In this document: positions 1 through 64,000 of the stretch, piece after piece
Layout: every line of letters starts with the position of its first letter
How positions within the stretch are numbered: the stretch's first letter is position 1
Assembly: GCA_965223155.1 (NCBI GenBank)
Contig: CBDCVR010000013.1
Location: 992,001 to 1,056,000 of the forward strand
DNA: 64,000 nucleotides
Source: Candidatus Multivoradales bacterium
GTDB lineage: Bacteria > Acidobacteriota > Thermoanaerobaculia > Multivoradales > JAHEKO01
Reading direction: 5' to 3'
Position numbers and translations under genes: made by a program
Notes under the pieces: model-generated
The model's input: only the letters and a program-made list of their open reading frames with translations
What the model was told of the DNA's origin: nothing
The model's database searches: none

Positions 1-208
1 CCTCTTCCTGGGGCTCCAGAATCTCGGCCTCCACCTCTTGAGGCGACGCCGAGCGCCAGCCGGTCCAGACCGAGATTTGGGGCCTTTCGATGTCGGGAAA
101 TAGCTGCACCGGCAGCTTGAACAGACTGAAGAGGCCAAAGACCGCGACCACGGCCACTCCGACCAGGACGGCGGCGGGATTTCGAAGCGAGCTCCGGGTG
201 AGGTTCAT
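1..208 (-). CDS. RND efflux permease (AcrB/AcrD/AcrF family), N-terminus only; runs off the window edge
   Basis: Not in the ORF track. Manual translation from ATG at 208 gives MNLTRSSLRNPAAVLVGVAVVAVFGLFSLFKLPVQLFPDIERPQISVWTGWRSASPQEVEAEILEPQEE, a typical AcrB TM1 plus LP..LFP.I..P...GASP.EVE pattern; GGAG upstream. Confidence 0.9.
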   Translation of the reverse strand, partial: MNLTRSSLRNPAAVLVGVAVVAVFGLFSLFKLPVQLFPDIERPQISVWTGWRSASPQEVEAEILEPQEE

Positions 209-603
209 GAAAGAGTCTCCAGGTGTCGGCGGATCGGGGCGGATGTCGATGCGCGCCGCCGAGCGGCCGCATCTCTTGCTACTACGAAGTCTTGGCCTTT
301 GGGTTCGGCGCTTTTCCCTACAATCGTCGGCTTCGGAGACGACCCGATGGCCGTCCTGGGGCCCTATCTCCAGTCCGGAGATCCGCTTGTTCTGCGAGTG
401 CGGCGCGGAACGGCCGAGATCCAGATTACTCTGGTTCCGGAACCTCGGTAGCTCCGGAACCTCGATGGCCCGGGCGCCGGCAGTTCCCGAGCCCGCCGAG
501 CCCGGCGCGCGCAAGCCACCAGACCGAGTGCCGCGAGGCCGCGTCAGCCGCACCGCACAAACGGGTGGGGCGCGCCGGCGGACCGCGTAGCTACAATCCG
601 TCG

Positions 604-2331
604 ATGGCTCCGCCTTCCTCGAGCGGCTCGACTCCGGCCGGCGCGACCGGCCCCACCGGCGCGAGCGGCAGGATCGACGGCGGGCCGGGATCGGCCCACG
701 CCTTCCCGCAGCAGCGACCGGCCGTGGCCCGCTGGCTGGACCGGGCGCTGCAGCCGCTCGACGCGATCTGCAACCGGGTCTACACCTCTGCCTGGAACCC
801 CCTGTACAAGAGCGGCGCCCTGGCGGTGACCTTTCTGTTCCTGACCGTTCTCACCGGGATCTATCTCTTCATCCTCTATCGAGTTGCCGACCCCTACGGT
901 TCGGTCGCTCGCCTCGACGCAACCTGGCCGGGCTCCTTCATGCGTTCGGTCCACCGCTACAGCGCCGACTTGGCAATCGTTGCGGTTGGGTTGCACGCCC
1001 TCAAGATGCTGGCGACAGGCCGCACCTGGGGGCCCCGGGCCCTGGCATGGAGTACCGGCCTCCTGCTCCTAGGTGCGCTTTTCCTGTGCGGATGGACCGG
1101 CCTGGTCATGGCCTGGGACGTCCAGGGCCAGTTGATCGCCGTCGAAGGCGCGAGACTGATCGACCTCCTTCCGGTCTTCTCCGAACCGATCAGCCGGTCG
1201 TTCACTCATGCGGACTCGGTCGGACGGGCGTTCTTCTTCATGAATCTGTTTCTGCACGTGGCCCTGCCCCTGGGGCTCGCCGGCCTCTACTGGCTCCATT
1301 CTTCGCGGGTCGCCCGAGCGCCGACCCTGCCCACCCGCAAGCTCCACTACTACGCGATCGCCGCGGTCTCGCTTCTGGCCCTGGCGGTGCCGGTGCCGCT
1401 GCCGCCGCCGGCCGATCTCCTGGCGCTTCCGACCGCGGTCCCTCTGGACCTCTTCTACGCCTTCTGGCTGCCGCTGGCGCGCAACGTCTCGGCACCGATG
1501 CACCTGCTGCTCTGGCTGGCGGTTGCCGCCGTCGCCTTCTCGGTTCCTTGGTGGTGGCGTCCGTCCCGACGCGATTTTCCGCGGTCAACCGTGGACGAGA
1601 GCCACTGCGCCGGCTGCACCCAGTGCTATCTAGACTGCCCGTACGAGGCGATCAACATGGTCGAGCGCAGCGTGCCCTCGGATCTGTCGGTCTACGTCGC
1701 CCAGGTCGATCCGGCCCTGTGCGTGGGATGCGGCATCTGCTCGGGATCCTGCGCGCCGATGGGCGTCGGGCCGGTCGGGCGCACGGGGCGTGAGCAGCTC
1801 CGCGACGCCGAGGCCTGGCTGGAGACGCAGCGGGCGCAGAGTCCGCTTCCCGAGCGCCTGGTCGTGATCGGCTGCGGCTACGGACCGGGTGGGGCGCTGA
1901 GCGACCTCACGGACGATGACGGCATCGACGACGACGTGCTGTTCTTTCCGAGCGGCTGCGCCGGCTCGGTTCACACCTCGGTCATCGAACTGATTCTGCG
2001 CTGGGGCGCCGGCGGGGTCCTCCTCGTCACCTGTCCCGACCGGGACTGCCGCTACCGCGAAGGCCCCAAGTGGCTGAGCGAGCGCGTCTACGACGACCGC
2101 GAAGCCGAGCTCAAGAACCGCGTCGACAAACGGCGGGTTCGGATCGTGAGCTACGCCGCCAGCGAGGCGGGCGCGGCGCGGCGGGCGATCGCTGAGTTTC
2201 AGGTCGACTTGGCCTCCCTGGGGTCGGTCGTTCCCGAACGGAATCCGTCGGTGCAAGCCGAGTGCAAGACCACCGACGCCTACGCCCTCCTGGAGGAAGC
2301 GGAAAAGGCCCAGAAGGAGGTCCACGCCTGA
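604..2331 (+). CDS. Cytochrome b/b6-like membrane domain + 2x[4Fe-4S] ferredoxin + MvhD/FlpD-like [2Fe-2S] domain fusion
   Basis: Two His pairs 14 residues apart (SVHRYSADLAIVAVGLH; FLHVALPLGLAGLYWLH); CAGCTQCYLDCP and CVGCGICSGSC; C-terminal IGC..CAGSVH..GVLLVTCPDRDCRYREG. Start moved from 223 to ATG 604, which has TACAAT 6 nt upstream. Confidence 0.85.
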   Translation: MAPPSSSGSTPAGATGPTGASGRIDGGPGSAHAFPQQRPAVARWLDRALQPLDAICNRVYTSAWNPLYKSGALAVTFLFLTVLTGIYLFILYRVADPYGSVARLDATWPGSFMRSVHRYSADLAIVAVGLHALKMLATGRTWGPRALAWSTGLLLLGALFLCGWTGLVMAWDVQGQLIAVEGARLIDLLPVFSEPISRSFTHADSVGRAFFFMNLFLHVALPLGLAGLYWLHSSRVARAPTLPTRKLHYYAIAAVSLLALAVPVPLPPPADLLALPTAVPLDLFYAFWLPLARNVSAPMHLLLWLAVAAVAFSVPWWWRPSRRDFPRSTVDESHCAGCTQCYLDCPYEAINMVERSVPSDLSVYVAQVDPALCVGCGICSGSCAPMGVGPVGRTGREQLRDAEAWLETQRAQSPLPERLVVIGCGYGPGGALSDLTDDDGIDDDVLFFPSGCAGSVHTSVIELILRWGAGGVLLVTCPDRDCRYREGPKWLSERVYDDREAELKNRVDKRRVRIVSYAASEAGAARRAIAEFQVDLASLGSVVPERNPSVQAECKTTDAYALLEEAEKAQKEVHA

Positions 2332-2867
2332 TGGCGGACGCGTCCCCTTCGGCCGGACGCCGGCTGCTGTGGCACTTGATCGCCGCGGCCTGGACCGCGG
2401 TGCTGCTGGCCGCCGTCGTCGTCCTGGGACAGATCCCGATGGGGAAGCCGAGTGGCGAAGCCGTGCTGCGTCTCGCCCTGCGCACGGTCCAGGCCAAGAT
2501 CGAGGTTTGCCGCCAGCTCTCCGCCGAGGAGATCGCCGCTCTGCCCCAGCACATGCGCCGCGAGGAGACCTGCGAGCAAGTCTCGCCGCCCTACCGCCTG
2601 CTCGTCGCCATCGACGGCGAGACCGTGATCGACGAGCGCTTCGAAGCCGGCGGCATGCGCCGTGACCGTCCGCTCATCGTGGACCGCCAGATTCGCTGGC
2701 GTCCGGGACCGGCGGCGGCCGACATCACCTTCCGACCCGAGCTCGAATCCGCCGAGGCAGCGGAACTGCCGAGCTACCGGCTCGCCCGCAGCCTCGAGCT
2801 GACCGCGGACCGGATCACGCTCGTCACCCTGGACGAGGCCAACCGCTCGTTTACGGTTCTCGACTAG
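2331..2867 (+). CDS. Membrane-anchored hypothetical protein, coupled to the cytochrome b fusion
   Basis: TGATG stop/start overlap at 2329-2333; N-terminal TM helix; two Cys flanking LPQHMRR. Confidence 0.75.
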   Translation: MADASPSAGRRLLWHLIAAAWTAVLLAAVVVLGQIPMGKPSGEAVLRLALRTVQAKIEVCRQLSAEEIAALPQHMRREETCEQVSPPYRLLVAIDGETVIDERFEAGGMRRDRPLIVDRQIRWRPGPAAADITFRPELESAEAAELPSYRLARSLELTADRITLVTLDEANRSFTVLD

Positions 2868-2870
2868 AGC

Positions 2871-3815
2871 TTAGCCCGCGGCTTCGGCCTCGGCACGGTC
2901 GAGGCGTTCGACCGCTTCGACCACCCAGGAGATCGGCGGGCCGTTGAACGTGTAGCCGATCGTCCCATCGGACGCGAGAACATGCACCAGGGCCGGGTGC
3001 GCGACGTCTCCGGTTTGCGGATCCCGCTCATGCGGCATCTCCCAGGCGTCGAGCACCGCCACCACGTCGTCCACCTCGCCCGAGAGCACATGGCTGCGCT
3101 CCACGTCCGCGAGCTGCCATGCTTGGTGAAGGCTCGGCAGCGAGCTGGGCGTGTCCCGCCAGGGATCCAGGGTGAGGACGACTACGGCGGGCGCTCCGGC
3201 TCCTCCAGGCCGAGTGCCTGCAGACGAGCCTTCTGTCATCTCGAGCGCCGCCTGCCGCACCGTGTTGACCACGACCGGACACACGGTCCGGCAGTGCGCG
3301 AACGCAAACGTGACCAGAGCCGGCCGACCCTCGAGGTCTTGGAGCGAGACCCGGCGGCCGGCCTGGTCGACCAGATCGAAATCAGGCGCCGGTTTGTGGA
3401 GACGCGGATAGGTTTCTGGAAGATGTTCCGGCAGCCCGGAGTCGAGGCGCACGACCTCGAGCCGGGACGCGGCCCAGACTCGATGGCCGACCCAGCCGAC
3501 GCCAAGCGCCACCAGGATCGCCACCGCCACCAAGCCACCGCGCCCGACCGGGCCTCGCCACATCCGGGCCAACCCCTGCCGCAACTGCTGGCCCCAGACC
3601 CCGAGGAGGAACCCCAGCATCGCCAGGGGACTGGCGATGAGGGTCGCCCATCCCCAGGGCTCGGGCAGGCCGTTGGGCTGCGTGCCGAAGCACACGTTCC
3701 GGGCCTCGGCCAGCCAGTCGGGCGGCACCGGCAACGGGGCGAACGCGAGCGCCCACCACATCGCCGTGATCGCCAGCCAGGCCAGAAAGGCACCGACCGC
3801 GAACCTTGAAGTCAT
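2871..3815 (-). CDS. SCO/SenC family copper chaperone with N-terminal membrane domain
   Basis: PAPDFDLVDQAG, FAFAHCRTVCP (CxxxC), TLDPWRDTP and a distal His (VAHPALV); lies downstream of a CuA subunit gene. Confidence 0.9.
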   Translation of the reverse strand: MTSRFAVGAFLAWLAITAMWWALAFAPLPVPPDWLAEARNVCFGTQPNGLPEPWGWATLIASPLAMLGFLLGVWGQQLRQGLARMWRGPVGRGGLVAVAILVALGVGWVGHRVWAASRLEVVRLDSGLPEHLPETYPRLHKPAPDFDLVDQAGRRVSLQDLEGRPALVTFAFAHCRTVCPVVVNTVRQAALEMTEGSSAGTRPGGAGAPAVVVLTLDPWRDTPSSLPSLHQAWQLADVERSHVLSGEVDDVVAVLDAWEMPHERDPQTGDVAHPALVHVLASDGTIGYTFNGPPISWVVEAVERLDRAEAEAAG

Positions 3816-3837
3816 GCTTCCGAGACTCCGACCTCCG

Positions 3838-5556
3838 TCAGCCGATCTTCCAGATCATGGAAAGAAGCTTCCAGTTGGTGAAGTAGTAGAGCATGAAGAC
3901 GCCCAGGAAGACGAGAACCAACACTACCGTGCCGGGTGTGCCCTGCTTATGCACGGCTTCGGCCTCCTCGCCATCGTTGACCTGCGGCGGCAGCTTGACG
4001 ACGCCTTGCGGCACGCCGGCCATGCCCGGCGTCAGCGCTTCGAAGTCGACCTTCTGTCCGAAGAACACCGAGACCACCGCGATCGCGACGAACGCGAGAG
4101 CGGCCAGAGCCGCTAGCACGCCTCCCAGGCCGACACCGGCCAGCAGCAGGTCCACGGCGGGTGGGAACTCGTGCTGGAACGGAGCATTCGCAAACGAGAT
4201 GTCCCAATGCCTCCGGGGAGTCCCGAAGATGCCGGCGAATGTCATGCTCATCGCCATCACCGTGATCCCGACACCGAAGAGATACGGCTGGATCTTGGCG
4301 AGGCGCCAGAAGGCCACCTTGCGCCGGAAGATGAGCGGGATGACGTAGTAGGTCAGCGCCATGAACGCCAGCGCCGTTCCGCCCACGACCGTAACGTGGA
4401 AGTGGCCCGGGATGCGCATGGTGTTGTGCGCGATGATGTTGATCTGCTCGGTACCGATGGTGACGCCGGTGATTCCGCCCAGAAACCCGAAGATCACCAG
4501 GGACAGGAACATGCCGCTGAACCCGGGATCGCTCCACGGAGCCTTCTTCAGCCACTCGAAGCGGCCCTTGACGAAGCCCCGAAGGCGCTGGCCGACCTCG
4601 ATACCGGCCGGCACCGTAAAACCGTGGATCATGCTGGCCAAGACCGCAAGGTACATAGCGTAGCTGGTGTTCCAGACCTTCCAGGCCGGGCCCATGCCGG
4701 GATCGACCAGCAGGTGGTGCGCGGAAGCCATCGAGATGAACCCGACGTAGAGTACAAATGCCCAGCGGCTCACCTTCTCGTTGAGCACCACGGCGCCAAC
4801 CGTCAGGCCGCCCAACAGGTACCAGACGGCGACCATGGCCGCGACGTTGATCTGTTGCGACGAGTGTCCCAGGCCCCACCAAATCAATCGGTAGACCTGA
4901 GGATCCATGTCCATCATGCCCAGAGACCAGAAGTAGGTCGGGATGTAGACGATCGCTCCGTGCAGCAGCGTGATGACCGCGATGATGGCGGCGGTCAGGC
5001 CGCCGAAGGTCACGAGCGGCATCGAACCTTCATAGGTTTGCTCGCGCTTGGCGACCACCAGGGTGGCGAAGAACAAGCCGACCACGATCAGGGCGCCCAC
5101 GGCGAACAGGATGATGCCTAGGTAGTAGAGCGGATCGGCCCGGAGCGGCACGTACGAGGTGAAGAGCACGTCGGCCTTGCCCATGAAGACCATGGCGTTG
5201 ACCATGACCATGCCGACGACCATCAAAACGAAGCCCGCCCAGCCCAGCTTCGGAGCCGGCTGGCGCGCGTTGAGCGCGATCGGTCCGGCGAAGTACAGAA
5301 TCGCCATCTCGAAGAAGATGATGAAAAAAATCAGCATGTTGAGGCCGTGCGCGGTCAGCAGCCGGTAGTACCAGTCGGCCGGCAGCAGATGAACCGCCTG
5401 CCAGCGCGTGAGCGCCAGCAGCATCGCCGCGACCGCTCCGACCAGGAGCGAGACGATGGCGACCACGGCGTTGATCTTGAGCAGATTCTCGGCGTCACGA
5501 TTGACGTTGAGCCCGGTCACCGGGCAGCGGCGAAAGATCGCGTCGGCAAAGCTCAT
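3838..5556 (-). CDS. Heme-copper oxidase superfamily subunit I, B-family-derived, probable eNOR-type nitric oxide reductase
   Basis: Six metal-ligand His (LTAHG; GLGHSSQQ; SAHHL; PGHFH) and many TM helices; the H+4 cross-link Tyr position is Gln. Confidence 0.85.
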   Translation of the reverse strand: MSFADAIFRRCPVTGLNVNRDAENLLKINAVVAIVSLLVGAVAAMLLALTRWQAVHLLPADWYYRLLTAHGLNMLIFFIIFFEMAILYFAGPIALNARQPAPKLGWAGFVLMVVGMVMVNAMVFMGKADVLFTSYVPLRADPLYYLGIILFAVGALIVVGLFFATLVVAKREQTYEGSMPLVTFGGLTAAIIAVITLLHGAIVYIPTYFWSLGMMDMDPQVYRLIWWGLGHSSQQINVAAMVAVWYLLGGLTVGAVVLNEKVSRWAFVLYVGFISMASAHHLLVDPGMGPAWKVWNTSYAMYLAVLASMIHGFTVPAGIEVGQRLRGFVKGRFEWLKKAPWSDPGFSGMFLSLVIFGFLGGITGVTIGTEQINIIAHNTMRIPGHFHVTVVGGTALAFMALTYYVIPLIFRRKVAFWRLAKIQPYLFGVGITVMAMSMTFAGIFGTPRRHWDISFANAPFQHEFPPAVDLLLAGVGLGGVLAALAALAFVAIAVVSVFFGQKVDFEALTPGMAGVPQGVVKLPPQVNDGEEAEAVHKQGTPGTVVLVLVFLGVFMLYYFTNWKLLSMIWKIG

Positions 5557-6161
5557 GAGGATTCTCCTTGGCGATTGGCCTCGCGATTCGTCGCCGCCGG
5601 GCGGGCCGCGGTCGCGGATCCGGCGGGCTCGATCACGATCTTGCCCAGCATCAGATGGTGGTTGATGCCGCAGAACTCGTTGCAGATGACCTTGTAGTCA
5701 CCGGGCTGGTTGGGCGTGATCTTGAGCCCGTAGTCGTATCCGGGGACGATCTGAAAATTGACGTTGGCCGGATAGAGACTGAAGCCGTGGTTGACGTCGA
5801 GCGATGAGATATGAAGCGTGTAGTCGGCGCCTTCTTCCAGTACCAGGACCGGGGACCACTTCCACATCGTGCCCTGGAGATAGATGTCGCTTCCGGCCGG
5901 CGGCTTGACGACGGGAATTCCGCTTTCCTCGCCGACCTGGTAGTCGTTGATGAAGCGCTGGACCCGTTCCGCGAACGCCTTGGGCTCGACCTTCGAGCGA
6001 ATGCCGGACGGGTTCTGCCCGCCCTTGATGTGCCAGAAGGGCATCGCCGCGAACAGAACCATGCACCAGATAAAGGCGACGACGATCCAGAACCTTTCTT
6101 GCTTGCCGGCAGGCTTCCACCAGACTCCCTTGGGCGGGACGACCGCGGTATGGAGACTCAT
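5553..6161 (-). CDS. Heme-copper oxidase subunit II with CuA centre
   Basis: SSLDVNHGF and CNEFCGINHHLM CuA motif; one TM helix; ATGA overlaps with both neighbours; start set at MSLHTAV (6161). Confidence 0.92.
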   Translation of the reverse strand: MSLHTAVVPPKGVWWKPAGKQERFWIVVAFIWCMVLFAAMPFWHIKGGQNPSGIRSKVEPKAFAERVQRFINDYQVGEESGIPVVKPPAGSDIYLQGTMWKWSPVLVLEEGADYTLHISSLDVNHGFSLYPANVNFQIVPGYDYGLKITPNQPGDYKVICNEFCGINHHLMLGKIVIEPAGSATAARPAATNREANRQGESS

Positions 6162-6301
6162 GGCAGGGGCGCCTCGGGCAGGTTCGCGACCTCCCACAGA
6201 CCCCAGCCGGTGTAGAACAGAAACATCACTACCAAGCCGAGAAGCAGCAGCAGGAACGGCCGGTCGAATAGTCGCTGGCCGAGCGGAGCTTCTTCCTTCA
6301 T
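6158..6301 (-). CDS. 47-aa single-TM small subunit (subunit IIa-like), first gene of the oxidase operon
   Basis: Below the ORF-track cutoff. MKEEAPLGQRLFDRPFLLLLLGLVVMFLFYTGWGLWEVANLPEAPLP; GGAGG RBS; its TGA overlaps the subunit II ATG. Confidence 0.8.
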   Translation of the reverse strand: MKEEAPLGQRLFDRPFLLLLLGLVVMFLFYTGWGLWEVANLPEAPLP

Positions 6302-6456
6302 GAAACCTCCTTCCGGGTTCGCATCACGGCGCCGGGTCCGCGCTCACCGCGCCGCCCGCGCCCGGGCTTTGTTCTGGCGCCTCAATATGCCCGAAACCGC
6401 AACCGAGCGAACCATCCGTTGGGGTGGGGCTCCGTTTTGGCCTAGATCGCCCGGAC

Positions 6457-7050
6457 CTAGATCGCCCCGCCCCGCCAATCCTCGATCACCTCGGCCTTGA
6501 GCGCCCACTCACTACCGGGGAAGCGGCGCCGGAGGTCGTTCCAGGCGTCGGCCAGCGCCTGGATGTCGCGGCGGCCGGCCAGGAAGCGGGCGACCCCCAG
6601 CCAGCACGCAGCCTCGGGAGCCGCCGGAGCCTCGGCATGATCCGCCACCACCGAGCCCAGAAGCCCTTGGGCGTCCTCGGCCGCGCGGCGGGTGATGGCG
6701 TAGATGCCCCGGGCGGTCCGAAGCTCGGCCACGAAATCCGCCGGCGGCAGCCAGCCCACCGACCGGCGGCGCGCTCGACCCTTGCCGTCGAGGTACACGA
6801 ACGTGGGCGCCCACGGTACCGGAGCCCCGCCGCTCGCCTCGACGAAGTCCGGGTGGCGCTCGGTCAGGTTCGCCTTGAAACAGGCGAAACCCTCCTCCAG
6901 CTCCGCCTCGACCTCCGGATGTGGATACGTCACGGTATCCATGCGCCGGCACCCGAGTCAGCCAGGCGCCCAGAGATAGGCGAGAACAAGGGCGTCATCG
7001 GCCGCGGCCGCCTGCGCGGCCTCGAGGTACTCGTGCCAGTCAACCGGCAT
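6457..7050 (-). CDS. Thioredoxin-fold selenoprotein (UxxC) with C-terminal TPR-like helices
   Basis: Reading through the in-frame TGA at 6958-6960 gives MPVDWHEYLEAAQAAAADDALVLAYLWAPG-U-LGCRRMDTVTYP...WAPTFVYLDG, with Sec in the first CxxC position; a hairpin follows the TGA. Confidence 0.85.
6915..6949 (-). promoter_or_regulatory. Bacterial SECIS-like hairpin
   Basis: mRNA CCGG-CGCA-UGGAUAC-[CGUGAC]-GUAUCCA-CAU-CCGG; 7-bp perfect upper stem; apical loop begins 23 nt after UGA with G at loop position 2. Confidence 0.75.
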
Positions 7051-7158
7051 TCCACTATTGTACCGAGGCTCTTGGACACCAGGCCCACCCAACTACCGCT
7101 CACTGGAGAGGCGACGGGTGCCCAACGGCACCCGTCGCACTCCAATTGGCCTTCTGTC

Positions 7159-8178
7159 CTAGCTTCCGATCAGGTCGATCGCCGTCTGCGCCGTCGCTAT
7201 CAAGGTGTCGGCATCCGCTTCCGCGATCGCGCCTCCGCGTTGCGCCTGGACCGCGTTGATAAACGCCTCGAGACTTCCGATAGCGGCCACATCGTTGTGG
7301 GTATTCAGATCTTCGAGCGCCTTCAGGGCCGCATCGAGCTTCGCATCGAGGCTGTTGGCGATCCCCTGGCTGAGGTTCAGACCAATGATATCGGCGACGA
7401 GCTGAGCAACCAGGTCGGACGCAGTGCCACATGCCGGGATTCCGGCGACACCGCGATCGTAGAGATCGGTGACTTCGGAGGCGGTCAGTGCCGTGTCGTA
7501 GACGACAATCTCGTCCAAGTGGCCGCTGTAGTACGACGAGCAACTGTCCCATCCAAGCTGGACCATCTGGAGCTCGTCGTTGATGAGTCCACCGTAGATC
7601 GGCACCACCGAATCCACCAGAACACCATCGACGTAGAAGTCGACCGAATCCGTGGTGTAGGTTGCAGCCACGTGCTTCCACTCACCAAACGGAAACGGCG
7701 CGAACGAGCTAGAGACTTCATCTTCGGTGACCGGTGGATCCGCCCACTTGCTGAAGTAGAGCTCCTCAGAGAACAGGTGTGCGTACAACTGAAAGTTCCC
7801 CGCGTTGCAGTACGTTCTTGCCGTGATGACGGCGCCCAGCCCGTCCCCCACAGGGCCGGCCGGCCCACGATAGACCCACGCCGCAATGGACATCTGGTCG
7901 CCTCCGAAGTCCGTCAACGCGGCGTGAGCTCCCACGTCGACGTACGATCCGTCACCGCCCAGGCCCATGGCTTGGCCCACGGGACCCGAGCCATACGACA
8001 CCGAGCCGATGGGCGTGCCGGCAATGCCGTTCACCATCTCGGTGGTGTCACCATCGAGCGGCCAATAGCCCACGACGTTGGCGTCGCACTGATTCGCAAT
8101 CGCCAATTGCGGTGTCATCAAGAGCACGGCCGCCACACCCGATGCAACAAGTCCTCTCACTGCCAGTCCTCGATTCAT
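7159..8178 (-). CDS. Secreted LamG (concanavalin A-like) domain protein with C-terminal FIMAH-like helical domain
   Basis: Signal peptide; VGYWPLDG..SIAAWV..WKHVAATY..YVDG..GHLDEIVVYDTALTASEV; C-terminal SLDAKLDAA..LEAFINAVQAQRG. Start reassigned to 8178 (GAGGAG RBS). Confidence 0.8.
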   Translation of the reverse strand: MNRGLAVRGLVASGVAAVLLMTPQLAIANQCDANVVGYWPLDGDTTEMVNGIAGTPIGSVSYGSGPVGQAMGLGGDGSYVDVGAHAALTDFGGDQMSIAAWVYRGPAGPVGDGLGAVITARTYCNAGNFQLYAHLFSEELYFSKWADPPVTEDEVSSSFAPFPFGEWKHVAATYTTDSVDFYVDGVLVDSVVPIYGGLINDELQMVQLGWDSCSSYYSGHLDEIVVYDTALTASEVTDLYDRGVAGIPACGTASDLVAQLVADIIGLNLSQGIANSLDAKLDAALKALEDLNTHNDVAAIGSLEAFINAVQAQRGGAIAEADADTLIATAQTAIDLIGS

Positions 8179-8357
8179 TTCTAGCTCCTCTCTCGTTTCA
8201 ATCCCATCGCCTCTCTTGCTCAAGGCGCCTAGCTTCGTCAGTGAGACGGACGCTGGCTTTCGATTTCGCGACCCGACGCTGTACCAACTGCAAGCGATGC
8301 CATTCCGAGGCTGTAGGCACGGCCACCACCCACGCTCGACTCCGATAGGCTCGAAGC

Positions 8358-9140
8358 GTGCTCGGCATCGTGGAGGAGAAGGCTGAGATCGCCTACGAGA
8401 TCCGGCGCTCGCGCCGGGCAAAGCGCGTTCGGCTAACGGTTCGGCCGGAGGGGGTGCGGGTCTCGGCGCCGCCATGGACGCGGGCGGCGACGATCCGGAG
8501 GTTCGTGGAGTCGAAGCGGCCCTGGATCGAGCGCCGGTCGCGGGAGCTGGCCGAGGAGGCGCGGCGATGGGCTTTGCCGGAGTCGCTCTCGCCGGGCGTT
8601 CTCGTTCCGCTTCGCGGAGACCGGGTCGAGCTCCACGTGCTCGACGCTCAGGCTCCGGTTGCCGCTTCGGCCTTCGCCTCGGGACTGACCTCAGCATCGG
8701 GGCGCCGGTCGAAGAGGGCTTCGGTTGAGCTCGCGGGCCGGCCCGCGGACCGAATCAAGGTGCTGGTGCCGGGAACCCAGGCCAAGTCCGAGCGCCAGAC
8801 CGAGATCCGGCGAGCGCTCGTCGACTGGCTGAAGCTCCAGGCGCTTGCCGACGCCGAGCGCTGGGTCGGCGTGTACGCTCCCCGCCTCGATGTCCGTCCC
8901 ACCAAGATCCGGATCGGCAACCAGAAGACCTTGTGGGGGAGCTGCTCGGCGCGCGGGACGATCTCGCTCAACTGGCGCCTGGTGACTCTGCCGGAGGCCT
9001 TGTTCGAATACGTGGTCGTCCACGAGCTCTGTCACCTAGTCGAGCGCAATCACGGACTGCAGTTCTGGAGCCTCGTGGGCTCGCTCCTGCCTGACTACGG
9101 CGATCGGCGCGCCGCGCTACGGCGGCGGACGATTCTCTAG
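8358..9140 (+). CDS. M48 family / YgjP-like zinc metallopeptidase (DUF45)
   Basis: RRSRRAKR N-terminus; QKTLWGSCS..ISLNWRL..YVVVHELCHL..NHG..FW. Confidence 0.9.
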   Translation: MLGIVEEKAEIAYEIRRSRRAKRVRLTVRPEGVRVSAPPWTRAATIRRFVESKRPWIERRSRELAEEARRWALPESLSPGVLVPLRGDRVELHVLDAQAPVAASAFASGLTSASGRRSKRASVELAGRPADRIKVLVPGTQAKSERQTEIRRALVDWLKLQALADAERWVGVYAPRLDVRPTKIRIGNQKTLWGSCSARGTISLNWRLVTLPEALFEYVVVHELCHLVERNHGLQFWSLVGSLLPDYGDRRAALRRRTIL

Positions 9141-9210
9141 AGCCCGCGACAGCTAGAGAGAGGCTACCGGCCCGGCAACCACGGCTACACGATCCCGGGC
9201 GGCCGCCCGA

Positions 9211-10119
9211 TCAGCTTCGCTCGTGCCGCAGAAAGGTGCCGTCTTCGAGCTCGGCGTAGGCCTGACGCAGCTCGCCGGGAGAGTTCATGACGATCGGCCC
9301 GTGCCAGGCCACCGGCTCGCGCAGGGGCTGGCCCGAGACCAGCAGGAAGCGCATTCCCTCGTCGCCCGCCTCGACCACGATCTCGTCGCCGCGGTCGAAG
9401 AGAACCAGCGAGCGGTCGCCGGCCGGAGTCAAGCTCATCGCCCCCGAGGCCAGATCTTCGGTGGGCACGCCGCGCGGGTCGGACGCGCCGGCGAACCGGC
9501 CCGACCCGGCAAAGACGTAAGCAAAAGCGTGGTCGGCGGTCTCGACCGCCAGGCGCTTGCGCCGGTTGGGCGGAACCGAGACGTCCAGGTACCGGGGATC
9601 GGCGGCTATGCCCTCGACCGGTCCGCGGGCGCCCCAGAACTCGCCACAGACGACCCGCACCCGGGTGCCGTCGTCGTCGGTCACCTCAGGAACGTCGCCG
9701 CTCGCGATGTCCTGGTAGCGCGGCGCAGTCATCTTCTTCGACGCCGGCAGATTGGCCCAAAGCTGGAAACCGTGCATGCGGCCGGCCGGGTCCCCGGCCG
9801 GCATCTCCTGATGGACGATGCCGCTGCCGGCGGTCATCCACTGCACGTCGCCGGCGCCGACGACGCCGGAGTTGCCCAGGCTGTCGGCGTGCTCGACACT
9901 ACCGGCCAGAACGTAGGTGATGGTCTCGATGCCGCGGTGCGGGTGCCAGGGGAACCCCGCCCGGTAGTCCTCCGAGCGCTCGTTGCGGAAGTCGTCCAGC
10001 AGCAGAAACGGGTCGAAGTCCTTGGTCTTGCCAAAGCCGAAGGCGCGGTCGAGGCGAACGCCGGCGCCTTCGATCGTGGGTTGGGCTTGACTGACGGAAC
10101 GGGCAGGCCGGATGGACAT
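9211..10119 (-). CDS. Pirin family protein
   Basis: EGAGV, DPFLLLDDF, GFPWHPHRGIETITY, VQWMTAGSGIVHQEMP, GPIVMN; AGGAGG RBS before ATG 10119. Confidence 0.95.
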   Translation of the reverse strand: MSIRPARSVSQAQPTIEGAGVRLDRAFGFGKTKDFDPFLLLDDFRNERSEDYRAGFPWHPHRGIETITYVLAGSVEHADSLGNSGVVGAGDVQWMTAGSGIVHQEMPAGDPAGRMHGFQLWANLPASKKMTAPRYQDIASGDVPEVTDDDGTRVRVVCGEFWGARGPVEGIAADPRYLDVSVPPNRRKRLAVETADHAFAYVFAGSGRFAGASDPRGVPTEDLASGAMSLTPAGDRSLVLFDRGDEIVVEAGDEGMRFLLVSGQPLREPVAWHGPIVMNSPGELRQAYAELEDGTFLRHERS

Positions 10120-10262
10120 CAGGCACCTCCTGGAACGGTCGCTGTCGAGAAAAAGCACTACGCGGATGCGCACCCCGAACAACGGATTCGGAGCGTTTGA
10201 AATTCCCTCCCGCGATGTCTCCGGGACTCGCCCCGGCGGTCGCTTGCAGGTACCCTCGGCCG

Positions 10263-11615
10263 ATGCTCGCGACCCGGCCTTCGACCGAGACCGGCCGGCT
10301 TCTGCGCCTGGCCGGCCCGATGATCGTCGGGCAACTCGCCGGGGTGCTCATGACCTTCGTCGACACGGTCATGGCCGGAAGACTCTCGGCCGAAGCTCTG
10401 GCGGCGGTGGCCGCGGGCAGCGCCATCTGGCACACCCTGATGCTCGCGGGCATGGGTATCCTGCTCGCGGTCTCGCCTTCGGTGGCGCAGCTCGACGGCG
10501 CCGGCCGGCAGAGCGAGATCGGCCCCCTGGTCCGGCAGGCCGCCTGGATTGCCCTCGCCCTGGCGGCGGTCACCGTCGCCGCATGCCTGGGCGCCGGCCC
10601 GCTTCTCCACGCACTCGACATCGAACCGGGGCTCCACGAGACGATCCTGGGATACCTCAAGGCCCTCCTCTGGGGTGCCCTGCCGATGTATCTCTTCCTG
10701 GCGCTTCGTTTCCTGTGCGAGGGCGTCGAGATCAGCCGGCCGGTGATGTATTTCGGCTTCGTCGGGCTGGCGGTCAACGTGGTCGCCAACTACGGCCTCA
10801 TCTACGGCCACTGGGGCCTGCCGCGACTGGGCGCCGTGGGCTGCGGCTACGCCACCTCGGCGGTCTGGTGGACCGAGCTGGCCGGGCTCGTGGCCTACGT
10901 CCGGCTCCATCCGAAGCTGCGCCGGCTCCACGTCTTCGGCCGCTTTGACCGTCCGCGGGTCGAGCCCCTGCTCGAGCTCCTGCGCCTGGGTGGACCGATC
11001 GGGTTCAGCTTCTTCGTGGAGGTCAGCATGTTCGCGGGGGTGGCGCTGCTCATGGGCTCGATCAGCGCCGTGGCGGTGGCCGGACACCAGATCGCGATCA
11101 ACGTCGCCTCGACCACGTTCATGGTGCCCTTGGGGATCTCGCTGGCGACCACGGTCCGGGTGGGTAACGCCCTGGGCCGCGGCGATCGCGGCGGCGCCCG
11201 GCGCGCCGGATGGCTGGGCATCCGGGTCGCGCTCGCCGCGCAAGTGCTGTCTTCGATCCTGCTGGTGGTCTTCCCGCGCGCCATCGCCGGCATCTACAGC
11301 CGGGATCCGGCGGTAGTCGCGGTCGCGGTCCAGCTGCTGCTGGCGGCGGCGATCTTCCAGCTCTCGGACGGACTCCAGGTTTCGGCGGCGGGCGCCCTGC
11401 GCGGCGCCAAGGACACCCGGGCCCCGATGCTCGTCACGGTCGTCGCGTACTGGGCGGTCGGCCTGCCCTTCGGCTACTGGCTGTGCTTTCGCCAGGGGCT
11501 GGGGGCGATCGGCCTCTGGATCGGCATCATCGGCGGCCTCACGGTCGCCGGCCTCTTGCTCACGGCCCGGTTCCGTCAGCTTCTGAGCGGGCCGGCGCCC
11601 GCGGGCGCCGGCTAG
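10263..11615 (+). CDS. norM: MATE family efflux transporter
   Basis: LRLAGP..FVDTVMAGRLS..LAAVA; PRLGAVGCGYAT; FQLSDGLQV..GALRGAKDT; about 12 TM. Confidence 0.9.
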   Translation: MLATRPSTETGRLLRLAGPMIVGQLAGVLMTFVDTVMAGRLSAEALAAVAAGSAIWHTLMLAGMGILLAVSPSVAQLDGAGRQSEIGPLVRQAAWIALALAAVTVAACLGAGPLLHALDIEPGLHETILGYLKALLWGALPMYLFLALRFLCEGVEISRPVMYFGFVGLAVNVVANYGLIYGHWGLPRLGAVGCGYATSAVWWTELAGLVAYVRLHPKLRRLHVFGRFDRPRVEPLLELLRLGGPIGFSFFVEVSMFAGVALLMGSISAVAVAGHQIAINVASTTFMVPLGISLATTVRVGNALGRGDRGGARRAGWLGIRVALAAQVLSSILLVVFPRAIAGIYSRDPAVVAVAVQLLLAAAIFQLSDGLQVSAAGALRGAKDTRAPMLVTVVAYWAVGLPFGYWLCFRQGLGAIGLWIGIIGGLTVAGLLLTARFRQLLSGPAPAGAG

Positions 11616-11630
11616 GGCTGAAGACGACAG

Positions 11631-11659
11631 CGGGCCGCCGCCGACAAGGCGGCGACCCG
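11631..11659. terminator. GC-rich hairpin between convergent genes, possible bidirectional terminator
   Basis: CGGG(C)CGCCGCC-GACAA-GGCGGCG(A)CCCG; no clear U-tract. Confidence 0.4.
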
Positions 11660-11681
11660 TGTCCGTTGATCGCGGAGGCCT

Positions 11682-12443
11682 CTAGCGGCCGGCGTCGGCC
11701 GCTTCCGCCATCGCCTCGCGGGCGGCGACGTCGTCCGACGACATGTCCACGGTCACCATGAAGCCGGTTGTACCGCTGAACTCGAAGGCCTTGTCTCCGA
11801 CCTTCCAGGTCTCGATCTCGTTCGGCATCATCTTGAACCCGTCGTTACGGGCGGCACCGAAGTACGCGATGTTGTTGAGAAAGCCGGGACCGCCGTCCAT
11901 GCCCGCCCACTTGTTGAGAGCGATGTGGGCCTTCTCGCCGCCGTCCAGCTTGGCCTCGGCCCGGTCCTCGGTAGCCATCCACTCGATGTCGCCATCCGCG
12001 GCAACCTCGAAGGACTTCCACTGCACCGGAAAGATGTGGCCCAGAGCCGTGGCGACACCCGCTTTCTGCGCGTCGGTCGTACCCTCTTGGAAGGTCACGA
12101 TCGCCCACTCGGTCTCGCCGTCCTCCCAGTTGTCACCCAGGTCCCCGGCGACCCAAAACCTGACTCCGGCCAGATCGGTGTCGCCATGGTGACCTTCGTT
12201 GACCTTGTAGGCCATGTTGAACTTGCAGAAGTGCTCGGGGTCGTGGGCCACATGGGAGGCGGGCTCGAAATTGAAGTAGCACTGGCAGAACATCGGACAG
12301 CTACAGGCCTCGATCACGGTTCCGTTGAAGTGCCAATCCTCGCCGTCGCCGGCCCAGACCATGGGCGCCGCCAGGATCGCGACAGCCGCCACGAGCGCAG
12401 CGCCAAGAAACCACGTTCTCTTTCGATTCATACTTCCCTCCAT
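11682..12443 (-). CDS. DUF1326 family protein, exported
   Basis: W...G..IEACSCPMFCQC..C..EGHHGDTDLAG pattern; signal peptide. Confidence 0.75.
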   Translation of the reverse strand: MEGSMNRKRTWFLGAALVAAVAILAAPMVWAGDGEDWHFNGTVIEACSCPMFCQCYFNFEPASHVAHDPEHFCKFNMAYKVNEGHHGDTDLAGVRFWVAGDLGDNWEDGETEWAIVTFQEGTTDAQKAGVATALGHIFPVQWKSFEVAADGDIEWMATEDRAEAKLDGGEKAHIALNKWAGMDGGPGFLNNIAYFGAARNDGFKMMPNEIETWKVGDKAFEFSGTTGFMVTVDMSSDDVAAREAMAEAADAGR

Positions 12444-12744
12444 GGATGGTCCAGGCGAGTTGTGACTCGCCCGGTGTTGCCGCCGGCGAAGCCGCTCCGC
12501 CGGCGCCTTACGAATGATCTACTGAACCTATCTCCAGCAATCGAAATCGTCAATCCCGCTCTGCCCGGCCTGGAAGGCCTCGCCGCCTTGCCAGATCGCA
12601 CCAAATAGTGCAACATTCGTTAACTCGTTAACGCGTGGCGGGAGTGACGCACGTTGGCGCTGGGCTCGGACGTTTGACCGGCCTAGGGGTAGAGGGCGGG
12701 GTGTCTCTACAGGCGAAACGGCCGGACCGGCAGGAGGGACAGCC

Positions 12745-14799
12745 ATGACGCAATTCCAAAATCCTTGTCGCCGGCTCTTCGGAGCCCTTCTCGTGACCTC
12801 GGTCCTCGGTGTGGCTCCGGCCAGCGGCAGCGACCCGCAGCTCGCTGATCCGCTGCCGCCACCGCTGTCCGAAAGCGAGACAATCCACGAGCGCATCGAT
12901 GTGCACGCGCAGCGGGCGATCGTCAGGCTCTCGCACGGCGCCACCTTCGAGGACCGCGCCACCTCGCGCTATCTCCTGCGTGGCGTCCAGTACGGTGTCC
13001 TGGGCGGCATCTACAAGGTCGATACCCAGGTTCCGGCGTTGCGAGCCCAAAGTCTTGGCCAGGGGTGGTGGACGCTGCTCGACGGGCGTCCGGCCGGATG
13101 CATGCTCGAACCGGCGCACGAGAAGCCCATCTTGATCTTCAGCAAGACCGTGGCGCCGCAGACCGACGCCCTGGCCCAGGCGCTCAAGACCGCTCTCGAC
13201 GAGTGCGGCTTCCGCCGGCTGGACGTTCTCGTGACCCGGGGCGGCTACCCCTGCACCGAGGCCTACGTCACGATCTCGAGCGAGCCCGTGGGGGTCGCCA
13301 ACGATCCGCCCTGCCGCACCTACCCGTCCGGTCTCTGCCGCTTCTACGTTCCCACCGCGATGTACGAGTTTCGCGTCACCTGCAACAGCGAGTCGACCGA
13401 CCCGGTGGGAATCTACCGGGCCGTAGCCCCCGGGGCTGGCGTCCAGACGGAAGCGTTCGATTTCGCCGGGGCTCCCGAGCCATCCACCCCACCGGCGCCG
13501 CCGCCGGCCACACCGCCGGGCACCACTCCCCCGCCGGGCTCACCGCCGGGGCAAACCACTCCGCCGCCACCGCCCACGACCAAGGGAACGCCACCGTCGA
13601 AGACGCCGCCGCCGGCGACTCCGCCTCAGGCGACACCTCCGGCCTACGGTCGCGTTCCGCTCGGCAAGCTGCCGCCGTCGACCAAAGGACCGCCGCCGAC
13701 CCCCTCCAAGCTCCCCCGCACTCGGATCACCCGTCCGCCCAGCCGCCTGCGCCTTCCGGGGCGCACGGCGACGCCGCCGTCTGAACCTCCACAACCTTCG
13801 GAGCCCCCGCCCACGGGAACGCCGCCGGCGTCCGTCGCGGTACGCGACTGCCCGGTCACGCCGGTTCGTGGCGGCCCTTGCTGGACGACCGAAGACGTCA
13901 TCAACTCGGCGATCGACCATCACGCCCAGAGCGCCTTGCTACGTATGTTCGCCGGCGGCGGCGTGCCGGCGGCCGAGGCCTCGCAGATCCTGTGCGCGGC
14001 CAAGGCGGGCGAGCTCGAGGGCGTGTACTTGCCGGACCAGCAGGTCCCGGCGCTCCGCGTCCGCTCTCAGGGCGGCAATTGGTGGGAAATGATTCCGGCC
14101 GGCAGCCATTCGGTCTGCTACCAGCCACCGCCCGACCGGGCGCCGCTGATCGCCTTCAGCAAGCAGATCAAGGACGACCGCGCTCTGGTGGCGATCGCAC
14201 TTTCCAACGCCTGGCACGATTGCAAGCTTCCGCCGACCGCGCCCCGCTGCTACGTCGCGACGATCTCCAAGCCCAAGCCCGAGCTGGTCTGCCCCCCCGG
14301 CACCATCCCGGATCCCGAGGGTGAGGTCTGCGTACCCCAGGTCGTCTGCCCGCCGGGCTCGGATCCGAAACCAGACGGCACCGGCTGCGTCGAGCGCGAG
14401 TGCCCGCCCGGAACGATTCCGGACGGTGACCTCTGCATTCTGGATCTGCCCGGAACGGTGCAGACACCGTGTACGCAATCCGAGATCGAGCAGCAGTTCC
14501 AGCAGAAGACCGACTTCTGCGCCTCGATCAAGTTCGGCCTCGACGCCGCCTGCGGCCTGGGCCAGAGTCCCTGCGATCATCTGCGGCCGGTAAAGTTCGG
14601 CTGCGACGTCTTCGAACGGATCTTCGGCAAGCCCATCCCGGGCGCCAAGCACCCGGCCTGCTCCGAGTCGAACGCCGGCTTCTACAAGAGATGCGTACTC
14701 TCGACCCTCGAGGGCGAACGCAAGACCCTACCCTGCACACTGCCGTCAGCCAGCGACCTGCGCCAGAAGTACGACTCCTGGCCCGGGAAGCAGAAGTAA
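12745..14799 (+). CDS. Secreted multidomain hypothetical protein: two copies of an unrecognised domain, Pro/Thr-rich linker, CPPG repeats, Cys-rich C-terminus
   Basis: GGAGG RBS; signal peptide; internal homology (QVPALR..S.G..WW); CPPGTIPD/CPPGSDP/CPPGTIPD repeats. Confidence 0.8.
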   Translation: MTQFQNPCRRLFGALLVTSVLGVAPASGSDPQLADPLPPPLSESETIHERIDVHAQRAIVRLSHGATFEDRATSRYLLRGVQYGVLGGIYKVDTQVPALRAQSLGQGWWTLLDGRPAGCMLEPAHEKPILIFSKTVAPQTDALAQALKTALDECGFRRLDVLVTRGGYPCTEAYVTISSEPVGVANDPPCRTYPSGLCRFYVPTAMYEFRVTCNSESTDPVGIYRAVAPGAGVQTEAFDFAGAPEPSTPPAPPPATPPGTTPPPGSPPGQTTPPPPPTTKGTPPSKTPPPATPPQATPPAYGRVPLGKLPPSTKGPPPTPSKLPRTRITRPPSRLRLPGRTATPPSEPPQPSEPPPTGTPPASVAVRDCPVTPVRGGPCWTTEDVINSAIDHHAQSALLRMFAGGGVPAAEASQILCAAKAGELEGVYLPDQQVPALRVRSQGGNWWEMIPAGSHSVCYQPPPDRAPLIAFSKQIKDDRALVAIALSNAWHDCKLPPTAPRCYVATISKPKPELVCPPGTIPDPEGEVCVPQVVCPPGSDPKPDGTGCVERECPPGTIPDGDLCILDLPGTVQTPCTQSEIEQQFQQKTDFCASIKFGLDAACGLGQSPCDHLRPVKFGCDVFERIFGKPIPGAKHPACSESNAGFYKRCVLSTLEGERKTLPCTLPSASDLRQKYDSWPGKQK
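14056..14176 (+). repeat. Copy 1 of a ~120-bp near-identical coding repeat (copy 2 at ~15158-15277)
   Basis: cgcgtccgctctcagggcggcaattggtggga...cgggcgccgctgatcgccttcagcaagcagatcaaggacg is shared by two adjacent genes. Confidence 0.9.
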
Positions 14800-14833
14800 G
14801 CAAGGGACGGAACCTGAAAGGAGCTGAACGAGC

Positions 14834-15733
14834 ATGAGAGTCCTTCGAGCCGTATCCACCGTCCTCCCTCTGTGCGCGGGCGCCGTCCTCCTCGCCATGG
14901 CTCTGGTCGCCGTCCCGGCGGCGGCCACGAGTCCTCGGGTCGCGGTCGATCAGTGCGCCGACATTCTTCCGGTTCCGGGCTGCTGGACGACCCAGGACGT
15001 GATCGACCCCCATATCGACTCCCACGCCCAGACCGCGCTCATGGGCATGCTGACGCGAGGCGGAGCCGATGGAGCCGTCGCCTCCGCCATCCTGTGCGCG
15101 GTCAAGCGGCGTCATCTCGAAGGGGTCTACCTGCCCGACCAGGGCGTGCCCGCCCTACGCGTCCGCTCTCAGGGCGGCAATTGGTGGGAGATGATCCCGG
15201 CCGGCAGCCACTCGGTCTGCTACAAGCCGCCGCCCGAGCGGGCGCCGCTGATCGCCTTCAGCAAGCAGATCAAGGACGTCTCGACCGCGGTGGCCGCGGC
15301 CCTCACCTCGGCCTGGACCGACTGCAGCCTGCCGGCCACGGCGCCTCGTTGCTACTTTGCCACCATTACGAAACCACCGACGCCGGTGCCGCCCGGCGGT
15401 GGCGACAGCGGCGGCGGGGACACCGACAACGGCGACAACGGCGGCTCGACCGAGCCTCCGGCCACTGAAGGGCCCGCCACGGTCATCATCGACCTCAAAC
15501 GCGGTGGCGTTCCGTACGCGGGCAAGGCCCAAGTCTTCATTGCGAATCCCGACCATCAGGAGTGGGACGTGGTCACCGGTCAGGTGACGTTCACGGTGCC
15601 GCCCGGTGTCTATAACACCGCGGCGCGCGACTACGGCCTGACCGATTGCAAACTGGGACCCGCCACGCCGATCGTGGTTCGATCGAATGACACGCTGCGG
15701 TTCTCCCTCGAAGTCCCGGAATGCCTGCCCTAA
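14834..15733 (+). CDS. Secreted hypothetical protein with a third copy of the same domain and a C-terminal beta-sandwich-like domain
   Basis: AAGGAG RBS; signal peptide; CWTTQDVID..EGVYLPDQGVPALRVRSQGGNWWEMIPAGSHSVCY..PLIAFSKQIKD. Confidence 0.85.
   Translation: MRVLRAVSTVLPLCAGAVLLAMALVAVPAAATSPRVAVDQCADILPVPGCWTTQDVIDPHIDSHAQTALMGMLTRGGADGAVASAILCAVKRRHLEGVYLPDQGVPALRVRSQGGNWWEMIPAGSHSVCYKPPPERAPLIAFSKQIKDVSTAVAAALTSAWTDCSLPATAPRCYFATITKPPTPVPPGGGDSGGGDTDNGDNGGSTEPPATEGPATVIIDLKRGGVPYAGKAQVFIANPDHQEWDVVTGQVTFTVPPGVYNTAARDYGLTDCKLGPATPIVVRSNDTLRFSLEVPECLP
15158..15277 (+). repeat. Copy 2 of the ~120-bp near-identical coding repeat
   Basis: Matches 14056-14176 with mostly synonymous differences. 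Confidence 0.9.
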
Positions 15734-15769
15734 CCGCAGAAACCAAGACGAAGGGATAGCGGAATCCAC

Positions 15770-18700
15770 TTGGCTCAGCCTGTCCTCAACCTTGGCGTTC
15801 TGCGCCGGCGCCCGCACCTCAGCAGCCCAAGCGATCCCAGTGATCGCGGCGGCAAGGGCGGGCTGACCGCGCCGGAGGACGCGCCCGGAAGGGACGGCGA
15901 TCTCTCCCGGCGAACCCTTCTGGGACTGGCGGGAGCGGCCACGGTCGGGCTGTCGCCGGCCGCCAGAGCGATCGAGACCGCGGCGCTAGGCCGCTACCGT
16001 CTGGAGCACGATCGGCAGCGGGCCATGTTCTCCCTGGGGACGGGCCACGTCTGGACGCTCGACGCCCGCCGCTTCGGCGGCCGGCCGTCTCTCGAGGTCG
16101 ACCGAACCGGCGGCGAGGTCCGCCTGACTCTGTCCGGCGCCCTGTTCCCGGGCACCCAGATTCCGGCGGATCTGGTTTGCCGGCTTGCTCCGGGAACCCT
16201 GGCCACTCGCATGGAAATCGCGTTCGGGCTCTGCGATCTCCGCGTGACCGCTGCCTTCGAGCCCTGGCTGGCGGGACTCGAGAAAGCCCGCGGCGTCCTG
16301 CGGCGAGCTGCGCGGGCGGAGGTCGCCGGCGACGGCTCAACCCTGGCGCTGGCGGCCCGCGGCGCCGCGACCTTCGGTCCGGATTGGATCCTGACTCTGG
16401 AAGGCACCGCGGTCGGCGAATTGGCTCTCGGCGGACCTGCTCACGAAGTTCGGCTGCCCGGAGACCGCATCGAGCTCGCTTTGCTGGCGGCCGGCACCCC
16501 CAGCTTGGTCGGCCGGCCGGCGCCGAAGCGCTGCCTGGTCACGATCGAGCGCGGCGACTCGGACTGGGATGCCGGCGTCTTGCTGCCCGCGCCCCCGGCC
16601 GGCCGGCTCGCGTGCGCGTCCGCCTCCGCCAGTCTGGTCCACGTCGAGTCCGGTTGCGATGACAACGTTTCGAAGACCGCGGCCCTCCTGGTCGAGCTTG
16701 ACGCCCTGACCTTCGCGCCGGCCGCGGGCCTCGCGACCCCGGACGGCGAGGTCTTGCAGATTCCGTTAGAAGACGTCCGCTATGGGCGCGTCCTGAGCGG
16801 CGCGGGCGCGGGAGAAGCCGCGCTATCGGCCCGTTTCGCACCTCGAGCGGTGTGGCTTGCGGCCGGCGACACCCGGCTCCAGATCGGCGGCCGATCGCGA
16901 GCGAGCGAAGAGCGCTTCGAGCTTCTGGGCACAGCCGAGGGCTTTCGCGAGATCCGGTGTCAACCCAGATTGTTCGGCATCCTGGCGCCGCTCGCCGGCG
17001 GCAGCGCCGGACTCATGAGGCCCCGAGCCGAAGCCCGGCTGGCCTTCGCCGGACTCGGCCGTCCGGGCCTACTGGCGCCGGCTGAAGCGACTGCCGGCGG
17101 CACCCAGCAGCGACGAGTCACGCCGCGGGTGATACGCCCTCAGACCCAACCCGAGGATCAAGCGACCTCGGACCGGCCCACCCTCGACGCTCGGCCGCGA
17201 GCCATGGACCGCGCCGTCTTGACGATCGCGGACGATCGTCTGACCCGCCTACGACTGCCTTCGAACCTGATTGTGTCGGTGCTCCGCTCCCGGGACTTCC
17301 TGGCCCTCGATTTCGAATTCGTCAACCTGCGGCTCGAGGCTTCGGCGCCCAGGCGGCTGGTCCGCTCGGACGCCGCCAAGCCGGCCTACGTGATCGTTCA
17401 CTTCCCGCCCCAGAGCGTGTACGAGCAGGCCTTCTATGAGGTCAGCGGATCGAGCGATGGCGTCGACTCGGACGGCAAACCCGTGCCCAGCGAGTCCGGC
17501 GGCAGCGAGCGGCTGCCGACGCCGCCGGTTCACTCACGGCTGTCCGGACCCAGCCGTCTCTCCTTCCGGCTGCCGCGCATCGTCAACGAGCTTCCCTACA
17601 CGCTCGAAGGATTGCTCGAAGCCTGCTTGACGATGCCGCTCGCCGTCGGCCGCAACGCGCGGCCCCCGGATCCACCGGTCCGCTCCGGGCAGCTCACCAG
17701 AGCCCTGGCGCTCCTGAGCGGCGCCACCGCGACGCGGGGCACGGTCGGGAGGGCCCCGGCCGGAACCGCGCGGGCGATCTCGGGCTCTCGGCGTGGAGCG
17801 GCTTCGACCGGATCGGCAGCCGCGAGGCTGAGGCAGCCCGGCAACAGGATGGACTCCACCGCCACTTCCACCGCGGCCCCGGGAGCCATCGGCCTGGTTG
17901 CCGGTCCGCCGGCCGAGCCGACGCCCGTCGAGACCGCGATCGAGATGCCCTATCGACTGATTCTGTCTCCGCACGGCAAGTCGGCCTGGTCGCATTCGGT
18001 CGACACCGGTCCGAGCCAGGAGGGCAGCGGCCGGCACGAGCTCTGGCACACGCGTCTGGCGGTCCGCGCCGGCGACGGCTCGGCCGACGAGCGCAACCGC
18101 CACTACCGCAGCGTGCGGGCGATCTGGTCGCCGGACTACAACGCCGCCAGGCCGCCCGACCATCAGAACCTCCCTTTCCGCTCGACCCTGGACGCGCGGG
18201 ACCGGCACGAGGTCGTGGCCTTGAGCTCGGACTTCTCGATGGCCGGATGGAAGCCGCTGCCGATCGCGGTCGAGCGCCTGATGCTGACCTCCCTCGGAGC
18301 CTGGCTGGACAGCCGCGGCGCCTGGGAGCCGCCGGGGTCGCTCGAGGTCGAGGAATGGAAGCATCGCGCCACCATGGCCCGCGACCACTACGTGCGGGTC
18401 GTCTACAAGGGCTACCTCTTTCCCTTCCGCCATCGCGCGTCGCTGATCAAGGTTACCCAACGCAAATTCCAGAAGATCCAGGACGGGCCGCAAGCCGGAC
18501 AGATCGCGGCCTTCCTGCGACAGCGCATGTTCATCGTGGTGCGCGAGCCCGAGCTGACCTATGACTACGCAGTGGCGAGCGGCGGCGCCCGCTGGGAACG
18601 CGAGAATCCTTTCAAGCGGGTGCGGATCACCACGCTCACCACGCCGGACCTGCTGGATCCCAACAGCCCCGAGTGCGAGGCCGCGCCCGGCTTCGGGCAG

Positions 18701-20467
18701 CAAGGCTTCTGGCCCAAGACCGCAAGCGGCCGCTTCGCCTTTCATCTGGTGGCCTGGGACTGGCAGGGACGCAAGAGCGACTTTTCGGCGCCGCTCATCT
18801 TCGTCGGCGCCTCCCGGGCCAGCAAGAAGAGCGATCTGGACGCGATCCAAGGAGGCTACGACGCCGAGACCGACGGCGGCGAGCCGACAGCCCAGACCTT
18901 CTTCGACGGCCAGAAGATCGCCTACGCCGCTCCCAAGGGAGCCAGCGACGAGAACACGGCTCTCGAGAGCGACAGCCTCACTTTTACCAGCCGCAACCAC
19001 GACGCGGCCGCGGGCGAGCCCGGCTTCTTCCCGGCGCTGAGTGAGGCGGAGGTCCGGATCCCGGCGGTGGACGCCCTGACCGGAGGCGGCCAAGCCTCCC
19101 GCATCGAGTACAGCCCGGTTTACGTGGACAACGGCTTTGCCGCGCCCACCAACGTGAGCGAGATCTTCGTCCAGATCAAGGGCGACTCGGGCACGCCCCT
19201 GCGCTTCGACGGGGACCGCTCCGGCGGTGTCGCCACGCCCAATCTGAACATCGCCGGACTGTCGCGGCGGTTCGGCCCGGTGGGCGGCCCCTTCTCCAGT
19301 CCGCCCGATCTCTCCGAGCTGGCCGGCGGCAACTTCGACCCCCAGAAATATTTCGAGGGCGCTGCCGCCAAGATCCTGGGGGGCATCCCGCTCGCCGACA
19401 TCATCAGCAAACAGTTCGGCGACGGCAAGAACGTCCCCAAGATGAGCACCGAGCTGGTCTATCCGGGCGGGGACGAGAGCAAACTTCCCGAAGCGACCCG
19501 GGCCGAGCTGCTCTGGGAACCGGACGTGATCGACGACCCCACGGGCACGTTCACGAAACGGAGCGGAACCAAGTTCCGCCTCAACGCCCGCATCACCCAG
19601 CGCTTCGACGCGGTCGGACAAGAGCCCGACACCGTGGTCGAAGGCGAGCTCACCGACTTCGACATCAACCTGATCCCGGTGGTGACCACCTTCCTGGTCG
19701 TCACCTTCAAGTCCTTCAGCTTCCGTTCCGAGAGCGGCAAGAAAATGGAGGTCGATCCCCAGATCCAGACGGTCGAGTTCGCCGGTCCGCTCATGTTCGT
19801 CAACGAGCTCAAGGACTACCTGTCCGCCGCCGGCATGAGCATCGACATCGGACCGCAGGGCGTCGAAGCGGGCTACTCCGTCGGCCTGCCCGCGATCACG
19901 GCCGGGGTCATGAACCTCCAGAACATCAGCCTCTCGGCCGGACTCAGCATCCCCTTCACCGGCGACCCGGTGCGCCTCAAGTTCGGCTTCTGCGAGCGCG
20001 AGAATCCATTTCTGCTCACCGTCTACTGCTTCGGCGGAGGCGGTTTCGTCGGCCTGGCAGTGGGACTGGACGGCGTCGAGCTCCTGGAGATCGCTCTCGA
20101 GTTCGGAGCCAACGCCTCGCTCGACATCGGCGTTGCCAGCGGCGGCGTCTACATCATGGCCGGGATCTACATCGCCGTCGAGGGCGACGAATGCGCGCTC
20201 ACCGGCTACCTCCGGATGGGCGGCGCGCTCGAGATCCTGGGCATCATCACCTTGTCGCTCGAGTTCTACATGTCGCTCACCTACGAGTCCAAGGGCAACA
20301 AGGTCTGGGGCGAGGCGACACTCACGGTCGAGATCGAGATCGCCTTTGTTTCCGTCCCGGTCGAGATGTCCGTACGCCGCGAGTTCACCGACCCCGAGCT
20401 GCCCAAGTTCAGCGACATGATGACCGACGGTGAGTGGACCGAATATTGCGAGGCGTTCGCGGCATGA
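15770..20467 (+). CDS. Giant (1565 aa) hypothetical protein with Tat-like signal and beta-rich C-terminal region
   Basis: Long ORF with host-like codon usage; SRRTLL motif plus hydrophobic stretch (~15905-15970); alternating hydrophobic strands in the last ~350 aa. TTG start is uncertain. Confidence 0.85.
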   Translation: MAQPVLNLGVLRRRPHLSSPSDPSDRGGKGGLTAPEDAPGRDGDLSRRTLLGLAGAATVGLSPAARAIETAALGRYRLEHDRQRAMFSLGTGHVWTLDARRFGGRPSLEVDRTGGEVRLTLSGALFPGTQIPADLVCRLAPGTLATRMEIAFGLCDLRVTAAFEPWLAGLEKARGVLRRAARAEVAGDGSTLALAARGAATFGPDWILTLEGTAVGELALGGPAHEVRLPGDRIELALLAAGTPSLVGRPAPKRCLVTIERGDSDWDAGVLLPAPPAGRLACASASASLVHVESGCDDNVSKTAALLVELDALTFAPAAGLATPDGEVLQIPLEDVRYGRVLSGAGAGEAALSARFAPRAVWLAAGDTRLQIGGRSRASEERFELLGTAEGFREIRCQPRLFGILAPLAGGSAGLMRPRAEARLAFAGLGRPGLLAPAEATAGGTQQRRVTPRVIRPQTQPEDQATSDRPTLDARPRAMDRAVLTIADDRLTRLRLPSNLIVSVLRSRDFLALDFEFVNLRLEASAPRRLVRSDAAKPAYVIVHFPPQSVYEQAFYEVSGSSDGVDSDGKPVPSESGGSERLPTPPVHSRLSGPSRLSFRLPRIVNELPYTLEGLLEACLTMPLAVGRNARPPDPPVRSGQLTRALALLSGATATRGTVGRAPAGTARAISGSRRGAASTGSAAARLRQPGNRMDSTATSTAAPGAIGLVAGPPAEPTPVETAIEMPYRLILSPHGKSAWSHSVDTGPSQEGSGRHELWHTRLAVRAGDGSADERNRHYRSVRAIWSPDYNAARPPDHQNLPFRSTLDARDRHEVVALSSDFSMAGWKPLPIAVERLMLTSLGAWLDSRGAWEPPGSLEVEEWKHRATMARDHYVRVVYKGYLFPFRHRASLIKVTQRKFQKIQDGPQAGQIAAFLRQRMFIVVREPELTYDYAVASGGARWERENPFKRVRITTLTTPDLLDPNSPECEAAPGFGQQGFWPKTASGRFAFHLVAWDWQGRKSDFSAPLIFVGASRASKKSDLDAIQGGYDAETDGGEPTAQTFFDGQKIAYAAPKGASDENTALESDSLTFTSRNHDAAAGEPGFFPALSEAEVRIPAVDALTGGGQASRIEYSPVYVDNGFAAPTNVSEIFVQIKGDSGTPLRFDGDRSGGVATPNLNIAGLSRRFGPVGGPFSSPPDLSELAGGNFDPQKYFEGAAAKILGGIPLADIISKQFGDGKNVPKMSTELVYPGGDESKLPEATRAELLWEPDVIDDPTGTFTKRSGTKFRLNARITQRFDAVGQEPDTVVEGELTDFDINLIPVVTTFLVVTFKSFSFRSESGKKMEVDPQIQTVEFAGPLMFVNELKDYLSAAGMSIDIGPQGVEAGYSVGLPAITAGVMNLQNISLSAGLSIPFTGDPVRLKFGFCERENPFLLTVYCFGGGGFVGLAVGLDGVELLEIALEFGANASLDIGVASGGVYIMAGIYIAVEGDECALTGYLRMGGALEILGIITLSLEFYMSLTYESKGNKVWGEATLTVEIEIAFVSVPVEMSVRREFTDPELPKFSDMMTDGEWTEYCEAFAA

Positions 20468-23400
20468 TCGAACGGATCGTCTGGACCGTGCTTCCCAACG
20501 GCATCGCCGACGGGCATCTGCGCCTGTCGGTCTTCATCGCGCCCCAGCTCGACCCGTCACCGCAACCGGCGAAGCTGGCCACGTTTGCCAACTGGCTGGA
20601 CTGGCCGGCGGTGGTGGCGGGCCTCGAGTTTCAGGTCTCGTTCGGCTCGGCCTCCGGTACGGCGGCCACTGTTGCGGGTGTCCTCGACCCGGCCAGCTCG
20701 GCACCCGACTCGAACCTCTGGAGCCGGCTCTTCGGCGCCGACACGCCGCTTGCGGTCTTCCAGCACAAGAAGCTCGACAAGCGGGTGATCCGGTCCTTCC
20801 CCGCCGCCAACATCGTCTCGTATCTCGAGAAGCCCTACCGGGCCTGCGCGGTTGACAGCGCGACCCGGACGCCGCCGATTCACATCCTGGCCGATCCCGA
20901 CAGCGGCTTCGGCCGTATCGTGCGTCCCGAGGTGCTGCGCCGGTTCGCGGCCGTGGATCGCGACGCGGCAATGATGCGGGCCGGTTCGGCGACCGGAGCC
21001 ACCGCGCGCTCTGGCGCGCGCTCAGACCCTGGGCGGAGCCGCGCCTCGGCCCGAACCGGCGGCGCGCGCCGAATCGTGGACGCCGAGACCCAGACTCGGT
21101 TGATCGCCGACCTGCGCCGGGACGTCGCCCGCGAGCTCGAGCCCAAGTTCTCAGGGCGGAAGTTCATCCGCGCGGCACCGGTGGATCCGGAAAACGACTT
21201 CCTCCAAGCCCGGCTCTTCCAGCTTCCCAAGCGGACCAAGCGGCTGCCGGACCGGATTCAGCTCCCGGACATGGATTTCCACCGCCAGCTCTCGATCCTG
21301 GGCCAGCACCCGGAACTGCTACGACGGACCGGGCTGGTCGTCGACCTCAGGATTCCCCTCAGCGGCCCCGGGGCGCCTCTGGGCCTCGCCGGCCAGGGGC
21401 AGGTATGGCTCTCTCTCGCCTCGCAACCCGCGGGCGCGGCCTGCGAGTTTCCCCGCACCGAGTACGCCTTCAACCCCGAGCTCCCCGGGGGCGCGGCCTT
21501 CCACGCCCGTCCCGGCGCCGGCAGCGACCTCGCCAACAGGCTTCTGGCCGCCGGCGGAAAGCGTTTCGAGGTGCTCCAGATGGACGTAGACGGCGCCGCC
21601 CAGAAAGCGGTGCAGCTCGCCGACAACATCTACCGCACGATGTCGCCCCGGCACCGAACGACGGGCTCGGCCGAAACCGTATCGATGCCGTCGCTGCGCT
21701 CGGCCGGTCTGTCCCTGGTCCGCACCGGCCGTGCCGAGCTCTTGCACACGGCCTTCATTCGGGCACGGAGTCACCGCGAGGCGATCAAGACTCGTGCCCC
21801 CGTTTCACTCTTCGCCGAGGACCTGATGCGAGGTTACCGGGTGGACGTCTTTGACGGTTCAAACCCGGGCGGTGGTGCCTGGCGCTCGCTGTGCCGCCGG
21901 CTGGCCAGCTATACCTTGACCGACGACGATCGTCCGATCGCGGTCCAGGACGAGGAAGGCTGGGCGGCCACGGCAACTACCGAAGCCGCAGCCGCAGAAG
22001 CCTCCGAAGAACGCGACCTCTACGTCCAGGAGTCGCTCTTCCGCTGGAGCGGTTGGAGCCTGGTCACGCCGCGACCCGGCAAGCTCCTGGACGACAAGCA
22101 GGAGGCGGCCCGCGCCCGCCACCAGCCGGGCACCGGCCTGCCCTTGCTGGTCGAAACCCGAGCGGCGCCCGGCAGCTTGCCCAAGCTTCGCTTCGGAGCC
22201 GCCTACCGGCTGCGTGCCCGCGCCGTCGACCTCGCCGGCAACAGCCTGTCGCTGGACGACGCCGACCGCCTGCCCGAGACCGTGGCCAACCAGACGGCAA
22301 CCTACGCCGTCACCTACCGCCGGCACGAGGTCATCACGCAGCCGGTTCTCCGGCTCCGCCGTACCCTCGACGACTCTGGACCGGGCGAAGGCATGGAGCG
22401 GCTGGTTCTACGATCCTTCAACAAGGGAGCGGTGCAACCGGAGGAGCGAGTGGCGGATTCCGAGCTCTCTCCCGACCGCAACGAGCGCCACGTCGCGCCG
22501 CCGGGCACCGGTCAACTCACCGCTGAGTGTCACGGCCGCTTCGACGGTCCCCAGGGCCCGAGCCCGGCCACCTACGCCGCCATCGTCGGCCACGAGGGAG
22601 AGTTCGACCGGGACGTGTACAGCGAAGATCGTCTCGAAGTTCCTTATCTGGCAGACCCGCCGGCCCGCGGCGCGGCGTTCGTGGGATTGCCGGGCTCGAA
22701 GCCGCCGGACAACACCGTGACCCTTCATCGCGCCGACGGCCGGGTCGAATCCTGGCGGCTGGTACCCGAGCCCAGGACCCCGGTCTCCGTGGTCCAAGTC
22801 GAGTACGGCCCCTCGCCCTGGCCCGACAACGAGCCTTTCCGGCTACGCGCGGTCGCCACGCAGACCGGCCGCGATCCGGAATGGGATCCCAACCAGCGCA
22901 TCCTGACCGTCTTCGTCCGCCCGGGCGAGACGGTTCCGGTGCGCTATTCGTCCTTCCCGGCGACCGAGGACCTGGGGGCCATGGCTGCCTGGCAGTGGAT
23001 CCAGGACGCCGGCCGCGTTCCCCAGCTCGAGGGCCGCGTCCTGGCCGGGCTGCATTGGATGCTCACGCCCTACCGCGAGCTGACCCTGGTCCACGCGGTC
23101 CAGAGGCCCTTGGTCAAGCCCGAGTTTCAATCGCTTGCCAGCCACCGCATCGAGGGCCAGACCAGCGCCGATCTGGAAGACCGGATCCCATTGAGCGGCA
23201 AGAGCACCTCGCGCCTGGACGTCCGGAGCCGCTGGCTGGAGCCGGTGGACGAGGGAGAGGCGCCCCGCTGGGTCGAGCGGGCGGCCCATGCCTTCGACAT
23301 GACCATCGAGGCGCACGAGACCGAAGCCAAGTTCGGTCCCCACCGCAGGCTGACGCGGCTGCCGGTCCGGCAGGTTCTGGAGCGCCCGTCCCTGGCCAAA

Positions 23401-24981
23401 GCCGCAAAGCGCGTCGAGGCGGTGCCACCCGAGGTCCGAGTACTGCGGCCCGAGGCCACAGCCCCGCGTGCCCGCAGGCAAGTGCAGCGCAGCGGTACGT
23501 TTCGACCGATCGGCCGGGTCGAGCGCGCCCGCCCGGAACAACGGCGCCTGCCGGCCCAAGCCGTCTCGCTGGACGACGCCGAGATTCAAGCCCGCACCCG
23601 CACCCTGGGCCGGCACGAGTTCGGGGACACCAAGCACCGGCCGGTGACGTACACGGCCGTGGCCTCGTCCCGCTATCGCGACGATCTGCCTCTGCGCTCC
23701 GAAGACATCGACAAGGCCGAGGCCGAAGGCGGCGACCATCGCGTCACCCGGCGCTCCGAGCCGATCACCATCGACGTCCTGAGCGCCGCCCGGCCGGCGG
23801 CGCCCGCGGTGGCCTATGTCATTCCGACCTTTGGCTGGGAGTCCGCGAGCGCGGGGGCCGAGCGCACCAGCACTCGCCGGGGCGGCGGTCTCAGGGTGTA
23901 CCTCGAGCGGCCCTGGTTCTCCTCGGGCGAGGGCGAGCTTCTGGGCGTTCTGGTGCCGCGGCAGTCCGCGCGAGCTCTCAATCTGGCGACCGCGCGGCGC
24001 ACGATGAGCCGGCGCGCCACCGGGGTCGATGCCGCCGAGCTCGACGCCTACCTCACCCACTGGGGCATCGACCCGATCTGGGGGACGAACCCGCCCGGCG
24101 GTGCCTCGCCGGGGCTGTCGAGCTTCCGCAACGCGGCCGCCACCGAGTCGGAGGTCGCGCTGGTCGAGATTCCGGACGCCCGCGTGGCGGTGGCCGGCTT
24201 CACCGTTGGCGCCCGCACCGACGGCGGCGGATTCACCGGCTACGACGCGGAGCGAGGTCTCTGGTACGCCGACCTCGAGATCGACCCGGGCGAGTCCTAC
24301 TTCCCCTTCATTCGCCTGGCTCTTGTCCGCTATCAGCCCAAGTCGATCGCCTGGAGCGGCGGCGACCTCAAGCTGTCCCGAGTCGTGATCGCGGACTTCG
24401 CCCAGCTCGCTCCGGACCGCACCGCGACCATTACCCAGCGCTCGGCCACCGAGCTTTCGGTGACCGTCTCAGGCGTCACCGCCAAGGAGTCCGGCGAGCA
24501 GAAGTTCGGAGCAGTGGCCAGCGTGCGCAGGCCCGATCTCGAACGGGCCGCCTCGGCGCCGTCGCTCCGAAGCTCCGCCACCGCCCGCGTCCTCCGGCCG
24601 CCGACCGACGTCCAGGCGCCGGTCGCGGGCCGGCGTCCCTCGATCGTAGCGGGTCCCGAGATCCGGGTGCTGCCAGCGGCCAGCACCGGCGGCAACAGCG
24701 TGGAGGTGAGCCTCGAGACGCTGGTACCCGGCGGCAGCGATCTGGAGTGGATGCCGGTGCCCGACTCGACCGTCGAGCTCACGCCGGGACCGGCCCTGGG
24801 CCGCCGCGCCAACTGGCGCGGCACGGTGCCGCTCCCCGAGGCCCGCGGCGCCGGACGCTACCGTCTGGTCATCAAGGAGTACGAGTGGTTCGTGGTGGAC
24901 GGCCCCGACGTCCAGGTGGGCAACGAGATCCGCAAGCCGACCGCTCCGCGCTTGGTCTACGCCGACGTTCTCGAGATCTAA
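20464..24981 (+). CDS. Giant (~1505 aa) hypothetical protein, translationally coupled to the upstream giant
   Basis: ATGA overlap at 20464-20467; FN3-like strand YRLRARAVDLAGN; no signal peptide. Confidence 0.85.
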   Translation: MIERIVWTVLPNGIADGHLRLSVFIAPQLDPSPQPAKLATFANWLDWPAVVAGLEFQVSFGSASGTAATVAGVLDPASSAPDSNLWSRLFGADTPLAVFQHKKLDKRVIRSFPAANIVSYLEKPYRACAVDSATRTPPIHILADPDSGFGRIVRPEVLRRFAAVDRDAAMMRAGSATGATARSGARSDPGRSRASARTGGARRIVDAETQTRLIADLRRDVARELEPKFSGRKFIRAAPVDPENDFLQARLFQLPKRTKRLPDRIQLPDMDFHRQLSILGQHPELLRRTGLVVDLRIPLSGPGAPLGLAGQGQVWLSLASQPAGAACEFPRTEYAFNPELPGGAAFHARPGAGSDLANRLLAAGGKRFEVLQMDVDGAAQKAVQLADNIYRTMSPRHRTTGSAETVSMPSLRSAGLSLVRTGRAELLHTAFIRARSHREAIKTRAPVSLFAEDLMRGYRVDVFDGSNPGGGAWRSLCRRLASYTLTDDDRPIAVQDEEGWAATATTEAAAAEASEERDLYVQESLFRWSGWSLVTPRPGKLLDDKQEAARARHQPGTGLPLLVETRAAPGSLPKLRFGAAYRLRARAVDLAGNSLSLDDADRLPETVANQTATYAVTYRRHEVITQPVLRLRRTLDDSGPGEGMERLVLRSFNKGAVQPEERVADSELSPDRNERHVAPPGTGQLTAECHGRFDGPQGPSPATYAAIVGHEGEFDRDVYSEDRLEVPYLADPPARGAAFVGLPGSKPPDNTVTLHRADGRVESWRLVPEPRTPVSVVQVEYGPSPWPDNEPFRLRAVATQTGRDPEWDPNQRILTVFVRPGETVPVRYSSFPATEDLGAMAAWQWIQDAGRVPQLEGRVLAGLHWMLTPYRELTLVHAVQRPLVKPEFQSLASHRIEGQTSADLEDRIPLSGKSTSRLDVRSRWLEPVDEGEAPRWVERAAHAFDMTIEAHETEAKFGPHRRLTRLPVRQVLERPSLAKAAKRVEAVPPEVRVLRPEATAPRARRQVQRSGTFRPIGRVERARPEQRRLPAQAVSLDDAEIQARTRTLGRHEFGDTKHRPVTYTAVASSRYRDDLPLRSEDIDKAEAEGGDHRVTRRSEPITIDVLSAARPAAPAVAYVIPTFGWESASAGAERTSTRRGGGLRVYLERPWFSSGEGELLGVLVPRQSARALNLATARRTMSRRATGVDAAELDAYLTHWGIDPIWGTNPPGGASPGLSSFRNAAATESEVALVEIPDARVAVAGFTVGARTDGGGFTGYDAERGLWYADLEIDPGESYFPFIRLALVRYQPKSIAWSGGDLKLSRVVIADFAQLAPDRTATITQRSATELSVTVSGVTAKESGEQKFGAVASVRRPDLERAASAPSLRSSATARVLRPPTDVQAPVAGRRPSIVAGPEIRVLPAASTGGNSVEVSLETLVPGGSDLEWMPVPDSTVELTPGPALGRRANWRGTVPLPEARGAGRYRLVIKEYEWFVVDGPDVQVGNEIRKPTAPRLVYADVLEI

Positions 24982-25058
24982 GTCCAGGCCAACCTGCTTG
25001 CCGGAGACCGCGAGCGACGCCGACGATCGAATCGGCCTCGAGCCGAGCGCCGCCCACG

Positions 25059-25898
25059 TTACGGACAGGTCCAGAAGGCGCCGGTGTCCGTAATCGGTTC
25101 GAACTGGTGGTTGCCCGGGTTGTCGTAGGTCCGCGCGTCACCGGTCAAGGTATCGAGGATGGTCACCTCGAACTCGACGTTGGTGGTCGCGGCGGCGAAC
25201 ACCCAGAAGTTGGAGAAGGCCGGATCGCCGCAATGATCCAGAACCTTGACCAGGAGCTCGGTGGTGAGCGGGAAGAACTGGAAGGTCGCCGAGTCCCGGC
25301 CGGAGCTATCCACGAAGAGAGGCCGCACCGTACCGTCGAAGGGATCTTTGAACTCGGCGTCGACCTGGAACCGGCCGCCGCGCAGGCAGGCGGTCGTGTC
25401 GGACGCCTGACAGGGTGGCGGCGGCGTCCCGATCGTGCAATGACAATCCAGCGAACTGATCCTCTTGCGGTTCAAGAGATCCACCTCGCCGAAGAAGAGG
25501 GATTGCGTTCCAAGGACCGCACTCAGATCGAACTCGGCCGCGAAGTAGCCGTTGCCCCGAGTCCTGCCCCGCGCCGAGCCGAGCGGCATTTCGGTCCCGA
25601 ACGCGTCCACCGCGGTGCCTTCTAGATTGACGACCACGCCTCTACGAGCCTTACCCTGATTGACTGCCTGGCAGGAACAGCGGGCCATGGTGGCCGTCAC
25701 GTTGGACCCACCCGCCAGGAGCAACCCGTCTGCCACTTCGAACTCGCTCAAGAATCTCTTCGCGGGCACGGATTCCGGACAGGCTAGCTCGAGACCAACG
25801 TGCACCGGCAAGGCCTCGTCTCCCCAGCCCGGAGCCGCTACGACAAGAACCATCCAGGCCGCCATCCCCGCCGAGCGCAACTGCAATCTTCCAATCAT
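25059..25898 (-). CDS. Secreted hypothetical protein with Cys-bounded C-terminal domain typical of Thermoanaerobaculia proteins
   Basis: AGGAGAG RBS; signal peptide; C..CLRGGRFQV..ELLVKVLDHC..FWVFAAATTNVEFEVTILDT.TG..Y.NP..DTGAF.TCP. Confidence 0.75.
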   Translation of the reverse strand: MIGRLQLRSAGMAAWMVLVVAAPGWGDEALPVHVGLELACPESVPAKRFLSEFEVADGLLLAGGSNVTATMARCSCQAVNQGKARRGVVVNLEGTAVDAFGTEMPLGSARGRTRGNGYFAAEFDLSAVLGTQSLFFGEVDLLNRKRISSLDCHCTIGTPPPPCQASDTTACLRGGRFQVDAEFKDPFDGTVRPLFVDSSGRDSATFQFFPLTTELLVKVLDHCGDPAFSNFWVFAAATTNVEFEVTILDTLTGDARTYDNPGNHQFEPITDTGAFWTCP

Positions 25899-26058
25899 CG
25901 TGACTCTCCTTCGGGCGACTCTTCCGTTGTCTCGACCCCACTTCCTTACACCAGGTATTACCATGTAGACTTGGGGGCGAGCAACCGCTTCGAGCCGGCC
26001 GGTCCTTGACTCGCGCTGCCGATCGGCGAGCGGGAGCGGCGAGATCCAAACGCAACCG

Positions 26059-27093
26059 ATGCCCCGAAGCCCCCTACTCGAGTCGCCCGAAACAATCCAA
26101 GGAATCGGCGAGGTCTACTCCGCCCGTCTCGGCGAGCTGGGCCTGACGTCGCTGACCGATCTGCTCCGGGCCTCGGCCGGCTGGGTCGCCGGGTACCTGG
26201 GTGTGGATCCCGAGCGGGTCGAGGCCTGGCAAGCTCAGGCAATCCTGCTGCGCTTGGACGAGACCGACCCCGACATTGCCGAAGCGCTGGTGGACGCCGG
26301 GCTCGATTCGACCACAGCGGTGGCCGACGCGGCTCTCTCGACTCTCGAGGGCGCGATGGCCGACGCGGTCGAGGCTGGACGGCTGGCCGAGGCGCCTTCG
26401 ACAAGTCGCCTCTCGACTTTGCACCGGGACGCGACCGCCAAGAAGGGGACCGGGGTGGTCGCCGGCAGCGTGACCCACGACGACGACCAGCCGGCCGCCG
26501 AGGTCGTCGTGTCTTGCGGCGGCACCTGGACCCGTACCGACGAGGACGGCGTCTTCGTGCTCGACGCGGTGCCCACGGGCAGCCACCGCCTCAGCGTGAC
26601 GGCCGAGGGCCGGCCCAATGCCAACCTCCAGATCTCGACCGCCTCCGACGAGGTTGCGGTCAGCCTGGCGATCCGAGTGCAGCGGACGCCGGGGAATCCG
26701 GCGCCCAGTCACGACGAACACCAGGGCGTGCTGGTGCGGATCGCCCGCGGCGCCGAGCTCCGGCTCGAGACCGTCCAGCTCGACGAGCTGCCGGCCGATA
26801 CCTACGTCATGGTGCGCAACATCGCCGGCCACGGCTCGACCCGGCTGATCGAGCTCTACAAGACTCAGACCGGCGGCGACATCGTGGTCCGGCGAGTCTA
26901 CGTCGATCAGAGAGAGCTCCCCGAGGGCTCCAAGGTGGGGGTCATTCTCAAACGCGTCGCCGGTGCGTTCGAAGTCACCGAGCTCAGCGTCGAAGACGTG
27001 GCCCGCCAAAAACTGGAGGCGATCCTGGGACCGCTCACCTTGGAGAGATCGGCGACCCGGCAAGTGTCGGCGTTGAGCCTCAACCAGGCCTGA
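26059..27093 (+). CDS. DUF4332-like helix-hairpin-helix protein with carboxypeptidase-regulatory-like domain
   Basis: IQGIGEVYSARLGELGL..DLL and AEALVDAGL (HhH); GSVT..TRTDEDGVFVLDAVPTGSHRLSV. Confidence 0.65.
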   Translation: MPRSPLLESPETIQGIGEVYSARLGELGLTSLTDLLRASAGWVAGYLGVDPERVEAWQAQAILLRLDETDPDIAEALVDAGLDSTTAVADAALSTLEGAMADAVEAGRLAEAPSTSRLSTLHRDATAKKGTGVVAGSVTHDDDQPAAEVVVSCGGTWTRTDEDGVFVLDAVPTGSHRLSVTAEGRPNANLQISTASDEVAVSLAIRVQRTPGNPAPSHDEHQGVLVRIARGAELRLETVQLDELPADTYVMVRNIAGHGSTRLIELYKTQTGGDIVVRRVYVDQRELPEGSKVGVILKRVAGAFEVTELSVEDVARQKLEAILGPLTLERSATRQVSALSLNQA

Positions 27094-27094
27094 C

Positions 27095-27718
27095 ATGTCC
27101 CAGACCATCTACTACTTCGACGGCAGCAGCGGCTGCGACCGCTGCGTGGGAGCTAGCGGGTACTCGCTTGAATCGCCCGAGCGCCCCCACGACGAGTGCG
27201 ACTGCCCGGTCACCGAGTACGAGGCCAGCGATCTCGACTTCTGCGAACGCAAGCTGCGGAATCTCTCGATCACCGAATGTGAGGACTACGTGAGGGCCAG
27301 CGAGTCCTTCGAATACTGCGGCCGCTCCGGCGAAGGAATCATCCTCCAGGTCGGCGAGGACAAGGTCGAGAACTTCGATCCCGGAGTGCGCGAGCTGGCC
27401 GAGGAGAGCGGCTGGCAGCCCCCGGACATCGATCTCGAGTTTCCCTTCGGCGCCGCTCACAACGCGGTTACGGAGGTCAACTACACGATCTTGCGGTATA
27501 TGGCCTACTTCGAGGCCGAGGTCTACTACGTCTGCGAGCTACCCGACGGCCCCACCGAGGAGATCGTCACCGGAGAGACCGCCACCGGAGAGTTCGAAAC
27601 CAACTACCAGGCCTACCTCAACGACCTCGGCGTCGAGCCCTGCTCGCGCGAGGGTCCTCATCCCGAGGACATCGACGTCGAGGTTCTCGACGAAGAACCG
27701 CCGCCGGACCTCAGCTAG
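27095..27718 (+). CDS. Highly acidic Cys-rich hypothetical protein
   Basis: Starts 1 nt after the upstream stop; CDRC..PERPHDECDC motif. Confidence 0.75.
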   Translation: MSQTIYYFDGSSGCDRCVGASGYSLESPERPHDECDCPVTEYEASDLDFCERKLRNLSITECEDYVRASESFEYCGRSGEGIILQVGEDKVENFDPGVRELAEESGWQPPDIDLEFPFGAAHNAVTEVNYTILRYMAYFEAEVYYVCELPDGPTEEIVTGETATGEFETNYQAYLNDLGVEPCSREGPHPEDIDVEVLDEEPPPDLS

Positions 27719-27758
27719 CTGCAGAGTCCATGCGCGTGTGCCTGAAGCCGAAGGGCCT

Positions 27759-28757
27759 CTAGCCTCCCAGCGCGCGGGCCGGGCCGCTGGATGATCCGGA
27801 AGAGGGAACGAGCCTGCGAAACAATCGGGCTCGGTGCCGGCGGACCTCGGACGGGGACCAGCCGAAGGTCCGCCGGAAGTCGTAGGCGAAGTGACTCGGG
27901 CTCGAATAGCCATGCCTCGAACTCAGCGTCCTGAGCTCCTCGGTGGTCTCCAGAACCCCGGTCAGAGCTTTCCGCAACCGGAGCCGCCGGCGCGCTAGCG
28001 ACAGCGACAAACCGGTTTCGGCGCTAAAGCATCGCGACAGGTGCGACGGCGAGCAGCCCAGATGGCGCGCCATCGCCCGAAGCCCCGGCGAGCCTTCCGG
28101 CTGAACCGCCAGCAGTCGCCGGGCGCCAAGCGCCACGCGACGCTGGCCGCCGGACCGCCTACGGCCGAAAACCGCGGAACGAGGCGATGCCAGCGCCCGC
28201 GCAACGGCCCGTTCCGCCAGCGTCAGAACCAGACGCTCCAGCCGCAGAGCATCGAACGGTGCTCGACCCTCCGCGAGCTCGCCCAGCACCACCCGGGTAA
28301 CGAGAAACTCCAAGTCCGAGCACGCGGTGCGGCGAAAGAAGAAGGGCCGCTTCGGATCCACCGCCAACTCCCGTTCTGGACTGTCGACCAGCTCGGTGAA
28401 GATCTCAGGCCGTAACGACATCCACAGAACCGAGCCTCCGTACTCGAGATTCTCGACGACCGTCACGGGCTCGCCCGGATTGACGAAGACCAGATCGTTG
28501 CGATCGGCCACCAGCTCGGACTCCGCGCCCAGCGCCACCACCAAGCTGGTATCGGCGAGCATCAAGTACGGATCCCCTCGCCCGCATTCGAGCTGCCGTC
28601 CGAGCAGCGTCTCGCCCACGGGCACGAGCCCGATTTGGACCGCGTGCGACTCGAACAGAACCCGACGGGGCGGCGGTCCAGAATCCCGACAAGAAGCCTG
28701 CTTCTCGCCATCGTTTCCGAACCGTTCGGCCACCAGATGAAGCTCTACTAGCGACAT
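27759..28757 (-). CDS. AraC family transcriptional regulator
   Basis: C-terminal MARHLGCSPSHLSRCF..RLRKA..GYSSPSHFAYDFRRTFGWSPSE; divergent from the TonB receptor; start uncertain. Confidence 0.85.
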   Translation of the reverse strand: MSLVELHLVAERFGNDGEKQASCRDSGPPPRRVLFESHAVQIGLVPVGETLLGRQLECGRGDPYLMLADTSLVVALGAESELVADRNDLVFVNPGEPVTVVENLEYGGSVLWMSLRPEIFTELVDSPERELAVDPKRPFFFRRTACSDLEFLVTRVVLGELAEGRAPFDALRLERLVLTLAERAVARALASPRSAVFGRRRSGGQRRVALGARRLLAVQPEGSPGLRAMARHLGCSPSHLSRCFSAETGLSLSLARRRLRLRKALTGVLETTEELRTLSSRHGYSSPSHFAYDFRRTFGWSPSEVRRHRARLFRRLVPSSGSSSGPARALGG

Positions 28758-28989
28758 TCTCGGAGTCTGGTTTCGCAAGGAACGGGCCAGCGCTCAGGAT
28801 CAAGAACTCGACAGCCAGCGGGCTCCAAAGCTCTGAATCTTGAGCATGCGCTCGACACCGTTCCAAGCCCTTGAACGGCGTCCTCTTCAAGACGATGAAC
28901 GGCGGTTCCGCTCGGCATCGGACCTCGTCCCGGCTCCAACCTTTAGACGCAAGCCGAAAAACGAGCCCATTGCACCGGCTCCGAGACGG

Positions 28990-29005
28990 TGGCAATCGCC
29001 TTGCG
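28990..29005 (+). promoter_or_regulatory. Possible sigma54 (-24/-12) promoter for the TonB receptor
   Basis: TGGCAATCGCCTTGCG; GG-N10-GC spacing, close to TGGCAC-N5-TTGC. Confidence 0.5.
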
Positions 29006-29143
29006 ACTTCCAGGTGACGTGTTCGAAACGTCGAATCCTCTCCGACCCGCAGCGTTCCCGAGGCGAGCGTCGTCTCGCAACACCGGTGTCCTGGAATCGC
29101 GACGGTCGGATGGATTCACCCTCCCAACGAAAGGAGACACACC

Positions 29144-32110
29144 ATGAATCGAAGTGGATTCCGAAATTCGATCGCGCTGGCCGCGGTCGCGATCCTCGCG
29201 GCTGCCAGCCTCGCGGTCGCCCAGGAAGAGACCGGCAACGTCCACGTTGTGGTCAGTGATCCTGAAGGCAGTCGCCTGCCCGGGGTCTCGGCCGCTCTGG
29301 ATTGCGGCGCCGGCATCCAGACCCAGTTCACCGACGGACAGGGTCAGGCACGCTTCCTGGCCCTCGATCCGGGCAACTGCATGCTGACGCTGCAGCTCGA
29401 CGGCTTCGGCCCCCTCGAGTATCCGGCCGTCAACGTTCGCGTTGCCAGCAACACCAGCGTCAAGGCGGTTATGACGCCGGCCATCACCGAGACCATCACC
29501 GTGACTCGCGAGAGTCCTCTTCTGGACGAGAAAAAGATTCAGCAGGGCACGACGATCTCACAGATCGAGCTGGAGAAGATTCCCACCGCCCGCGATCCGT
29601 GGTCGGTGCTTTCCCAGACCCCGGGCGTCATGGTCGATCGCATCAACGTCGGCGGCAACGAGAGTGGCCAGCAGTCGACGTTCACCGGTCCCGGCGTGTC
29701 GGACGATGAGAACGCCTTCCTCGTGGATGGCGTCGAAGTCACCGACATGGCCGCGATCGGCGCATCCCCCGGCTACTACGACTTCGACCAGTTCACCGAG
29801 ATGCAGTTCTCGACGGGTGGCACCGACGTCACCAAGTCGGCGGCCGGCGTTTCGGTCAACCTGGTGACGAAGCGTGGCACCAACGAGTTCCGCGGTTCGG
29901 CCCGCATCCTGCGCACCGACTCGAACGCGTTCGACGTCTTCACCCAGACGATCAACGTGCTGGAGTCCGGCAACGCGGATCTGGCATCGAATCAGCCCAG
30001 CTTCGTCGGCAACAGCATTCGCCAGATCACGGAATACGGCCTCGAGGCCGGTGGTCCGGTGATGCGCGACAAGCTCTGGTTCTGGGGCTCGTTCGGCAAC
30101 AACGACATCCGCAACCGCACTGGCGGCACGACGCTGGCCGACGTCCAGAGCGACGACACGGTGCTCGAGAGCACCGCGTTCAAGTTCAACGCGTCGCTTA
30201 CGGGCTCGAACTCGGCTCAGGGTTCGTGGAACAACGGTGACAAGCAGAAGTTCGGCCGTGACGCCAGTCCCACGCGGCCCCAAGCGACCGCCTTCAACCA
30301 GCGCGGTCCGACGGCGATCCTCAAGTTTGAAGACACCCACGTCTTCAACTCGAATCTCTTCCTCGGCGGCACCTGGGCGAAGGTGGACGGCGGCTTTAGC
30401 CTCCTCTGCATCGCCTGCGCCGGCGCCGGCAGCCTCGAGGCCACGCCCGAGGCCACCTGGAACGCCGACGGGGTCTGGCAGAACAGCTTCCTCTCCGGCG
30501 GCAACAGCCGGCCCTCCGAGGAGATCAAGATCGACGGCAACTACTTCTTCAACACCGGCTCGACCAACCACGAGATCAAGTTCGGCGCTCGCGAACGGCA
30601 GTTCGACACGATCAGCCCGTTCGCGTGGCCCGGCCGCGACGTGTTTCACGTCGACCTCGGTCTCTTCGGCGTTCCCGGCAACATCGAGTACGTGGTCGCC
30701 CATCGCGGCTTCACGCCGCCCGTGTCCCAGGAGTACACCTCGCTGTGGGCACAGGACACGATCAGCGCCGGTGACTGGACGGTCAACGTCGGTCTGCGCT
30801 TGGACCAGCAGGAGGGCTTCAACGAGGCCTTCGCGGTCGACGCGAATCCGGCCTTTCCGGACATCCTGCCGGCGGTGTCGATCAACGGCATCGACCCGGG
30901 CTTTTCGTGGGAGACCGTCTCCCCTCGCGTCGGCGTGACCTACGCTCTGGGCGAGGAGAACAAGACGCTTCTGCGCGCGAGCTTCGCTCAGTTCCCCGAG
31001 CAGCTCGAGACCAGCGACATCCAGCATGTCAATCCGCTCGGCTTCGCCTACGCCTACATGGTGTTCGAGGACGCCAACGGCGACCTCCTCTACCAAGAGG
31101 ACGAAACCGTACTGGGTCTCGACGGCGCGACCAACTTCGACCCATCCAACCCCGGGTCGGCGGTCAGCCCGAACAAGATCCAGGACGGTCTCGACGCTCC
31201 TCTCACGGACGAGATCCTGCTGTCGGTCGAGCACGCGTTCCTGCCCGAGTTCGTGGCCGGATTCAACGTCACACTGCGCAACACCAGCGACCTGCTGTCC
31301 CTGGAGCGCGAGATGATCGTCGATCCGGTGACCGGTCAGACCCGCGTCGCCACGGCGGCCGATTTCGCCCAAGACGGCACAGTCAGCGGTACGCTGCCCG
31401 ACGGCTCGACCTACAACGAGCCGGTCTTCGCCATTGCCTGCGGCAGTGCCTGCCGCACCGGCGGAACGCTGCTCGAGAACACCGATCGGGACATCGAGTA
31501 CCAGGGATACGGCGTCAACTTCATCAAGCGCCTGTCCAACCGCTGGATGGTCCGTGGTTACTTCAACTACGGCGACGCCGAGTACAAGCTGGGTAGCGCC
31601 TATGTCGCCAACGCCGATCCCAACAATGCCGAGGGTGGGTTTGACGACCAAGGTGGTCTGTTTGCGGTCCAGGCTGCCGGTTCCGGTGCCAAGCAGGACG
31701 TGTTCCTCCAGAGCACGTACCAGTGGAACCTGAACGGCATGTACCAGGTCGCTCCCGACCGTCCGTGGGGCTTCAACGTCGCGGCCAATCTCTTTGGTCG
31801 TGAAGGTACCCCGCTGCCGTACTACCACCGGGCTCGCCAGTCCGATGGCATCCGGCGCGACATCCAGGTCACGAGCGGTGTCGACTCGTTCCGTTCGGAC
31901 GACGTCAACACCGTCGATCTGCGGCTCGAGAAGGAGTTCGCAGCGACCGGGAACGTCGGGTTCACGGTGAGTCTCGACGCGTTCAACCTGCTCGACGAGG
32001 GCTTTGAGTTGCAGCGCCGTCGCCAGACGAATACCGGCAACTTCGACTGGGTCACCGAGACTCTGTCGCCACGTATCTTCCGTCTGGGCGTCCGCCTGAA
32101 CTGGCGGTAA
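29144..32110 (+). CDS. TonB-dependent receptor, Oar-like, with N-terminal carboxypeptidase-regulatory-like domain
   Basis: AAGGAG RBS; signal peptide; plug motifs IPTARDPW..PGV and VNLVTKRGTNEFRGS; WAQDT..WTVNVGLR; C-terminal PRIFRLGVRLNW. Confidence 0.92.
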   Translation: MNRSGFRNSIALAAVAILAAASLAVAQEETGNVHVVVSDPEGSRLPGVSAALDCGAGIQTQFTDGQGQARFLALDPGNCMLTLQLDGFGPLEYPAVNVRVASNTSVKAVMTPAITETITVTRESPLLDEKKIQQGTTISQIELEKIPTARDPWSVLSQTPGVMVDRINVGGNESGQQSTFTGPGVSDDENAFLVDGVEVTDMAAIGASPGYYDFDQFTEMQFSTGGTDVTKSAAGVSVNLVTKRGTNEFRGSARILRTDSNAFDVFTQTINVLESGNADLASNQPSFVGNSIRQITEYGLEAGGPVMRDKLWFWGSFGNNDIRNRTGGTTLADVQSDDTVLESTAFKFNASLTGSNSAQGSWNNGDKQKFGRDASPTRPQATAFNQRGPTAILKFEDTHVFNSNLFLGGTWAKVDGGFSLLCIACAGAGSLEATPEATWNADGVWQNSFLSGGNSRPSEEIKIDGNYFFNTGSTNHEIKFGARERQFDTISPFAWPGRDVFHVDLGLFGVPGNIEYVVAHRGFTPPVSQEYTSLWAQDTISAGDWTVNVGLRLDQQEGFNEAFAVDANPAFPDILPAVSINGIDPGFSWETVSPRVGVTYALGEENKTLLRASFAQFPEQLETSDIQHVNPLGFAYAYMVFEDANGDLLYQEDETVLGLDGATNFDPSNPGSAVSPNKIQDGLDAPLTDEILLSVEHAFLPEFVAGFNVTLRNTSDLLSLEREMIVDPVTGQTRVATAADFAQDGTVSGTLPDGSTYNEPVFAIACGSACRTGGTLLENTDRDIEYQGYGVNFIKRLSNRWMVRGYFNYGDAEYKLGSAYVANADPNNAEGGFDDQGGLFAVQAAGSGAKQDVFLQSTYQWNLNGMYQVAPDRPWGFNVAANLFGREGTPLPYYHRARQSDGIRRDIQVTSGVDSFRSDDVNTVDLRLEKEFAATGNVGFTVSLDAFNLLDEGFELQRRRQTNTGNFDWVTETLSPRIFRLGVRLNWR

Positions 32111-32133
32111 GCCGAACCTCAATCCTGAGGTCC

Positions 32134-32165
32134 AGGGCCGGGGGGTAACCCCCGGCCCTTTTTCT
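32134..32165 (+). terminator. Rho-independent terminator
   Basis: AGGGCCGGGGG-GTAA-CCCCCGGCCCT (11-bp stem) followed by TTTTCT. Confidence 0.9.
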
Positions 32166-32671
32166 TGCCTAGCCATCGGACGGGACAGACGCGAACGTTG
32201 CCCGGACCTTCGGCCGGCAGGAACGCCGGAGGACGGCGGCCGGCGGGAGCGCCGGGGGACGGCGGCCGCTAGGAGGCTTGCGAGGACTCGGCGTCCGCCT
32301 GCACGCGGCTACGCGCAGACCACTGAGGGTTCCCGAACCTTGGTCCCGAGCGCTTGCCGCGAGCCCCCCGGACGTCCTGCCGGCCTCGAGCCTGAAGCGA
32401 CCTGGCGTGATTGGCTTGGAACGACTGACAAGAAGGCTCCCCCCGCGAGGCGGCAGAGCTGAGGCTGAGGAGCGGGCGGTGGTTGTGCGGGGCTCGGACC
32501 GAGCGCCCAGAACCACGAACGGAGGCCCTCTCGAACCGGCGCGAAGGTCGGCGCAGGGCCGCGTCCACACTCCAGAGGCCTCCCAGCGCGGCCCGTCCCG
32601 CACGGCACCGCCCGCTCCCAGCCGACAACGAGGCGGGTGCTGGCATGGCTTGGGAGTATCCTGTCGCTTCG

Positions 32672-33556
32672 ATGCGCTACCTCAAGACCGTCTCGCTTCT
32701 GGCCGCCGCCAGCGCGTTCTACCTCTTGATCGCGGGCTCCCAGGTCAATTCCTGGCAGGCGGCGCTCTCGGTGCCGGACTGGCCACTGTCGTACGGACAC
32801 CTCCTGGCCCCTTCCTGGCCTGGCAACCTGTTCTACGAACAGCACCACCGAGCCACGGCGGCTTCGACGGTCGTGCTCTTTGCGCTGGTGCTGGTCGGAT
32901 TGGCCCGGCGGCGGGAGCTGGCCGCCGCCCGGCGGCTCGGCTGGTGGGCAGCAGCAGCGCTGGCCGCTCAGACCCTGATGGGAGGCTTGATCGTTCTGAA
33001 GCTCAATCCACCGTGGCTCGGTGCCAGCCACGTGGTCCTCGCCATCGTCACGGTCGTCTTGATCGCGGTAACGGCCCTGCTCGTCTGGAGAGATCCGGTT
33101 CGAGAGGATCTTCCGGAGCCGCGGGACACCGGTCTCGAGCGCATCGAGCGAAGGGCTGCGCTCGGACTCGGCCTGCTCGGACTCCAGATCGCTCTCGGGT
33201 CGCTCGCCCGCCACCCCCCCGCCGGCGAGCTGGCGTTCATCGCGACCTTGCTCGCTCATCTCTTCGTGGGACTCGTCCTGATCGTCTGGACCTCGCTTGT
33301 GGGCCTGTCGGCGGGCCGCAGCCGGCGCATGGGCAGAGCTCGGGCTTGGGGCTGGGTGCTCGTGCTCGTCGCCGCACTCCAGCTCGCGGTCGGCGCTTGG
33401 GTGTTCGTGGTCGCCCCCGAGCCGTTCGCCGAGAGCTGGCCGCCGCCGTCCGGATTCCCGGCAGCCCACGCCCTTCACATCGTGCTGGCGGCGGCGCTCG
33501 CCACCGCGCTGGTCGCCGTCCGGATCGAGAGCCGCCAGCGGACTAGGGCGTGTTAA
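32672..33556 (+). CDS. ctaA: COX15/CtaA (heme A synthase)-like membrane protein; last codons supplied by the IS end
   Basis: G..V....AALSVPDWPLSYG..EQHHR plus three further helix His; about 8 TM; lacks the Cys pair. Start 32645 or 32672. Confidence 0.7.
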   Translation: MRYLKTVSLLAAASAFYLLIAGSQVNSWQAALSVPDWPLSYGHLLAPSWPGNLFYEQHHRATAASTVVLFALVLVGLARRRELAAARRLGWWAAAALAAQTLMGGLIVLKLNPPWLGASHVVLAIVTVVLIAVTALLVWRDPVREDLPEPRDTGLERIERRAALGLGLLGLQIALGSLARHPPAGELAFIATLLAHLFVGLVLIVWTSLVGLSAGRSRRMGRARAWGWVLVLVAALQLAVGAWVFVVAPEPFAESWPPPSGFPAAHALHIVLAAALATALVAVRIESRQRTRAC

Positions 33557-34359
33557 CACTGTCGCAGTGCATCAGCGATGAGGGCGAAATGGATGAAGGC
33601 GATGTACATGACGTCGAGCTTCTCGAATCTGGAAAAGATGCGCCGGTAGCCTTTGAGCCGGCGAAAGAGCCGTTCGATCTCGTTGCGACGTTTGTAGAGG
33701 AGCCGGTCGTAGGCCCAGGGCCGAAGGCGAGTGCTCAAGGGTGGCACGACAGGGGTATAGCCGAGATTCAGAGCGAGTTGTCGGGTTTCGTTGCCTTCGT
33801 AGGCTCGGTCCATGACAAGCGCGATCGGTTGCTTCGGTCGGCCCAGGTCTTTCAGCAAGCATCGGCCGACGGGCGCATCGTGCGCTTGGCCGGGCGAGAG
33901 GCAGAAGGTGATGGCTGTTCGAGCATCTGCGGCAACCATATGAATCTTGGTGGTCCATCCACCGCGGGACTTTCCAATGGCCTGGGGGCCGTTTTTTTTA
34001 ATGCTCCCGTACCGTCGGGGTGAACCCGCACGATCGTGCTGTCAAGTGACACGGCCTCGATCTTGACTCGCACGATCTGCTCCTCTTGGAGCCGCGCGAA
34101 CACCCGATCCAACACGCCGTTCTTGGACCAACGGTTCATGCGAGTGTAGATCGTGTGCCAATTCCCGAATCGTTTCGGGAGCCCGCGCCACTTGCAGCCG
34201 TGTTCGGCAACGTAGAGAATTGCGTTCAGCACTTGAACATTCGGCACGCTGACGTTGCCTCGCTGCACTGGAAAGCAATCTGCAATGCGCTCGTACTGTT
34301 TCTCCGTGATTTCCATGCACGGAGCTTATACGATCCTAACCCTTAAGTGTTAACAGGCC
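33547..34359 (-). mobile_element. IS5-family insertion sequence (IS427-like subgroup), 813 bp, apparently intact
   Basis: 14-bp TIRs GGCGTGTTAACACT / AGTGTTAACAGGCC (13/14 match); flanking CTAG duplication (33543-33546, 34360-34363); lower GC than the flanks. Confidence 0.93.
33553..34316 (-). CDS. IS5 transposase, two ORFs joined by a programmed -1 frameshift
   Basis: OrfA: GCKWRGLP.RFGNWHTIYTR..SLDSTIV. OrfB: GKSRGGWTTKIH..DRAY..YKRRNEIERLFRRLKGYRRIFSRFEKL. A8 slippery run at 33992-33999. Confidence 0.92.
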
Positions 34360-35955
34360 CTAGCCGCCGAGAGCCCGCGCCATGAGGTTCCGCCTGGCGA
34401 TCGACGAAGCGGTCAGATAGCCCGACATCAAGGCTCCTACCACCCCACAGGTGGTCATGTCCTGGCCGGTCAGGTAGAGACCGCGGATCGGGGTCTCGGG
34501 CCGGAGCGTCCGGTCCGCGAAGCGCTCCGGTGTGTGCTCCAGGCCGTAGATCTCACCCCGCGCGTAGCCGGCGAAGTGGCGCGTGGAAAGCGGCGTTGAC
34601 ACTTCCATGTAGTCGATCTTGTCCCGGACTCCGGGCAAGGCGCCGTCGAGCCGATCCAGCATCCGGGCGGCAAGGGCCGCCTTGAGCTCTTCGTAGTCTG
34701 TGCCCCGCTCGCGCCACGGGGTCCCGCTCCAGCGCTCGAAGCGCTCCCAGGGAGCCAGGGTAATGAGCTCTATGGTGGCTCGGCCCGGATACTTGGCTTC
34801 GAACTCGGGGTCCTTGGCCGACGGGAACGAGGCGTAGACCAGCGGCAGCGGCGCCTCAGGATCCGCGACGAAGGCCGCGACCGAAGCGTCGTGGTCCGGC
34901 CCCGGATAGATCCAGAGGTTGTGCTTGGGCAGCCCCAGCTCGGCAGCGGTGTGGCGGAATCCCAGGTAGAGGCAGAGATGCCCAACGGAGGGCGGCCGTT
35001 GTTCCGCCCGCCGATCGAGGCCGAAGCCGGCCGCGGTCTCCGCATCCAGGAGAGACCGGTAGGTCGCGTGGACGCCGGCATCGCTGATGACGATCGGGGC
35101 ATGAAGCTCGCGCCCGTCGGTCATGCGAACGCCCACGGCACGGCGACCCTGAACCAGGACCCGCTCGACCTCGGCCTGGTAGAAGACCTCGCCGCCCGCT
35201 TGCTGGATGACGGGTGCGATAGCGGCGGCGATCCGGGACGACCCGCCCACCGGGTAGTAGCCCCCGTAGAGATAGTGCTTGGCCAGCATCGCCTGCATGG
35301 CGAACGAGCTCTGGGCCGGCGGCAGGCCGTAGTCGCCGAACTGGCCGGTCAGCACACCTTGGAGCTCGGCGCCGGCTCCCAGCTCGTCGAGCACCGTGCG
35401 AGTCGTACGCCCGGCCCAACGCAGGAACGGAGCCCGGAGGAAAGGCCCGGCGAGCCGCGCCACCAGCGGCGGCAGCGCCTTCTCGGCAAAGAACCGGTTC
35501 GAGCTCCGGGCGACCTGATCCATCAGCTCGAGATAGCGGTCGACGGCGCCAGTCTCCCGCGGAAAGTAGCCGTGCAGCCGGTCGCGGAAGGCGTCGCGGC
35601 CGGACACTAGATCGTACGTTCGCTCCCCGAGCAAGATGCGGTCGTAGAGCTCGCCCATCGGCGCCCATTCGAGGCTGCCGTCGGTAACCCAGTTGAGTAA
35701 CCGAAGCGTGGGCGACTTGGTGCTCCCCATGCCACCGACGTAGTGGACGCCGACGTCCCACTCGTAGCCGCGACGCCGGTAGACGTGGGTAAAGCCTCCC
35801 GGCATGTAGTGTCGCTCCAGCACCGCGACCCGCTTGCCGAGAGCCCGGCCCAGCACCGCCGCCGAAGCCAGGCCGCCCACACCGGAGCCGATGACCAGGA
35901 CGTCGAACTCCCGGTCGGGTGGCTTCTTGCGATAGCTCCTGCCGACTCGGATCAT
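34360..35955 (-). CDS. FAD-dependent oxidoreductase, phytoene desaturase / retinol saturase-like
   Basis: VIGSGVGG..LERH..GG..DVGVHY; STPLSTRHF..GEIYG..GLYLTGQD. Confidence 0.88.
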   Translation of the reverse strand: MIRVGRSYRKKPPDREFDVLVIGSGVGGLASAAVLGRALGKRVAVLERHYMPGGFTHVYRRRGYEWDVGVHYVGGMGSTKSPTLRLLNWVTDGSLEWAPMGELYDRILLGERTYDLVSGRDAFRDRLHGYFPRETGAVDRYLELMDQVARSSNRFFAEKALPPLVARLAGPFLRAPFLRWAGRTTRTVLDELGAGAELQGVLTGQFGDYGLPPAQSSFAMQAMLAKHYLYGGYYPVGGSSRIAAAIAPVIQQAGGEVFYQAEVERVLVQGRRAVGVRMTDGRELHAPIVISDAGVHATYRSLLDAETAAGFGLDRRAEQRPPSVGHLCLYLGFRHTAAELGLPKHNLWIYPGPDHDASVAAFVADPEAPLPLVYASFPSAKDPEFEAKYPGRATIELITLAPWERFERWSGTPWRERGTDYEELKAALAARMLDRLDGALPGVRDKIDYMEVSTPLSTRHFAGYARGEIYGLEHTPERFADRTLRPETPIRGLYLTGQDMTTCGVVGALMSGYLTASSIARRNLMARALGG

Positions 35956-35964
35956 GGCTCGATC

Positions 35965-36774
35965 TTACCGATCTCGCAGGGCGTGCCGGCAGATCTCGAG
36001 ATTGATCGGAGTGTCGACGTCGAGACCCAGCTCGGGATCCGGCACCGTCAGAACTCTGGCCCGGATCCGGTAGCGGCGCCACAGGGCGCGCTCCAGACTC
36101 GGCACGGTCAGGCGTCCCAAGAGGTACCGGACCAGCAGTCCGATGCCGATGAGGCGGGCCTGACGAAGAGCGCTCTTCCGCTGCTCGGTCAGCGCGGCCA
36201 GGGACTCGCGAACCCGATCTGCCCGGCGCACGTCGAACACTCCGAAGTCGGCCGCGACGAACTCCCCTTCAGCCAGCCGCAGCCAGCTCTCGGAGACATC
36301 CGGGTAGCGGGACTCGAGGATCGCACGTGGCACCAGCCCGGCACAGACGTCGATCTCGGCGCCGGCTTCTTCGACCCGATCCAGAAAAGCTCGGAGCATC
36401 TCTCCGGTGACGAGAGGAATGTCCGACCAGCAGAACGCCACCCGCCGCGCCTCGGGATCGAGCTCCCGTACCGTGTCGATGGCCGCGAACAGATTTCCGG
36501 CAAGCGAGGTGTCGTGGCCAGTGGCGCTAGTAGAGCCAGCGGAGGCAGGCGAGCCGGCCACGGTCAGACCGCGCTCGAAGACCAGACCTTCGGACGAACC
36601 GAGCCCGGCCAGAACCACATGATCGATACGGCCGGAAGCCGCGAGAGCGTCCAGTACCCACTGCGCCATCGGCCGGCCCTCGAGCGGCAGCAACGCCTTC
36701 GGGAGACCCTGCGTTTCCTGAAAAAGCGGGGTACCGGGGACCGGAATCCCGCCGGCTAGAACAAGACAATGCAC
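35965..36774 (-). CDS. Nucleotidyltransferase family protein (MobA/NTP_transf_3-like)
   Basis: LVLAGG..PKALLPLEGRPM..SDIPL..DVDTP. Confidence 0.8.
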   Translation of the reverse strand: MHCLVLAGGIPVPGTPLFQETQGLPKALLPLEGRPMAQWVLDALAASGRIDHVVLAGLGSSEGLVFERGLTVAGSPASAGSTSATGHDTSLAGNLFAAIDTVRELDPEARRVAFCWSDIPLVTGEMLRAFLDRVEEAGAEIDVCAGLVPRAILESRYPDVSESWLRLAEGEFVAADFGVFDVRRADRVRESLAALTEQRKSALRQARLIGIGLLVRYLLGRLTVPSLERALWRRYRIRARVLTVPDPELGLDVDTPINLEICRHALRDR

Positions 36775-36845
36775 CGTGGTTGAATACTAGGTGTTTCCGG
36801 CACGATTCCGGCAAACCTTTGTTCCCAACTACCGTATTAGTCTTC

Positions 36846-39104
36846 ATGCAACCACACCCGCGCCCGGCGCTCTCGGGAGCGCTTCTCGCCGTCCTCTGTC
36901 TCGCGGCCACGGCATCGCTCCAGGCGTTGCCGGAGGATCCCCCGTTTCACGTCCAACGCACCGCCAAGGAGATCAAGGTCGATGGCGTCCTCGGGGATCC
37001 GGGCTGGTCTGACGCCAAGCCCATCGAGACCTGGTTCGAGACCCGGCCCGGCGACAACCTGGAACCCAAGATCAAGAACGTCGGCTACCTGACCTACGAC
37101 GAGCAGTTCCTGTACGCGTCGTTCGAGTTTTTCGATCCCGAGCCGAAGCGCATCCGGGCGCCGCTGGCCAACCGGGACAACGTGCCCAGCTACACCGACT
37201 ACGGCGGCGTCCTGATCGACGCCAACAACGACGGCCGCACCGCCCAGATGTTCCTGGCCAATGCCCGGGGCATCCAGTACGACGCGATCTCGAGCGACGC
37301 CGCCGGGGAGGACTCGGCGCCCGATTTCTTCTGGGAGAGCGCCGCCAAGATCACCGACGCCGGTTGGGTGCTGGAGATGCGGATCCCGTTCTCATCGCTG
37401 CGCTACACCGAGAGCGACCCCGAACAGTGGCGAATCCTGCTCTACCGGAACCACCCCCGAGAGTTCCGGTACCAGTACTTCTCCTCGAAGCTCCCCCGCG
37501 ACTCCACCTGTTTCATCTGCAACTCCACTCCGCTCACCGGCCTGGGCGGCCTGCCCACGGGCAGTCACTGGGTCGCCGCCCCCTACGTCACCGGGGTCCA
37601 GACCTCCGAGCCGATCAGCGACGTCGGCACGCCGCTCGAATCCATGGACCCGACCTCGGAGGTCGGACTGGACGCGAAGTGGATCCCCAACCCCAACACG
37701 GTTGTGGACCTGACGCTCAACCCGGACTTCTCGCAGATCGAGGCGGACGTTCCGCTGATCTCGGCCAACGAGCGCTTCGCTCTGTTCTTTCCCGAAAAGC
37801 GGCCGTTTTTCCTCGAGGGGGCCGACCTCTTCGACACTCCGCTGACCGCCGTCTACACCCGCAGCTTCGCCTCGCCGCGCTGGGGCGTGCGCGCCACCGG
37901 AGAGTTCAAGGGCACGACCTACACCTTCCTGACCGGAGAGGACCGGGGCGGCGGCAGCGTCATCATCCCCGGCCGCCAGGGCTCGGGCCTGGCCGAGCAG
38001 AATCAGGAATCGCTCATCACCATGGGGCGGCTGCGCCAAAACTTCGGCCAGTCCTTCATGAGCTTCATCCTGACCGGACGGGAAAATGACGACGGCTCCT
38101 TCAACCGCGTTTTCGGCCCCGACTTTCGCTGGGAGCCGACCGACAAGGACGTCATCAGCGGACAGGTCCTGTTCTCGCAAAGCGAGACCCCGAACCTCCC
38201 GGACCTCGCCGACGAATGGGACGGGCGCGATCTCTCGGGCCACGCCGCCGAGCTCTGGTGGTACCGGCAGACCAAGACCTGGGACTACTTCGCGCTCTAC
38301 CAGGACCTGGCCGACGACTTCCGAGCCGACAACGGCTTCATCCCCCAAGTGGGCATCCGGCGCGGCTTCACCGAGCTGGGGCACAGCTTCTACCCCGAGG
38401 ACAAGCCCATCACCCGCCTGCGACTGTTCACCATGGCTTCGTACCGGGAAGACCGGGACGGGAAGCTCTTGTCCCAGTTTGTGATGCCCGGATTCGGCTT
38501 CGACGCCATCCTAAACTCCTTCGTACGCTTCGAGTTCCTGTTCGACGAGACGAGGTCCGGCGACACCCTGATCCGGCGCAATCAAATCCGGCCGCGGGTG
38601 CTGATCCGGCCCGGCGGGGTCCTCTCCCAGGTGCATCTCTTCGGCCGCTTCGGCGAGGACATCGACTTTGCCAACGATCGGCCCGCCGACGTCACGGCGC
38701 TGGGAGTCGACGTCAACATCCGGCCCACCGACCATCTCGAGCTCAACGTGCGCGGCGAGCAGCGGGCTCTCGACGTTACGACCGCAGCGGGACTCTCGGG
38801 CGAGCTCTTCAACGCCGAGGTGGCGCGCCTGCGCGGCACCTACACATTCAACGCCAAGAGCTGGCTGCGGCTGATCGGTCAGTGGCAACGCACCCAGCGC
38901 CAGCCCGATCTCTACAACGTTCCCGAGGACATTTCGCCCAAGTCGGAGAACTTCGGTGGTTCGGTGGTCTTCGCCTACAAGCTCAACTGGCAAACCGTGC
39001 TCTTCCTCGGCTACGGCGACGAGCGCCGGCTGGACGACTTCGACAGCCTGGAACCGGCCCGCGAAGAGATCTTCCTGAAGCTGTCCTACGCCTTCCAGCG
39101 CTAG
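36846..39104 (+). CDS. CBM9-like + DUF5916 outer-membrane beta-barrel-type protein
   Basis: IKVDGVL.DPGW; GWVLEMRIPFSSLRY; LTLNPDFSQIEAD..FFPEKRPFFLEG; C-terminal FLKLSYAF. Confidence 0.85.
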   Translation: MQPHPRPALSGALLAVLCLAATASLQALPEDPPFHVQRTAKEIKVDGVLGDPGWSDAKPIETWFETRPGDNLEPKIKNVGYLTYDEQFLYASFEFFDPEPKRIRAPLANRDNVPSYTDYGGVLIDANNDGRTAQMFLANARGIQYDAISSDAAGEDSAPDFFWESAAKITDAGWVLEMRIPFSSLRYTESDPEQWRILLYRNHPREFRYQYFSSKLPRDSTCFICNSTPLTGLGGLPTGSHWVAAPYVTGVQTSEPISDVGTPLESMDPTSEVGLDAKWIPNPNTVVDLTLNPDFSQIEADVPLISANERFALFFPEKRPFFLEGADLFDTPLTAVYTRSFASPRWGVRATGEFKGTTYTFLTGEDRGGGSVIIPGRQGSGLAEQNQESLITMGRLRQNFGQSFMSFILTGRENDDGSFNRVFGPDFRWEPTDKDVISGQVLFSQSETPNLPDLADEWDGRDLSGHAAELWWYRQTKTWDYFALYQDLADDFRADNGFIPQVGIRRGFTELGHSFYPEDKPITRLRLFTMASYREDRDGKLLSQFVMPGFGFDAILNSFVRFEFLFDETRSGDTLIRRNQIRPRVLIRPGGVLSQVHLFGRFGEDIDFANDRPADVTALGVDVNIRPTDHLELNVRGEQRALDVTTAAGLSGELFNAEVARLRGTYTFNAKSWLRLIGQWQRTQRQPDLYNVPEDISPKSENFGGSVVFAYKLNWQTVLFLGYGDERRLDDFDSLEPAREEIFLKLSYAFQR

Positions 39105-39164
39105 CCAGCGGCTCCCACCGCGGCTCGGCCAGTCAGTCCCGAGCCGCGCCGGTACAATCCTCCG

Positions 39165-40487
39165 GTGGTCGAATTCCTGACGCTCTTCCTGGGTCTGGCC
39201 GCCGGCCCCTACGAGGTTGCCTTCGAAGCTTCGGAACCGGTGGCCGCGGTCGCCGTCACCCTCGACGGCAGGACCGTGGCCAAGCTGGAGGACGAGCCCT
39301 GGCGCGCTCAGGTGGACCTGGGAACGCTGCGGCCGCAGCAGCTCGGGGCGGTGGCCTACGACGCCAAGGGAGCGATTCTGGACACCGCCTATCAGAGCGT
39401 CAACGTGCCCCGCTCGGCGGCCGAGATCTCGGTCCTCCTCGAGCGCGACGGCGAGGCCCCGCCGGATCGGCTGTCCATCGCCTGGGAAAGCAGGGTCGGG
39501 GCGGACCCGGTCCGGATGTCGGTCCGGTTGGACGGCGTCGAGCTGGCGAGCGAAGTCGCCGGCTCGGTGCCGCTCCCGGCTCTCGACCCGAAGGGCTTCC
39601 ACCTGATCGACGTCACTCTCGTTTTTCCCGGCGGAGTGGTGGCAAGCACGACCACCGGCTTTGGCGGACCCTACCTGGACGTCGCCGACGCCGGACTCAC
39701 GGCCGCGCTGGTCGCCAGCGACGAAGACCTGGCCGATCGGGGCGGGCGCGACGATTGGCTGGATCAGGCGGGAGAGCCCGCCGAGATCGTGGAGGTCGAG
39801 CAAGGGCCGGCCGAGGTCGTCGTGGTCGCCGGCAACCCGGCGCGCCGGGCGATCGCGCGCATGCGTGGTATTCCTCGGACGCGAGGCGTGGGCCGCTTGC
39901 CCGGGATGCGCGAGGCGGCGATGCAGGTGCTTCATCGCTCGGCGAGGCTGACCGAGGGTGACCGGTTCCGGATGCTCATCCCGAGAGCCCGCCATGTTCC
40001 CGGAAAGCTCCTGACCAATGAGCTCTTCTGGGTGACGCCGCCGGTCAATTCCGAAGACGGCGGCATCCTCTGGCACCTGCTGAGCGAGATCGTAGCCGGC
40101 ACTAGAAACCAGGCCTTGCTGGCGGACGCGGTGGCGACGGCCGGCATCCAGGCAGCTACCGGCAACCGGCGGCGCGCGGTGGTTCTGGTCCTGGCGGAGA
40201 CGTCCCAAGACGCCGGCAGCCGCTTCGACCCGGCGACGGTTCGCGCTTTCCTGCGCCACCTTCAGGTGCCGCTGGTGGTGTGGCGAGTCGGCCCGAACGA
40301 CGCCTTCCACCAAGACTGGGGCCCCGGCGAGAGCTTCCGGTCGGTGCGCGGCCTGGAAGAGGCCGTCAGCAAGCTCCAGCAGGTTCTGGATCGCCAGTAC
40401 GTCGTCTGGCTGCGCGGCGCCCACCTGCCCAACTCGATCCGGCCGGCGGCCGGAGTCGATTTCCTCGATCTTGCGGGTTCAGGCTAA
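39165..40487 (+). CDS. Hypothetical protein (Ig-like N-terminus, VWA-like C-terminus)
   Basis: LADAVATAG..RRRAVVLVL..D.GS..VR.FL..LQVPLVVW..QYVVW; TACAAT 6 nt before GTG. Confidence 0.7.
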   Translation: MVEFLTLFLGLAAGPYEVAFEASEPVAAVAVTLDGRTVAKLEDEPWRAQVDLGTLRPQQLGAVAYDAKGAILDTAYQSVNVPRSAAEISVLLERDGEAPPDRLSIAWESRVGADPVRMSVRLDGVELASEVAGSVPLPALDPKGFHLIDVTLVFPGGVVASTTTGFGGPYLDVADAGLTAALVASDEDLADRGGRDDWLDQAGEPAEIVEVEQGPAEVVVVAGNPARRAIARMRGIPRTRGVGRLPGMREAAMQVLHRSARLTEGDRFRMLIPRARHVPGKLLTNELFWVTPPVNSEDGGILWHLLSEIVAGTRNQALLADAVATAGIQAATGNRRRAVVLVLAETSQDAGSRFDPATVRAFLRHLQVPLVVWRVGPNDAFHQDWGPGESFRSVRGLEEAVSKLQQVLDRQYVVWLRGAHLPNSIRPAAGVDFLDLAGSG

Positions 40488-40774
40488 CTGTCGATCAAGC
40501 GCGCCAAATCGAAGTCCTTGTCGGTCAGGGCGCCGGCCGAGTGGGTCGAAAGCGTCAGCGTGACCTTGCTGTAGCGCACGTCGATGTCGGGATGATGGTC
40601 GCGCTGCTCGGCTAGCTCGCACACCAGATTGACGAACGCGACCGAGGCCCGGAAGCTGGGGAACTCGTAGGTCTTGGTGATCGAGTCGCCGGAGCGCTCC
40701 CAGCCCCTCAAGCGCTCCAGCTCGAGCTGCAGGCGCTCCGACTTCATCGGCCTGCCGGATAGTTGGGACCCCAT
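40484..40774 (-). CDS. phhB: Pterin-4-alpha-carbinolamine dehydratase
   Basis: AE..DHHPDI..Y.KV...LSTHSAGALTDKDFDLA. Confidence 0.93.
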   Translation of the reverse strand: MGSQLSGRPMKSERLQLELERLRGWERSGDSITKTYEFPSFRASVAFVNLVCELAEQRDHHPDIDVRYSKVTLTLSTHSAGALTDKDFDLARLIDS

Positions 40775-40800
40775 GTCCGGAGGCTATCACCGGGTTCTTC

Positions 40801-43041
40801 CTATTCGCCTGAGCCCTCCGCCACCGGCCCCGGCGCCGCCTCCCGCGCCAGCTTGAGCAGAAAGGCGTACTCCAAGGCCCGATCCCGGTAGCGCTTGAAG
40901 CGGCCGGAGGCGCCGCTATGCCCCGCCTCCATGTTGGTCTTGAGCAGCAGCAGATCGTCGTTGGTCCGCAGGCTGCGGAGCTTCGCCACGAACTTGGCCG
41001 GTTCCCAGTACTGGACCTGAGAGTCGTGCAATCCGGTGGTGATGAGCATCGCCGGATAGTCCTTGGCCGCGAGCTGATCGTAGGGCGAGTAGGAGAGGAT
41101 GTACTCGTACGCCTCCTTCTCGTTGGGATCGCCCCACTCGTCGTACTCACTGGTTGTCAGCGGAATGTCCGGATCGAGCATGGTGGTCACCACGTCCACG
41201 AACGGCACCTGGCTGACGATGCCGCGAAATAGCTCGGGAGCCGCGTTGGCTACCGCGCCCATCAGCAGCCCGCCGGCGCTGCCACCCATGGCGAACAGGC
41301 GCTCAGGGCTCGTATACCCCTCCTCGGCCAGGAACTTGCCAACGTCGACGAAGTCGTTGAACGTGTTCTTCTTGCGCATGAGCTTGCCGTCTTCGTACCA
41401 CTGCCGGCCCAGGATCTGCCCGCCGCGGACGTGGGCGATGGCGAAGGCGAAGCCACGGTCCAGAAGCGAAAGGCGGCTGGGGCTGAAGCCCGGATCGATC
41501 GAGGCGCCGTAGGAGCCGTAGCCGTAGAGCAGAAGCGGCCCGGAGCCGTCCTTCGGGAAGTCCTTGGGGTAGACCACCGACACGGGCACGGAAACGCCAT
41601 CGCGGGCCTCGGCCCACAAGCGCTCGGCCCGGTAGTCCGCCGCATCGAACCCGCCCAGGACCTTGTCCTGCTTGCGCAGAGTCTTCTCGCGAGTCGTCAT
41701 GTCGTAGTCGAAAACCGAGGGCGGCGTGGTCATCGACTCGTAGGAGAACCGCAGCAAGTTGGTCTCGAAGGTCACGTTGTTGTCGAAGTAGGCGTCGTAG
41801 GCCTGCTCGCCGAAATCCAGGTAGTGCTCCTGGGAGCCGTCCCAGGGGCGAACCCGCATCTGAATCAGTCCCTGGGAGCGCTCGGAGACCACCAGGAAGT
41901 CCCGGAAGATCTCGAAGCCGCCCAGGTAGACGTCGGTCCGGTGCGGCAGCACCTCGGCCCAGTCGTCCTTGGAAGCCGAACCGATGGGCGCTTTCATCAA
42001 GCGGAAGTTGGTGGCTTCCCAATTGGTGCGGATGAAGAACTCGGAGCCGAAGTCCTCAATCGCGTACTCGTGATTCGGCTCGCGCGGCAAGAAGATCCGG
42101 AACTCGCCCTCGGGCTCGTCGGCGGGCAGGTAGCGATACTCGCTCGACAGGGTTTGCTCGGAGGCAAGCATGACGTACTTGCGGGACTTGGTCTTCCAGA
42201 CCCAGGCGTTGAACTCCTCGTCGTCCTCCTCGTAGACGAGTACGTCCTCGGCCCGGTCGGTGCCCAGAACGTGACGGTAGATTCGGGCCCAGCGCAGGGT
42301 CTCCGGGTCTTGCTGGGTGTAGAAGAGAGTGCGGTTGTCGGCCGCCCAGGCCGAGTTGCCGGTGACGTTCTGGATCGCATCCGGAAGATCCTCGCCGGTA
42401 GCCAGGTCGCGAAACTTCAGGGTGTAGAGCCGCCGCCCGACGGTGTCGATGGCGTACGCCAGAACATCGTGGTCCGGGCTAGCCTTGACGCCCACGACGC
42501 GGACGTGCTCGTGCCCTTCGGCCAGCTTGTTGACGTCCAGCAGGATCTCCTCGTCGGCCTCGAGTGAGCCCTGCTTGCGGCAGTAGATCGGGTACTCGCC
42601 ACCCTCCTCGTAGCGCGAGTAGTAGAAGAAGCCGTCCAACTCGTAGGGAACCGACGACTCGTCGGGCTCGATCCGCCCCTTCATCTCTTCGAACAACTCC
42701 TCCTGAAGCGCCTCGGTGTCGGCCATCTGGGCTTCGACGTAGGCGTTCTCGCGCTCCAGGTACTCCAGTACCTCGGGGCTCTCGCGCTCCTTGAGCCAGT
42801 AGTAGTCGTCGATGCGCTCGTGGCCGTGCTGCTCGAGGCGATGCGGCTTGCGCGCCGCCGTGGGCTCCGCGGGACCATCCGCGGCAGGAGTTTCGGCGGC
42901 CTCCGGCGCGGCCGTAGCCGCCGAGGCGTCAGACTCCGGCTTGGGCTCCGTCCCCCCGTCCCGGTTCATGGACACACAACCCGAGGCGAGGACCAGTACG
43001 AGGCCGAGCGCGCACCCGGCGGCGGAAATCTGTCTTGGCAT
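40801..43041 (-). CDS. ptrB: Oligopeptidase B (S9A), probable lipoprotein
   Basis: RIDDYYWL; YGYGSYG; GGSAGGLL; GLHDSQVQYWEPAK; AGHSGASGRF; lipobox LASGC. Confidence 0.93.
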   Translation of the reverse strand: MPRQISAAGCALGLVLVLASGCVSMNRDGGTEPKPESDASAATAAPEAAETPAADGPAEPTAARKPHRLEQHGHERIDDYYWLKERESPEVLEYLERENAYVEAQMADTEALQEELFEEMKGRIEPDESSVPYELDGFFYYSRYEEGGEYPIYCRKQGSLEADEEILLDVNKLAEGHEHVRVVGVKASPDHDVLAYAIDTVGRRLYTLKFRDLATGEDLPDAIQNVTGNSAWAADNRTLFYTQQDPETLRWARIYRHVLGTDRAEDVLVYEEDDEEFNAWVWKTKSRKYVMLASEQTLSSEYRYLPADEPEGEFRIFLPREPNHEYAIEDFGSEFFIRTNWEATNFRLMKAPIGSASKDDWAEVLPHRTDVYLGGFEIFRDFLVVSERSQGLIQMRVRPWDGSQEHYLDFGEQAYDAYFDNNVTFETNLLRFSYESMTTPPSVFDYDMTTREKTLRKQDKVLGGFDAADYRAERLWAEARDGVSVPVSVVYPKDFPKDGSGPLLLYGYGSYGASIDPGFSPSRLSLLDRGFAFAIAHVRGGQILGRQWYEDGKLMRKKNTFNDFVDVGKFLAEEGYTSPERLFAMGGSAGGLLMGAVANAAPELFRGIVSQVPFVDVVTTMLDPDIPLTTSEYDEWGDPNEKEAYEYILSYSPYDQLAAKDYPAMLITTGLHDSQVQYWEPAKFVAKLRSLRTNDDLLLLKTNMEAGHSGASGRFKRYRDRALEYAFLLKLAREAAPGPVAEGSGE

Positions 43042-43311
43042 GAACAACTCCTTCTCACGAAGATCACGAGGATTCCAGGATCGGAGACCCGGAAGGACTC
43101 CAGAGGAACCGAGCGGGCGAGGACTCCGGACCGGAATCGCTGCCCGCAGCTCATGATCCTACTGGCAATGCCCCGTCTCCACTAGCCTCACGAGCGCCCT
43201 GGGGCGCCGACCTTCTGAGAAGTCCTCTGAAGGAACGTGAGGGCCTGACCACGAACAGCCTCCGCCTCGGGGCCGCCAGCCCGCGGCCGAGCGAGGTGCT
43301 AGCCTTCCGCA

Positions 43312-44133
43312 ATGGAGCACGGGCGGTTGATGGAGCGGATCTTCGGGGCGCCGCGGGCCCTCATCGGCGTCGCGCATCTGGCGCCTCTACCGGGGACTCC
43401 TCGAGCCGGGCTGAGCGTGGACGAGATCGCCGAACGAGCGGTCCGGGACGCCGAGGTCTACGCCGGATCCGGCTTCGACGCGGTGCTGCTCGAGAACATG
43501 GGCGACCGGCCCTATCTCAAGCGCGGAGTGGGACCCGAGATCGTGGCCGCCGCCACCGCGGCCGGGCGGGCAATCCGTGAGGCCGTCGACCTTCCTCTCG
43601 GAGTCCAGCTCCTGGCCGGCGCCAACCGCGAGGCTTTGGCGGTGGCCCTGGCCGTGGGCGCGGCCTTTGTCCGCGTCGAAGGGTTCGTCTTCGGTCACGT
43701 CGCCGACGAGGGCTGGATGGACGCCGACGCCGGCGCCCTGCTGCGCTACCGCGAAACGATCGGCGCCGGCCACCTGGCGGTGATCGCCGACATCAAGAAG
43801 AAGCACTCGTCGCATGCCGCCACCGCCGACGTCGACCTTGCCGAAACCGCCCGTGCCGCAGAGTTCTTTCTGGCCGACGGCGTGGTCGTGACCGGCCGGG
43901 CGACCGCCGAGCCCACGGCGCCCGCCGAGGTCGACGCGGTCGCGGCGGCCGTGGGCATCCCGGTCCTCGTGGGCTCGGGCGTGACTCCCGACCGGATCGC
44001 CGGCCTGTCTCGCGCTAGCGGCCTCATCGTGGGCTCCTACGCCAAGACCGGCGGCGTCTGGAGCGACCCGGTCGATCCAGAACGGGCCGGGGAGCTAGTG
44101 GCGGCTTTCGCGCGAGCCCATGCGACCGCGTGA
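43312..44133 (+). CDS. BtpA/SgcQ family protein
   Basis: IGVAHLAPLPGTP..ENMGDRPY..ADIKKKHSSH..ADGVVVTGRATA..VGSGVT..IVGS. Confidence 0.92.
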   Translation: MEHGRLMERIFGAPRALIGVAHLAPLPGTPRAGLSVDEIAERAVRDAEVYAGSGFDAVLLENMGDRPYLKRGVGPEIVAAATAAGRAIREAVDLPLGVQLLAGANREALAVALAVGAAFVRVEGFVFGHVADEGWMDADAGALLRYRETIGAGHLAVIADIKKKHSSHAATADVDLAETARAAEFFLADGVVVTGRATAEPTAPAEVDAVAAAVGIPVLVGSGVTPDRIAGLSRASGLIVGSYAKTGGVWSDPVDPERAGELVAAFARAHATA

Positions 44134-45114
44134 TGACGTTCCCACCCACACCGACCCAGCGCCCAGACCTCGCCCAGCGGTGACGGCTTCCGCGGCCGGA
44201 TCGAGACCGAAACTCGTCGTCTTCGGCAACCTCGTCTTGGACGACGTGGTCTCGGACGACGGCTCGACTCGCTTCGGCCAGGCCGGCGGCGCGGTGGCGT
44301 ATTGCGCTCTGGGAGCGGCCTTGTGGAGACGGCCGACGGGCATCGTCAGCATTGCCGGCGGCGACTACCCGGAGTCGGTGCTGAAGGCACTGGCCGGGCG
44401 CGGCATCGACCTGGACGGCGTTCGTCGCAGTACCGGTCCGGGACTGCGAAGCTGGCTCCTGTATGAGGGCGAGCTGCGGCGGGTGGTGCACCGGCTGGCC
44501 GCGCCCTCCCACCATCGGATGTCTCCAACGCCTCGGGACCTGCCGGCGGCCTGGCAACCGCGGGCCATTCATGTCGCACCGATGCCGCTCGACCGGCAGG
44601 CCGAGATCCTCGATGAGTTGGCGGCCCGGCCGGATCGACCGCTGATCTCGGTGGATCCCTTCGAGCTCGTCACCACCGCCAACGAGGCCCGGTGCCGGGA
44701 GGCCTTGGGGACCGCCGACGTCCTGTTCGTGAGCCGGGACGAGCTCCGATTCGGGACCGGCCCGGACGGCGGCGATGACGAAACCGGGGCCGTCCATGCC
44801 TTGAACCGACTTGCCCGGTGGGGACCGCGCTACGTCCTGGTCAAGGAAGGCAGCCGCGGTGGCACGGCTCGCGACAGCCAGGGCGGGATCGACCGGGAGT
44901 GGCCGGGTCGCGCTCGGCGGGTTGTGGATCCGACCGGCGCCGGCGATGCCTTCGCCGGTGGCCTGCTGGCGGGCCTGGCCTTCGGCGAAGATCTCGAGGC
45001 CGCTCTCGAGCGGGCCGTGGTCTCGGCCAGCTTCGCCCTGGAGAGCAGCGACCTCGTCGAGCTGGCCGCGGTCTCGTCCGACCGCGCCGAGCAGCGGCGA
45101 GCGGAGTGGTTCTC

Positions 45115-45118
<4 letters not shown>
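44120..45118 (+). CDS. PfkB family kinase (possible pseudouridine/nucleoside kinase)
   Basis: GNLVLD..GG; VKEGSRG; VDPTGAGDAFAGG. Start may be GTG 44180. Confidence 0.85.
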
Positions 45119-46038
<920 letters not shown>

Positions 46039-46215
46039 GCCAACCGGACCGAGGCTGAGCTCGCGCGGCCCGGCGACGGCACCGGCCAGGAAGAATCTTC
46101 CGGCCACGCAGTCCGGCGTGTGAACTTTGCCATAGGCCCCACTTGAACGGCGGAGCATTCTTGCTCCATCGGTTCCCGGGGCGCGGCCTTGCCAAACCCC
46201 GACGCACAAGACACG

Positions 46216-46914
46216 ATGACAGAACCCAAGGCCAAGAAGATCCTGATCGTCATGTCCGAGGTCGAGGCCTACCGGCTCGTGGGCCGCTTCGTCGAACGCA
46301 CCGGCATGACCATGCATCGCTGCGACACCGGGCGCCGGGCTCTCGAGCGCGCCACGGAGAGCGACTACGATCTCATCGTCGCCCGGCTGCCCCTGGCCGA
46401 CCTGAGCCTGCCGACCTTTACTTCGACCCTGCGCCGAGGCGGCAGCAAGAACGCCGAGACCGCCCTGCTCTTGCTGGCCGAGGCCAGCCAGCATCGCGCG
46501 GCCCTGGCCATGCGCTCCCCGAGGACCGAGGTCGTGGATCTGAGCCAACCCGAGCCGCAGCTCGACCGGGCGCTGACCAGCGTCCTCGGAGTCGCGCTCC
46601 GCGCCTCGGCCCGCCTGGACGTCGAGCTCGACCTGGAGGCCGAGCGCCGGCACTTTCGGACCCGGAACATCTCGCGAAGCGGCATGTTGGTCGAGGCCGA
46701 GGCTCCCCCGCCGGTGGGCCTCGAGATCGCCTTCAACTTCACTTTGCCGGCCCGGTTCACCCCAATCCATGGCCTGGGCCAGGTCGTGCGGCATACCGAC
46801 CCGACCAAGGAACTGGTCCCCGGCTTCGGCATCCGGTTCACCGCATTCCCGGAAGGCGCCGCCGACGCCATCGAGTCGTTCGTCGAACACCGGCTTCAGG
46901 CCGTAGCTTCCTAG
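46216..46914 (+). CDS. Pseudo-receiver domain + PilZ domain protein
   Basis: KILIV..YDLIVAR receiver-like fold lacking the phospho-Asp; PilZ motifs RASAR and NISRSG; GFGIRF. Confidence 0.75.
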   Translation: MTEPKAKKILIVMSEVEAYRLVGRFVERTGMTMHRCDTGRRALERATESDYDLIVARLPLADLSLPTFTSTLRRGGSKNAETALLLLAEASQHRAALAMRSPRTEVVDLSQPEPQLDRALTSVLGVALRASARLDVELDLEAERRHFRTRNISRSGMLVEAEAPPPVGLEIAFNFTLPARFTPIHGLGQVVRHTDPTKELVPGFGIRFTAFPEGAADAIESFVEHRLQAVAS

Positions 46915-46954
46915 GCGCCTGTCGGCGGCCCCACGGATAGAATCCTTTCGAGCG

Positions 46955-47572
46955 ATGTGTCCTCCCACCTCCTCGGCTCTCACCGTTTCGCTGGCTGCCG
47001 CGCTGCTCGTGCTCGCCCTGGCCTGCAATCCCTCGGCAGAGACCGGCACAGCCGAGGGCGGGAAGCCCGCGGACGCCGCTCCAACCGGCGGCCAGGCACC
47101 CGGCGAGCCCACCGAGCCCTCCTATCGCCTGGCCGAGCTCCTACCCTACGGTGGCGAGCCCTTTCCGGAAGTCTTTACCGCCGGGCAGCCGTCTACCAAC
47201 GATCTCCGCGGGCTCGTGGACCACGGCGTGACCGCTGTCGTCAATCTCCGCTATCCGACCGAACGCGGTGTGCGCTCCGAGATCGAGCTGATCGGGGAGC
47301 TGGGCCTCGACTACATCGCCATTCCGGTCCGCGGCTCCGAAGGGCTGACCCGCGAGAACGCTCTCGCATTGGACACCGCTCTGGCCGAGGCGGAAGGTCC
47401 CGTTCTGGTTCACTGCGGCAGCAGCAATCGGGTCGGCGGCCTGTTCGCCCTGCGCGCCTTCTACCTCAAGGGCGCGAGCATCGAGGAAGCCCTGAGCGTG
47501 GGTCGCTCGGCGGGTCTTACCCGCCTCGAGCCCGCGGTCCGCGAGATCCTCGAAAGCGCCTCGGTCGGCTAG
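46955..47572 (+). CDS. DUF442/Blh-like Cys-phosphatase/sulfurtransferase-fold lipoprotein
   Basis: TAGQP..VVNLR..PVLVHCGSSNRVG (HCx5R); lipobox LALAC. Confidence 0.8.
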   Translation: MCPPTSSALTVSLAAALLVLALACNPSAETGTAEGGKPADAAPTGGQAPGEPTEPSYRLAELLPYGGEPFPEVFTAGQPSTNDLRGLVDHGVTAVVNLRYPTERGVRSEIELIGELGLDYIAIPVRGSEGLTRENALALDTALAEAEGPVLVHCGSSNRVGGLFALRAFYLKGASIEEALSVGRSAGLTRLEPAVREILESASVG

Positions 47573-48990
47573 GCGTCCGCCCCGTCGATCAGGTGAGCGA
47601 TCGAGTTGGCGTAGAAGGCCAGAAGATCCCGCTCCTCGGGCACAACCCGGAGGCCGGCGTCTTCGTCGTCCACCACCGCCCGGCGCAGCAATAGCATTCT
47701 CAGGCCGACATCGATGGCGTAGTCGCCGTCGTCCCGCGGCAGGTAGATCTGTCCGCCCGCCCCCTGGATCTCCTCCATCAACGAGTGCACCGCGGCCTTG
47801 AGCTCGAGTCGCGAGACCGGGCCTTCGGCACGGCTCAAACACGTCGCCACCAGAGACACGGGCAGGACCGGAATCACCGCCGCCACCTCGTCCATGAGGC
47901 TACCGGCCAGCTCGGCCACGCGGGCAAATCTCTGGGAGCGGTCGAGGGAAGCGACCTCCACGCCGGCCTCCTCAAGATACTCGCGCAAGCTCACCGGCCG
48001 CCCGAAGCTGACGCAGGCGTAGCCGAACCGGTACCACTTGCCCTGGAGCCACAGCGCCAGGTTCTTGGTCCAGAACGCTAGCGTGGTCCAGGCGGCGGCC
48101 AGGCCCCGCTTGCGCTGTCTGCCGTCGGTCGTATCCAGGAGCAGTGTGCGGTCCTCCAGCACCCGGTCGTAATTGAGGCCGGCGGGCACGAAGACCACGT
48201 CGCGCGGGCCCGCGGGATCAAAGGACCGGACCATGTAGTCCAAGAGCCCCAGCTTGGCCTCGCCCAGGCGGCCGTCCCGGGACAGCCGACCCTCGGGATA
48301 CATGGCCTGGGTGACGCCCTCGCGGGTCGCCATCGCCACATAACGGGCCAGCACGCGGCGATAAAGCGGGTTGCGCGACCGCCGCCGCACGAAGTAGGCG
48401 CCCATGGAACGCACCAGACCCTCCAGGGGAAAACGTCGAGCCCACTCGCCGACGGCGTACGACAGCGCCGTGCGCTCCGCCACCAGGTACGAGACCAGGA
48501 TGTAGTCCATGTTGCTGCGGTGGTTCATCACGAAGACGATCGTGGAGCCTGCCGGAACCGACTCCAGGGCGGCGCTGTCGACCGAGCCCAGTCGCACCCG
48601 GTACAGCGCGCGCGCCAACCGGCGGGACAGCCAGTAACCGAATCGAAAGTAGACCAGGGCATTGAATGACGGCACGATCTCGCGCGCGTAGCGCTCCACC
48701 CGGTCCATGACCACGGCTCGAGGAAACTGCTCCTCGGCGGCCAGCCGTTCGGCGGCCTCGGTCACCTGGGGATCGAACAGCAAGCGATCGATCAGCACCC
48801 GCCGCTTGGTCAGCTTGAAGGGCTGGATGTTGATCTGGAGGCGCTGGTTGACCTCCTCCAGAACGCGGTTGACCCGCCGGCGCAGAAACCAGCGCACGCT
48901 GGGCATGAACAGCCGTTCCAAGAGGAGCCAGCTTGCGGCAGCCACCAGGACCACCACCAGCCAGCGCGGCAGCATCACGGGATCCGTCAC
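47569..48990 (-). CDS. Glycerol-3-phosphate/lysophospholipid acyltransferase (PlsB/PlsC-like)
   Basis: NHRSNMDY (Hx4D); GAYFVRR; YPEGRLSRDG. Confidence 0.85.
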   Translation of the reverse strand: MTDPVMLPRWLVVVLVAAASWLLLERLFMPSVRWFLRRRVNRVLEEVNQRLQINIQPFKLTKRRVLIDRLLFDPQVTEAAERLAAEEQFPRAVVMDRVERYAREIVPSFNALVYFRFGYWLSRRLARALYRVRLGSVDSAALESVPAGSTIVFVMNHRSNMDYILVSYLVAERTALSYAVGEWARRFPLEGLVRSMGAYFVRRRSRNPLYRRVLARYVAMATREGVTQAMYPEGRLSRDGRLGEAKLGLLDYMVRSFDPAGPRDVVFVPAGLNYDRVLEDRTLLLDTTDGRQRKRGLAAAWTTLAFWTKNLALWLQGKWYRFGYACVSFGRPVSLREYLEEAGVEVASLDRSQRFARVAELAGSLMDEVAAVIPVLPVSLVATCLSRAEGPVSRLELKAAVHSLMEEIQGAGGQIYLPRDDGDYAIDVGLRMLLLRRAVVDDEDAGLRVVPEERDLLAFYANSIAHLIDGADA

Positions 48991-49110
48991 GGTGGCCCGA
49001 TCTTAGTCTGCCGCGCACCGGACGGGCAGCGTCGGGATCGTGCTCTGTGGCGCTGAGCCGTCCCGCGCGTCAGAGAGAGGCTAGAATCGGCGCTTCGAGG
49101 AGGCGCCACC

Positions 49111-49926
49111 ATGTCCGACGAACACCGCATCGAGCCGGGATCGACCGTCACCCTCGACACGATCCCGACCACCGCGGAGACCTACCACTCCGACCGGGAG
49201 GAGGCCGAAGCCGAGTTCAAGGCGCTGCGCCGCGAGCTGGCCGAGCTCCAGCACCGACTCTACTCGGAGGGCCGGCAGAAGCTTCTGGTCGTCCTTCAGG
49301 CAATGGACGCCGGGGGCAAAGACAGCACCATCCGGCGGGTCTTTTCTCGAGTCAACCCGCAGGGTGTCCGGGTCGCTTCGTTCAAGGCTCCGACCAAGGA
49401 CGAGCTGGCTCACGACTTCCTCTGGCGGGTTCACAAGCAGGTGCCCGGCAAGGGCATGATCCGAGTCTTCAACCGGTCGCACTACGAGGACGTGCTGATC
49501 GTGCGGGTCGACCGGCTGGTCCCGGACGAGGTCTGGCAGGCCCGCTACGCCACCATCAACGAGTTCGAGCATCTGCTGGCCGGGACCGGCAGCCGGATCC
49601 TCAAGTTCTATCTCCACATCTCGAGAGAGGAGCAGCGGCGGCGCTTCCAGAGTCGTCTCGACGACCCTAGAAAGAACTGGAAATTCTCGCTCGAGGATCT
49701 CGAGAAGCGCAAGCAGTGGGATGAGTACATGGCCGCCTACGAAGCCGCTCTGGAACACTGTTCGACCGCGTACGCGCCCTGGTTCGCGATCCCCTCGGAT
49801 CAGAAGTGGTACCGCAACCTGGCGATCGCCCGGATTCTGGTGGCCACGCTGCGGGACATGGACCCCCGCTATCCCGAGATCGAGCCCGAGGTCGCGGCCC
49901 GGCTCGACGACGTCACGATCACCTGA
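49111..49926 (+). CDS. ppk2: Polyphosphate kinase 2 family (single domain, class III-like)
   Basis: LQAMDAGGKDSTIR; NPQG; FNRSHYEDVL; KNWKFS; PW..IP.D.KWYRN. Confidence 0.93.
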   Translation: MSDEHRIEPGSTVTLDTIPTTAETYHSDREEAEAEFKALRRELAELQHRLYSEGRQKLLVVLQAMDAGGKDSTIRRVFSRVNPQGVRVASFKAPTKDELAHDFLWRVHKQVPGKGMIRVFNRSHYEDVLIVRVDRLVPDEVWQARYATINEFEHLLAGTGSRILKFYLHISREEQRRRFQSRLDDPRKNWKFSLEDLEKRKQWDEYMAAYEAALEHCSTAYAPWFAIPSDQKWYRNLAIARILVATLRDMDPRYPEIEPEVAARLDDVTIT

Positions 49927-49967
49927 AACTGCCACCCGGCGCCGCTGCCGACTGGTAGAGTCTTGGT

Positions 49968-51131
49968 ATGCGCCGCTGGTCGATCCGGCTCGCGATTCTC
50001 CTGGCCCTCGTGATCGCCGCCTGGCTGCTCAAGGAGACGGTCTTCGCGCCGAAACCGCTCGAGGTGCGGCTGGCCACCGTGAGCCCCGGCCTGGTCGAAG
50101 ACACCATCACCAACTCTCGCGCCGGTACCGTGCGCGCACGCCGCCGGGCCAAGCTCTCTCCCGAGGTCGGCGGCCAGATCCTGGAGATCCCGCACCGGGA
50201 GGGCGACCGCGTCGAGGCCGGTGCGGTCTTGCTCCAGCTCGATGACGGCAGCCAGCGGGCTAGCGCCGAGCTCCGGCGCCGCGAGCTGGAAGCAGCCCGG
50301 GCGGAGGAGAACCGGGCCTGCATCGCGGCCGAGCGGGCCCAGCGCGAGACCGGCCGGCTGCGCCGCCTGGCCGAAGACTCCATCGTCTCGGTGGATCTCC
50401 TGGACCAAGCCGAGAGCGCCCAGGCCGAAGCCACTGCCGCCTGCCGCGCCGGCCGCGCGCAGACCGCCCGCGCTCGCGCCGCCGAGGCTCTGGCCCGCAC
50501 CGAGCTCGCCAAGACCGTTCTCCATGCCCCCTTTACCGGCGTCCTCGCCGAGATCGCGGTCGAGGTCGGAGAATGGACAACACCCTCGCCGCCGGGCATG
50601 CCGATCCCCGCGGTCATCGACATGCTGGATCCCGAGTCGGTCTACATCAGCGCTCCGATGGATGAAGTCGATTCCGCCCGCGTCCACCTCGGACAGACGG
50701 TGCGAGTCACGGTGGACTCGCACCGCGGCCGCACGTACGACGGTCAGATCTCCCGCGTCGCCCCCTATGTGCTCGACGTTCAGGAACAGAATCGGACCGT
50801 CGAGGTCGAAGCCGAGCTCGACGATCCCGGTCTGGCCTCCAGCCTGCTGCCCGGGACCTCGGCCGACCTCGAAGTGGTTCTGGAGGTCCGCGACCAGGTC
50901 CTGCGGATCCCCACGGAGGCCCTCCTCGAGGGTGGCCGGGTGTTCGTCCTGGACGGCGAGGTACTCGACGAGCGCGAGCTCGAGCTGGGCCTGCGAAACT
51001 GGAACTTCACCGAGGTCGTGACCGGCCTGGAAGCGGGCGAGCGCGTCGTCATCTCACTCGAGCAGGCCGGACTTGAAGACGGCCGCGAAGCGGTCGAGGC
51101 GCCCGCCGAACCAGCCGCTGGAAACGGCTGA
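49968..51131 (+). CDS. MacA-like periplasmic adaptor subunit
   Basis: N-terminal TM; lipoyl-like EGDRVEAG..L; coiled coil; APFTGV; LLPGTSAD. Confidence 0.9.
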   Translation: MRRWSIRLAILLALVIAAWLLKETVFAPKPLEVRLATVSPGLVEDTITNSRAGTVRARRRAKLSPEVGGQILEIPHREGDRVEAGAVLLQLDDGSQRASAELRRRELEAARAEENRACIAAERAQRETGRLRRLAEDSIVSVDLLDQAESAQAEATAACRAGRAQTARARAAEALARTELAKTVLHAPFTGVLAEIAVEVGEWTTPSPPGMPIPAVIDMLDPESVYISAPMDEVDSARVHLGQTVRVTVDSHRGRTYDGQISRVAPYVLDVQEQNRTVEVEAELDDPGLASSLLPGTSADLEVVLEVRDQVLRIPTEALLEGGRVFVLDGEVLDERELELGLRNWNFTEVVTGLEAGERVVISLEQAGLEDGREAVEAPAEPAAGNG

Positions 51132-51134
51132 GTC

Positions 51135-51872
51135 GTGTCCAAGGGCGCGCCGGTACCCGCAATCCGCCTGCGCGGAATCGGCAGGACCTTCGAGGTCGGA
51201 GGCAAGCCCGTACGGGCCCTCGCGGACGTCGACGAGGACATCGGCGCGGGCGAGCACGTGGCCATCATGGGGCCCTCAGGCTCGGGCAAGTCCACTCTGC
51301 TCAACATCTTGGGATGCCTGGACCGGCCCACCGCCGGCACCTACGAGCTTGCCGGGCGATCGGTGGGCGAGCTCAGCTCGGCCCAGCTCACCCACCTGCG
51401 GCGCCACGAAATCGGATTCGTCTTTCAGTTCTTTCACCTGGTGCCCAGGCTAACCGCGCGCGAGAACGTGGAGCTGCCTCTGCTTTTCGCCGGCGTCGGC
51501 CGCGCCGAGCGTGCCCGGCGTACGGACCGAGCGGTCGCGGCGGTCGGCTTAGCCGACCGAGCCGGCCACAAGCCCGATCAGCTCTCGGGGGGCGAGCGGC
51601 AGCGGATCGCGCTCGCCCGCGCTACGATCATGAACCCGGCGCTTCTGCTTGCGGACGAGCCCACCGGCAACCTCGACTCCAAGTCGGGCGCCGGCGTCCT
51701 GGATCTGCTGGACCGGATGAACGACGAGGGCCGCACCCTGCTGGTCGTCACCCATGACGCCAAGGTCGCTCAGCGCGCCGACCGGATCATCGTCCTCGTC
51801 GACGGCCGCATTGCGCGACGAGTGCCCGGCGACCGCATCTCGGAAGTTCTGGAGCTCCTGGCGGGCCCGTGA
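51135..51872 (+). CDS. ABC transporter ATP-binding protein (MacB/LolD type)
   Basis: GPSGSGKST; LSGGERQR; LLADEPTGNLD; VTHD. Confidence 0.95.
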   Translation: MSKGAPVPAIRLRGIGRTFEVGGKPVRALADVDEDIGAGEHVAIMGPSGSGKSTLLNILGCLDRPTAGTYELAGRSVGELSSAQLTHLRRHEIGFVFQFFHLVPRLTARENVELPLLFAGVGRAERARRTDRAVAAVGLADRAGHKPDQLSGGERQRIALARATIMNPALLLADEPTGNLDSKSGAGVLDLLDRMNDEGRTLLVVTHDAKVAQRADRIIVLVDGRIARRVPGDRISEVLELLAGP

Positions 51873-53110
51873 CGGAGGAAGCGAAAGCGGCCGCGGCGTC
51901 GAGCCGCCTGGCGCCTTCGGATCTGGTCCGATTCGCGGCGGGAAGCCTTGGCGGGCACGGCCTGCGCACGGTCCTGAGTCTCCTGGGGGTCGCCATCGGC
52001 GTGACCGCGGTCCTGGTGCTCACGGCCCTGGGCGAGGGCGCACGCCGCTATGTCGTCGACCAGTTCGCCAACCTGGGCACCAACATCCTGATCGTGCTGC
52101 CGGGCAAGACCGAGACCTCGGGGTCCTTCGGCGTGGGGGGCGTGCCCAACGACCTGACGCTCGACGATGCCCGCGCGGTCGCCCGGGAGTTGCCCGCGAT
52201 TCGCCAAGTCGCGCCGGTGACCGTCGGCACCGAGGAGGTTTCTGCCGGTGAGCGGCGGCGGCAGATGGCGGTCATCGGCACCACTCGCGAGTACTCGGCC
52301 GTCCGCGAACTGGAGATGGCCCGCGGCGACTTCCTGCCCGACGAGGAGATGTTCCGGGGCTCACAGGTCGCTGTCGTCGGTTACTCGGCGGCGCGCGAGC
52401 TCTTCGGCACCCAGGACCCCGTCGGGCAGATCGTCCGGGCTGGCGGCTGGCGCTTCCGGGTCGTCGGCGTCCTGGCTCCGCAGGGGACGACCATGGGCAT
52501 CAACTTCGACGACGTGACGATCGTGCCGGTGCAGACCGGCATGCGGATGCTGAACCGATCCTCCCTGTTCCGCATCGTCGCGCAGGTCCACGCGCACGCC
52601 GATCTGGACTCGGCCAAGGAGGCAATGCTGCGGCTCCTGACCGAACGGCACGACGAGGAAGACGTGACCGTCCTGACTCAGGACGCCGTCGTCTCGACCT
52701 TCGGGGCGATTCTCCAAACCTTGACCCTGGTGGTGGGGGCGATCGGAGCCATCTCGCTGTCGGTCGCCGGCATCGGCATCATGAACGTCATGCTGGTCTC
52801 GGTCTCGGAGCGGACCCGCGAGATCGGTCTGCTCAAGGCGATCGGGGCTTCCCGCCGGCAGATCCTGGGACTCTTCCTGGTCGAGGCGGTCATCATCTCG
52901 GCGGCGGGAGGACTCCTGGGAGCGCTGGTCGGCTGGCTGGTGGTAGGCCTCCTGGTGCGCCTGGTGCCGGCGCTTCCCGCCAGTCCTCCAACCTGGGCCG
53001 TGGGCGCCGCGTTGAGCCTGGCGGTGGTGGTCGGCGGCGTCTTCGGCCTGCTACCCGCCCGCCGGGCCACCCGGCTGGATCCCGTGGCTGCCTTGAGCGG
53101 CCGAGGCTGA
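51869..53110 (+). CDS. ABC transporter permease (MacB/FtsX type)
   Basis: RTVLSLLGVAIGV; GIGIMNVMLVSVSERTREIGLLKAIGA; PARRATRLDPV. Confidence 0.93.
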   Translation: MTEEAKAAAASSRLAPSDLVRFAAGSLGGHGLRTVLSLLGVAIGVTAVLVLTALGEGARRYVVDQFANLGTNILIVLPGKTETSGSFGVGGVPNDLTLDDARAVARELPAIRQVAPVTVGTEEVSAGERRRQMAVIGTTREYSAVRELEMARGDFLPDEEMFRGSQVAVVGYSAARELFGTQDPVGQIVRAGGWRFRVVGVLAPQGTTMGINFDDVTIVPVQTGMRMLNRSSLFRIVAQVHAHADLDSAKEAMLRLLTERHDEEDVTVLTQDAVVSTFGAILQTLTLVVGAIGAISLSVAGIGIMNVMLVSVSERTREIGLLKAIGASRRQILGLFLVEAVIISAAGGLLGALVGWLVVGLLVRLVPALPASPPTWAVGAALSLAVVVGGVFGLLPARRATRLDPVAALSGRG

Positions 53111-53124
53111 CCGGAAGAACGACC

Positions 53125-54321
53125 GTGATCGAGCTCCCCGCCCTCGCCATCAAGACCGTGTTCGCTCACCGGCTGCGCTCGCTGCTCTCGGTGCTCGGCA
53201 TCGCCATCGGCATCCTGTCGGTCATCCTGCTCACCTCCCTGGGCGAGGGCACCCGCCGCTACATGATCGAGCAGTTCTCCCAGTTCGGCACCAACCTGAT
53301 CGCGATCAACCCCGGCAAGGCCGAAACCTCGGGCATCCCCGGGATCTTCGGCGGCACCACCCAAAAGCTCACCCTGGACGACGCCGAGGCCCTGCACCGC
53401 ATCCCCGGCATCGAGCACGTCGTGCCTCTGGCCTTCGGCATGGCCCGAGTCGAGGGCGAGGGCCGGGGCCGGAGCGTGTTCATTTACGGCGTCACTCCGG
53501 CCATGGAAGAGGTCTGGCGCTGGTCCGTCGCGGTCGGGTCGTATTGGCCGTCGACGGATCCCCGGGAAGGATCCCAGCAAGCGGTCCTGGGCCCCAAGCT
53601 CAAGAGCGAGCTCTTCGGCACCGACAGCGCCTTGGGCCGATTCGTCAAGATCGGCGGCAGCCGATTCCGGGTGACCGGGGTCATGGAGCCCAAGGGGCAG
53701 ATGTTGGGCTTCGATCTGGACGACGCGGCCTTCATTCCGGTGGCAACGGCCATGCGCGTCTTCAATCTGGACGAGCTCAACGAGATCGATCTGACCTTCG
53801 CAGCCGGCCGCGAGGCGGCCCCGGTCGAGAACGCGATTCGGGCGCTCCTGACCGAGCGGCATGGCGGCAAGGACGACGTCACCATCACCACCCAAGCGGC
53901 GATGCTCGAGACCTTCGGCAACATCATGGACATCGTCACGCTGGCGGTAGGCGCCATCGGCGGCATCTCGCTCCTGGTCGGAGCGATCGGCATCCTCACC
54001 ATGATGTGGATCGCGGTCGGCGAGCGCACCAATGAGATCGGCTTGATCCGCTCGATCGGGGCCACCCGGCGTCAAGTCGAGGTGGTCTTCCTGACCGAAG
54101 CCGCCTTGCTGGCGCTGCTCGGGGGATTGGCCGGCGTGGGCACCGGCCTGGGCATCTGCGCTCTGCTCCGCACCCTGGTCCCGGGCCTGCCGGTTCACAC
54201 CCCGGCGGTCTTCGTGGCCGCGGCGCTCGTGATCAGCCTGGTGACCGGGGTCGCCTCGGGCGTCTTGCCGGCGCGGCGGGCCGCGTCCCTCGACCCGGTG
54301 GAGGCCCTCCGCGCCGAGTAA
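53125..54321 (+). CDS. Second ABC transporter permease (MacB/FtsX type)
   Basis: RSLLSVLGIAIG; ERTNEIGLIRSIGA; PARRAASLDPVEALR. Confidence 0.93.
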   Translation: MIELPALAIKTVFAHRLRSLLSVLGIAIGILSVILLTSLGEGTRRYMIEQFSQFGTNLIAINPGKAETSGIPGIFGGTTQKLTLDDAEALHRIPGIEHVVPLAFGMARVEGEGRGRSVFIYGVTPAMEEVWRWSVAVGSYWPSTDPREGSQQAVLGPKLKSELFGTDSALGRFVKIGGSRFRVTGVMEPKGQMLGFDLDDAAFIPVATAMRVFNLDELNEIDLTFAAGREAAPVENAIRALLTERHGGKDDVTITTQAAMLETFGNIMDIVTLAVGAIGGISLLVGAIGILTMMWIAVGERTNEIGLIRSIGATRRQVEVVFLTEAALLALLGGLAGVGTGLGICALLRTLVPGLPVHTPAVFVAAALVISLVTGVASGVLPARRAASLDPVEALRAE

Positions 54322-54332
54322 TCGGTGAGTGC

Positions 54333-54914
54333 CTAGGGGCCTTCGCTATAGCTCTCGACGCGGTATCGCCAGAAGCGAAGATCGTCCACGTCGTCACCGG
54401 GCCGAATACCCGCCTTTTGCTTCAGGCGGGCGACGAAGTCCTCCGAGTTTGCCACTTCGCTCCAGACCTGTGGCAGGAACGTTGCCCGCCGGCCGCCGCT
54501 GCGCAGGACGAGGCCGTCGACTCCGGGTCGCAGGACCTCCAGGAGCTCCGCTTCCGTGCACGGCGGCAGGGCCTCGGGCTCGCTCAGTACCGAGACCTCG
54601 ACGCGGATCCGACCCACCTCCTCCGCAGTGACCGGGGCAAAGCGCGGATCTTCGAAGGCCGCGGCCCGGGCATTGGCCGCGATGTCGGCGGCCAAGGAGC
54701 GGCGAGCAACCAGACTCCCGATGCAACCGCGTAGCTGGCCGTCCAGAGTCAAGGTGACGAAGCTCGCGGCTGGCCGATCGAGCCATTCGGCCTCGGCGCC
54801 GGCCGGCTCAACCGCGTCCGGAACTGCCGTACCCAGCTCGGCGGCAAGCGTCCGCCGCGCCACCCCCACGGTCAGCTCGCCCCGGCGGGACCGATCCGGA
54901 CAGGTACCGGTCAT
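54333..54914 (-). CDS. amrA: AmmeMemoRadiSam system protein A (AMMECR1 domain)
   Basis: FVTL..GQLRGCIGSL..AAFEDPRF..EVSVLS..ATFLPQVW; ATGA overlap with amrB. Confidence 0.92.
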   Translation of the reverse strand: MTGTCPDRSRRGELTVGVARRTLAAELGTAVPDAVEPAGAEAEWLDRPAASFVTLTLDGQLRGCIGSLVARRSLAADIAANARAAAFEDPRFAPVTAEEVGRIRVEVSVLSEPEALPPCTEAELLEVLRPGVDGLVLRSGGRRATFLPQVWSEVANSEDFVARLKQKAGIRPGDDVDDLRFWRYRVESYSEGP

Positions 54915-55723
54915 GGCGGATAGAACGCGAAGGCGCCGTAGCCGACGACCCGGTCGGATCCGCCGGCGGTGTCGCCCGAGTTGCGGAGATCGATCGCCCG
55001 TGCCTCGAAGCCCCTGCGCGCGGCCGACCTCAGCAAGCCGTTGATCGGCGCGGCGCCGCAAGCGTCTTCGGGACCGAGGGTCGCGTCACCGGCGAGGATC
55101 CGCTCGGCGGTGGCGCGATCGGCGGCGCGCGCCGCCCCGTAGGGCAGATAGTGCGACAGATCGGAGCTCACAACGACGCACACGTCGTCTCCGTCCCAGA
55201 CGGCGTCGAGCACCGCCGCGACCTGAGTGGGTGCGGCCACGCCGACCACGAGAGGCAGCACGGTGAGCTCGTCGGCCAACAGTTGCAGAAACGGCAGCTC
55301 GACCTCGAGCGAATGCTCGCCGGCGTGCGCCCGATCCTCGACCGTAACCGGCGCCTGGGCCAGCGCGCGCCGGGCCAGCTCGCCGTCCACCTCCACCTCT
55401 CCCAGCGGCGTCGCCAGAGCCTCTGCGTCGGGAAGCGCCAGACCCGAGAGCCGGAGGCGATGCGCCGGCCCCAGAAGCACGACCCGCAGCTTGCCAGAGC
55501 CTCCTGCGAGCCGCGCGAAGGCGCTACCGGCGATCTCGCCCGAGTATCGGTAGCCAGCGTGCGGCGCGATCAGCGCTCGAGGCGGGCCCAGGTCGTCGAG
55601 CCCGGCGCCCAGCTCGGTACCCAGCTCCAGGTAGGCACGGACCGCCGCGGCCAGCTCGGCGGCGTCGCCGGGATAGAACAGACCAGCGACAGCCGGCTGC
55701 CGCACCCTGTCGAGATCGGTCAT
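54911..55723 (-). CDS. amrB: AmmeMemoRadiSam system protein B (MEMO1 family)
   Basis: RQPAVAGLFYP; PHAGYRYSG; EHSLEVELPFLQ; SSDLSHY; NSGD..VVGYG. Confidence 0.93.
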   Translation of the reverse strand: MTDLDRVRQPAVAGLFYPGDAAELAAAVRAYLELGTELGAGLDDLGPPRALIAPHAGYRYSGEIAGSAFARLAGGSGKLRVVLLGPAHRLRLSGLALPDAEALATPLGEVEVDGELARRALAQAPVTVEDRAHAGEHSLEVELPFLQLLADELTVLPLVVGVAAPTQVAAVLDAVWDGDDVCVVVSSDLSHYLPYGAARAADRATAERILAGDATLGPEDACGAAPINGLLRSAARRGFEARAIDLRNSGDTAGGSDRVVGYGAFAFYPP

Positions 55724-55838
55724 CCCTGAGCGTCCTGAGCGTCCCGCCTTCGATGCTAGCACCGGGTCTCCGGAAGGCAGCTTCCGGTTGCGGAGCCCGG
55801 CCCACAGACCCGGCGGACCGAATGGCTCGGACGACGCC

Positions 55839-57341
55839 CTACTTGATCCCGACCGCCAGCTTGCCGATCGGTCGCGCGAAGACCAGATACGCCAGGCCGC
55901 AGACCGCCACGATCGTCGCCACCGTGCCGAAGAGCTCGGGCAGAGGCATGGCATTGATGTAACCGGCCACCAGCCCGGCGACCAGATTGCCCAGGGCCGC
56001 GCCCATGAACCAAGTGCCCATCATCTGGCCGACCAGCCGCTGCGGCGCCAGCTTGGTAATGCTGCTGAGCCCCACCGGACTCAGGCACAGCTCGCCCACC
56101 GTGTGCAAGAAATAGGTCGAGACCAGCCAGCCCATGCCCACCTTGCCCGGGTCCACGTAGTTCGAACCCCAGGCCAGCACGAAGAAACCGGCGCCCAGGA
56201 GCAGCAGGCCCAGCCCGAACTTGACCGGGATCGAAGGACTGCGCTCGCCCAGCTTGAGCCAGATCATGCCGATGACCGGCGCCAGCAGAATGATGAAGAT
56301 CGGATTGACCGACTGAAGCGCACCGGCGGTGATCTCGCTGCCCAGAAACGTCCGATCGGTGAAATCGCGGGCGAAGAGGTTCATCGACGAGCCCGCTTGC
56401 TCGAAGCCGGACCAGAACATGGCGGCTCCGAGAAACAGCAGCGCACAGAGTCCGATGCGCTTCTTCTCGGTCGCGTCCCGGCACACAAAGGCGATGACGT
56501 AGGTGAAATAGGCGATCGCCAGGACGACGACGATGACGCCGGTGGCCTGGGCGAACGACACCAGGGTGATCGGCAGCATGCCCGCCTTGCTCAGACCGAC
56601 CAGTGCCGCCACGGCGACGACGGTCCCGACCAGAGCCTGGGCGAACGTCTTCTTGGCCTGGGCGCGAACCGTGGGCTGGGCCGACTCTTCGCCGAGCTCG
56701 CCCGCGCCCTTGAGGTACTTGCCTCCGACCACGTACTGAATCAAGGCCAGGGTCATCCCGACGCCAGCCGCGCCGAAGCCGTAGTGCCAGTTCACCCAAC
56801 CGGCGCCGTCCCTGGGCTCGCCCAGGAACGAGCACACGATCGGACCCAGAAAGGCACCGATGTTGATGCCCATGTAGAAGATCGAAAAGCCGGCGTCCCT
56901 GCGCGCGCCCTTGTCCTCGTAGAGGTCGCCGACGATGGCGCTGACATTGGGCTTGAGCAGCCCCGTGCCGAAGACGATGAGAAGCAGGCCTACGTAAAAC
57001 GCCCAGTTCGCCGGAACGGCCAGCGCGTAGTGCCCGAGGGCGATCAAGATGCCGCCGTAGAGAACCGCTTTCTTCTGCCCCACCAGGCGGTCGGCGATCC
57101 AGCCGCCCGGCAGCGCCAGCGCGTACACGCCGAAGGTGTAGAGCCCGTAGATCGCCCCGGCCTTGTCCGGGTTCATGCCCAGGCCCTTGTTGGCGGCGTC
57201 GGTCATGAACAGGATGAGGAGAGCGCGCATCCCGTAGTAGCTGAAGCGCTCCCAGAGCTCGGTAAAAAAGAGCGTGGAAAGACCACGAGGATGGCCGAAC
57301 CATTGGGCGTCCGAGGCTGCGCTGGCTGAGGTCTCGCTCAT
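55839..57341 (-). CDS. POT/PTR family proton-dependent oligopeptide transporter
   Basis: FGHPRGL..FFTELWERFSYYGMR; GTGLLKPN; FYMGINIG; GELCLSPVGLS. Confidence 0.95.
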   Translation of the reverse strand: MSETSASAASDAQWFGHPRGLSTLFFTELWERFSYYGMRALLILFMTDAANKGLGMNPDKAGAIYGLYTFGVYALALPGGWIADRLVGQKKAVLYGGILIALGHYALAVPANWAFYVGLLLIVFGTGLLKPNVSAIVGDLYEDKGARRDAGFSIFYMGINIGAFLGPIVCSFLGEPRDGAGWVNWHYGFGAAGVGMTLALIQYVVGGKYLKGAGELGEESAQPTVRAQAKKTFAQALVGTVVAVAALVGLSKAGMLPITLVSFAQATGVIVVVLAIAYFTYVIAFVCRDATEKKRIGLCALLFLGAAMFWSGFEQAGSSMNLFARDFTDRTFLGSEITAGALQSVNPIFIILLAPVIGMIWLKLGERSPSIPVKFGLGLLLLGAGFFVLAWGSNYVDPGKVGMGWLVSTYFLHTVGELCLSPVGLSSITKLAPQRLVGQMMGTWFMGAALGNLVAGLVAGYINAMPLPELFGTVATIVAVCGLAYLVFARPIGKLAVGIK

Positions 57342-57444
57342 TCGAATCTCCAGTTGTTTGGGCCTTTCCGGCCGCGCAAGGATACGGCGAGACGACCGCC
57401 ACGGCAAGCCGCCGCCAGGCCGGCGCCACTGCGAGCCGGGGCTG

Positions 57445-58887
57445 CTAGCCGGCCACCTCCGGCATCCAGCCGGCCAGCTGTTCCTTGACGGCCGCGTGCT
57501 CGGCCGCCGCCGCGAGGTTGATCCACTCGTTGGGGTCGCTGTCGTGATCGTAGAGCTCTTCCGAGCCATCGGCGTACCGGATGTAGCGCCAGCGCGAATC
57601 GCGCACCCCATGGCTGTCGGCATCGGCGGTGGTGATCGCCGGCAGCGGCCAGTCGGCGGCCGGGTTCTGGATCAGTGGCCGCAGCGAACGGCCTTCGACG
57701 TGCCCGGGAACTCCCACACCGCAGAGGTCGCAAATCGTCGGATAGAGGTGCATGAGGTCCACCGGAGCCGCGCTGAGCTCTCCGGGCGTAGCCATCCCGG
57801 GCGAGCGCAGGATGAAGGGAACTTGGGTGGCCTGCTCCCACAACTGGTACTTGTGCCACGCGCCCTTCTGGCCATGGTTGAAACCGTGGTCGCTCCAGAG
57901 CGCCACGACGGTGGTGTCCGCCTGTCCGCTGCGCTCGAGAGCGTCCAGCACCCGGCCCAGCATGGTGTCGATGAAGTACGTGGCCGCCAGGTAGGAGACC
58001 ACCGCCCGCCGCCATTGCCGGCTGGCCCGGATCCGGCGGAAATGGCTGTGGAAGGAGCGCAGCCGCGCGTGGCGCGGCACGTCCCGACGATCGTTGGCCA
58101 GGACCTCGGGCAGATGCACCTTGGCCGGATCGAAGGCCCGGAAGTAGCGCTTGGGCACGAACCAGGGCAAATGGGGCTCGAAGAAGCCGACCGCGAGAAA
58201 CCAGGGCTCCTCCCCAGCCGCCTCCAGCTTGCGCTCGGCCCAGGCCGCAAGCTGGCCGTCCCACATCTCAGCGTCCGGGATCGCGACCGGCCCCCAGTTG
58301 AGCATGGAGTCCTCGTTGAAGCCGTAGCGCTTGGGAGCCGCTCTCCGGCCGAAGAGATCCGGCACCTCGGGGGTGAAGAAGTCGTCAAAGACCGAGTCGC
58401 GCACCTCGTGGAAGATCTTGCCGCCCCCGGCCACGCGGTAGCCGGCCGCCCGGAAGTGCGCCGGCAGCGAGCCCCGCAGCAGATCCAGGGGAAACGGATC
58501 CGAGTTGGTGCGCACGCCGGATGTCCAGGGCCGCACGCCGGTCAGAACGGCCGTGCGCGACGCGTTGCAGTTGGTGCCCGGACTGTAGGCACGGCGGAAG
58601 AGCCGTCCGGAAGCGGCCAGCCCGTCCAGATTGGGAGTGCGCGCGTCCGGGTGGCCTCCCAGGCAGCCGACCCAGTTGTTGAGATCGTCGATCGAGATCA
58701 GGAGCACGTTTGGACGGCGGCGCGATCCGCACCCGGCCAAACTCAAGGCCCCGCTCGTGGCGAGAGCGAGCGAGCCGGCGCCCGCCAAACCCCATCGCAG
58801 GATGCCCCGGCGAGTTCTCTCCGTCTCGACCCCGGCCGCGACACCCCGCCTCTTTTTGACTCTCTTGCCAGTCTCGGTTCGTTTCAT
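57445..58887 (-). CDS. Sulfatase (iduronate-2-sulfatase-like), probable Tat lipoprotein
   Basis: PNVLLISIDDL; TPNLD; CNASR; GKIFH; PHLP; WSDHG; TRRGIL plus LAGC. Start uncertain, but must lie before the tRNA. Confidence 0.88.
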   Translation of the reverse strand: MKRTETGKRVKKRRGVAAGVETERTRRGILRWGLAGAGSLALATSGALSLAGCGSRRRPNVLLISIDDLNNWVGCLGGHPDARTPNLDGLAASGRLFRRAYSPGTNCNASRTAVLTGVRPWTSGVRTNSDPFPLDLLRGSLPAHFRAAGYRVAGGGKIFHEVRDSVFDDFFTPEVPDLFGRRAAPKRYGFNEDSMLNWGPVAIPDAEMWDGQLAAWAERKLEAAGEEPWFLAVGFFEPHLPWFVPKRYFRAFDPAKVHLPEVLANDRRDVPRHARLRSFHSHFRRIRASRQWRRAVVSYLAATYFIDTMLGRVLDALERSGQADTTVVALWSDHGFNHGQKGAWHKYQLWEQATQVPFILRSPGMATPGELSAAPVDLMHLYPTICDLCGVGVPGHVEGRSLRPLIQNPAADWPLPAITTADADSHGVRDSRWRYIRYADGSEELYDHDSDPNEWINLAAAAEHAAVKEQLAGWMPEVAG

Positions 58888-59019
58888 TCTTCTTGGGACC
58901 TCTTCGATTCGCGCTCTTCCGGGCCCAGGCACTTCCGGCTGACCCCGGCCGCCCGACCTGGGGGAAACGATCAGCGCATCATAGTCCCTCAGCGGCCCAT
59001 CCCGGCTCGGGACCGACGC

Positions 59020-59048
59020 TTGACCGCTCGGAAAGCCACCGATATCCT
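59020..59048 (+). promoter_or_regulatory. sigma70-type promoter of tRNA-Pro
   Basis: TTGACC-N17-TATCCT. Confidence 0.7.
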
Positions 59049-59097
59049 CGCCATTCTTTGGCGCCGGGGAGAGCCCGTCCCGGAGCCGGCGCCGAAT

Positions 59098-59174
<77 letters not shown>

Positions 59175-59341
59175 TTGTTTCGTGCCGCCGGTTGCAACCC
59201 GCGAACGAGGGAACCGGCGGCCCCGAGACCGAGCCGGCCAGGACTCGATCGCCTCCTCGAGGGCCAGCCCGAGCCGCCGACCTAGGCTAGAATGCTAGGT
59301 ACGCGCGGCCGCCAACGGGCCCGCCGCGGAAAGGGGTTTCT

Positions 59342-61129
59342 ATGGCCATCAAGACGCTTGCCGACATCTTCTTTCTGGTCGCCGAGCGGCCGAAGCCGGA
59401 CTGCCTGAAGCACAAGGTGGACGGCATTTACCGGGACGTGTCCACGGCCGAGCTCGTGGACGGCGTCCAGCGCCTGGCCACCGCGCTCGTCGAGTTCGGC
59501 ATCCAGCCCGGCGATCGCGTGGCGCTCATGGCCGAGAACGGTCCCCACTGGCCCACCATCGATTTCGCGAGCTTGACTCTCGGCGCGGTGTTGGCGCCGG
59601 TCTACCCCACCCTGACCGGCGACCAGGCGGCGTACGTGATCAACGACTGCGGCGCCGAGATCGCGTTCGTCCAGGGGCACGCACGGCTCGACAGCTTGCT
59701 CGAGGAACGATCCAACATGCCCGCCGTGCGCCGCTTCGTGGTCATCGACGACGAGCCCAAAGGCGACGACATTCCCACCCTGGCATCCGTGCTCGAGGGC
59801 AGCGAGCCGATGCCGCTCGACGAGTTGCGCCGCCGGGCCGAAGCGATCGAGCCCGATGATCTCGCCACCTTCATCTACACCAGCGGCACCACCGGCAACC
59901 CCAAGGGCGTCATGCTCTCGCACGGCAACATCGCGTCCAACGTCGAAGCCAATCTCAACACGCTCGAGATCGCCAGCCACCAGACCGCCTTGTCCTTCCT
60001 ACCGCTGTCGCATTCGTTCGAGCGCACCATCGACTACATCTACTTCGCCCAGGGCCTGACCGTCGCCTACGCCGAATCGGTCCAGACCGTGGGCGAGAAC
60101 CTCCAGGAGATCCGGCCCCACTTCTTCGTCTCGGTGCCCCGGGTCTACGAGAAGGTGCTGGCGCGGGTACGCGAGAACGTGGCCAAGAGCTCCTCGACCA
60201 AGCAGAGGATCTTCCGCTGGGCCGAAAGCGTGGCCCGCGACGCGTTGCCGTACCGGCTCCGCCGCGAGAATCCGCCGGGGCTGCTCGGCTTGAAGCTCAA
60301 GATCGCCGACAAGCTTGTCTTCGCCAAGCTGCGCGAGCGCCTGGGCGGCCGCTTCGAAGCAGCGACCTCGGGCGGGGCCCCGCTCGGTCGCGACGTCGCG
60401 GCCTTCTTCTGGGGCGCCGGCATCGAAATCTACGAGGGCTACGGCCTGTCGGAGACCTCTCCGGTCCTGACCGTCAACCGCCCGGGCAAGGCCAAGCTGG
60501 GCACCGTCGGCACGGCTATCCCGGGCGTTACCCTGCGCATCGCCGAGGACGGCGAGATCCTGGCCAAGGGACCCAACATCATGCAGGGCTACTGGAACCT
60601 GCCAGAGAAGACCGCCGAGGCGATAGACAGTGACGGCTGGTTCCATACCGGCGACATCGGGGAAATCGACGACGAGGGCTTCCTCAAGATCACCGACCGC
60701 AAGAAGGAGATCATCGTCAACGCCTACGGCAAGAACGTGGCGCCGGCACCGATCGAGAACGCCATCAAGTCCAGCCCGTACATCGAGCAGGCAGTGGTCA
60801 TCGGCGACCGGCGGAAGTTTCTCTCCGCCCTGATCGTGCCCGACTTCGCCACTCTCGACGTCTGGGCCGGCGAGCACGGATTGCGCAGTGATGACCGGAA
60901 GGCGCTGATCGGCGACGAGGCGGTTCGCGACCTCCTGTACCGGGAGATCGAGAGGGCCAACGAAGAACTCTCCAAGCACCAGCGGGTCCGCGCGTGGGAG
61001 CTCCTTCCGGATGAGTTCTCCATCGAGACCGGCGAGCTGACGCCGACCCAGAAAATCAAGCGCCGAGTCATCCAACAGAAATTCGGCACGGTCATCGACG
61101 AGGTCTACCGCCGAGCCGCCGAGGACTGA
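59342..61129 (+). CDS. fadD: Long-chain fatty acid-CoA ligase
   Basis: IYTSGTTGNPKGVMLSHGN; EGYGLSETSP; GWFHTGDIG; ITDRKKE; GELTPTQKIKR. Confidence 0.92.
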   Translation: MAIKTLADIFFLVAERPKPDCLKHKVDGIYRDVSTAELVDGVQRLATALVEFGIQPGDRVALMAENGPHWPTIDFASLTLGAVLAPVYPTLTGDQAAYVINDCGAEIAFVQGHARLDSLLEERSNMPAVRRFVVIDDEPKGDDIPTLASVLEGSEPMPLDELRRRAEAIEPDDLATFIYTSGTTGNPKGVMLSHGNIASNVEANLNTLEIASHQTALSFLPLSHSFERTIDYIYFAQGLTVAYAESVQTVGENLQEIRPHFFVSVPRVYEKVLARVRENVAKSSSTKQRIFRWAESVARDALPYRLRRENPPGLLGLKLKIADKLVFAKLRERLGGRFEAATSGGAPLGRDVAAFFWGAGIEIYEGYGLSETSPVLTVNRPGKAKLGTVGTAIPGVTLRIAEDGEILAKGPNIMQGYWNLPEKTAEAIDSDGWFHTGDIGEIDDEGFLKITDRKKEIIVNAYGKNVAPAPIENAIKSSPYIEQAVVIGDRRKFLSALIVPDFATLDVWAGEHGLRSDDRKALIGDEAVRDLLYREIERANEELSKHQRVRAWELLPDEFSIETGELTPTQKIKRRVIQQKFGTVIDEVYRRAAED

Positions 61130-61291
61130 CGGGCGGCCGACAGGGCCGGAGCCGCCCAAGCCGCCTCGCGCGCCTTCCGCGGCACGCTTCCCGGCTCGGG
61201 TGCCGGACCGGCGGCTCCTGGCTCTCGCGGCATCACCTACCCATCGTTCATCCGGTATCGTTACCGCCCCAACAGACCACCAGGAACATCC

Positions 61292-63433
61292 ATGGCAAAC
61301 TCAGTCTTCCAGCTCAGCATCGACGAAAACGGCCTGGCCACGGTCGTTTTCGATCATCCCGAACGCCGGGTCAACGTCTTCGACCAGCGCGCGATCCAGG
61401 ATCTCGACAGCCTTCTCACCGAGCTCGAGGACCGGGACGACGTGCGCTGCGCGATCCTGGCCTCGGCCAAGCCCGGCAGCTTCATCGTCGGCGCCGACGT
61501 CGAGGCCATCGCGCAGGTCACAGATCCCGCCGAGGCCGAGGAAGGCTCCCGGCTGGGTCACCGGCTCTTCGGCCGCTGGGACCGCCTGCCCTTCCCGACA
61601 ATAGTCGCGGTACGGGGCACCTGCCTGGGAGGCGGCATGGAGCTTTCCCTGGCTTCCAGCTATCTGGTCCTGAGCGATCGCGAGGACATCCGCGTCGGCC
61701 TGCCTGAGATCAAGCTCGGCATCGTACCCGGATGGGGCGGCTGCATCCGACTGCCGCGCAAGGTCGGACTGGCCGCGGCCCTCGACGCCATCCTCGCGGG
61801 CAAGTCACTGCGGCCCGCCAAGGCGTTCAAGATCGGCCTGGCCGATGCCCTAGTGCCCGATGCGACCTTCGAGCGCGAGGTCCGGCGCTTCGCCGAGAAC
61901 GTCCTCGCCGGCAAGCAGCCGCGGTCACGGCGGCCCTCGATGCGCGACCGACTGCTGGAAGGCAATCCGCTGGGCCGCAAGATCATCTTCGACCAGGCAC
62001 GCAAGCAGGTCTTGAAATCGACCAAGGGCCACTACCCCGCTCCTCTGCGCGCGCTCGAGGTAGTGCGCACTGGACTGGATGACTTCGACCGCGGCCTAGA
62101 CGCCGAAGCTCGGGCCATCGGCGAGCTCGCCGTGTCCCCGACCGCCAAGAACCTGATCCATCTCTTCCACCTCATGGAGGCGGCCAAGTCGGGTGGCTTC
62201 TTGGGCGACGAGGAACCGGCGGCCATTGGCTCGGTCGGCGTCCTCGGCGCTGGAGTCATGGGCGGTGGAATCGCCCAGCTCATCAGCGACAAGAAGGGTC
62301 TTCCCGTCCGGCTCAAGGACATCGGAACCGAGGCGCTGGCCAAGGGCTTCGAACACGCCGCCAAGCTCTTCGCCAAGCAGGTCAAGCGGCGCTGGCTCTC
62401 GAAGGCCGAGGCTCGCCGCAAACTGGCTCTGATTCGCGGCACCCTCGACTACAGCGGTTTCGACAGCGTGGATCTCGTCATCGAGGCCATCGTCGAGAAC
62501 CTGGATGTCAAGCAGAAGGTCTTCGCCGAGCTCGCGGGGGTGGTGCGCCCGGACTGCGTCCTGGCCTCCAACACCTCCTCGCTCTCGATCGACGCCATCG
62601 GTCGGGACGCCCAGCGGCCGGAGCGGGTCGTGGGCATGCACTTCTTCAACCCGGTGCACAAGATGCCCCTGGTCGAAGTCGTGGTGGGCGAGGCCACTTC
62701 CGCACACGCCGCCGATACGATTCTGGAGTTCTCGCGCCGGCTGGGCAAGACGCCGGTCATCGTCAAGAGCGGACCGGGCTTCCTGGTGAACCGACTGCTT
62801 GCCTTCACCATGGCCGAGGCCATGTGGCTCTTGGACGAGGGACACAAGATCGAGTCGCTGGACCGCGCGGTGTCGGCATGGGGAATGCCCCTGGGGCCCT
62901 GCGCGCTCACCGACGAGGTCGGCCTGGACGTCGCGGTCAAAGTCTCGCACATCCTGACCGAGGCCTTTCCGAAGCGCCTGACCTATCCCGGCTGGATGGA
63001 CCGCATGGTCGAGGACGGACGCCTCGGCGCCAAGGCTCAGAAGGGGTTCTACCGCTACGAAAAGGGCCGGCGTACCGAGCCCGATGCCAAGGTCTATGAC
63101 CTTCTCGGGCTCACCGGCCGCAGCGCTTCGACTCCCACCGAGCAAATCGCCGACCGCATCCTCCTGCCGATGGCCAACGAGGCCGCGCGCTGCCTCGAAG
63201 AGGGGGTCGTGCGGGACGCCGAGGACCTGGATCTCGCCATGATCTTCGGCACCGGATTTCCGCCGTTCCGCGGTGGTCTGTGCCGCTGGGCGGACTCCCA
63301 GGGGGTGGACCGGCTCGCCGAGGAGATGGAGCGCTGGGCCGTTTCGCTGGGCGAACGCTTCTTGCCCTCGCCCGCCTTCCGAGAAGTGGTCGAGGCGGGC
63401 GGCTTCTACGCGCGCCATTCCCGGCAACGCTAG
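61292..63433 (+). CDS. fadJ: Fatty acid oxidation complex alpha subunit (enoyl-CoA hydratase / 3-hydroxyacyl-CoA dehydrogenase)
   Basis: FIVGAD; CLGGGMEL; GLPEIKLG; GAGVMGGGIA; ASNTSSL; GMHFFNPVHKMPLVEV; GTGFPPFRGG. Confidence 0.93.
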   Translation: MANSVFQLSIDENGLATVVFDHPERRVNVFDQRAIQDLDSLLTELEDRDDVRCAILASAKPGSFIVGADVEAIAQVTDPAEAEEGSRLGHRLFGRWDRLPFPTIVAVRGTCLGGGMELSLASSYLVLSDREDIRVGLPEIKLGIVPGWGGCIRLPRKVGLAAALDAILAGKSLRPAKAFKIGLADALVPDATFEREVRRFAENVLAGKQPRSRRPSMRDRLLEGNPLGRKIIFDQARKQVLKSTKGHYPAPLRALEVVRTGLDDFDRGLDAEARAIGELAVSPTAKNLIHLFHLMEAAKSGGFLGDEEPAAIGSVGVLGAGVMGGGIAQLISDKKGLPVRLKDIGTEALAKGFEHAAKLFAKQVKRRWLSKAEARRKLALIRGTLDYSGFDSVDLVIEAIVENLDVKQKVFAELAGVVRPDCVLASNTSSLSIDAIGRDAQRPERVVGMHFFNPVHKMPLVEVVVGEATSAHAADTILEFSRRLGKTPVIVKSGPGFLVNRLLAFTMAEAMWLLDEGHKIESLDRAVSAWGMPLGPCALTDEVGLDVAVKVSHILTEAFPKRLTYPGWMDRMVEDGRLGAKAQKGFYRYEKGRRTEPDAKVYDLLGLTGRSASTPTEQIADRILLPMANEAARCLEEGVVRDAEDLDLAMIFGTGFPPFRGGLCRWADSQGVDRLAEEMERWAVSLGERFLPSPAFREVVEAGGFYARHSRQR

Positions 63434-63555
63434 GTCCGCGGCGCCGGCGCGCGCTGGGGTGCCACGACCTCAGCATCCCAAGGCGTTGCCAGGACGGCCG
63501 TCCGCCGGCGAGGACAGTCGGGAGCTGGATGGCGCCGCCGCCCGGTCTGAGGGCA

Positions 63556-63571
63556 TGGCCCGCGATTTGCT
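63556..63571 (+). promoter_or_regulatory. Possible sigma54 promoter
   Basis: TGGCCCGCGATTTGCT (GG-N10-GC), about 100 nt upstream of ATG 63673. Confidence 0.5.
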
Positions 63572-63672
63572 ACATTGCTGTGCATGCCATCCAAGGCAAG
63601 CACGGGATTTTCCATTCCGCGTCACTCCACCCAGCCCCCGGTCGCCCGGCTCGTCTTCCAAGGAGGTTCCTC

Positions 63673-64000
63673 ATGAGCACACGTTCCGCCCGTCTTCGCT
63701 GGTCCCGTCCCATGACACGCTCGCGCGCCGCACTGGTCTTGGGCACGGCATGCTTGATGCTGGCCGGATTGCCTCTCGCGGCCCAGGAACCGGCCGCGTC
63801 CACCGAGTTCGAAGGTACGGTCGATGTTCGCGAAGTGCTGCTCGACGTCCTCGTGACCGACGCCAACGGCAACGTCATCTTGGGTCTCGAACCTGCGGAC
63901 TTCCTGGTTGAGGAGGAAGGCGGCGCGGTCGACGTCACCAGCGCCACCTTCTACTCCAACCGGCGCTACGTCGAGGCCGCCGACATCGCAAGCCGGCTGG
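63673..64000 (+). CDS. Acidobacterial VWA-domain-type secreted protein, N-terminus only; runs off the window edge
   Basis: Not in the ORF track. AGGAGG RBS; MSTRSARLRW..LPLAAQEPAASTEFEGTVDVREVLLDVLVTDANGNVILGLEPADFLVEEEG. Confidence 0.8.
   Translation, partial: MSTRSARLRWSRPMTRSRAALVLGTACLMLAGLPLAAQEPAASTEFEGTVDVREVLLDVLVTDANGNVILGLEPADFLVEEEGGAVDVTSATFYSNRRYVEAADIASRL

What the first reader, a model, noticed from the sequence alone, without database searches (positions are those of the whole stretch)
604..2867. Cytochrome b-ferredoxin-MvhD fusion plus partner next to the NOR-like operon: candidate electron-supply module
Seen: all four b-heme His, two [4Fe-4S] motifs and an MvhD/FlpD-type Cys set in one chain, coupled to a membrane-anchored two-Cys protein. 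There is no Rieske, cytochrome c1, hydrogenase or Hdr gene nearby, and the unit ends 3 nt from the SCO gene. Established: MvhD normally links HdrA to hydrogenase, and cytochrome b normally works with a Rieske protein. Inference: a bc1-independent quinol/cytoplasmic redox link, or a maturation reductase, dedicated to the CuA enzyme.
Basis: partly seen in the sequence, partly recalled or inferred. Interest (0 to 1): 0.7.

Follow-up and report, generated by a model that had tools for sequence, protein, structure and literature searches.

The report
Cytochrome b–FeS module tied to eNOR
Two neighbouring genes encode an unstudied membrane electron-transfer unit (a cytochrome b fused to iron-sulfur domains, plus a small periplasmic partner) that in every genome examined travels with one particular type of nitric-oxide reductase, so it is probably a dedicated helper of that greenhouse-gas-forming enzyme.

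Summary
Gene A (604-2331, +) is a bc-type cytochrome b with four invariant haem histidines. It is fused to two [4Fe-4S] motifs and an MvhD/FlpD domain. Gene B (2331-2867, +) overlaps it by one base and encodes a single-helix periplasmic beta-sandwich with no Pfam family. B has an invariant C-x13-HM-x5-C patch.

On the opposite strand, convergent and 3 nt away, lie SCO, an eNOR-type subunit I (GHSSQQ, Gln replacing the cross-link Tyr), a CuA subunit II and a 47-aa peptide.

The link to the NO reductase is strongly supported:
- 72 of the 80 closest loci carry clear eNOR-cluster genes beside A-B, in three gene orders.
- In samples of two phyla, 63 of 63 genomes with this subunit I also hold A, and no intact A-B pair was seen without it.
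- A complex prediction supports A-B binding (0.73 against 0.00 for the controls).

The genome has no hydrogenase or HdrA match, and Rieske genes sit only beside other cytochrome b genes. The mechanism is unresolved. I favour a Rieske-less electron-input module for eNOR, with a maturation reductase as the main rival. I class it as a new variant of a known kind.

The parts
604..2331 (+). Gene A: cytochrome b - 2x[4Fe-4S] ferredoxin - MvhD/FlpD fusion, 575 aa
   Evidence: ORF and translation. Pfam and NCBIfam hits. The identical 575-aa protein is present in the protein collection.
721..1578 (+). Membrane domain of A (residues 40-325): an N-side amphipathic helix plus six transmembrane helices; haem ligands H117/H131 (helix B) and H218/H232 (helix D); conserved P-side cd and ef-like loops
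   Evidence: Model secondary structure. Invariant columns. Foldseek match to bc1 cytochrome b. Segment conservation and loop charges.
1585..1779 (+). Ferredoxin domain of A (residues 328-392) with two CxxCxxCxxxC motifs
   Evidence: Pfam Fer4 families. All eight cysteines invariant in 50 sequences.
1858..2223 (+). MvhD/FlpD-like domain of A (residues 419-540) with C424, C452, C477 and C482
   Evidence: PF02662 at 45 bits, cut-off 22.3. Alignment to solved MvhD chains. Foldseek 5odc_D.
2331..2867 (+). Gene B: 178-aa partner with a transmembrane helix (residues 7-34) and a periplasmic beta-sandwich (44-177). Invariant C60 (2508-2510), H74, M75 and C81 (2571-2573)
   Evidence: TGATG overlap with A. 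No Pfam or NCBIfam hit. Alignment of 40 sequences. Model pLDDT 93.9. Next to A in 79 of 80 loci.
2871..3815 (-). SCO1/SenC copper chaperone with a long N-terminal membrane extension
   Evidence: PF02630, E 1.4e-20. Present in 64 of 80 related loci.
3838..5556 (-). eNOR-type haem-copper subunit I (GHSSQQ)
   Evidence: PF00115. The closest solved structure is T. thermophilus ba3, with GHPIVY replaced by GHSSQQ. The Gln criterion comes from PMC8756737.
5553..6197 (-). CuA subunit II (start codon uncertain)
   Evidence: PF00116 and TIGR02866. The CxExCGxxHxxM motif is present in all 66 COX2 ORFs of the cluster, the window's own included.
6158..6301 (-). 47-aa single-helix peptide at the head of the eNOR operon
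   Evidence: ORF. tblastn match in 68 of 80 loci, directly upstream of COX2.

Best explanation
A and B form a two-subunit membrane redox module that is a dedicated companion of one clade (GH[S/A/P][S/A]QQ) of eNOR-type nitric-oxide reductase.

What the parts are:
- A is a bc-type cytochrome b with two b haems and a conserved P-side pocket of the quinol-oxidation (Qo) type.
- The cytoplasmic C-terminus of A carries two [4Fe-4S] clusters and one MvhD-type [2Fe-2S] cluster. This gives a continuous electron path across the membrane.
- B is anchored by one helix. Its periplasmic beta-sandwich sits on the P-side cd and ef-like loops of A. In bc complexes the Rieske head docks in that region; this comparison is recalled and was not tested by superposition.
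- B turns a conserved C-x13-HM-x5-C patch away from A, toward a third partner.

Most likely working (inferred): the module is a Rieske-less, bc1-independent electron-input device for the eNOR. Electrons taken from quinol at the P-side pocket, and/or arriving from the cytoplasmic Fe-S end through the two haems, are handed on the periplasmic side via B to CuA of subunit II.

Shown: the domain content, the ligand conservation, the strict co-occurrence with this eNOR, and model support for A-B binding.

Inferred: the direction of electron flow, the role of B, any contact with eNOR, and the identity of the cytoplasmic partner.
For: Architecture:
- Domains and ligands.
- Topology: positively charged N-side loops and an acidic cd loop.
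- The four-helix core, the cd loop (0.72) and the ferredoxin domain (0.73) are among the most conserved segments.
- W171, D172 and (in the 14-sequence alignment) Q174 are invariant and align with the PWDQ stretch of cytochrome b6.

Linkage in the 80 closest loci:
- B is beside A in 79 of 80, COX1 in 68, COX2 in 67 and SCO in 64.
- Gene orders: divergent 60, co-directional 9 (one of them, L062, only through a weak 29% SCO hit), convergent 4, none 7.
- Most of the 7 without a neighbour are short contigs or contig ends. The genomes of L004, L008, L022 and L062 each hold a 73-80% identical subunit I elsewhere (4 of 4).

Co-occurrence in genome samples:
- Own-phylum sample of 301 genomes: full-length A in 5. 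Subunit I at 59% identity or more is in the same 5, about 0.9-1.1 kb from A on the same contig.
- Gemmatimonadota sample of 251 genomes: close subunit I in 58. A and B are in all 58.
- Without the subunit I only remnants were found. G430 has a truncated A, B, SCO fragments and a frameshifted Rrf2. G452 has a B fragment.

Other support:
- A and COX1 distances correlate (r 0.85; 0 of 999 permutations reach it; 48 loci).
- Complex prediction of A(40-330) with B scored 0.73 (runs 0.75, 0.73, 0.73). The best of 3 controls scored 0.00. That mark was reached by 58 of 80 solved complexes and 2 of 110 mismatched pairs. The runs share at least 96% of contacts and the partner pLDDT is at least 80. The counts hold only roughly because my own alignments were used.
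- The interface comprises B 18-41, 45-51, 113-118 and 160-166 against A 119-126, 193-202, 254-265 and 272-290.
- No conserved cytochrome c gene lies in the cluster. The genome has a cd1 nitrite reductase, so NO is produced.
- A 2026 preprint independently noted a 'cytochrome b and [Fe-S]' gene in the Ferrigenium eNOR operon and found the protein in a proteome (section read).
Against: - B has no demonstrable redox cofactor. It has only two Cys, one His and one Met conserved, and no fold match above background. Its conserved patch is not in the predicted interface with A.
- The genome has two ordinary Rieske/cytochrome b pairs. These could feed CuA through cytochrome c, so an extra donor is not obviously needed.
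- Other eNOR-type enzymes work without A-B (G494; R. marinus eNOR was assayed as an isolated enzyme, passages).
- Moving electrons from haem b into [4Fe-4S] clusters against the membrane potential is energetically awkward. The reverse direction leaves the conserved quinol-type pocket unexplained.
- In this window A-B and the NOR genes are convergent.
- Co-occurrence fits an assembly factor equally well.
Confidence: 0.42

Rival explanations
1. Maturation or repair reductase. A carries electrons from a cytoplasmic donor through Fe-S clusters and two haems to the periplasmic side. There B uses its C60/C81 pair, or a bound metal, to keep SCO and the CuA cysteines reduced, or to reduce Cu(II) or Fe(III) for insertion into the eNOR. 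This would be a haem-based counterpart of the CcdA/DsbD-TlpA-Sco route, or of MsrQ serving MsrP.
For: - The only other conserved accessory gene of the cluster is SCO.
- B is periplasmic, with two invariant cysteines that the model places in neighbouring strands (57-62 and 79-84), plus an invariant His-Met. Cys, His and Met are typical copper ligands (recalled).
- The conserved patch of B faces away from A, so it is free for a client protein.
- Strict co-occurrence is what an assembly factor shows.
- The one eNOR-type locus without A-B (G494) also lacks SCO nearby.
Against: - Five redox centres and a conserved quinol-type pocket are a heavy apparatus for a stoichiometric maturation step.
- The distant split paralogue (cytochrome b-Fer4 plus a separate FlpD) sits beside a cbb3-type oxidase and a Rieske/cytochrome b pair. 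That setting has no CuA subunit, no SCO and no B, which points to a respiratory role for the architecture.
- One-electron haem chemistry is not the usual way to reduce disulfides on the periplasmic side (recalled).
Confidence: 0.27
2. NarI/HdrE-like redox loop not wired to eNOR. A oxidises quinol at the P side and passes both electrons inward through haems and Fe-S clusters to an unidentified cytoplasmic acceptor that docks on the MvhD domain, for example an enzyme dealing with NO damage. Or it runs in reverse as a ferredoxin/NAD(P)H:quinone reductase. It is only co-inherited and co-regulated with eNOR, and B is a structural subunit.
For: - The cofactor chain runs from a P-side quinol-type pocket to cytoplasmic Fe-S clusters. 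This is the logic of NarGHI, HdrDE and DsrMK (recalled).
- MvhD domains are docking and electron-relay modules for a flavoprotein partner (passages).
- The Ferrigenium operon also holds a version fused to FAD and NADH-binding domains.
- In 45 of 80 loci an Fe-S-type Rrf2 regulator lies between A and the eNOR operon, which fits common stress regulation.
Against: - No candidate cytoplasmic partner is conserved in the neighbourhood.
- No HdrA match and no other FlpD domain exist in the genome.
- It does not explain why intact A-B was never seen without this eNOR, or why the locus decays when eNOR is gone.
- It gives no role to the conserved outward-facing patch of B.
Confidence: 0.18
3. No functional link: A-B merely hitch-hikes beside the eNOR genes on a mobile island.
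For: - The cluster is patchy. Genomes of the same genus (G131) and the same family (G119) lack both.
- The eNOR genes have lower G+C (0.62-0.66) than the flanks (0.68-0.70).
Against: - The linkage survives three different gene orders and several phyla.
- It holds at genome level when adjacency is broken.
- Only remnants of A-B remain where eNOR is missing.
Confidence: 0.03

Closest known systems
Cytochrome b of bc1/b6f complexes (Rieske/cytochrome b family)
   Same: Pfam PF00033 is above its cut-off. There are four haem histidines as two H-x13-H pairs, and a WD.Q stretch that aligns with the PWDQ of cytochrome b6. The best structural matches are bc1 cytochrome b chains over about 290-350 columns.
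   Different: No Rieske or cytochrome c1 partner lies in the cluster. PF00032 (the C-terminal domain) is not detected. Only two helices follow helix D. The C-terminus continues into cytoplasmic Fe-S domains where a Qi-site route would otherwise close the cycle. The cysteine that binds haem cn in b6 is not conserved.
MvhD of the Mvh-Hdr complex, and the ferredoxin-MvhD tail of HdrA2
   Same: Residues 328-542 match the C-terminal 572-774 of the HdrA2 model (E 2.4e-18). The FlpD domain is above its cut-off. Its cysteines align with solved MvhD, and Foldseek hits 5odc_D.
   Different: The domain is fused to a membrane cytochrome b. The genome shows no hydrogenase large subunit and no HdrA match, so the canonical partners are missing.
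NarGHI, HdrDE, DsrMK (membrane cytochrome b plus cytoplasmic Fe-S subunit)
   Same: The overall logic is shared: a quinol site, two b haems across the membrane, and an Fe-S chain in the cytoplasm (recalled knowledge compared).
   Different: The cytochrome b here is of the bc type, not NarI-like; no NarI-type family appears among the Pfam hits. No catalytic cytoplasmic subunit is encoded nearby. There is a periplasmic partner, B.
The 'cytochrome b + [Fe-S]' genes of the Ferrigenium straubiae eNOR operon (bioRxiv 10.64898/2026.01.22.701106)
   Same: A cytochrome b/Fe-S protein is encoded with eNOR II, eNOR I and sco1, and is detected in a proteome. The authors propose a supercomplex with eNOR (section 6.5.2 read).
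   Different: I could not obtain those sequences, so homology to A is untested. That operon also has a version with FAD and NADH domains. The preprint calls these genes unusual for eNOR operons and gives no survey. Its figures and supplementary tables were not visible to me.
Rieske iron-sulfur protein (as the counterpart of B)
   Same: It has one membrane helix plus a periplasmic beta domain. B is predicted to sit on the cd/ef loops of cytochrome b. The Rieske docking site is recalled, not superposed.
   Different: B has no CxH...CxxH cluster motifs, only C60, H74, M75 and C81 conserved. It has no Pfam family and no structural relative above background.

Membership tests
Cytochrome b (bc1/b6f type, PF00033) | Profile match above the curated cut-off | tested here: met
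   53.1 bits against a cut-off of 27.2, residues 62-232.
Cytochrome b (bc1/b6f type, PF00033) | Four bis-His haem ligands, two each on helices B and D | tested here: met
   H117/H131 and H218/H232 are invariant in 14 and in 50 sequences. They lie in model helices 108-137 and 208-237.
Cytochrome b (bc1/b6f type, PF00033) | Works with an adjacent Rieske iron-sulfur protein | tested here: not met
   There is no Rieske gene in the conserved neighbourhood. Of the genome's four PF00355 matches, two pair with the other two cytochrome b genes and none lies near A.
Cytochrome b (bc1/b6f type, PF00033) | C-terminal domain / subunit IV (PF00032) with the PEWY motif | tested here: not met
   PF00032 is not among the hits at E<=0.01. 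Only a PxDxFY-like stretch (P280-Y285, D282 at least 90% conserved) lies in the ef-like loop.
2x[4Fe-4S] ferredoxin domain | Two CxxCxxCxxxC motifs | tested here: met
   C335/338/341/345 and C373/376/379/383 are invariant. Several Fer4 families hit, with Fer4_6, Fer4_7 and Fer4 above their cut-offs.
MvhD/FlpD (PF02662) | Profile match above the cut-off, with the cluster cysteines conserved | tested here: met
   45.0 bits against 22.3. C452, C477 and C482 align with cysteines of solved MvhD chains. C424, C452 and C477 are invariant and C482 is at least 90% conserved. Which four residues bind the cluster is inferred.
MvhD/FlpD (PF02662) | Functional partners HdrA and a hydrogenase | tested here: not met
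   No PF00374 match and no NF041778 match at E<=1e-5 in the 98.66%-complete genome.
eNOR family of haem-copper oxidoreductases (for the neighbouring subunit I) | Gln in place of the cross-linked Tyr (criterion quoted in PMC8756737, section 2.7.1) | tested here: met
   GHSSQQ aligns with GHPIVY of ba3. 62 of 66 subunit I ORFs in the related loci carry GH[S/A/P][S/A]QQ; the other 4 gave no regex match and were not inspected.
eNOR family of haem-copper oxidoreductases (for the neighbouring subunit I) | CuA-binding subunit II | tested here: met
   CxExCGxxHxxM in 66 of 66 COX2 ORFs, the window's included.
eNOR family of haem-copper oxidoreductases (for the neighbouring subunit I) | NO reductase activity; placement with the curated eNOR HMM or tree of Murali et al. 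| not testable with these tools
No assay is possible.
Rieske iron-sulfur protein (considered for B) | CxH and CxxH boxes binding a [2Fe-2S] cluster | tested here: not met
   Only C60, H74, M75 and C81 are invariant among potential ligands. There is no PF00355 hit.
Known periplasmic copper chaperones or cupredoxins (considered for B) | Sequence family or fold match | tested here: inconclusive
   No Pfam or NCBIfam hit. Foldseek gave no match at E<=0.001. The best VIA-align Z was 8.5, to an unrelated luminal domain, which is at background level.

The most novel reading that the evidence does not exclude
A-B plus this eNOR form a Rieske-less, bc-like electron-bifurcating supercomplex. Quinol is oxidised at the P-side pocket of A. 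The very high potential of NO reduction pulls the first electron out through B (carrying a new Cys/His/Met copper or thiol centre) to CuA. The second, low-potential electron is driven through the two b haems into the [4Fe-4S]/[2Fe-2S] chain and reduces a low-potential cytoplasmic acceptor. NO respiration would then be coupled to making strong reductant instead of wasting the energy. The split paralogue beside a Rieske/cytochrome b pair and a cbb3 oxidase would do the same with O2.
Probability: 0.13. Interest if true: 0.9.

Novelty: new variant of a known kind. Interest (0 to 1): 0.66.

Why it matters
eNOR is reported as one of the commonest NO reductases in environmental data and a direct source of N2O (passages). 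How it receives electrons and how it is assembled is not known.

A conserved, clade-specific partner with two haems and three Fe-S clusters is an obvious candidate for either job, and it can be tested directly by knockout, co-purification and spectroscopy.

The module is also an unexplored way of using a bc-type cytochrome b without a Rieske protein, and an MvhD domain without Hdr or hydrogenase. Its partner B defines a family of about 1,300 sequence clusters with no annotation.

If the low-potential branch really delivers electrons to the cytoplasm, this would be a new form of energy coupling in denitrification.

Tried and rejected
- Selenocysteine reading. The in-frame TGA reported for G139 and G212 was read with TGA=U. 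It is simply the stop between a cytochrome b-Fer4 gene and a separate FlpD gene, so that reading is rejected.
- Rrf2 regulator as NsrR. It only reaches the Rrf2 superfamily model and stays far below the IscR and NsrR cut-offs, so I do not call it an NO sensor.
- Conserved ORF cluster 12 (156 aa, upstream of A). This is an antisense shadow of the Rrf2 gene.
- The 161-aa ORF at 6457-6942. It is not found in any of the 80 loci, so it is not part of the unit.
- Fold of B. Foldseek found nothing at E<=0.001. VIA-align wide gave a best Z of 8.5, at background level. The ESM Atlas showed only 'hypothetical protein' clusters.
- Fused forms. No longer relatives of A (1008-2875 aa) or of B (313-2000 aa) were found. 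The tool itself calls this weak evidence.
- Expression. No RNA holder was listed.
- Literature for the fusion. Searches gave two things: the Ferrigenium preprint, and a single table row in PMC8756737 listing a cytochrome c-cytochrome b6-DMSOR_beta-FlpD protein.
- What I saw of each paper. PMC11214002 and its 2021 preprint, PMC13592168, PMC8756737, 10.1101/2021.09.25.461819 and PMC10734462 were seen as passages only. For the Ferrigenium preprint I saw passages plus section 6.5.2 in full. Figures and supplements of all of these were not visible. The SI gene-neighbourhood figures and datasets of Murali et al. and Table S7 of the Ferrigenium preprint may already show these genes.
- A first regex for the subunit I motif was wrong and was corrected.
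- The distance correlation between A and COX1 partly reflects shared species phylogeny. I do not take it as proof of co-transfer.


Full report
LAYOUT. The finding spans two plus-strand genes.
- Gene A (604-2331) gives a 575-aa protein.
- Gene B starts at 2331, on the last base of A's TGA (TGATG), and ends at 2867.
- Upstream, on the minus strand, is the N-terminus of what reads like an RND efflux pump. That name is my reading of the translation only and was not scanned.
- Downstream, all on the minus strand, are SCO (2871-3815), a haem-copper subunit I (3838-5556), a CuA subunit II (5553-6197) and a 47-aa one-helix peptide (6158-6301).

So A-B is convergent with the NOR-like operon, separated by 3 nt, and is not part of its transcript here.

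- Pfam finds Cytochrome_B (residues 62-232), several Fer4 families (329-384) and FlpD (444-540). The first and last are above their curated cut-offs.
- NCBIfam adds that residues 328-542 resemble the ferredoxin-MvhD tail of HdrA2.
- In alignments of 14 and 50 relatives, the four haem histidines (H117, H131, H218, H232), all eight ferredoxin cysteines, and C424, C452 and C477 are invariant. C482 is nearly so, and a fifth cysteine, C554, is invariant.
- C452, C477 and C482 line up with cysteines of solved MvhD chains.
- The AlphaFold model (pLDDT 88.4, pTM 0.85) has an N-side amphipathic helix, six membrane helices, then the Fe-S and Rossmann-like domains.
- Foldseek returns bc1 cytochrome b chains first (E 7.6e-8; yeast 1ezv_C rmsd 4.4 over 294 columns) and MvhD 5odc_D (TM 0.71 on the target).
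- Loop charges fit an N-in topology, which puts the Fe-S domains in the cytoplasm.
- The W171-D172-x-Q174 stretch aligns with PWDQ of cytochrome b6. The cd loop is among the most conserved segments. A P-side quinol-type pocket is therefore likely retained. That last step is inference.

GENE B.
- It has no Pfam or NCBIfam family.
- Forty orthologues share an N-terminal helix and invariant C60, H74, M75, C81, G108 and G126.
- The model is confident (pLDDT 93.9): helix 7-34, then a beta-sandwich.
- Neither Foldseek nor VIA-align gives a relative above background.
- A profile search of 1.84 billion representatives finds 1,327 clusters at E<=0.001. The top 150 are all 161-263 aa, matched over most of their length.
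- C60 and C81 lie in neighbouring strands (57-62 and 79-84). They could form a disulfide at the base of the loop that carries H74 and M75.

DO A AND B BIND? Three lines point to a complex:
- the start/stop overlap;
- B next to A in 79 of 80 loci, the one miss (L071) ending at a contig edge;
- B present in all 58 Gemmatimonadota genomes that have A together with the subunit I.

The single complex job (A residues 40-330 plus B, both with alignments) gave 0.73 against a best control of 0.00. That mark was reached by 58 of 80 solved and 2 of 110 mismatched pairs. The runs agree in at least 96% of contacts and the partner pLDDT is at least 80. The counts hold only roughly because my own alignments were used.

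In that prediction B's helix packs against helices B and E of A. Its sandwich (residues 45-51, 113-118, 160-166) rests on A 193-202 and 272-290, the cd and ef-like loops. The conserved Cys/His/Met patch is not in this interface.

THE NEIGHBOURING ENZYME.
- The closest solved relative of subunit I is T. thermophilus ba3 (E about 1e-39).
- The three metal histidines and the haem histidines are kept, while GHPIVY becomes GHSSQQ.
- A Gln at the Tyr position is the criterion used to recognise eNOR in PMC8756737 (passage).
- 62 of 66 subunit I ORFs in the related loci carry GH[S/A/P][S/A]QQ.
- Subunit II has an intact CuA motif in 66 of 66.
- The genome also has three ordinary haem-copper oxidases, a cd1 nitrite reductase and no nirK match.

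The A family is large. 1,567 proteins scored E<=0.001 among the 8,000 candidates scored, and the best 120 listed nearly all carry cytochrome b, Fer4 and FlpD families. At least 586 species genomes encode a relative.

Among the 80 closest loci (Gemmatimonadota, Acidobacteriota, Binatia, Schekmanbacteria, Nitrospiraceae, Myxococcales and others):
- Subunit I is present in 68, subunit II in 67 and SCO in 64.
- The gene orders are divergent in 60, co-directional (COX2-COX1-SCO-A-B) in 9 and convergent in 4. One of the 9, L062, rests only on a weak SCO hit. Seven show nothing.
- Of those seven, L020, L031 and L032 are contigs of 2-4 kb. L015 starts at A with an Rrf2 fragment at its edge.
- For L004, L008, L022 and L062 I searched the whole genomes. 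All four hold a 73-80% identical subunit I elsewhere.

All-against-all clustering of ORFs from these loci found no other conserved neighbour apart from the 47-aa peptide (68 of 80 loci) and an Rrf2 regulator next to the eNOR operon (45 of 80, plus one elsewhere in its locus, L041; none in this window).

GENOME SAMPLES.
- Own phylum, 301 genomes. Full-length A (E<=1e-100) is in 5 genomes. Subunit I at 59% identity or more is in exactly those 5, about 0.9-1.1 kb away on the same contig. Genomes of the same genus and family lack both.
- Gemmatimonadota, 251 genomes. A at E<=1e-40 is in 59. Subunit I at 65% identity or more is in 58, all of them among the 59. B is in 61.
- The extras are remnants. 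G430 has a truncated A (residues 373-557), B, three SCO fragments and a frameshifted Rrf2, with no subunit I. G452 has a B fragment. G404 has a weak hit.
- Conversely, G494 has a 44-47% identical eNOR-type enzyme (GHGTQQ) with only the peptide and subunit II beside it. No SCO, A or B lies in the 18 kb fetched, and no A or B match was found in that genome.

So A-B belongs to one eNOR subclade and was not seen intact without it.

DISTANT RELATIVES. In G139, G212 and G232 a shorter cytochrome b-Fer4 protein is present. In G139 and G212 a separate FlpD gene follows it; none was found in G232. The protein lies downstream of a C-family oxidase (COX1 plus FixO/cytochrome c), a Rieske-like ORF and a full cytochrome b. 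The Rieske-like ORF is called from its motifs only, with no Pfam hit.

The architecture therefore turns up beside other terminal haem-copper enzymes and bc complexes. This argues for a respiratory role rather than a CuA-specific one.

MECHANISM. The shown parts are a transmembrane cofactor chain, a periplasmic partner, and obligate linkage to an enzyme that takes electrons at a periplasmic CuA site.

I commit to an electron-input module for eNOR that is independent of the Rieske/bc complexes (confidence 0.42). The direction of the Fe-S branch is left open.

The main rival is a maturation or repair reductase working with SCO (0.27). Next is a NarI/HdrE-like loop to an unknown cytoplasmic acceptor (0.18). 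Hitch-hiking is nearly excluded (0.03).

Against my choice:
- B has no proven cofactor.
- No A-B contact with eNOR was tested.
- The genome has two normal Rieske/cytochrome b pairs.
- Other eNORs manage without A-B.

PRIOR KNOWLEDGE. PGAP names the protein 'hydrogenase iron-sulfur subunit', which is misleading here. The genome has no hydrogenase large subunit match, no HdrA match, and its only FlpD domain is this one.

My searches found two mentions in print:
- a 2026 preprint on Ferrigenium straubiae, which notes two cytochrome b/Fe-S genes in its eNOR operon and proposes a supercomplex making NADH;
- one table row in PMC8756737, for a cytochrome c-cytochrome b6-FeS-FlpD protein.

No paper I could search describes the cross-phylum linkage, the partner B, or its predicted position.

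VERDICT. The link to the NO reductase is strongly supported by comparative genomics. The mechanism is open. I rate it a new variant of a known kind (a bc-type cytochrome b used without a Rieske protein and wired to cytoplasmic Fe-S clusters), with interest 0.66.

Noticed in passing
window 6158-6301 (-): A 47-aa single-helix peptide heads the eNOR operon and is conserved in 68 of 80 related loci. It may be a small eNOR subunit, comparable to subunit IIa of ba3 oxidase (that comparison is recalled).
   Followed up: partly
L009 9486-9902 (-), L012 9437-9877 (-) and 43 further loci: An Rrf2-family regulator with three clustered cysteines lies between the eNOR operon and A in 45 of 80 loci, mostly Gemmatimonadota. 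It reaches only the superfamily model, not the NsrR or IscR cut-offs. None is found in this 64-kb window.
   Followed up: partly
window 3430-3815 (-), N-terminal ~130 aa of SCO: The SCO protein has a long hydrophobic N-terminal extension, with several apparent membrane helices and a cysteine, before the SCO1/SenC domain (Pfam covers residues 144-285 only). Ordinary Sco proteins have one anchor helix (recalled).
   Followed up: no
L085 (G139) 1861-10102; also L086 (G212) and L088 (G232): A split paralogue: cytochrome b-2xFer4 (442 aa), with a separate FlpD gene (134 aa) in G139 and G212 but none found in G232. It lies downstream of a C-family oxidase, a FixO/cytochrome c, a Rieske-like ORF and a full-length cytochrome b. 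It has no B homologue and no SCO.
   Followed up: partly
L098 (G430) 9399-11469: A decayed locus: SCO in three fragments, A truncated to residues 373-557, an apparently intact B, and a frameshifted Rrf2. No subunit I or II is present. The module seems to erode once the eNOR is lost.
   Followed up: partly
window 3500-6500: G+C falls to 0.62-0.66 over the eNOR genes, against 0.68-0.70 in the flanks. Genomes of the same genus and family lack both A and this subunit I. This suggests acquisition by transfer, or loss in relatives.
   Followed up: partly
L087 (G134) 7169-12588: A 684-aa subunit I-like protein (35% identical to the window's) is followed by a 568-aa protein with an N-terminal extension plus cytochrome b N and C domains, and then a multihaem cytochrome c. 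This is another haem-copper enzyme with its own cytochrome b.
   Followed up: no
window 6457-6942 (-): A 161-aa ORF upstream of the eNOR operon has a faint match to the DsbD-like end of TsoB (E 0.0087). It is not found in any of the 80 related loci.
   Followed up: partly
window residue C554 of gene A (2263-2265): A fifth cysteine in the C-terminal tail, outside the FlpD match, is invariant in 50 sequences. The tail around it is otherwise poorly conserved (0.24).
   Followed up: no

What the first reader, a model, noticed from the sequence alone, without database searches (positions are those of the whole stretch)
15770..24981. Translationally coupled pair of ~1500-aa unknown proteins; only the first has a Tat motif
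Seen: ATGA coupling. Protein 1 has SRRTLL plus a hydrophobic stretch, motif-like blocks (HFPPQ, ETAIEMPYRL, ELWHTRL, RDHYVRVVYKGYLFPF) and a Gly-rich amphipathic beta C-terminus ending WTEYCEAFAA. Protein 2 has no signal peptide and has beta-sandwich-like blocks (YRLRARAVDLAGN, GLRVYLERPWFSSGEGE, YFPFIRLALVRYQP). Both have Arg/Ala-rich low-complexity inserts. From recall (unverified), similar adjacent pairs occur as hypothetical proteins in scattered phyla. Inference: a 1:1 complex exported folded by Tat hitch-hiking. The beta-rich tail could form a lipid-binding groove or membrane-inserting sheet, suggesting lipid transfer, a pore/toxin or a surface scaffold.
Basis: partly seen in the sequence, partly recalled or inferred. 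Interest (0 to 1): 0.85.

Follow-up and report, generated by a model that had tools for sequence, protein, structure and literature searches.

The report
Unknown giant two-protein export pair
Two adjacent genes encode very large, beta-rich proteins of no known family that always occur together in many bacterial groups, probably lock into one complex, and here seem to leave the cytoplasm on a single twin-arginine export signal.

Summary
P1 (15770-20467, 1565 aa) and P2 (20464-24981, 1505 aa) overlap in ATGA, and only P1 has a Tat-type signal (SRRTLL, hydrophobic stretch, ARA).

Neither protein matches Pfam, NCBIfam, PADLOC or PDB sequences. Foldseek gives only generic or local hits.

Both belong to large families of unnamed proteins. 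P1 core finds 4613 cluster representatives. A P2 gene follows P1 on the same strand in 75 of 80 genome loci. In one class sample the same 13 of 151 genomes hold both, adjacent each time. None of 40 relatives of this genome has the pair.

A complex prediction supports binding of the P1 C-terminal beta region to the N-terminal half of P2 (ipSAE 0.65, best control 0.00). The amphipathic tail therefore looks like a subunit interface, not a free lipid groove.

The RR motif is conserved in about half of the P1 relatives (38 of 80 loci, 63 of 120 proteins). P2 never carries a signal (0 of 120).

Best reading: an obligate heterodimer, exported here by Tat with P2 as passenger, acting outside the cytoplasm as a binding scaffold. 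Function is unknown. At 324 kDa it would be over twice the largest known Tat cargo.

The parts
12745..14799 (+). Accessory gene, 684 aa. Sec-type signal peptide and two copies of a ~140-aa Cys-containing domain of no known family. Probably the first gene of the operon.
   Evidence: Translation. No Pfam, PADLOC or PHROGs family. The same domain occurs in 4 tandem genes after P2 in L002 and in 4 before P1 in L064. GC3 is 0.84.
14834..15733 (+). Accessory gene, 299 aa. Sec-type signal peptide and one copy of the same ~140-aa domain. Ends 37 nt upstream of P1.
   Evidence: Translation. Only 4 relatives of 164-524 aa in 5.8 billion proteins. tblastn.
15770..20467 (+). P1 gene: 1565 aa, 167 kDa precursor, 160 kDa after the predicted cleavage.
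   Evidence: 278 relatives. 4613 cluster representatives.
15785..15805 (+). Conserved N-terminal motif LNLGVLR (family pattern LNLxALR) at the start of an unusually long n-region.
   Evidence: Found in 46 of 120 P1 proteins. Of the 43 proteins that have both this motif and RR, the motif lies 32-33 residues before [ST]RR in 30 (40 residues in this window).
15905..15970 (+). Twin-arginine signal core: SRRTLL, h-region GLAGAATVGLSP, c-region AARA, with predicted cleavage ARA|IE after residue 67.
   Evidence: TatC is present in the genome.
15977..17119 (+). P1 N-domain (residues ~70-450). It is facultative in the family.
   Evidence: Present in about 75 of 119 protein relatives and 31 of 80 loci. 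Not folded here.
17237..20464 (+). P1 core (residues 490-1565), present in all relatives and almost entirely beta.
   Evidence: AlphaFold2 model has pLDDT 81.5 and pTM 0.69.
17717..17893 (+). Arg/Ala/Gly/Ser-rich low-complexity insert of P1 (residues 650-708), predicted disordered.
   Evidence: pLDDT 30-39 at core residues 161-219. Lower homologue coverage.
19550..20386 (+). P1 C-terminal amphipathic, Gly-rich beta meander (residues 1261-1539, about 16-18 long strands). Predicted docking surface for P2.
   Evidence: DSSP. Local porin/LptD-like Foldseek hits. Interface residues.
20408..20464 (+). P1 C-terminal helical tail ending EWTEYCEAFAA, nearly invariant to the last residue. It makes the tightest predicted contacts with P2.
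   Evidence: W1067, Y1070, A1073, F1074 in core numbering. (expected error 1.8-2.6 A to P2 residues 531-539 and 566-574).
20464..20467 (+). ATGA: the P2 start codon overlaps the P1 stop codon.
   Evidence: In the 75 loci, the gap is 30 nt or less, or the genes overlap, in 64.
20464..24981 (+). P2 gene: 1505 aa, 164 kDa, pI 9.2, no signal peptide.
   Evidence: A 1193-aa homologue was modelled with pLDDT 87.4.
22045..22191 (+). P2 residues 528-576 (FRWSGWSLVTPRPGK ... LPKLRFG). Invariant segment predicted to clasp the P1 C-terminal tail.
   Evidence: Invariant W528, G530, W531, S532, R537, L572, L575, R576. Contacts.
20911..21138 (+). Arg/Ala-rich low-complexity insert 1 of P2 (residues 150-225).
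23311..23598 (+). Arg/Pro/Ala-rich insert 2 of P2 (residues 950-1045). By rough position it falls at the variable site where some relatives carry a Laminin_G_3 domain.
   Evidence: Coverage drops to 31-54 of 119. Laminin_G_3 lies at 821-977 of P0192 and 844-993 of P0196. The correspondence of sites is judged by position only, not by an alignment.

Best explanation
P1 and P2 are the two subunits of an obligate, cofactor-less, almost all-beta heterodimer. It is encoded by a self-contained two-gene module that moves horizontally among bacteria.

Proposed mechanism:
1. P2 is translated by coupling to P1.
2. Its N-terminal half wraps the amphipathic beta meander and the invariant C-terminal tail of P1 while both are still in the cytoplasm.
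3. In this genome P1 carries a twin-arginine signal with a long conserved n-region and P2 carries none. The assembled ~324 kDa complex is therefore most likely exported to the periplasm by Tat, with P2 as passenger.
4. The signal is then cleaved after ARA.
5. Outside the cytoplasm, the P2 array of Ig/MG-like beta sandwiches serves as the binding part. Relatives insert lectin-like, Ig-like or peptidoglycan-binding modules there. The two upstream Sec-secreted paralogues are probably partners or clients.

Shown by computation: pairing, co-inheritance, the form of the signal, the folds, and an interface that passes its controls.
Inferred: export, co-export, order of assembly, and the binding or scaffold role.
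For: Pairing and co-inheritance:
- P2 lies directly downstream on the same strand in 75 of 80 loci. Three of the other five stop at a contig end. The genomes of the remaining two hold P2 genes elsewhere.
- The P1-P2 gap is 30 nt or less, or the genes overlap, in 64 of 75 loci.
- In one class sample the same 13 of 151 genomes hold P1 and P2, adjacent in all 13.
- Pairwise identities of P1 and P2 correlate at r = 0.948 over 57 pairs, reached by 0 of 999 permutations.
- No other neighbouring gene family is present in more than 11 of 80 loci.

Binding:
- Three runs gave ipSAE 0.69, 0.62 and 0.65 (median 0.65), against a best of 3 controls of 0.00. In the tool's calibration this mark was reached by 58 of 80 solved complexes and 2 of 110 mismatched pairs.
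- The runs gave 432-483 contacts. Partner pLDDT was 45-65. The tool reports that the runs agree in at least 10% of their contacts. My own alignments were used, so the calibration holds only roughly.
- The tightest contacts join two nearly invariant segments.

Export signal:
- SRRTLL, h-region and ARA are present, and TatC is in the genome.
- S or T precedes RR in 59 of the 63 Tat-like P1 proteins.
- The motif also occurs in forms that lack the N-domain (18 of 49 loci).
- None of 120 P2 relatives has an RR motif or a hydrophobic N-terminus.

Location outside the cytoplasm:
- P2 relatives carry PG_binding_1, Laminin_G_3 (two cases) and Big_3_5 domains.
- An Atlas cluster near P2 has PG_binding_1 on 42% of its members, at score 0.76, which is a lead only.
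- The P2 homologue model is a string of beta sandwiches. It matches A2M/complement MG arrays and FN3/Ig arrays (probability 0.9-1.0) but with TMq about 0.1.
- The accessory genes here, in L002 and in L064 all have Sec-type signal peptides, and all three P1 proteins have RR motifs.

Precedent: hitch-hiker export is cited in PMC9251779 and PMC13673990 (passages seen).
Against: - 42 of 80 loci have no Tat-like motif on P1 by my own regular expression, which is not a trained predictor. Several have too few upstream codons for any signal, so the heterodimer does not need Tat in general.
- Two P2 relatives end in an FHA domain, which is usually cytoplasmic. One of them appears to share a contig with a signal-less P1, judged only by equal contig length.
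- Mature P1 alone is 160 kDa and the pair is 324 kDa. The largest natural Tat cargo named in PMC13673990 is a little over 140 kDa.
- The TatC comparison is uninformative. TatC was found in 75 of 79 genomes. All 4 without it have motif-less P1, which by my arithmetic has about a 0.07 chance.
- The complex was predicted on fragments: P2 1-680 and P1 1250-1565. The partner's own fold was uncertain in one run.
- The P2 fold comes from a homologue about 36-39% identical in local alignments, not from the window's own protein.
- No expression data were found.
Confidence: 0.5

Rival explanations
1. Latent pore former. P2 masks the hydrophobic face of the P1 Gly-rich amphipathic beta meander. On a trigger sensed by the variable modules of P2, the meander is released and inserts into a membrane, either of a competitor or predator (a toxin) or of the cell itself (abortive infection).
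For: - The only confident local fold matches of the P1 tail are membrane beta barrels: V. cholerae OmpT at probability 1.0 and TMt 0.29, and LptD at probability 0.4-0.77. Porin and autotransporter beta domains match in BFVD.
- The strands alternate polar and hydrophobic residues, and FGGGGF-type segments are highly conserved.
- The distribution is patchy and horizontal. None of 40 relatives has the module. It is on 22 plasmid records, including Bacillus cereus-group megaplasmids. Some genomes hold several copies.
- P2 has swappable binding modules.
Against: - No pore-forming toxin chain is among the 50 listed Foldseek matches, and no defence family hits in PADLOC.
- No conserved immunity or regulator gene lies nearby.
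- The tail is predicted to be buried in a very large interface, which looks permanent.
- TM-scores are low, so a closed barrel is not established.
Confidence: 0.15
2. P1 alone is exported or anchored by its RR signal. P2 binds it only in the cytoplasm, as a giant holdase or assembly factor, or acts separately, and is not co-exported.
For: P2 has no signal. The pair at 324 kDa exceeds known Tat cargo sizes. FHA-ended P2 relatives exist.
Against: - P2 relatives carry peptidoglycan-binding, lectin-like and Ig-like modules, which make sense only outside the cytoplasm.
- The predicted interface has more than 430 contacts and uses invariant residues of both proteins.
- A 1500-aa beta-sandwich array is unlike known Tat chaperones (that comparison is recalled).
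Confidence: 0.13
3. The complex works in the cytoplasm in most or all hosts, and the RR segment is not an active export signal here.
For: Half of the family lacks any signal. FHA fusions exist. The n-region is unusually long at 45 residues.
Against: - The motif has the full S/T-R-R-x-[FL]-[LI] form followed by a mildly hydrophobic stretch and A-x-A.
- It recurs across phyla with and without the N-domain.
- The operon's accessory genes are Sec-secreted.
- The extra domains of P2 relatives are mostly extracytoplasmic in type.
Confidence: 0.1
4. Lipid-transfer bridge of the AsmA/TamB or LptD kind, with the P1 beta sheet forming a hydrophobic groove.
For: Weak local Foldseek hits to LptD, microsomal triglyceride transfer protein (probability 0.60) and P47 (probability 0.38). 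The strands are amphipathic.
Against: - No AsmA, TamB or DUF748 Pfam hit at E up to 1.
- No such chain is among the 50 listed matches, and TMq is 0.10 or less.
- The family occurs in records labelled Bacillus, Streptomyces and Chloroflexota. That many of these lack an outer membrane is recalled.
- The sheet is predicted to be covered by P2.
Confidence: 0.04

Closest known systems
Tat hitch-hiker enzyme pairs: [NiFe]-hydrogenase small/large subunits, DmsAB, formate dehydrogenase alpha/beta, PaoABC
   Same: - One subunit carries the twin-arginine signal and the adjacent, co-translated partner has none.
- Assembly before export is implied.
- The carrier has a long n-region with a conserved motif. 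The comparison with hydrogenase small subunits is recalled and was not tested.
   Different: - No cofactor-binding family or Cys-cluster motif: 0 Pfam hits, and only 12 and 4 Cys residues.
- No dedicated chaperone gene is conserved nearby.
- The cargo would be 324 kDa, against a little over 140 kDa.
- Half of the family has no signal at all.
Alpha-2-macroglobulin / complement C3-type MG-domain proteins
   Same: The P2 homologue model aligns over about 1000-1140 columns with A2ML1, A2M, C3 and C5 as a chain of beta-sandwich domains, at probability 0.75-0.96.
   Different: TMq is about 0.1 and rmsd 44-59 A. There is no A2M or MG Pfam hit and no CxEQ thioester motif. No helical thioester domain is evident in the secondary structure.
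Large single-chain outer-membrane beta barrels (porin OmpT, LptD, SlpA, SprA)
   Same: Long antiparallel amphipathic hairpins in the last ~300 residues of P1. The local Foldseek probability reaches 1.0.
   Different: - TMt is 0.29 or less.
- The signal is Tat-type, not Sec-type.
- The C-terminus is a helix ending AFAA, not a beta-signal.
- The family also occurs in Bacillus and Streptomyces records.
- The sheet is predicted to pack on P2.
TcB-TcC / Rhs / teneurin beta-shell proteins
   Same: Two adjacent genes for large all-beta proteins with a very large mutual interface. These chains appear among the weak Foldseek hits.
   Different: Probability is 0.10 or less and TMq about 0.05. There are no RHS_repeat, SpvB or other Pfam hits. 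No toxin domain is detectable.

Membership tests
Twin-arginine (Tat) signal peptide substrates | S/T-R-R-x-F-L-K-like motif at the n/h boundary | tested here: met
   P1 has S46-R-R-T-L-L. In the family, S or T precedes RR in 59 of 63 Tat-like proteins.
Twin-arginine (Tat) signal peptide substrates | Mildly hydrophobic h-region followed by a c-region with A-x-A | tested here: met
   GLAGAATVGLSP then AARA|IE. The maximum 13-residue Kyte-Doolittle mean is 1.71. No trained predictor such as TatP or SignalP was available.
Twin-arginine (Tat) signal peptide substrates | Host encodes the translocase | tested here: met
   TatC (PF00902) scores 225 bits at G000:C15.
Twin-arginine (Tat) signal peptide substrates | Export depends on Tat and on the RR pair | not testable with these tools
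   Needs fractionation in tat+ and tatC- cells and an RR-to-KK variant.
Tat hitch-hiker pairs | Partner subunit lacks any signal of its own | tested here: met
   None of 120 P2-family proteins has an RR motif or a hydrophobic N-terminus.
Tat hitch-hiker pairs | The two subunits bind each other | tested here: inconclusive
   The prediction supports binding but does not show it. Median ipSAE is 0.65 and the best control 0.00, on fragments.
Tat hitch-hiker pairs | The partner reaches the far side of the membrane only with the carrier | not testable with these tools
   Needs localisation of P2 with and without P1.
Outer-membrane beta-barrel proteins | Closed transmembrane barrel, Sec signal, C-terminal beta-signal, restricted to diderms | tested here: not met
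   The signal is Tat-type and the C-terminus is helical. TMt is 0.29 or less. Family members are on Bacillus and Streptomyces plasmids.
AsmA/TamB-like lipid transporters | AsmA/TamB/DUF748 sequence families or a beta-taco fold | tested here: not met
   0 Pfam families at E up to 1. None among the 50 listed Foldseek matches.
Alpha-2-macroglobulin family | MG/A2M Pfam domains, CxEQ thioester, helical thioester domain | tested here: not met
   0 Pfam hits. No CxEQ. Resemblance is only at the level of generic beta-sandwich arrays.
Tc toxin TcB/TcC and Rhs proteins | RHS/YD repeats, SpvB or Rhs core domains | tested here: not met
   0 Pfam and NCBIfam hits. Foldseek probability is 0.10 or less.
Known anti-phage defence systems (PADLOC-DB 2.0) | Match to any model of the library | tested here: not met
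   0 families at E up to 1 for P1, P2 and both accessory proteins.

The most novel reading that the evidence does not exclude
The pair is a new kind of Tat cargo: a cofactor-free ~324 kDa heterodimer, more than twice the size of the largest known natural substrate. Its carrier subunit has a dedicated n-region motif (LNLxALR, a fixed 32-33 residues before RR) that holds back export until the signal-less partner has docked. The same machine, with or without the signal, is spread by horizontal transfer through thousands of bacterial lineages. In the boldest form, P2 masks a membrane-active beta sheet of P1, and the pair is a latent pore former.
Probability: 0.3. Interest if true: 0.8.

Novelty: categorically new. 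Interest (0 to 1): 0.62.

Why it matters
The two families are large. P1 alone has 4613 clusters at 50% identity. They occur in many phyla and on plasmids of culturable bacteria (Cupriavidus metallidurans CH34, Rhizobium, Streptomyces, the Bacillus cereus group).

If the Tat reading is right, the pair sets a new upper size for folded-protein export. It would also give a cofactor-free system for studying how Tat checks assembly. If the pore reading is right, it is a new class of membrane-active agent.

Either way there is a testable heterodimer model with named contact residues.

Tried and rejected
Database searches that found nothing:
- Pfam, NCBIfam and PADLOC gave 0 hits. PHROGs gave only E = 0.047 or worse.
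- PDB sequence profiles of both families gave 0 hits at E up to 1.
- The Atlas returned only unnamed clusters for P1 and P2.
- BFVD gave only local porin-like hits.
- Phage records had no match.

Ideas tested and dropped:
- P1 and P2 are not detectably related to each other (hhalign probability 0.4).
- The HELWH in P1 is not a conserved HExxH: H precedes ELWH in 2 of 119 relatives.
- There is no CxEQ motif.
- A conserved third gene was sought. The largest neighbouring ORF family is in 11 of 80 loci.
- The promoter and terminator scan was uninformative: 0 and 2 sites, at or below shuffle expectation.
- TatC presence does not separate motif-bearing from motif-less loci. It is present in 75 of 79 genomes.

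Expression: no RNA holder was listed, and read laying was not run.

Literature:
- Two keyword searches on Tat and large uncharacterised proteins found nothing on these families.
- One search for five family motifs as strings found 0 papers.
- I therefore found nothing in print in the held library. Supplements were not seen.

Unverified points:
- Archaeal occurrence. L047 (labelled Methanothrix) is 99.6% identical over 7.2 kb to L046 (labelled Syntrophorhabdus). The neighbours of L041 are not diagnostic.
- The C. metallidurans record carries no annotation in the plasmid table, so no locus tags could be taken to the literature.

Full report
THE GENES

The window holds two long ORFs on the + strand, 15770-20467 (1565 aa, TTG start) and 20434-24981.
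- The P1 stop TGA (20465-20467) overlaps an ATG at 20464, giving ATGA.
- From that ATG, P2 is 1505 aa and begins MIERIVWTVLPNG. This is the N-terminus shared by its whole family.
- TTG 15770 is the only usual start codon in frame upstream of the RR motif. Homologues begin at the same offset with M....LNL..LR.
- GC3 is 0.86 for both genes, as in neighbouring real genes.
- The Arg/Ala-rich stretches are lineage-specific inserts. P1 650-708 has pLDDT below 50. P2 150-225 and 950-1045 are poorly covered by relatives.

NO KNOWN FAMILY

- Pfam and NCBIfam give 0 families at E up to 1 for both proteins. PADLOC gives 0, and PHROGs nothing better than E = 0.047.
- Profiles of both families find no PDB sequence at E up to 1.
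- The Atlas returns only unnamed clusters.
- P1 and P2 are not detectably related to each other.
- Three literature searches found nothing on them: two by keywords and one by five motif strings.

TWO LARGE FAMILIES THAT TRAVEL TOGETHER

Family size:
- P1 has 278 scored relatives and P2 has 431 among the candidates examined. Every source name shown for them is 'hypothetical protein', apart from one 'apolipoprotein A1/A4/E family' label on P0106.
- A search of 1.84 billion cluster representatives with the P1 core finds 4613 at E up to 1e-3 and 2466 at E up to 1e-30.

Pairing in species genomes:
Of these, 80 loci were fetched.
- A P2 gene lies directly downstream on the same strand in 75 of the 80.
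- Of the other five, L040, L063 and L074 end at the contig end. L026 and L030 lack an adjacent P2, but their genomes hold two P2 genes each elsewhere.
- The distance from the P1 stop to the P2 start is 30 nt or less, or an overlap, in 64 of 75 loci.

Co-occurrence and co-inheritance:
- In a sample of 151 genomes of one class, the same 13 hold P1 and P2, adjacent in all 13.
- Pairwise identities of P1 and P2 over 57 full-length pairs correlate at r = 0.948, reached by 0 of 999 permutations. This shows co-inheritance. It does not show binding, because both proteins also follow the species tree.
- No other gene family is present in more than 11 of the 80 loci. The module is therefore self-contained.

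Horizontal spread:
- None of 40 relatives has P1: 4 of the same genus, 20 of the same family and 16 of the same order.
- At the DNA level, only window ~9.2-12.4 kb of the 9-29 kb stretch is shared with the four same-genus genomes.
- The P1 family is on 22 plasmid records: Bacillus 7, Rhizobium 4, Streptomyces 3, Cupriavidus 2 including the CH34 megaplasmid. Seven of the records are typed conjugative.
- It is on no phage record.
- On annotated plasmids both genes are called 'hypothetical protein'.
- Three contigs are labelled archaeal. One of them, L047, is 99.6% identical to a contig binned as a bacterium, L046. Archaeal occurrence is therefore unverified.

THE SIGNAL

In this window:
- P1 has S-R-R-T-L-L at residues 46-51, a mildly hydrophobic GLAGAATVGLSP, and AARA|IE.
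- The genome encodes TatC.

In the family:
- By my own regular expression (S/T/N/G/K/A/Q, then RR, then x[FLIVMAT][LIVMFAGK], plus a hydrophobic stretch), a Tat-like motif is present in 38 of 80 loci. That is 20 of 31 with the N-domain and 18 of 49 without it.
- It is present in 63 of the 120 listed proteins, with S or T before RR in 59 of those.
- The long forms also share an N-terminal LNLxALR motif. It lies 32-33 residues before [ST]RR in 30 of the 43 proteins that have both, and 40 residues before it in this window.
- Long conserved n-regions are known to me from [NiFe]-hydrogenase small subunits. This is recalled and was not tested.
- None of 120 P2 relatives has an RR motif or a hydrophobic N-terminus.

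Against a general need for Tat:
- 42 of 80 loci have no such motif, and several leave no room for any signal.
- TatC is found in 75 of the 79 genomes behind the loci. The four without it all have motif-less P1. That is consistent with a working signal but not significant.

FOLDS

P1 core (residues 490-1565, alignment of 57 sequences):
- pLDDT is 81.5 and pTM 0.69, and the model is almost all beta. It ends in 16-18 long antiparallel strands and a short helical tail.
- Against the PDB, TMq never exceeds 0.10. The only confident local matches are membrane barrels: V. cholerae OmpT at probability 1.0 and TMt 0.29, and LptD at probability 0.4-0.77.
- Rhs, TcB-TcC and DDB1 appear at probability of about 0.2 or less.
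- BFVD gives the same porin-like local picture.

P2:
- The window's P2 is too long to fold here. A natural 1193-aa homologue (P0143, about 36-39% identical in local alignments) was modelled with the window's P2 in the alignment.
- pLDDT is 87.4. The model has a partly helical N-terminal region followed by many beta sandwiches.
- It matches A2M/complement and FN3/Ig arrays at high probability but with TMq of about 0.1. That is a generic likeness. There is no CxEQ thioester motif.

THE INTERFACE

I chose fragments on one argument. The extreme C-terminus of P1 and the extreme N-terminus of P2 are conserved to the last residue, and the P1 tail had the lowest confidence when modelled alone.

Result for P2 1-680 with P1 1250-1565:
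- ipSAE was 0.69, 0.62 and 0.65, against a best of three controls of 0.00.
- In the tool's calibration this mark was reached by 58 of 80 solved complexes and 2 of 110 mismatched pairs.
- There were 432-483 contacts. Partner pLDDT was 45-65. The tool reports that the runs agree in at least 10% of their contacts.
- My own alignments were used, so the calibration holds only roughly.
- The tightest contacts join the P1 tail (EWTEYCEAFA) to P2 531-539 and 566-574. These segments contain invariant W531, S532, R537 and L572.
- Most strands of the P1 meander are in the interface.

This supports binding but does not show it. It also offers a simpler reason for the amphipathic Gly-rich tail: it is a subunit interface.

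WHERE IT ACTS

- P2 relatives carry extra modules at two variable places. Laminin_G_3 lies mid-protein, by rough position near the window's 950-1045 insert. PG_binding_1, Big_3_5 or FHA lie near the C-terminus.
- Four of these six fusions are of extracytoplasmic type. The two FHA fusions point to the cytoplasm. One of them appears to share a contig with a signal-less P1, judged only by equal contig length.
- In the window, two genes just upstream (12745-14799 and 14834-15733) encode Sec-signal proteins with a ~140-aa domain of no known family.
- The same domain, 26-61% identical, fills four tandem genes right after P2 in L002 and four right before P1 in L064. All eight have Sec-type signal peptides, and both of those P1 proteins have RR motifs.
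- That accessory family is rare: 4 relatives were found.

READING

Most likely (0.5): an obligate heterodimer assembled in the cytoplasm and exported here by Tat with P2 as passenger. It then acts outside the cytoplasm as a binding scaffold, with the Sec-secreted paralogues as partners or clients.

The size is the main doubt. Mature P1 is 160 kDa and P2 is 164 kDa. A recent review names a little over 140 kDa as the upper range of natural Tat substrates (PMC13673990, passage seen).

Rivals:
- A latent pore former in which P2 masks P1 (0.15).
- P1 exported alone, with P2 as a cytoplasmic holdase (0.13).
- A cytoplasmic complex with an inactive signal (0.10).
- A lipid-transfer bridge (0.04).

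It remains unexplained why half of the family has no signal on either subunit.

VERDICT

No tested feature places the pair in any described family. I rate it categorically new as a protein system, while its export mode would be a known kind taken to an extreme size. Function remains unproven, and interest is moderate to high.

Noticed in passing
window 12745-15733; L002 17703-20876; L064 1785-8449: A rare ~140-aa Cys-containing domain of no known family, always behind a Sec-type signal peptide, occurs in tandem paralogous genes next to the P1-P2 pair in three lineages. The window has 3 copies in 2 genes, L002 has 4 genes and L064 has 4 genes.
   Followed up: partly
L046 133-7354 and L047 232-7452: A contig binned as Syntrophorhabdus and one binned as Methanothrix are 99.6% identical over 7.2 kb. 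This is either mis-binning or a very recent transfer between domains. It makes the archaeal occurrence of the pair doubtful.
   Followed up: partly
window ~12400-29000: This stretch has no DNA match in the four same-genus genomes, apart from a 67%-identical match of about 340 bases to window ~25057-25399 in one of them, with a weaker shorter match in a second. It looks like a strain-specific island. It also holds a 301-aa secreted protein on the minus strand (25059-25964), a DUF4332 plus CarboxypepD_reg protein (26059-27093), a 207-aa acidic Cys-rich protein (27095-27718) and an AraC regulator (27759-28778). No integrase or tRNA was looked for.
   Followed up: partly
G001 and G002 (genomes of L030 and L026); G045 (L004 and L077): Some genomes carry several copies of the module, and G001 and G002 each also hold an extra P1 gene without an adjacent P2.
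   Followed up: partly
L089 9878-14120 (Rhizobium ruizarguesonis plasmid): The P1 homologue is annotated as two CDS (9878-12391 and 12561-14120) ahead of an intact P2. It may be a split or broken P1.
   Followed up: no
window 22527-25625 (+) and 17534-19621 (-): Long ORFs of 1032 aa and 695 aa lie in other frames across P2 and P1. They are the usual spurious open frames of a 68% G+C genome, not genes.
   Followed up: no
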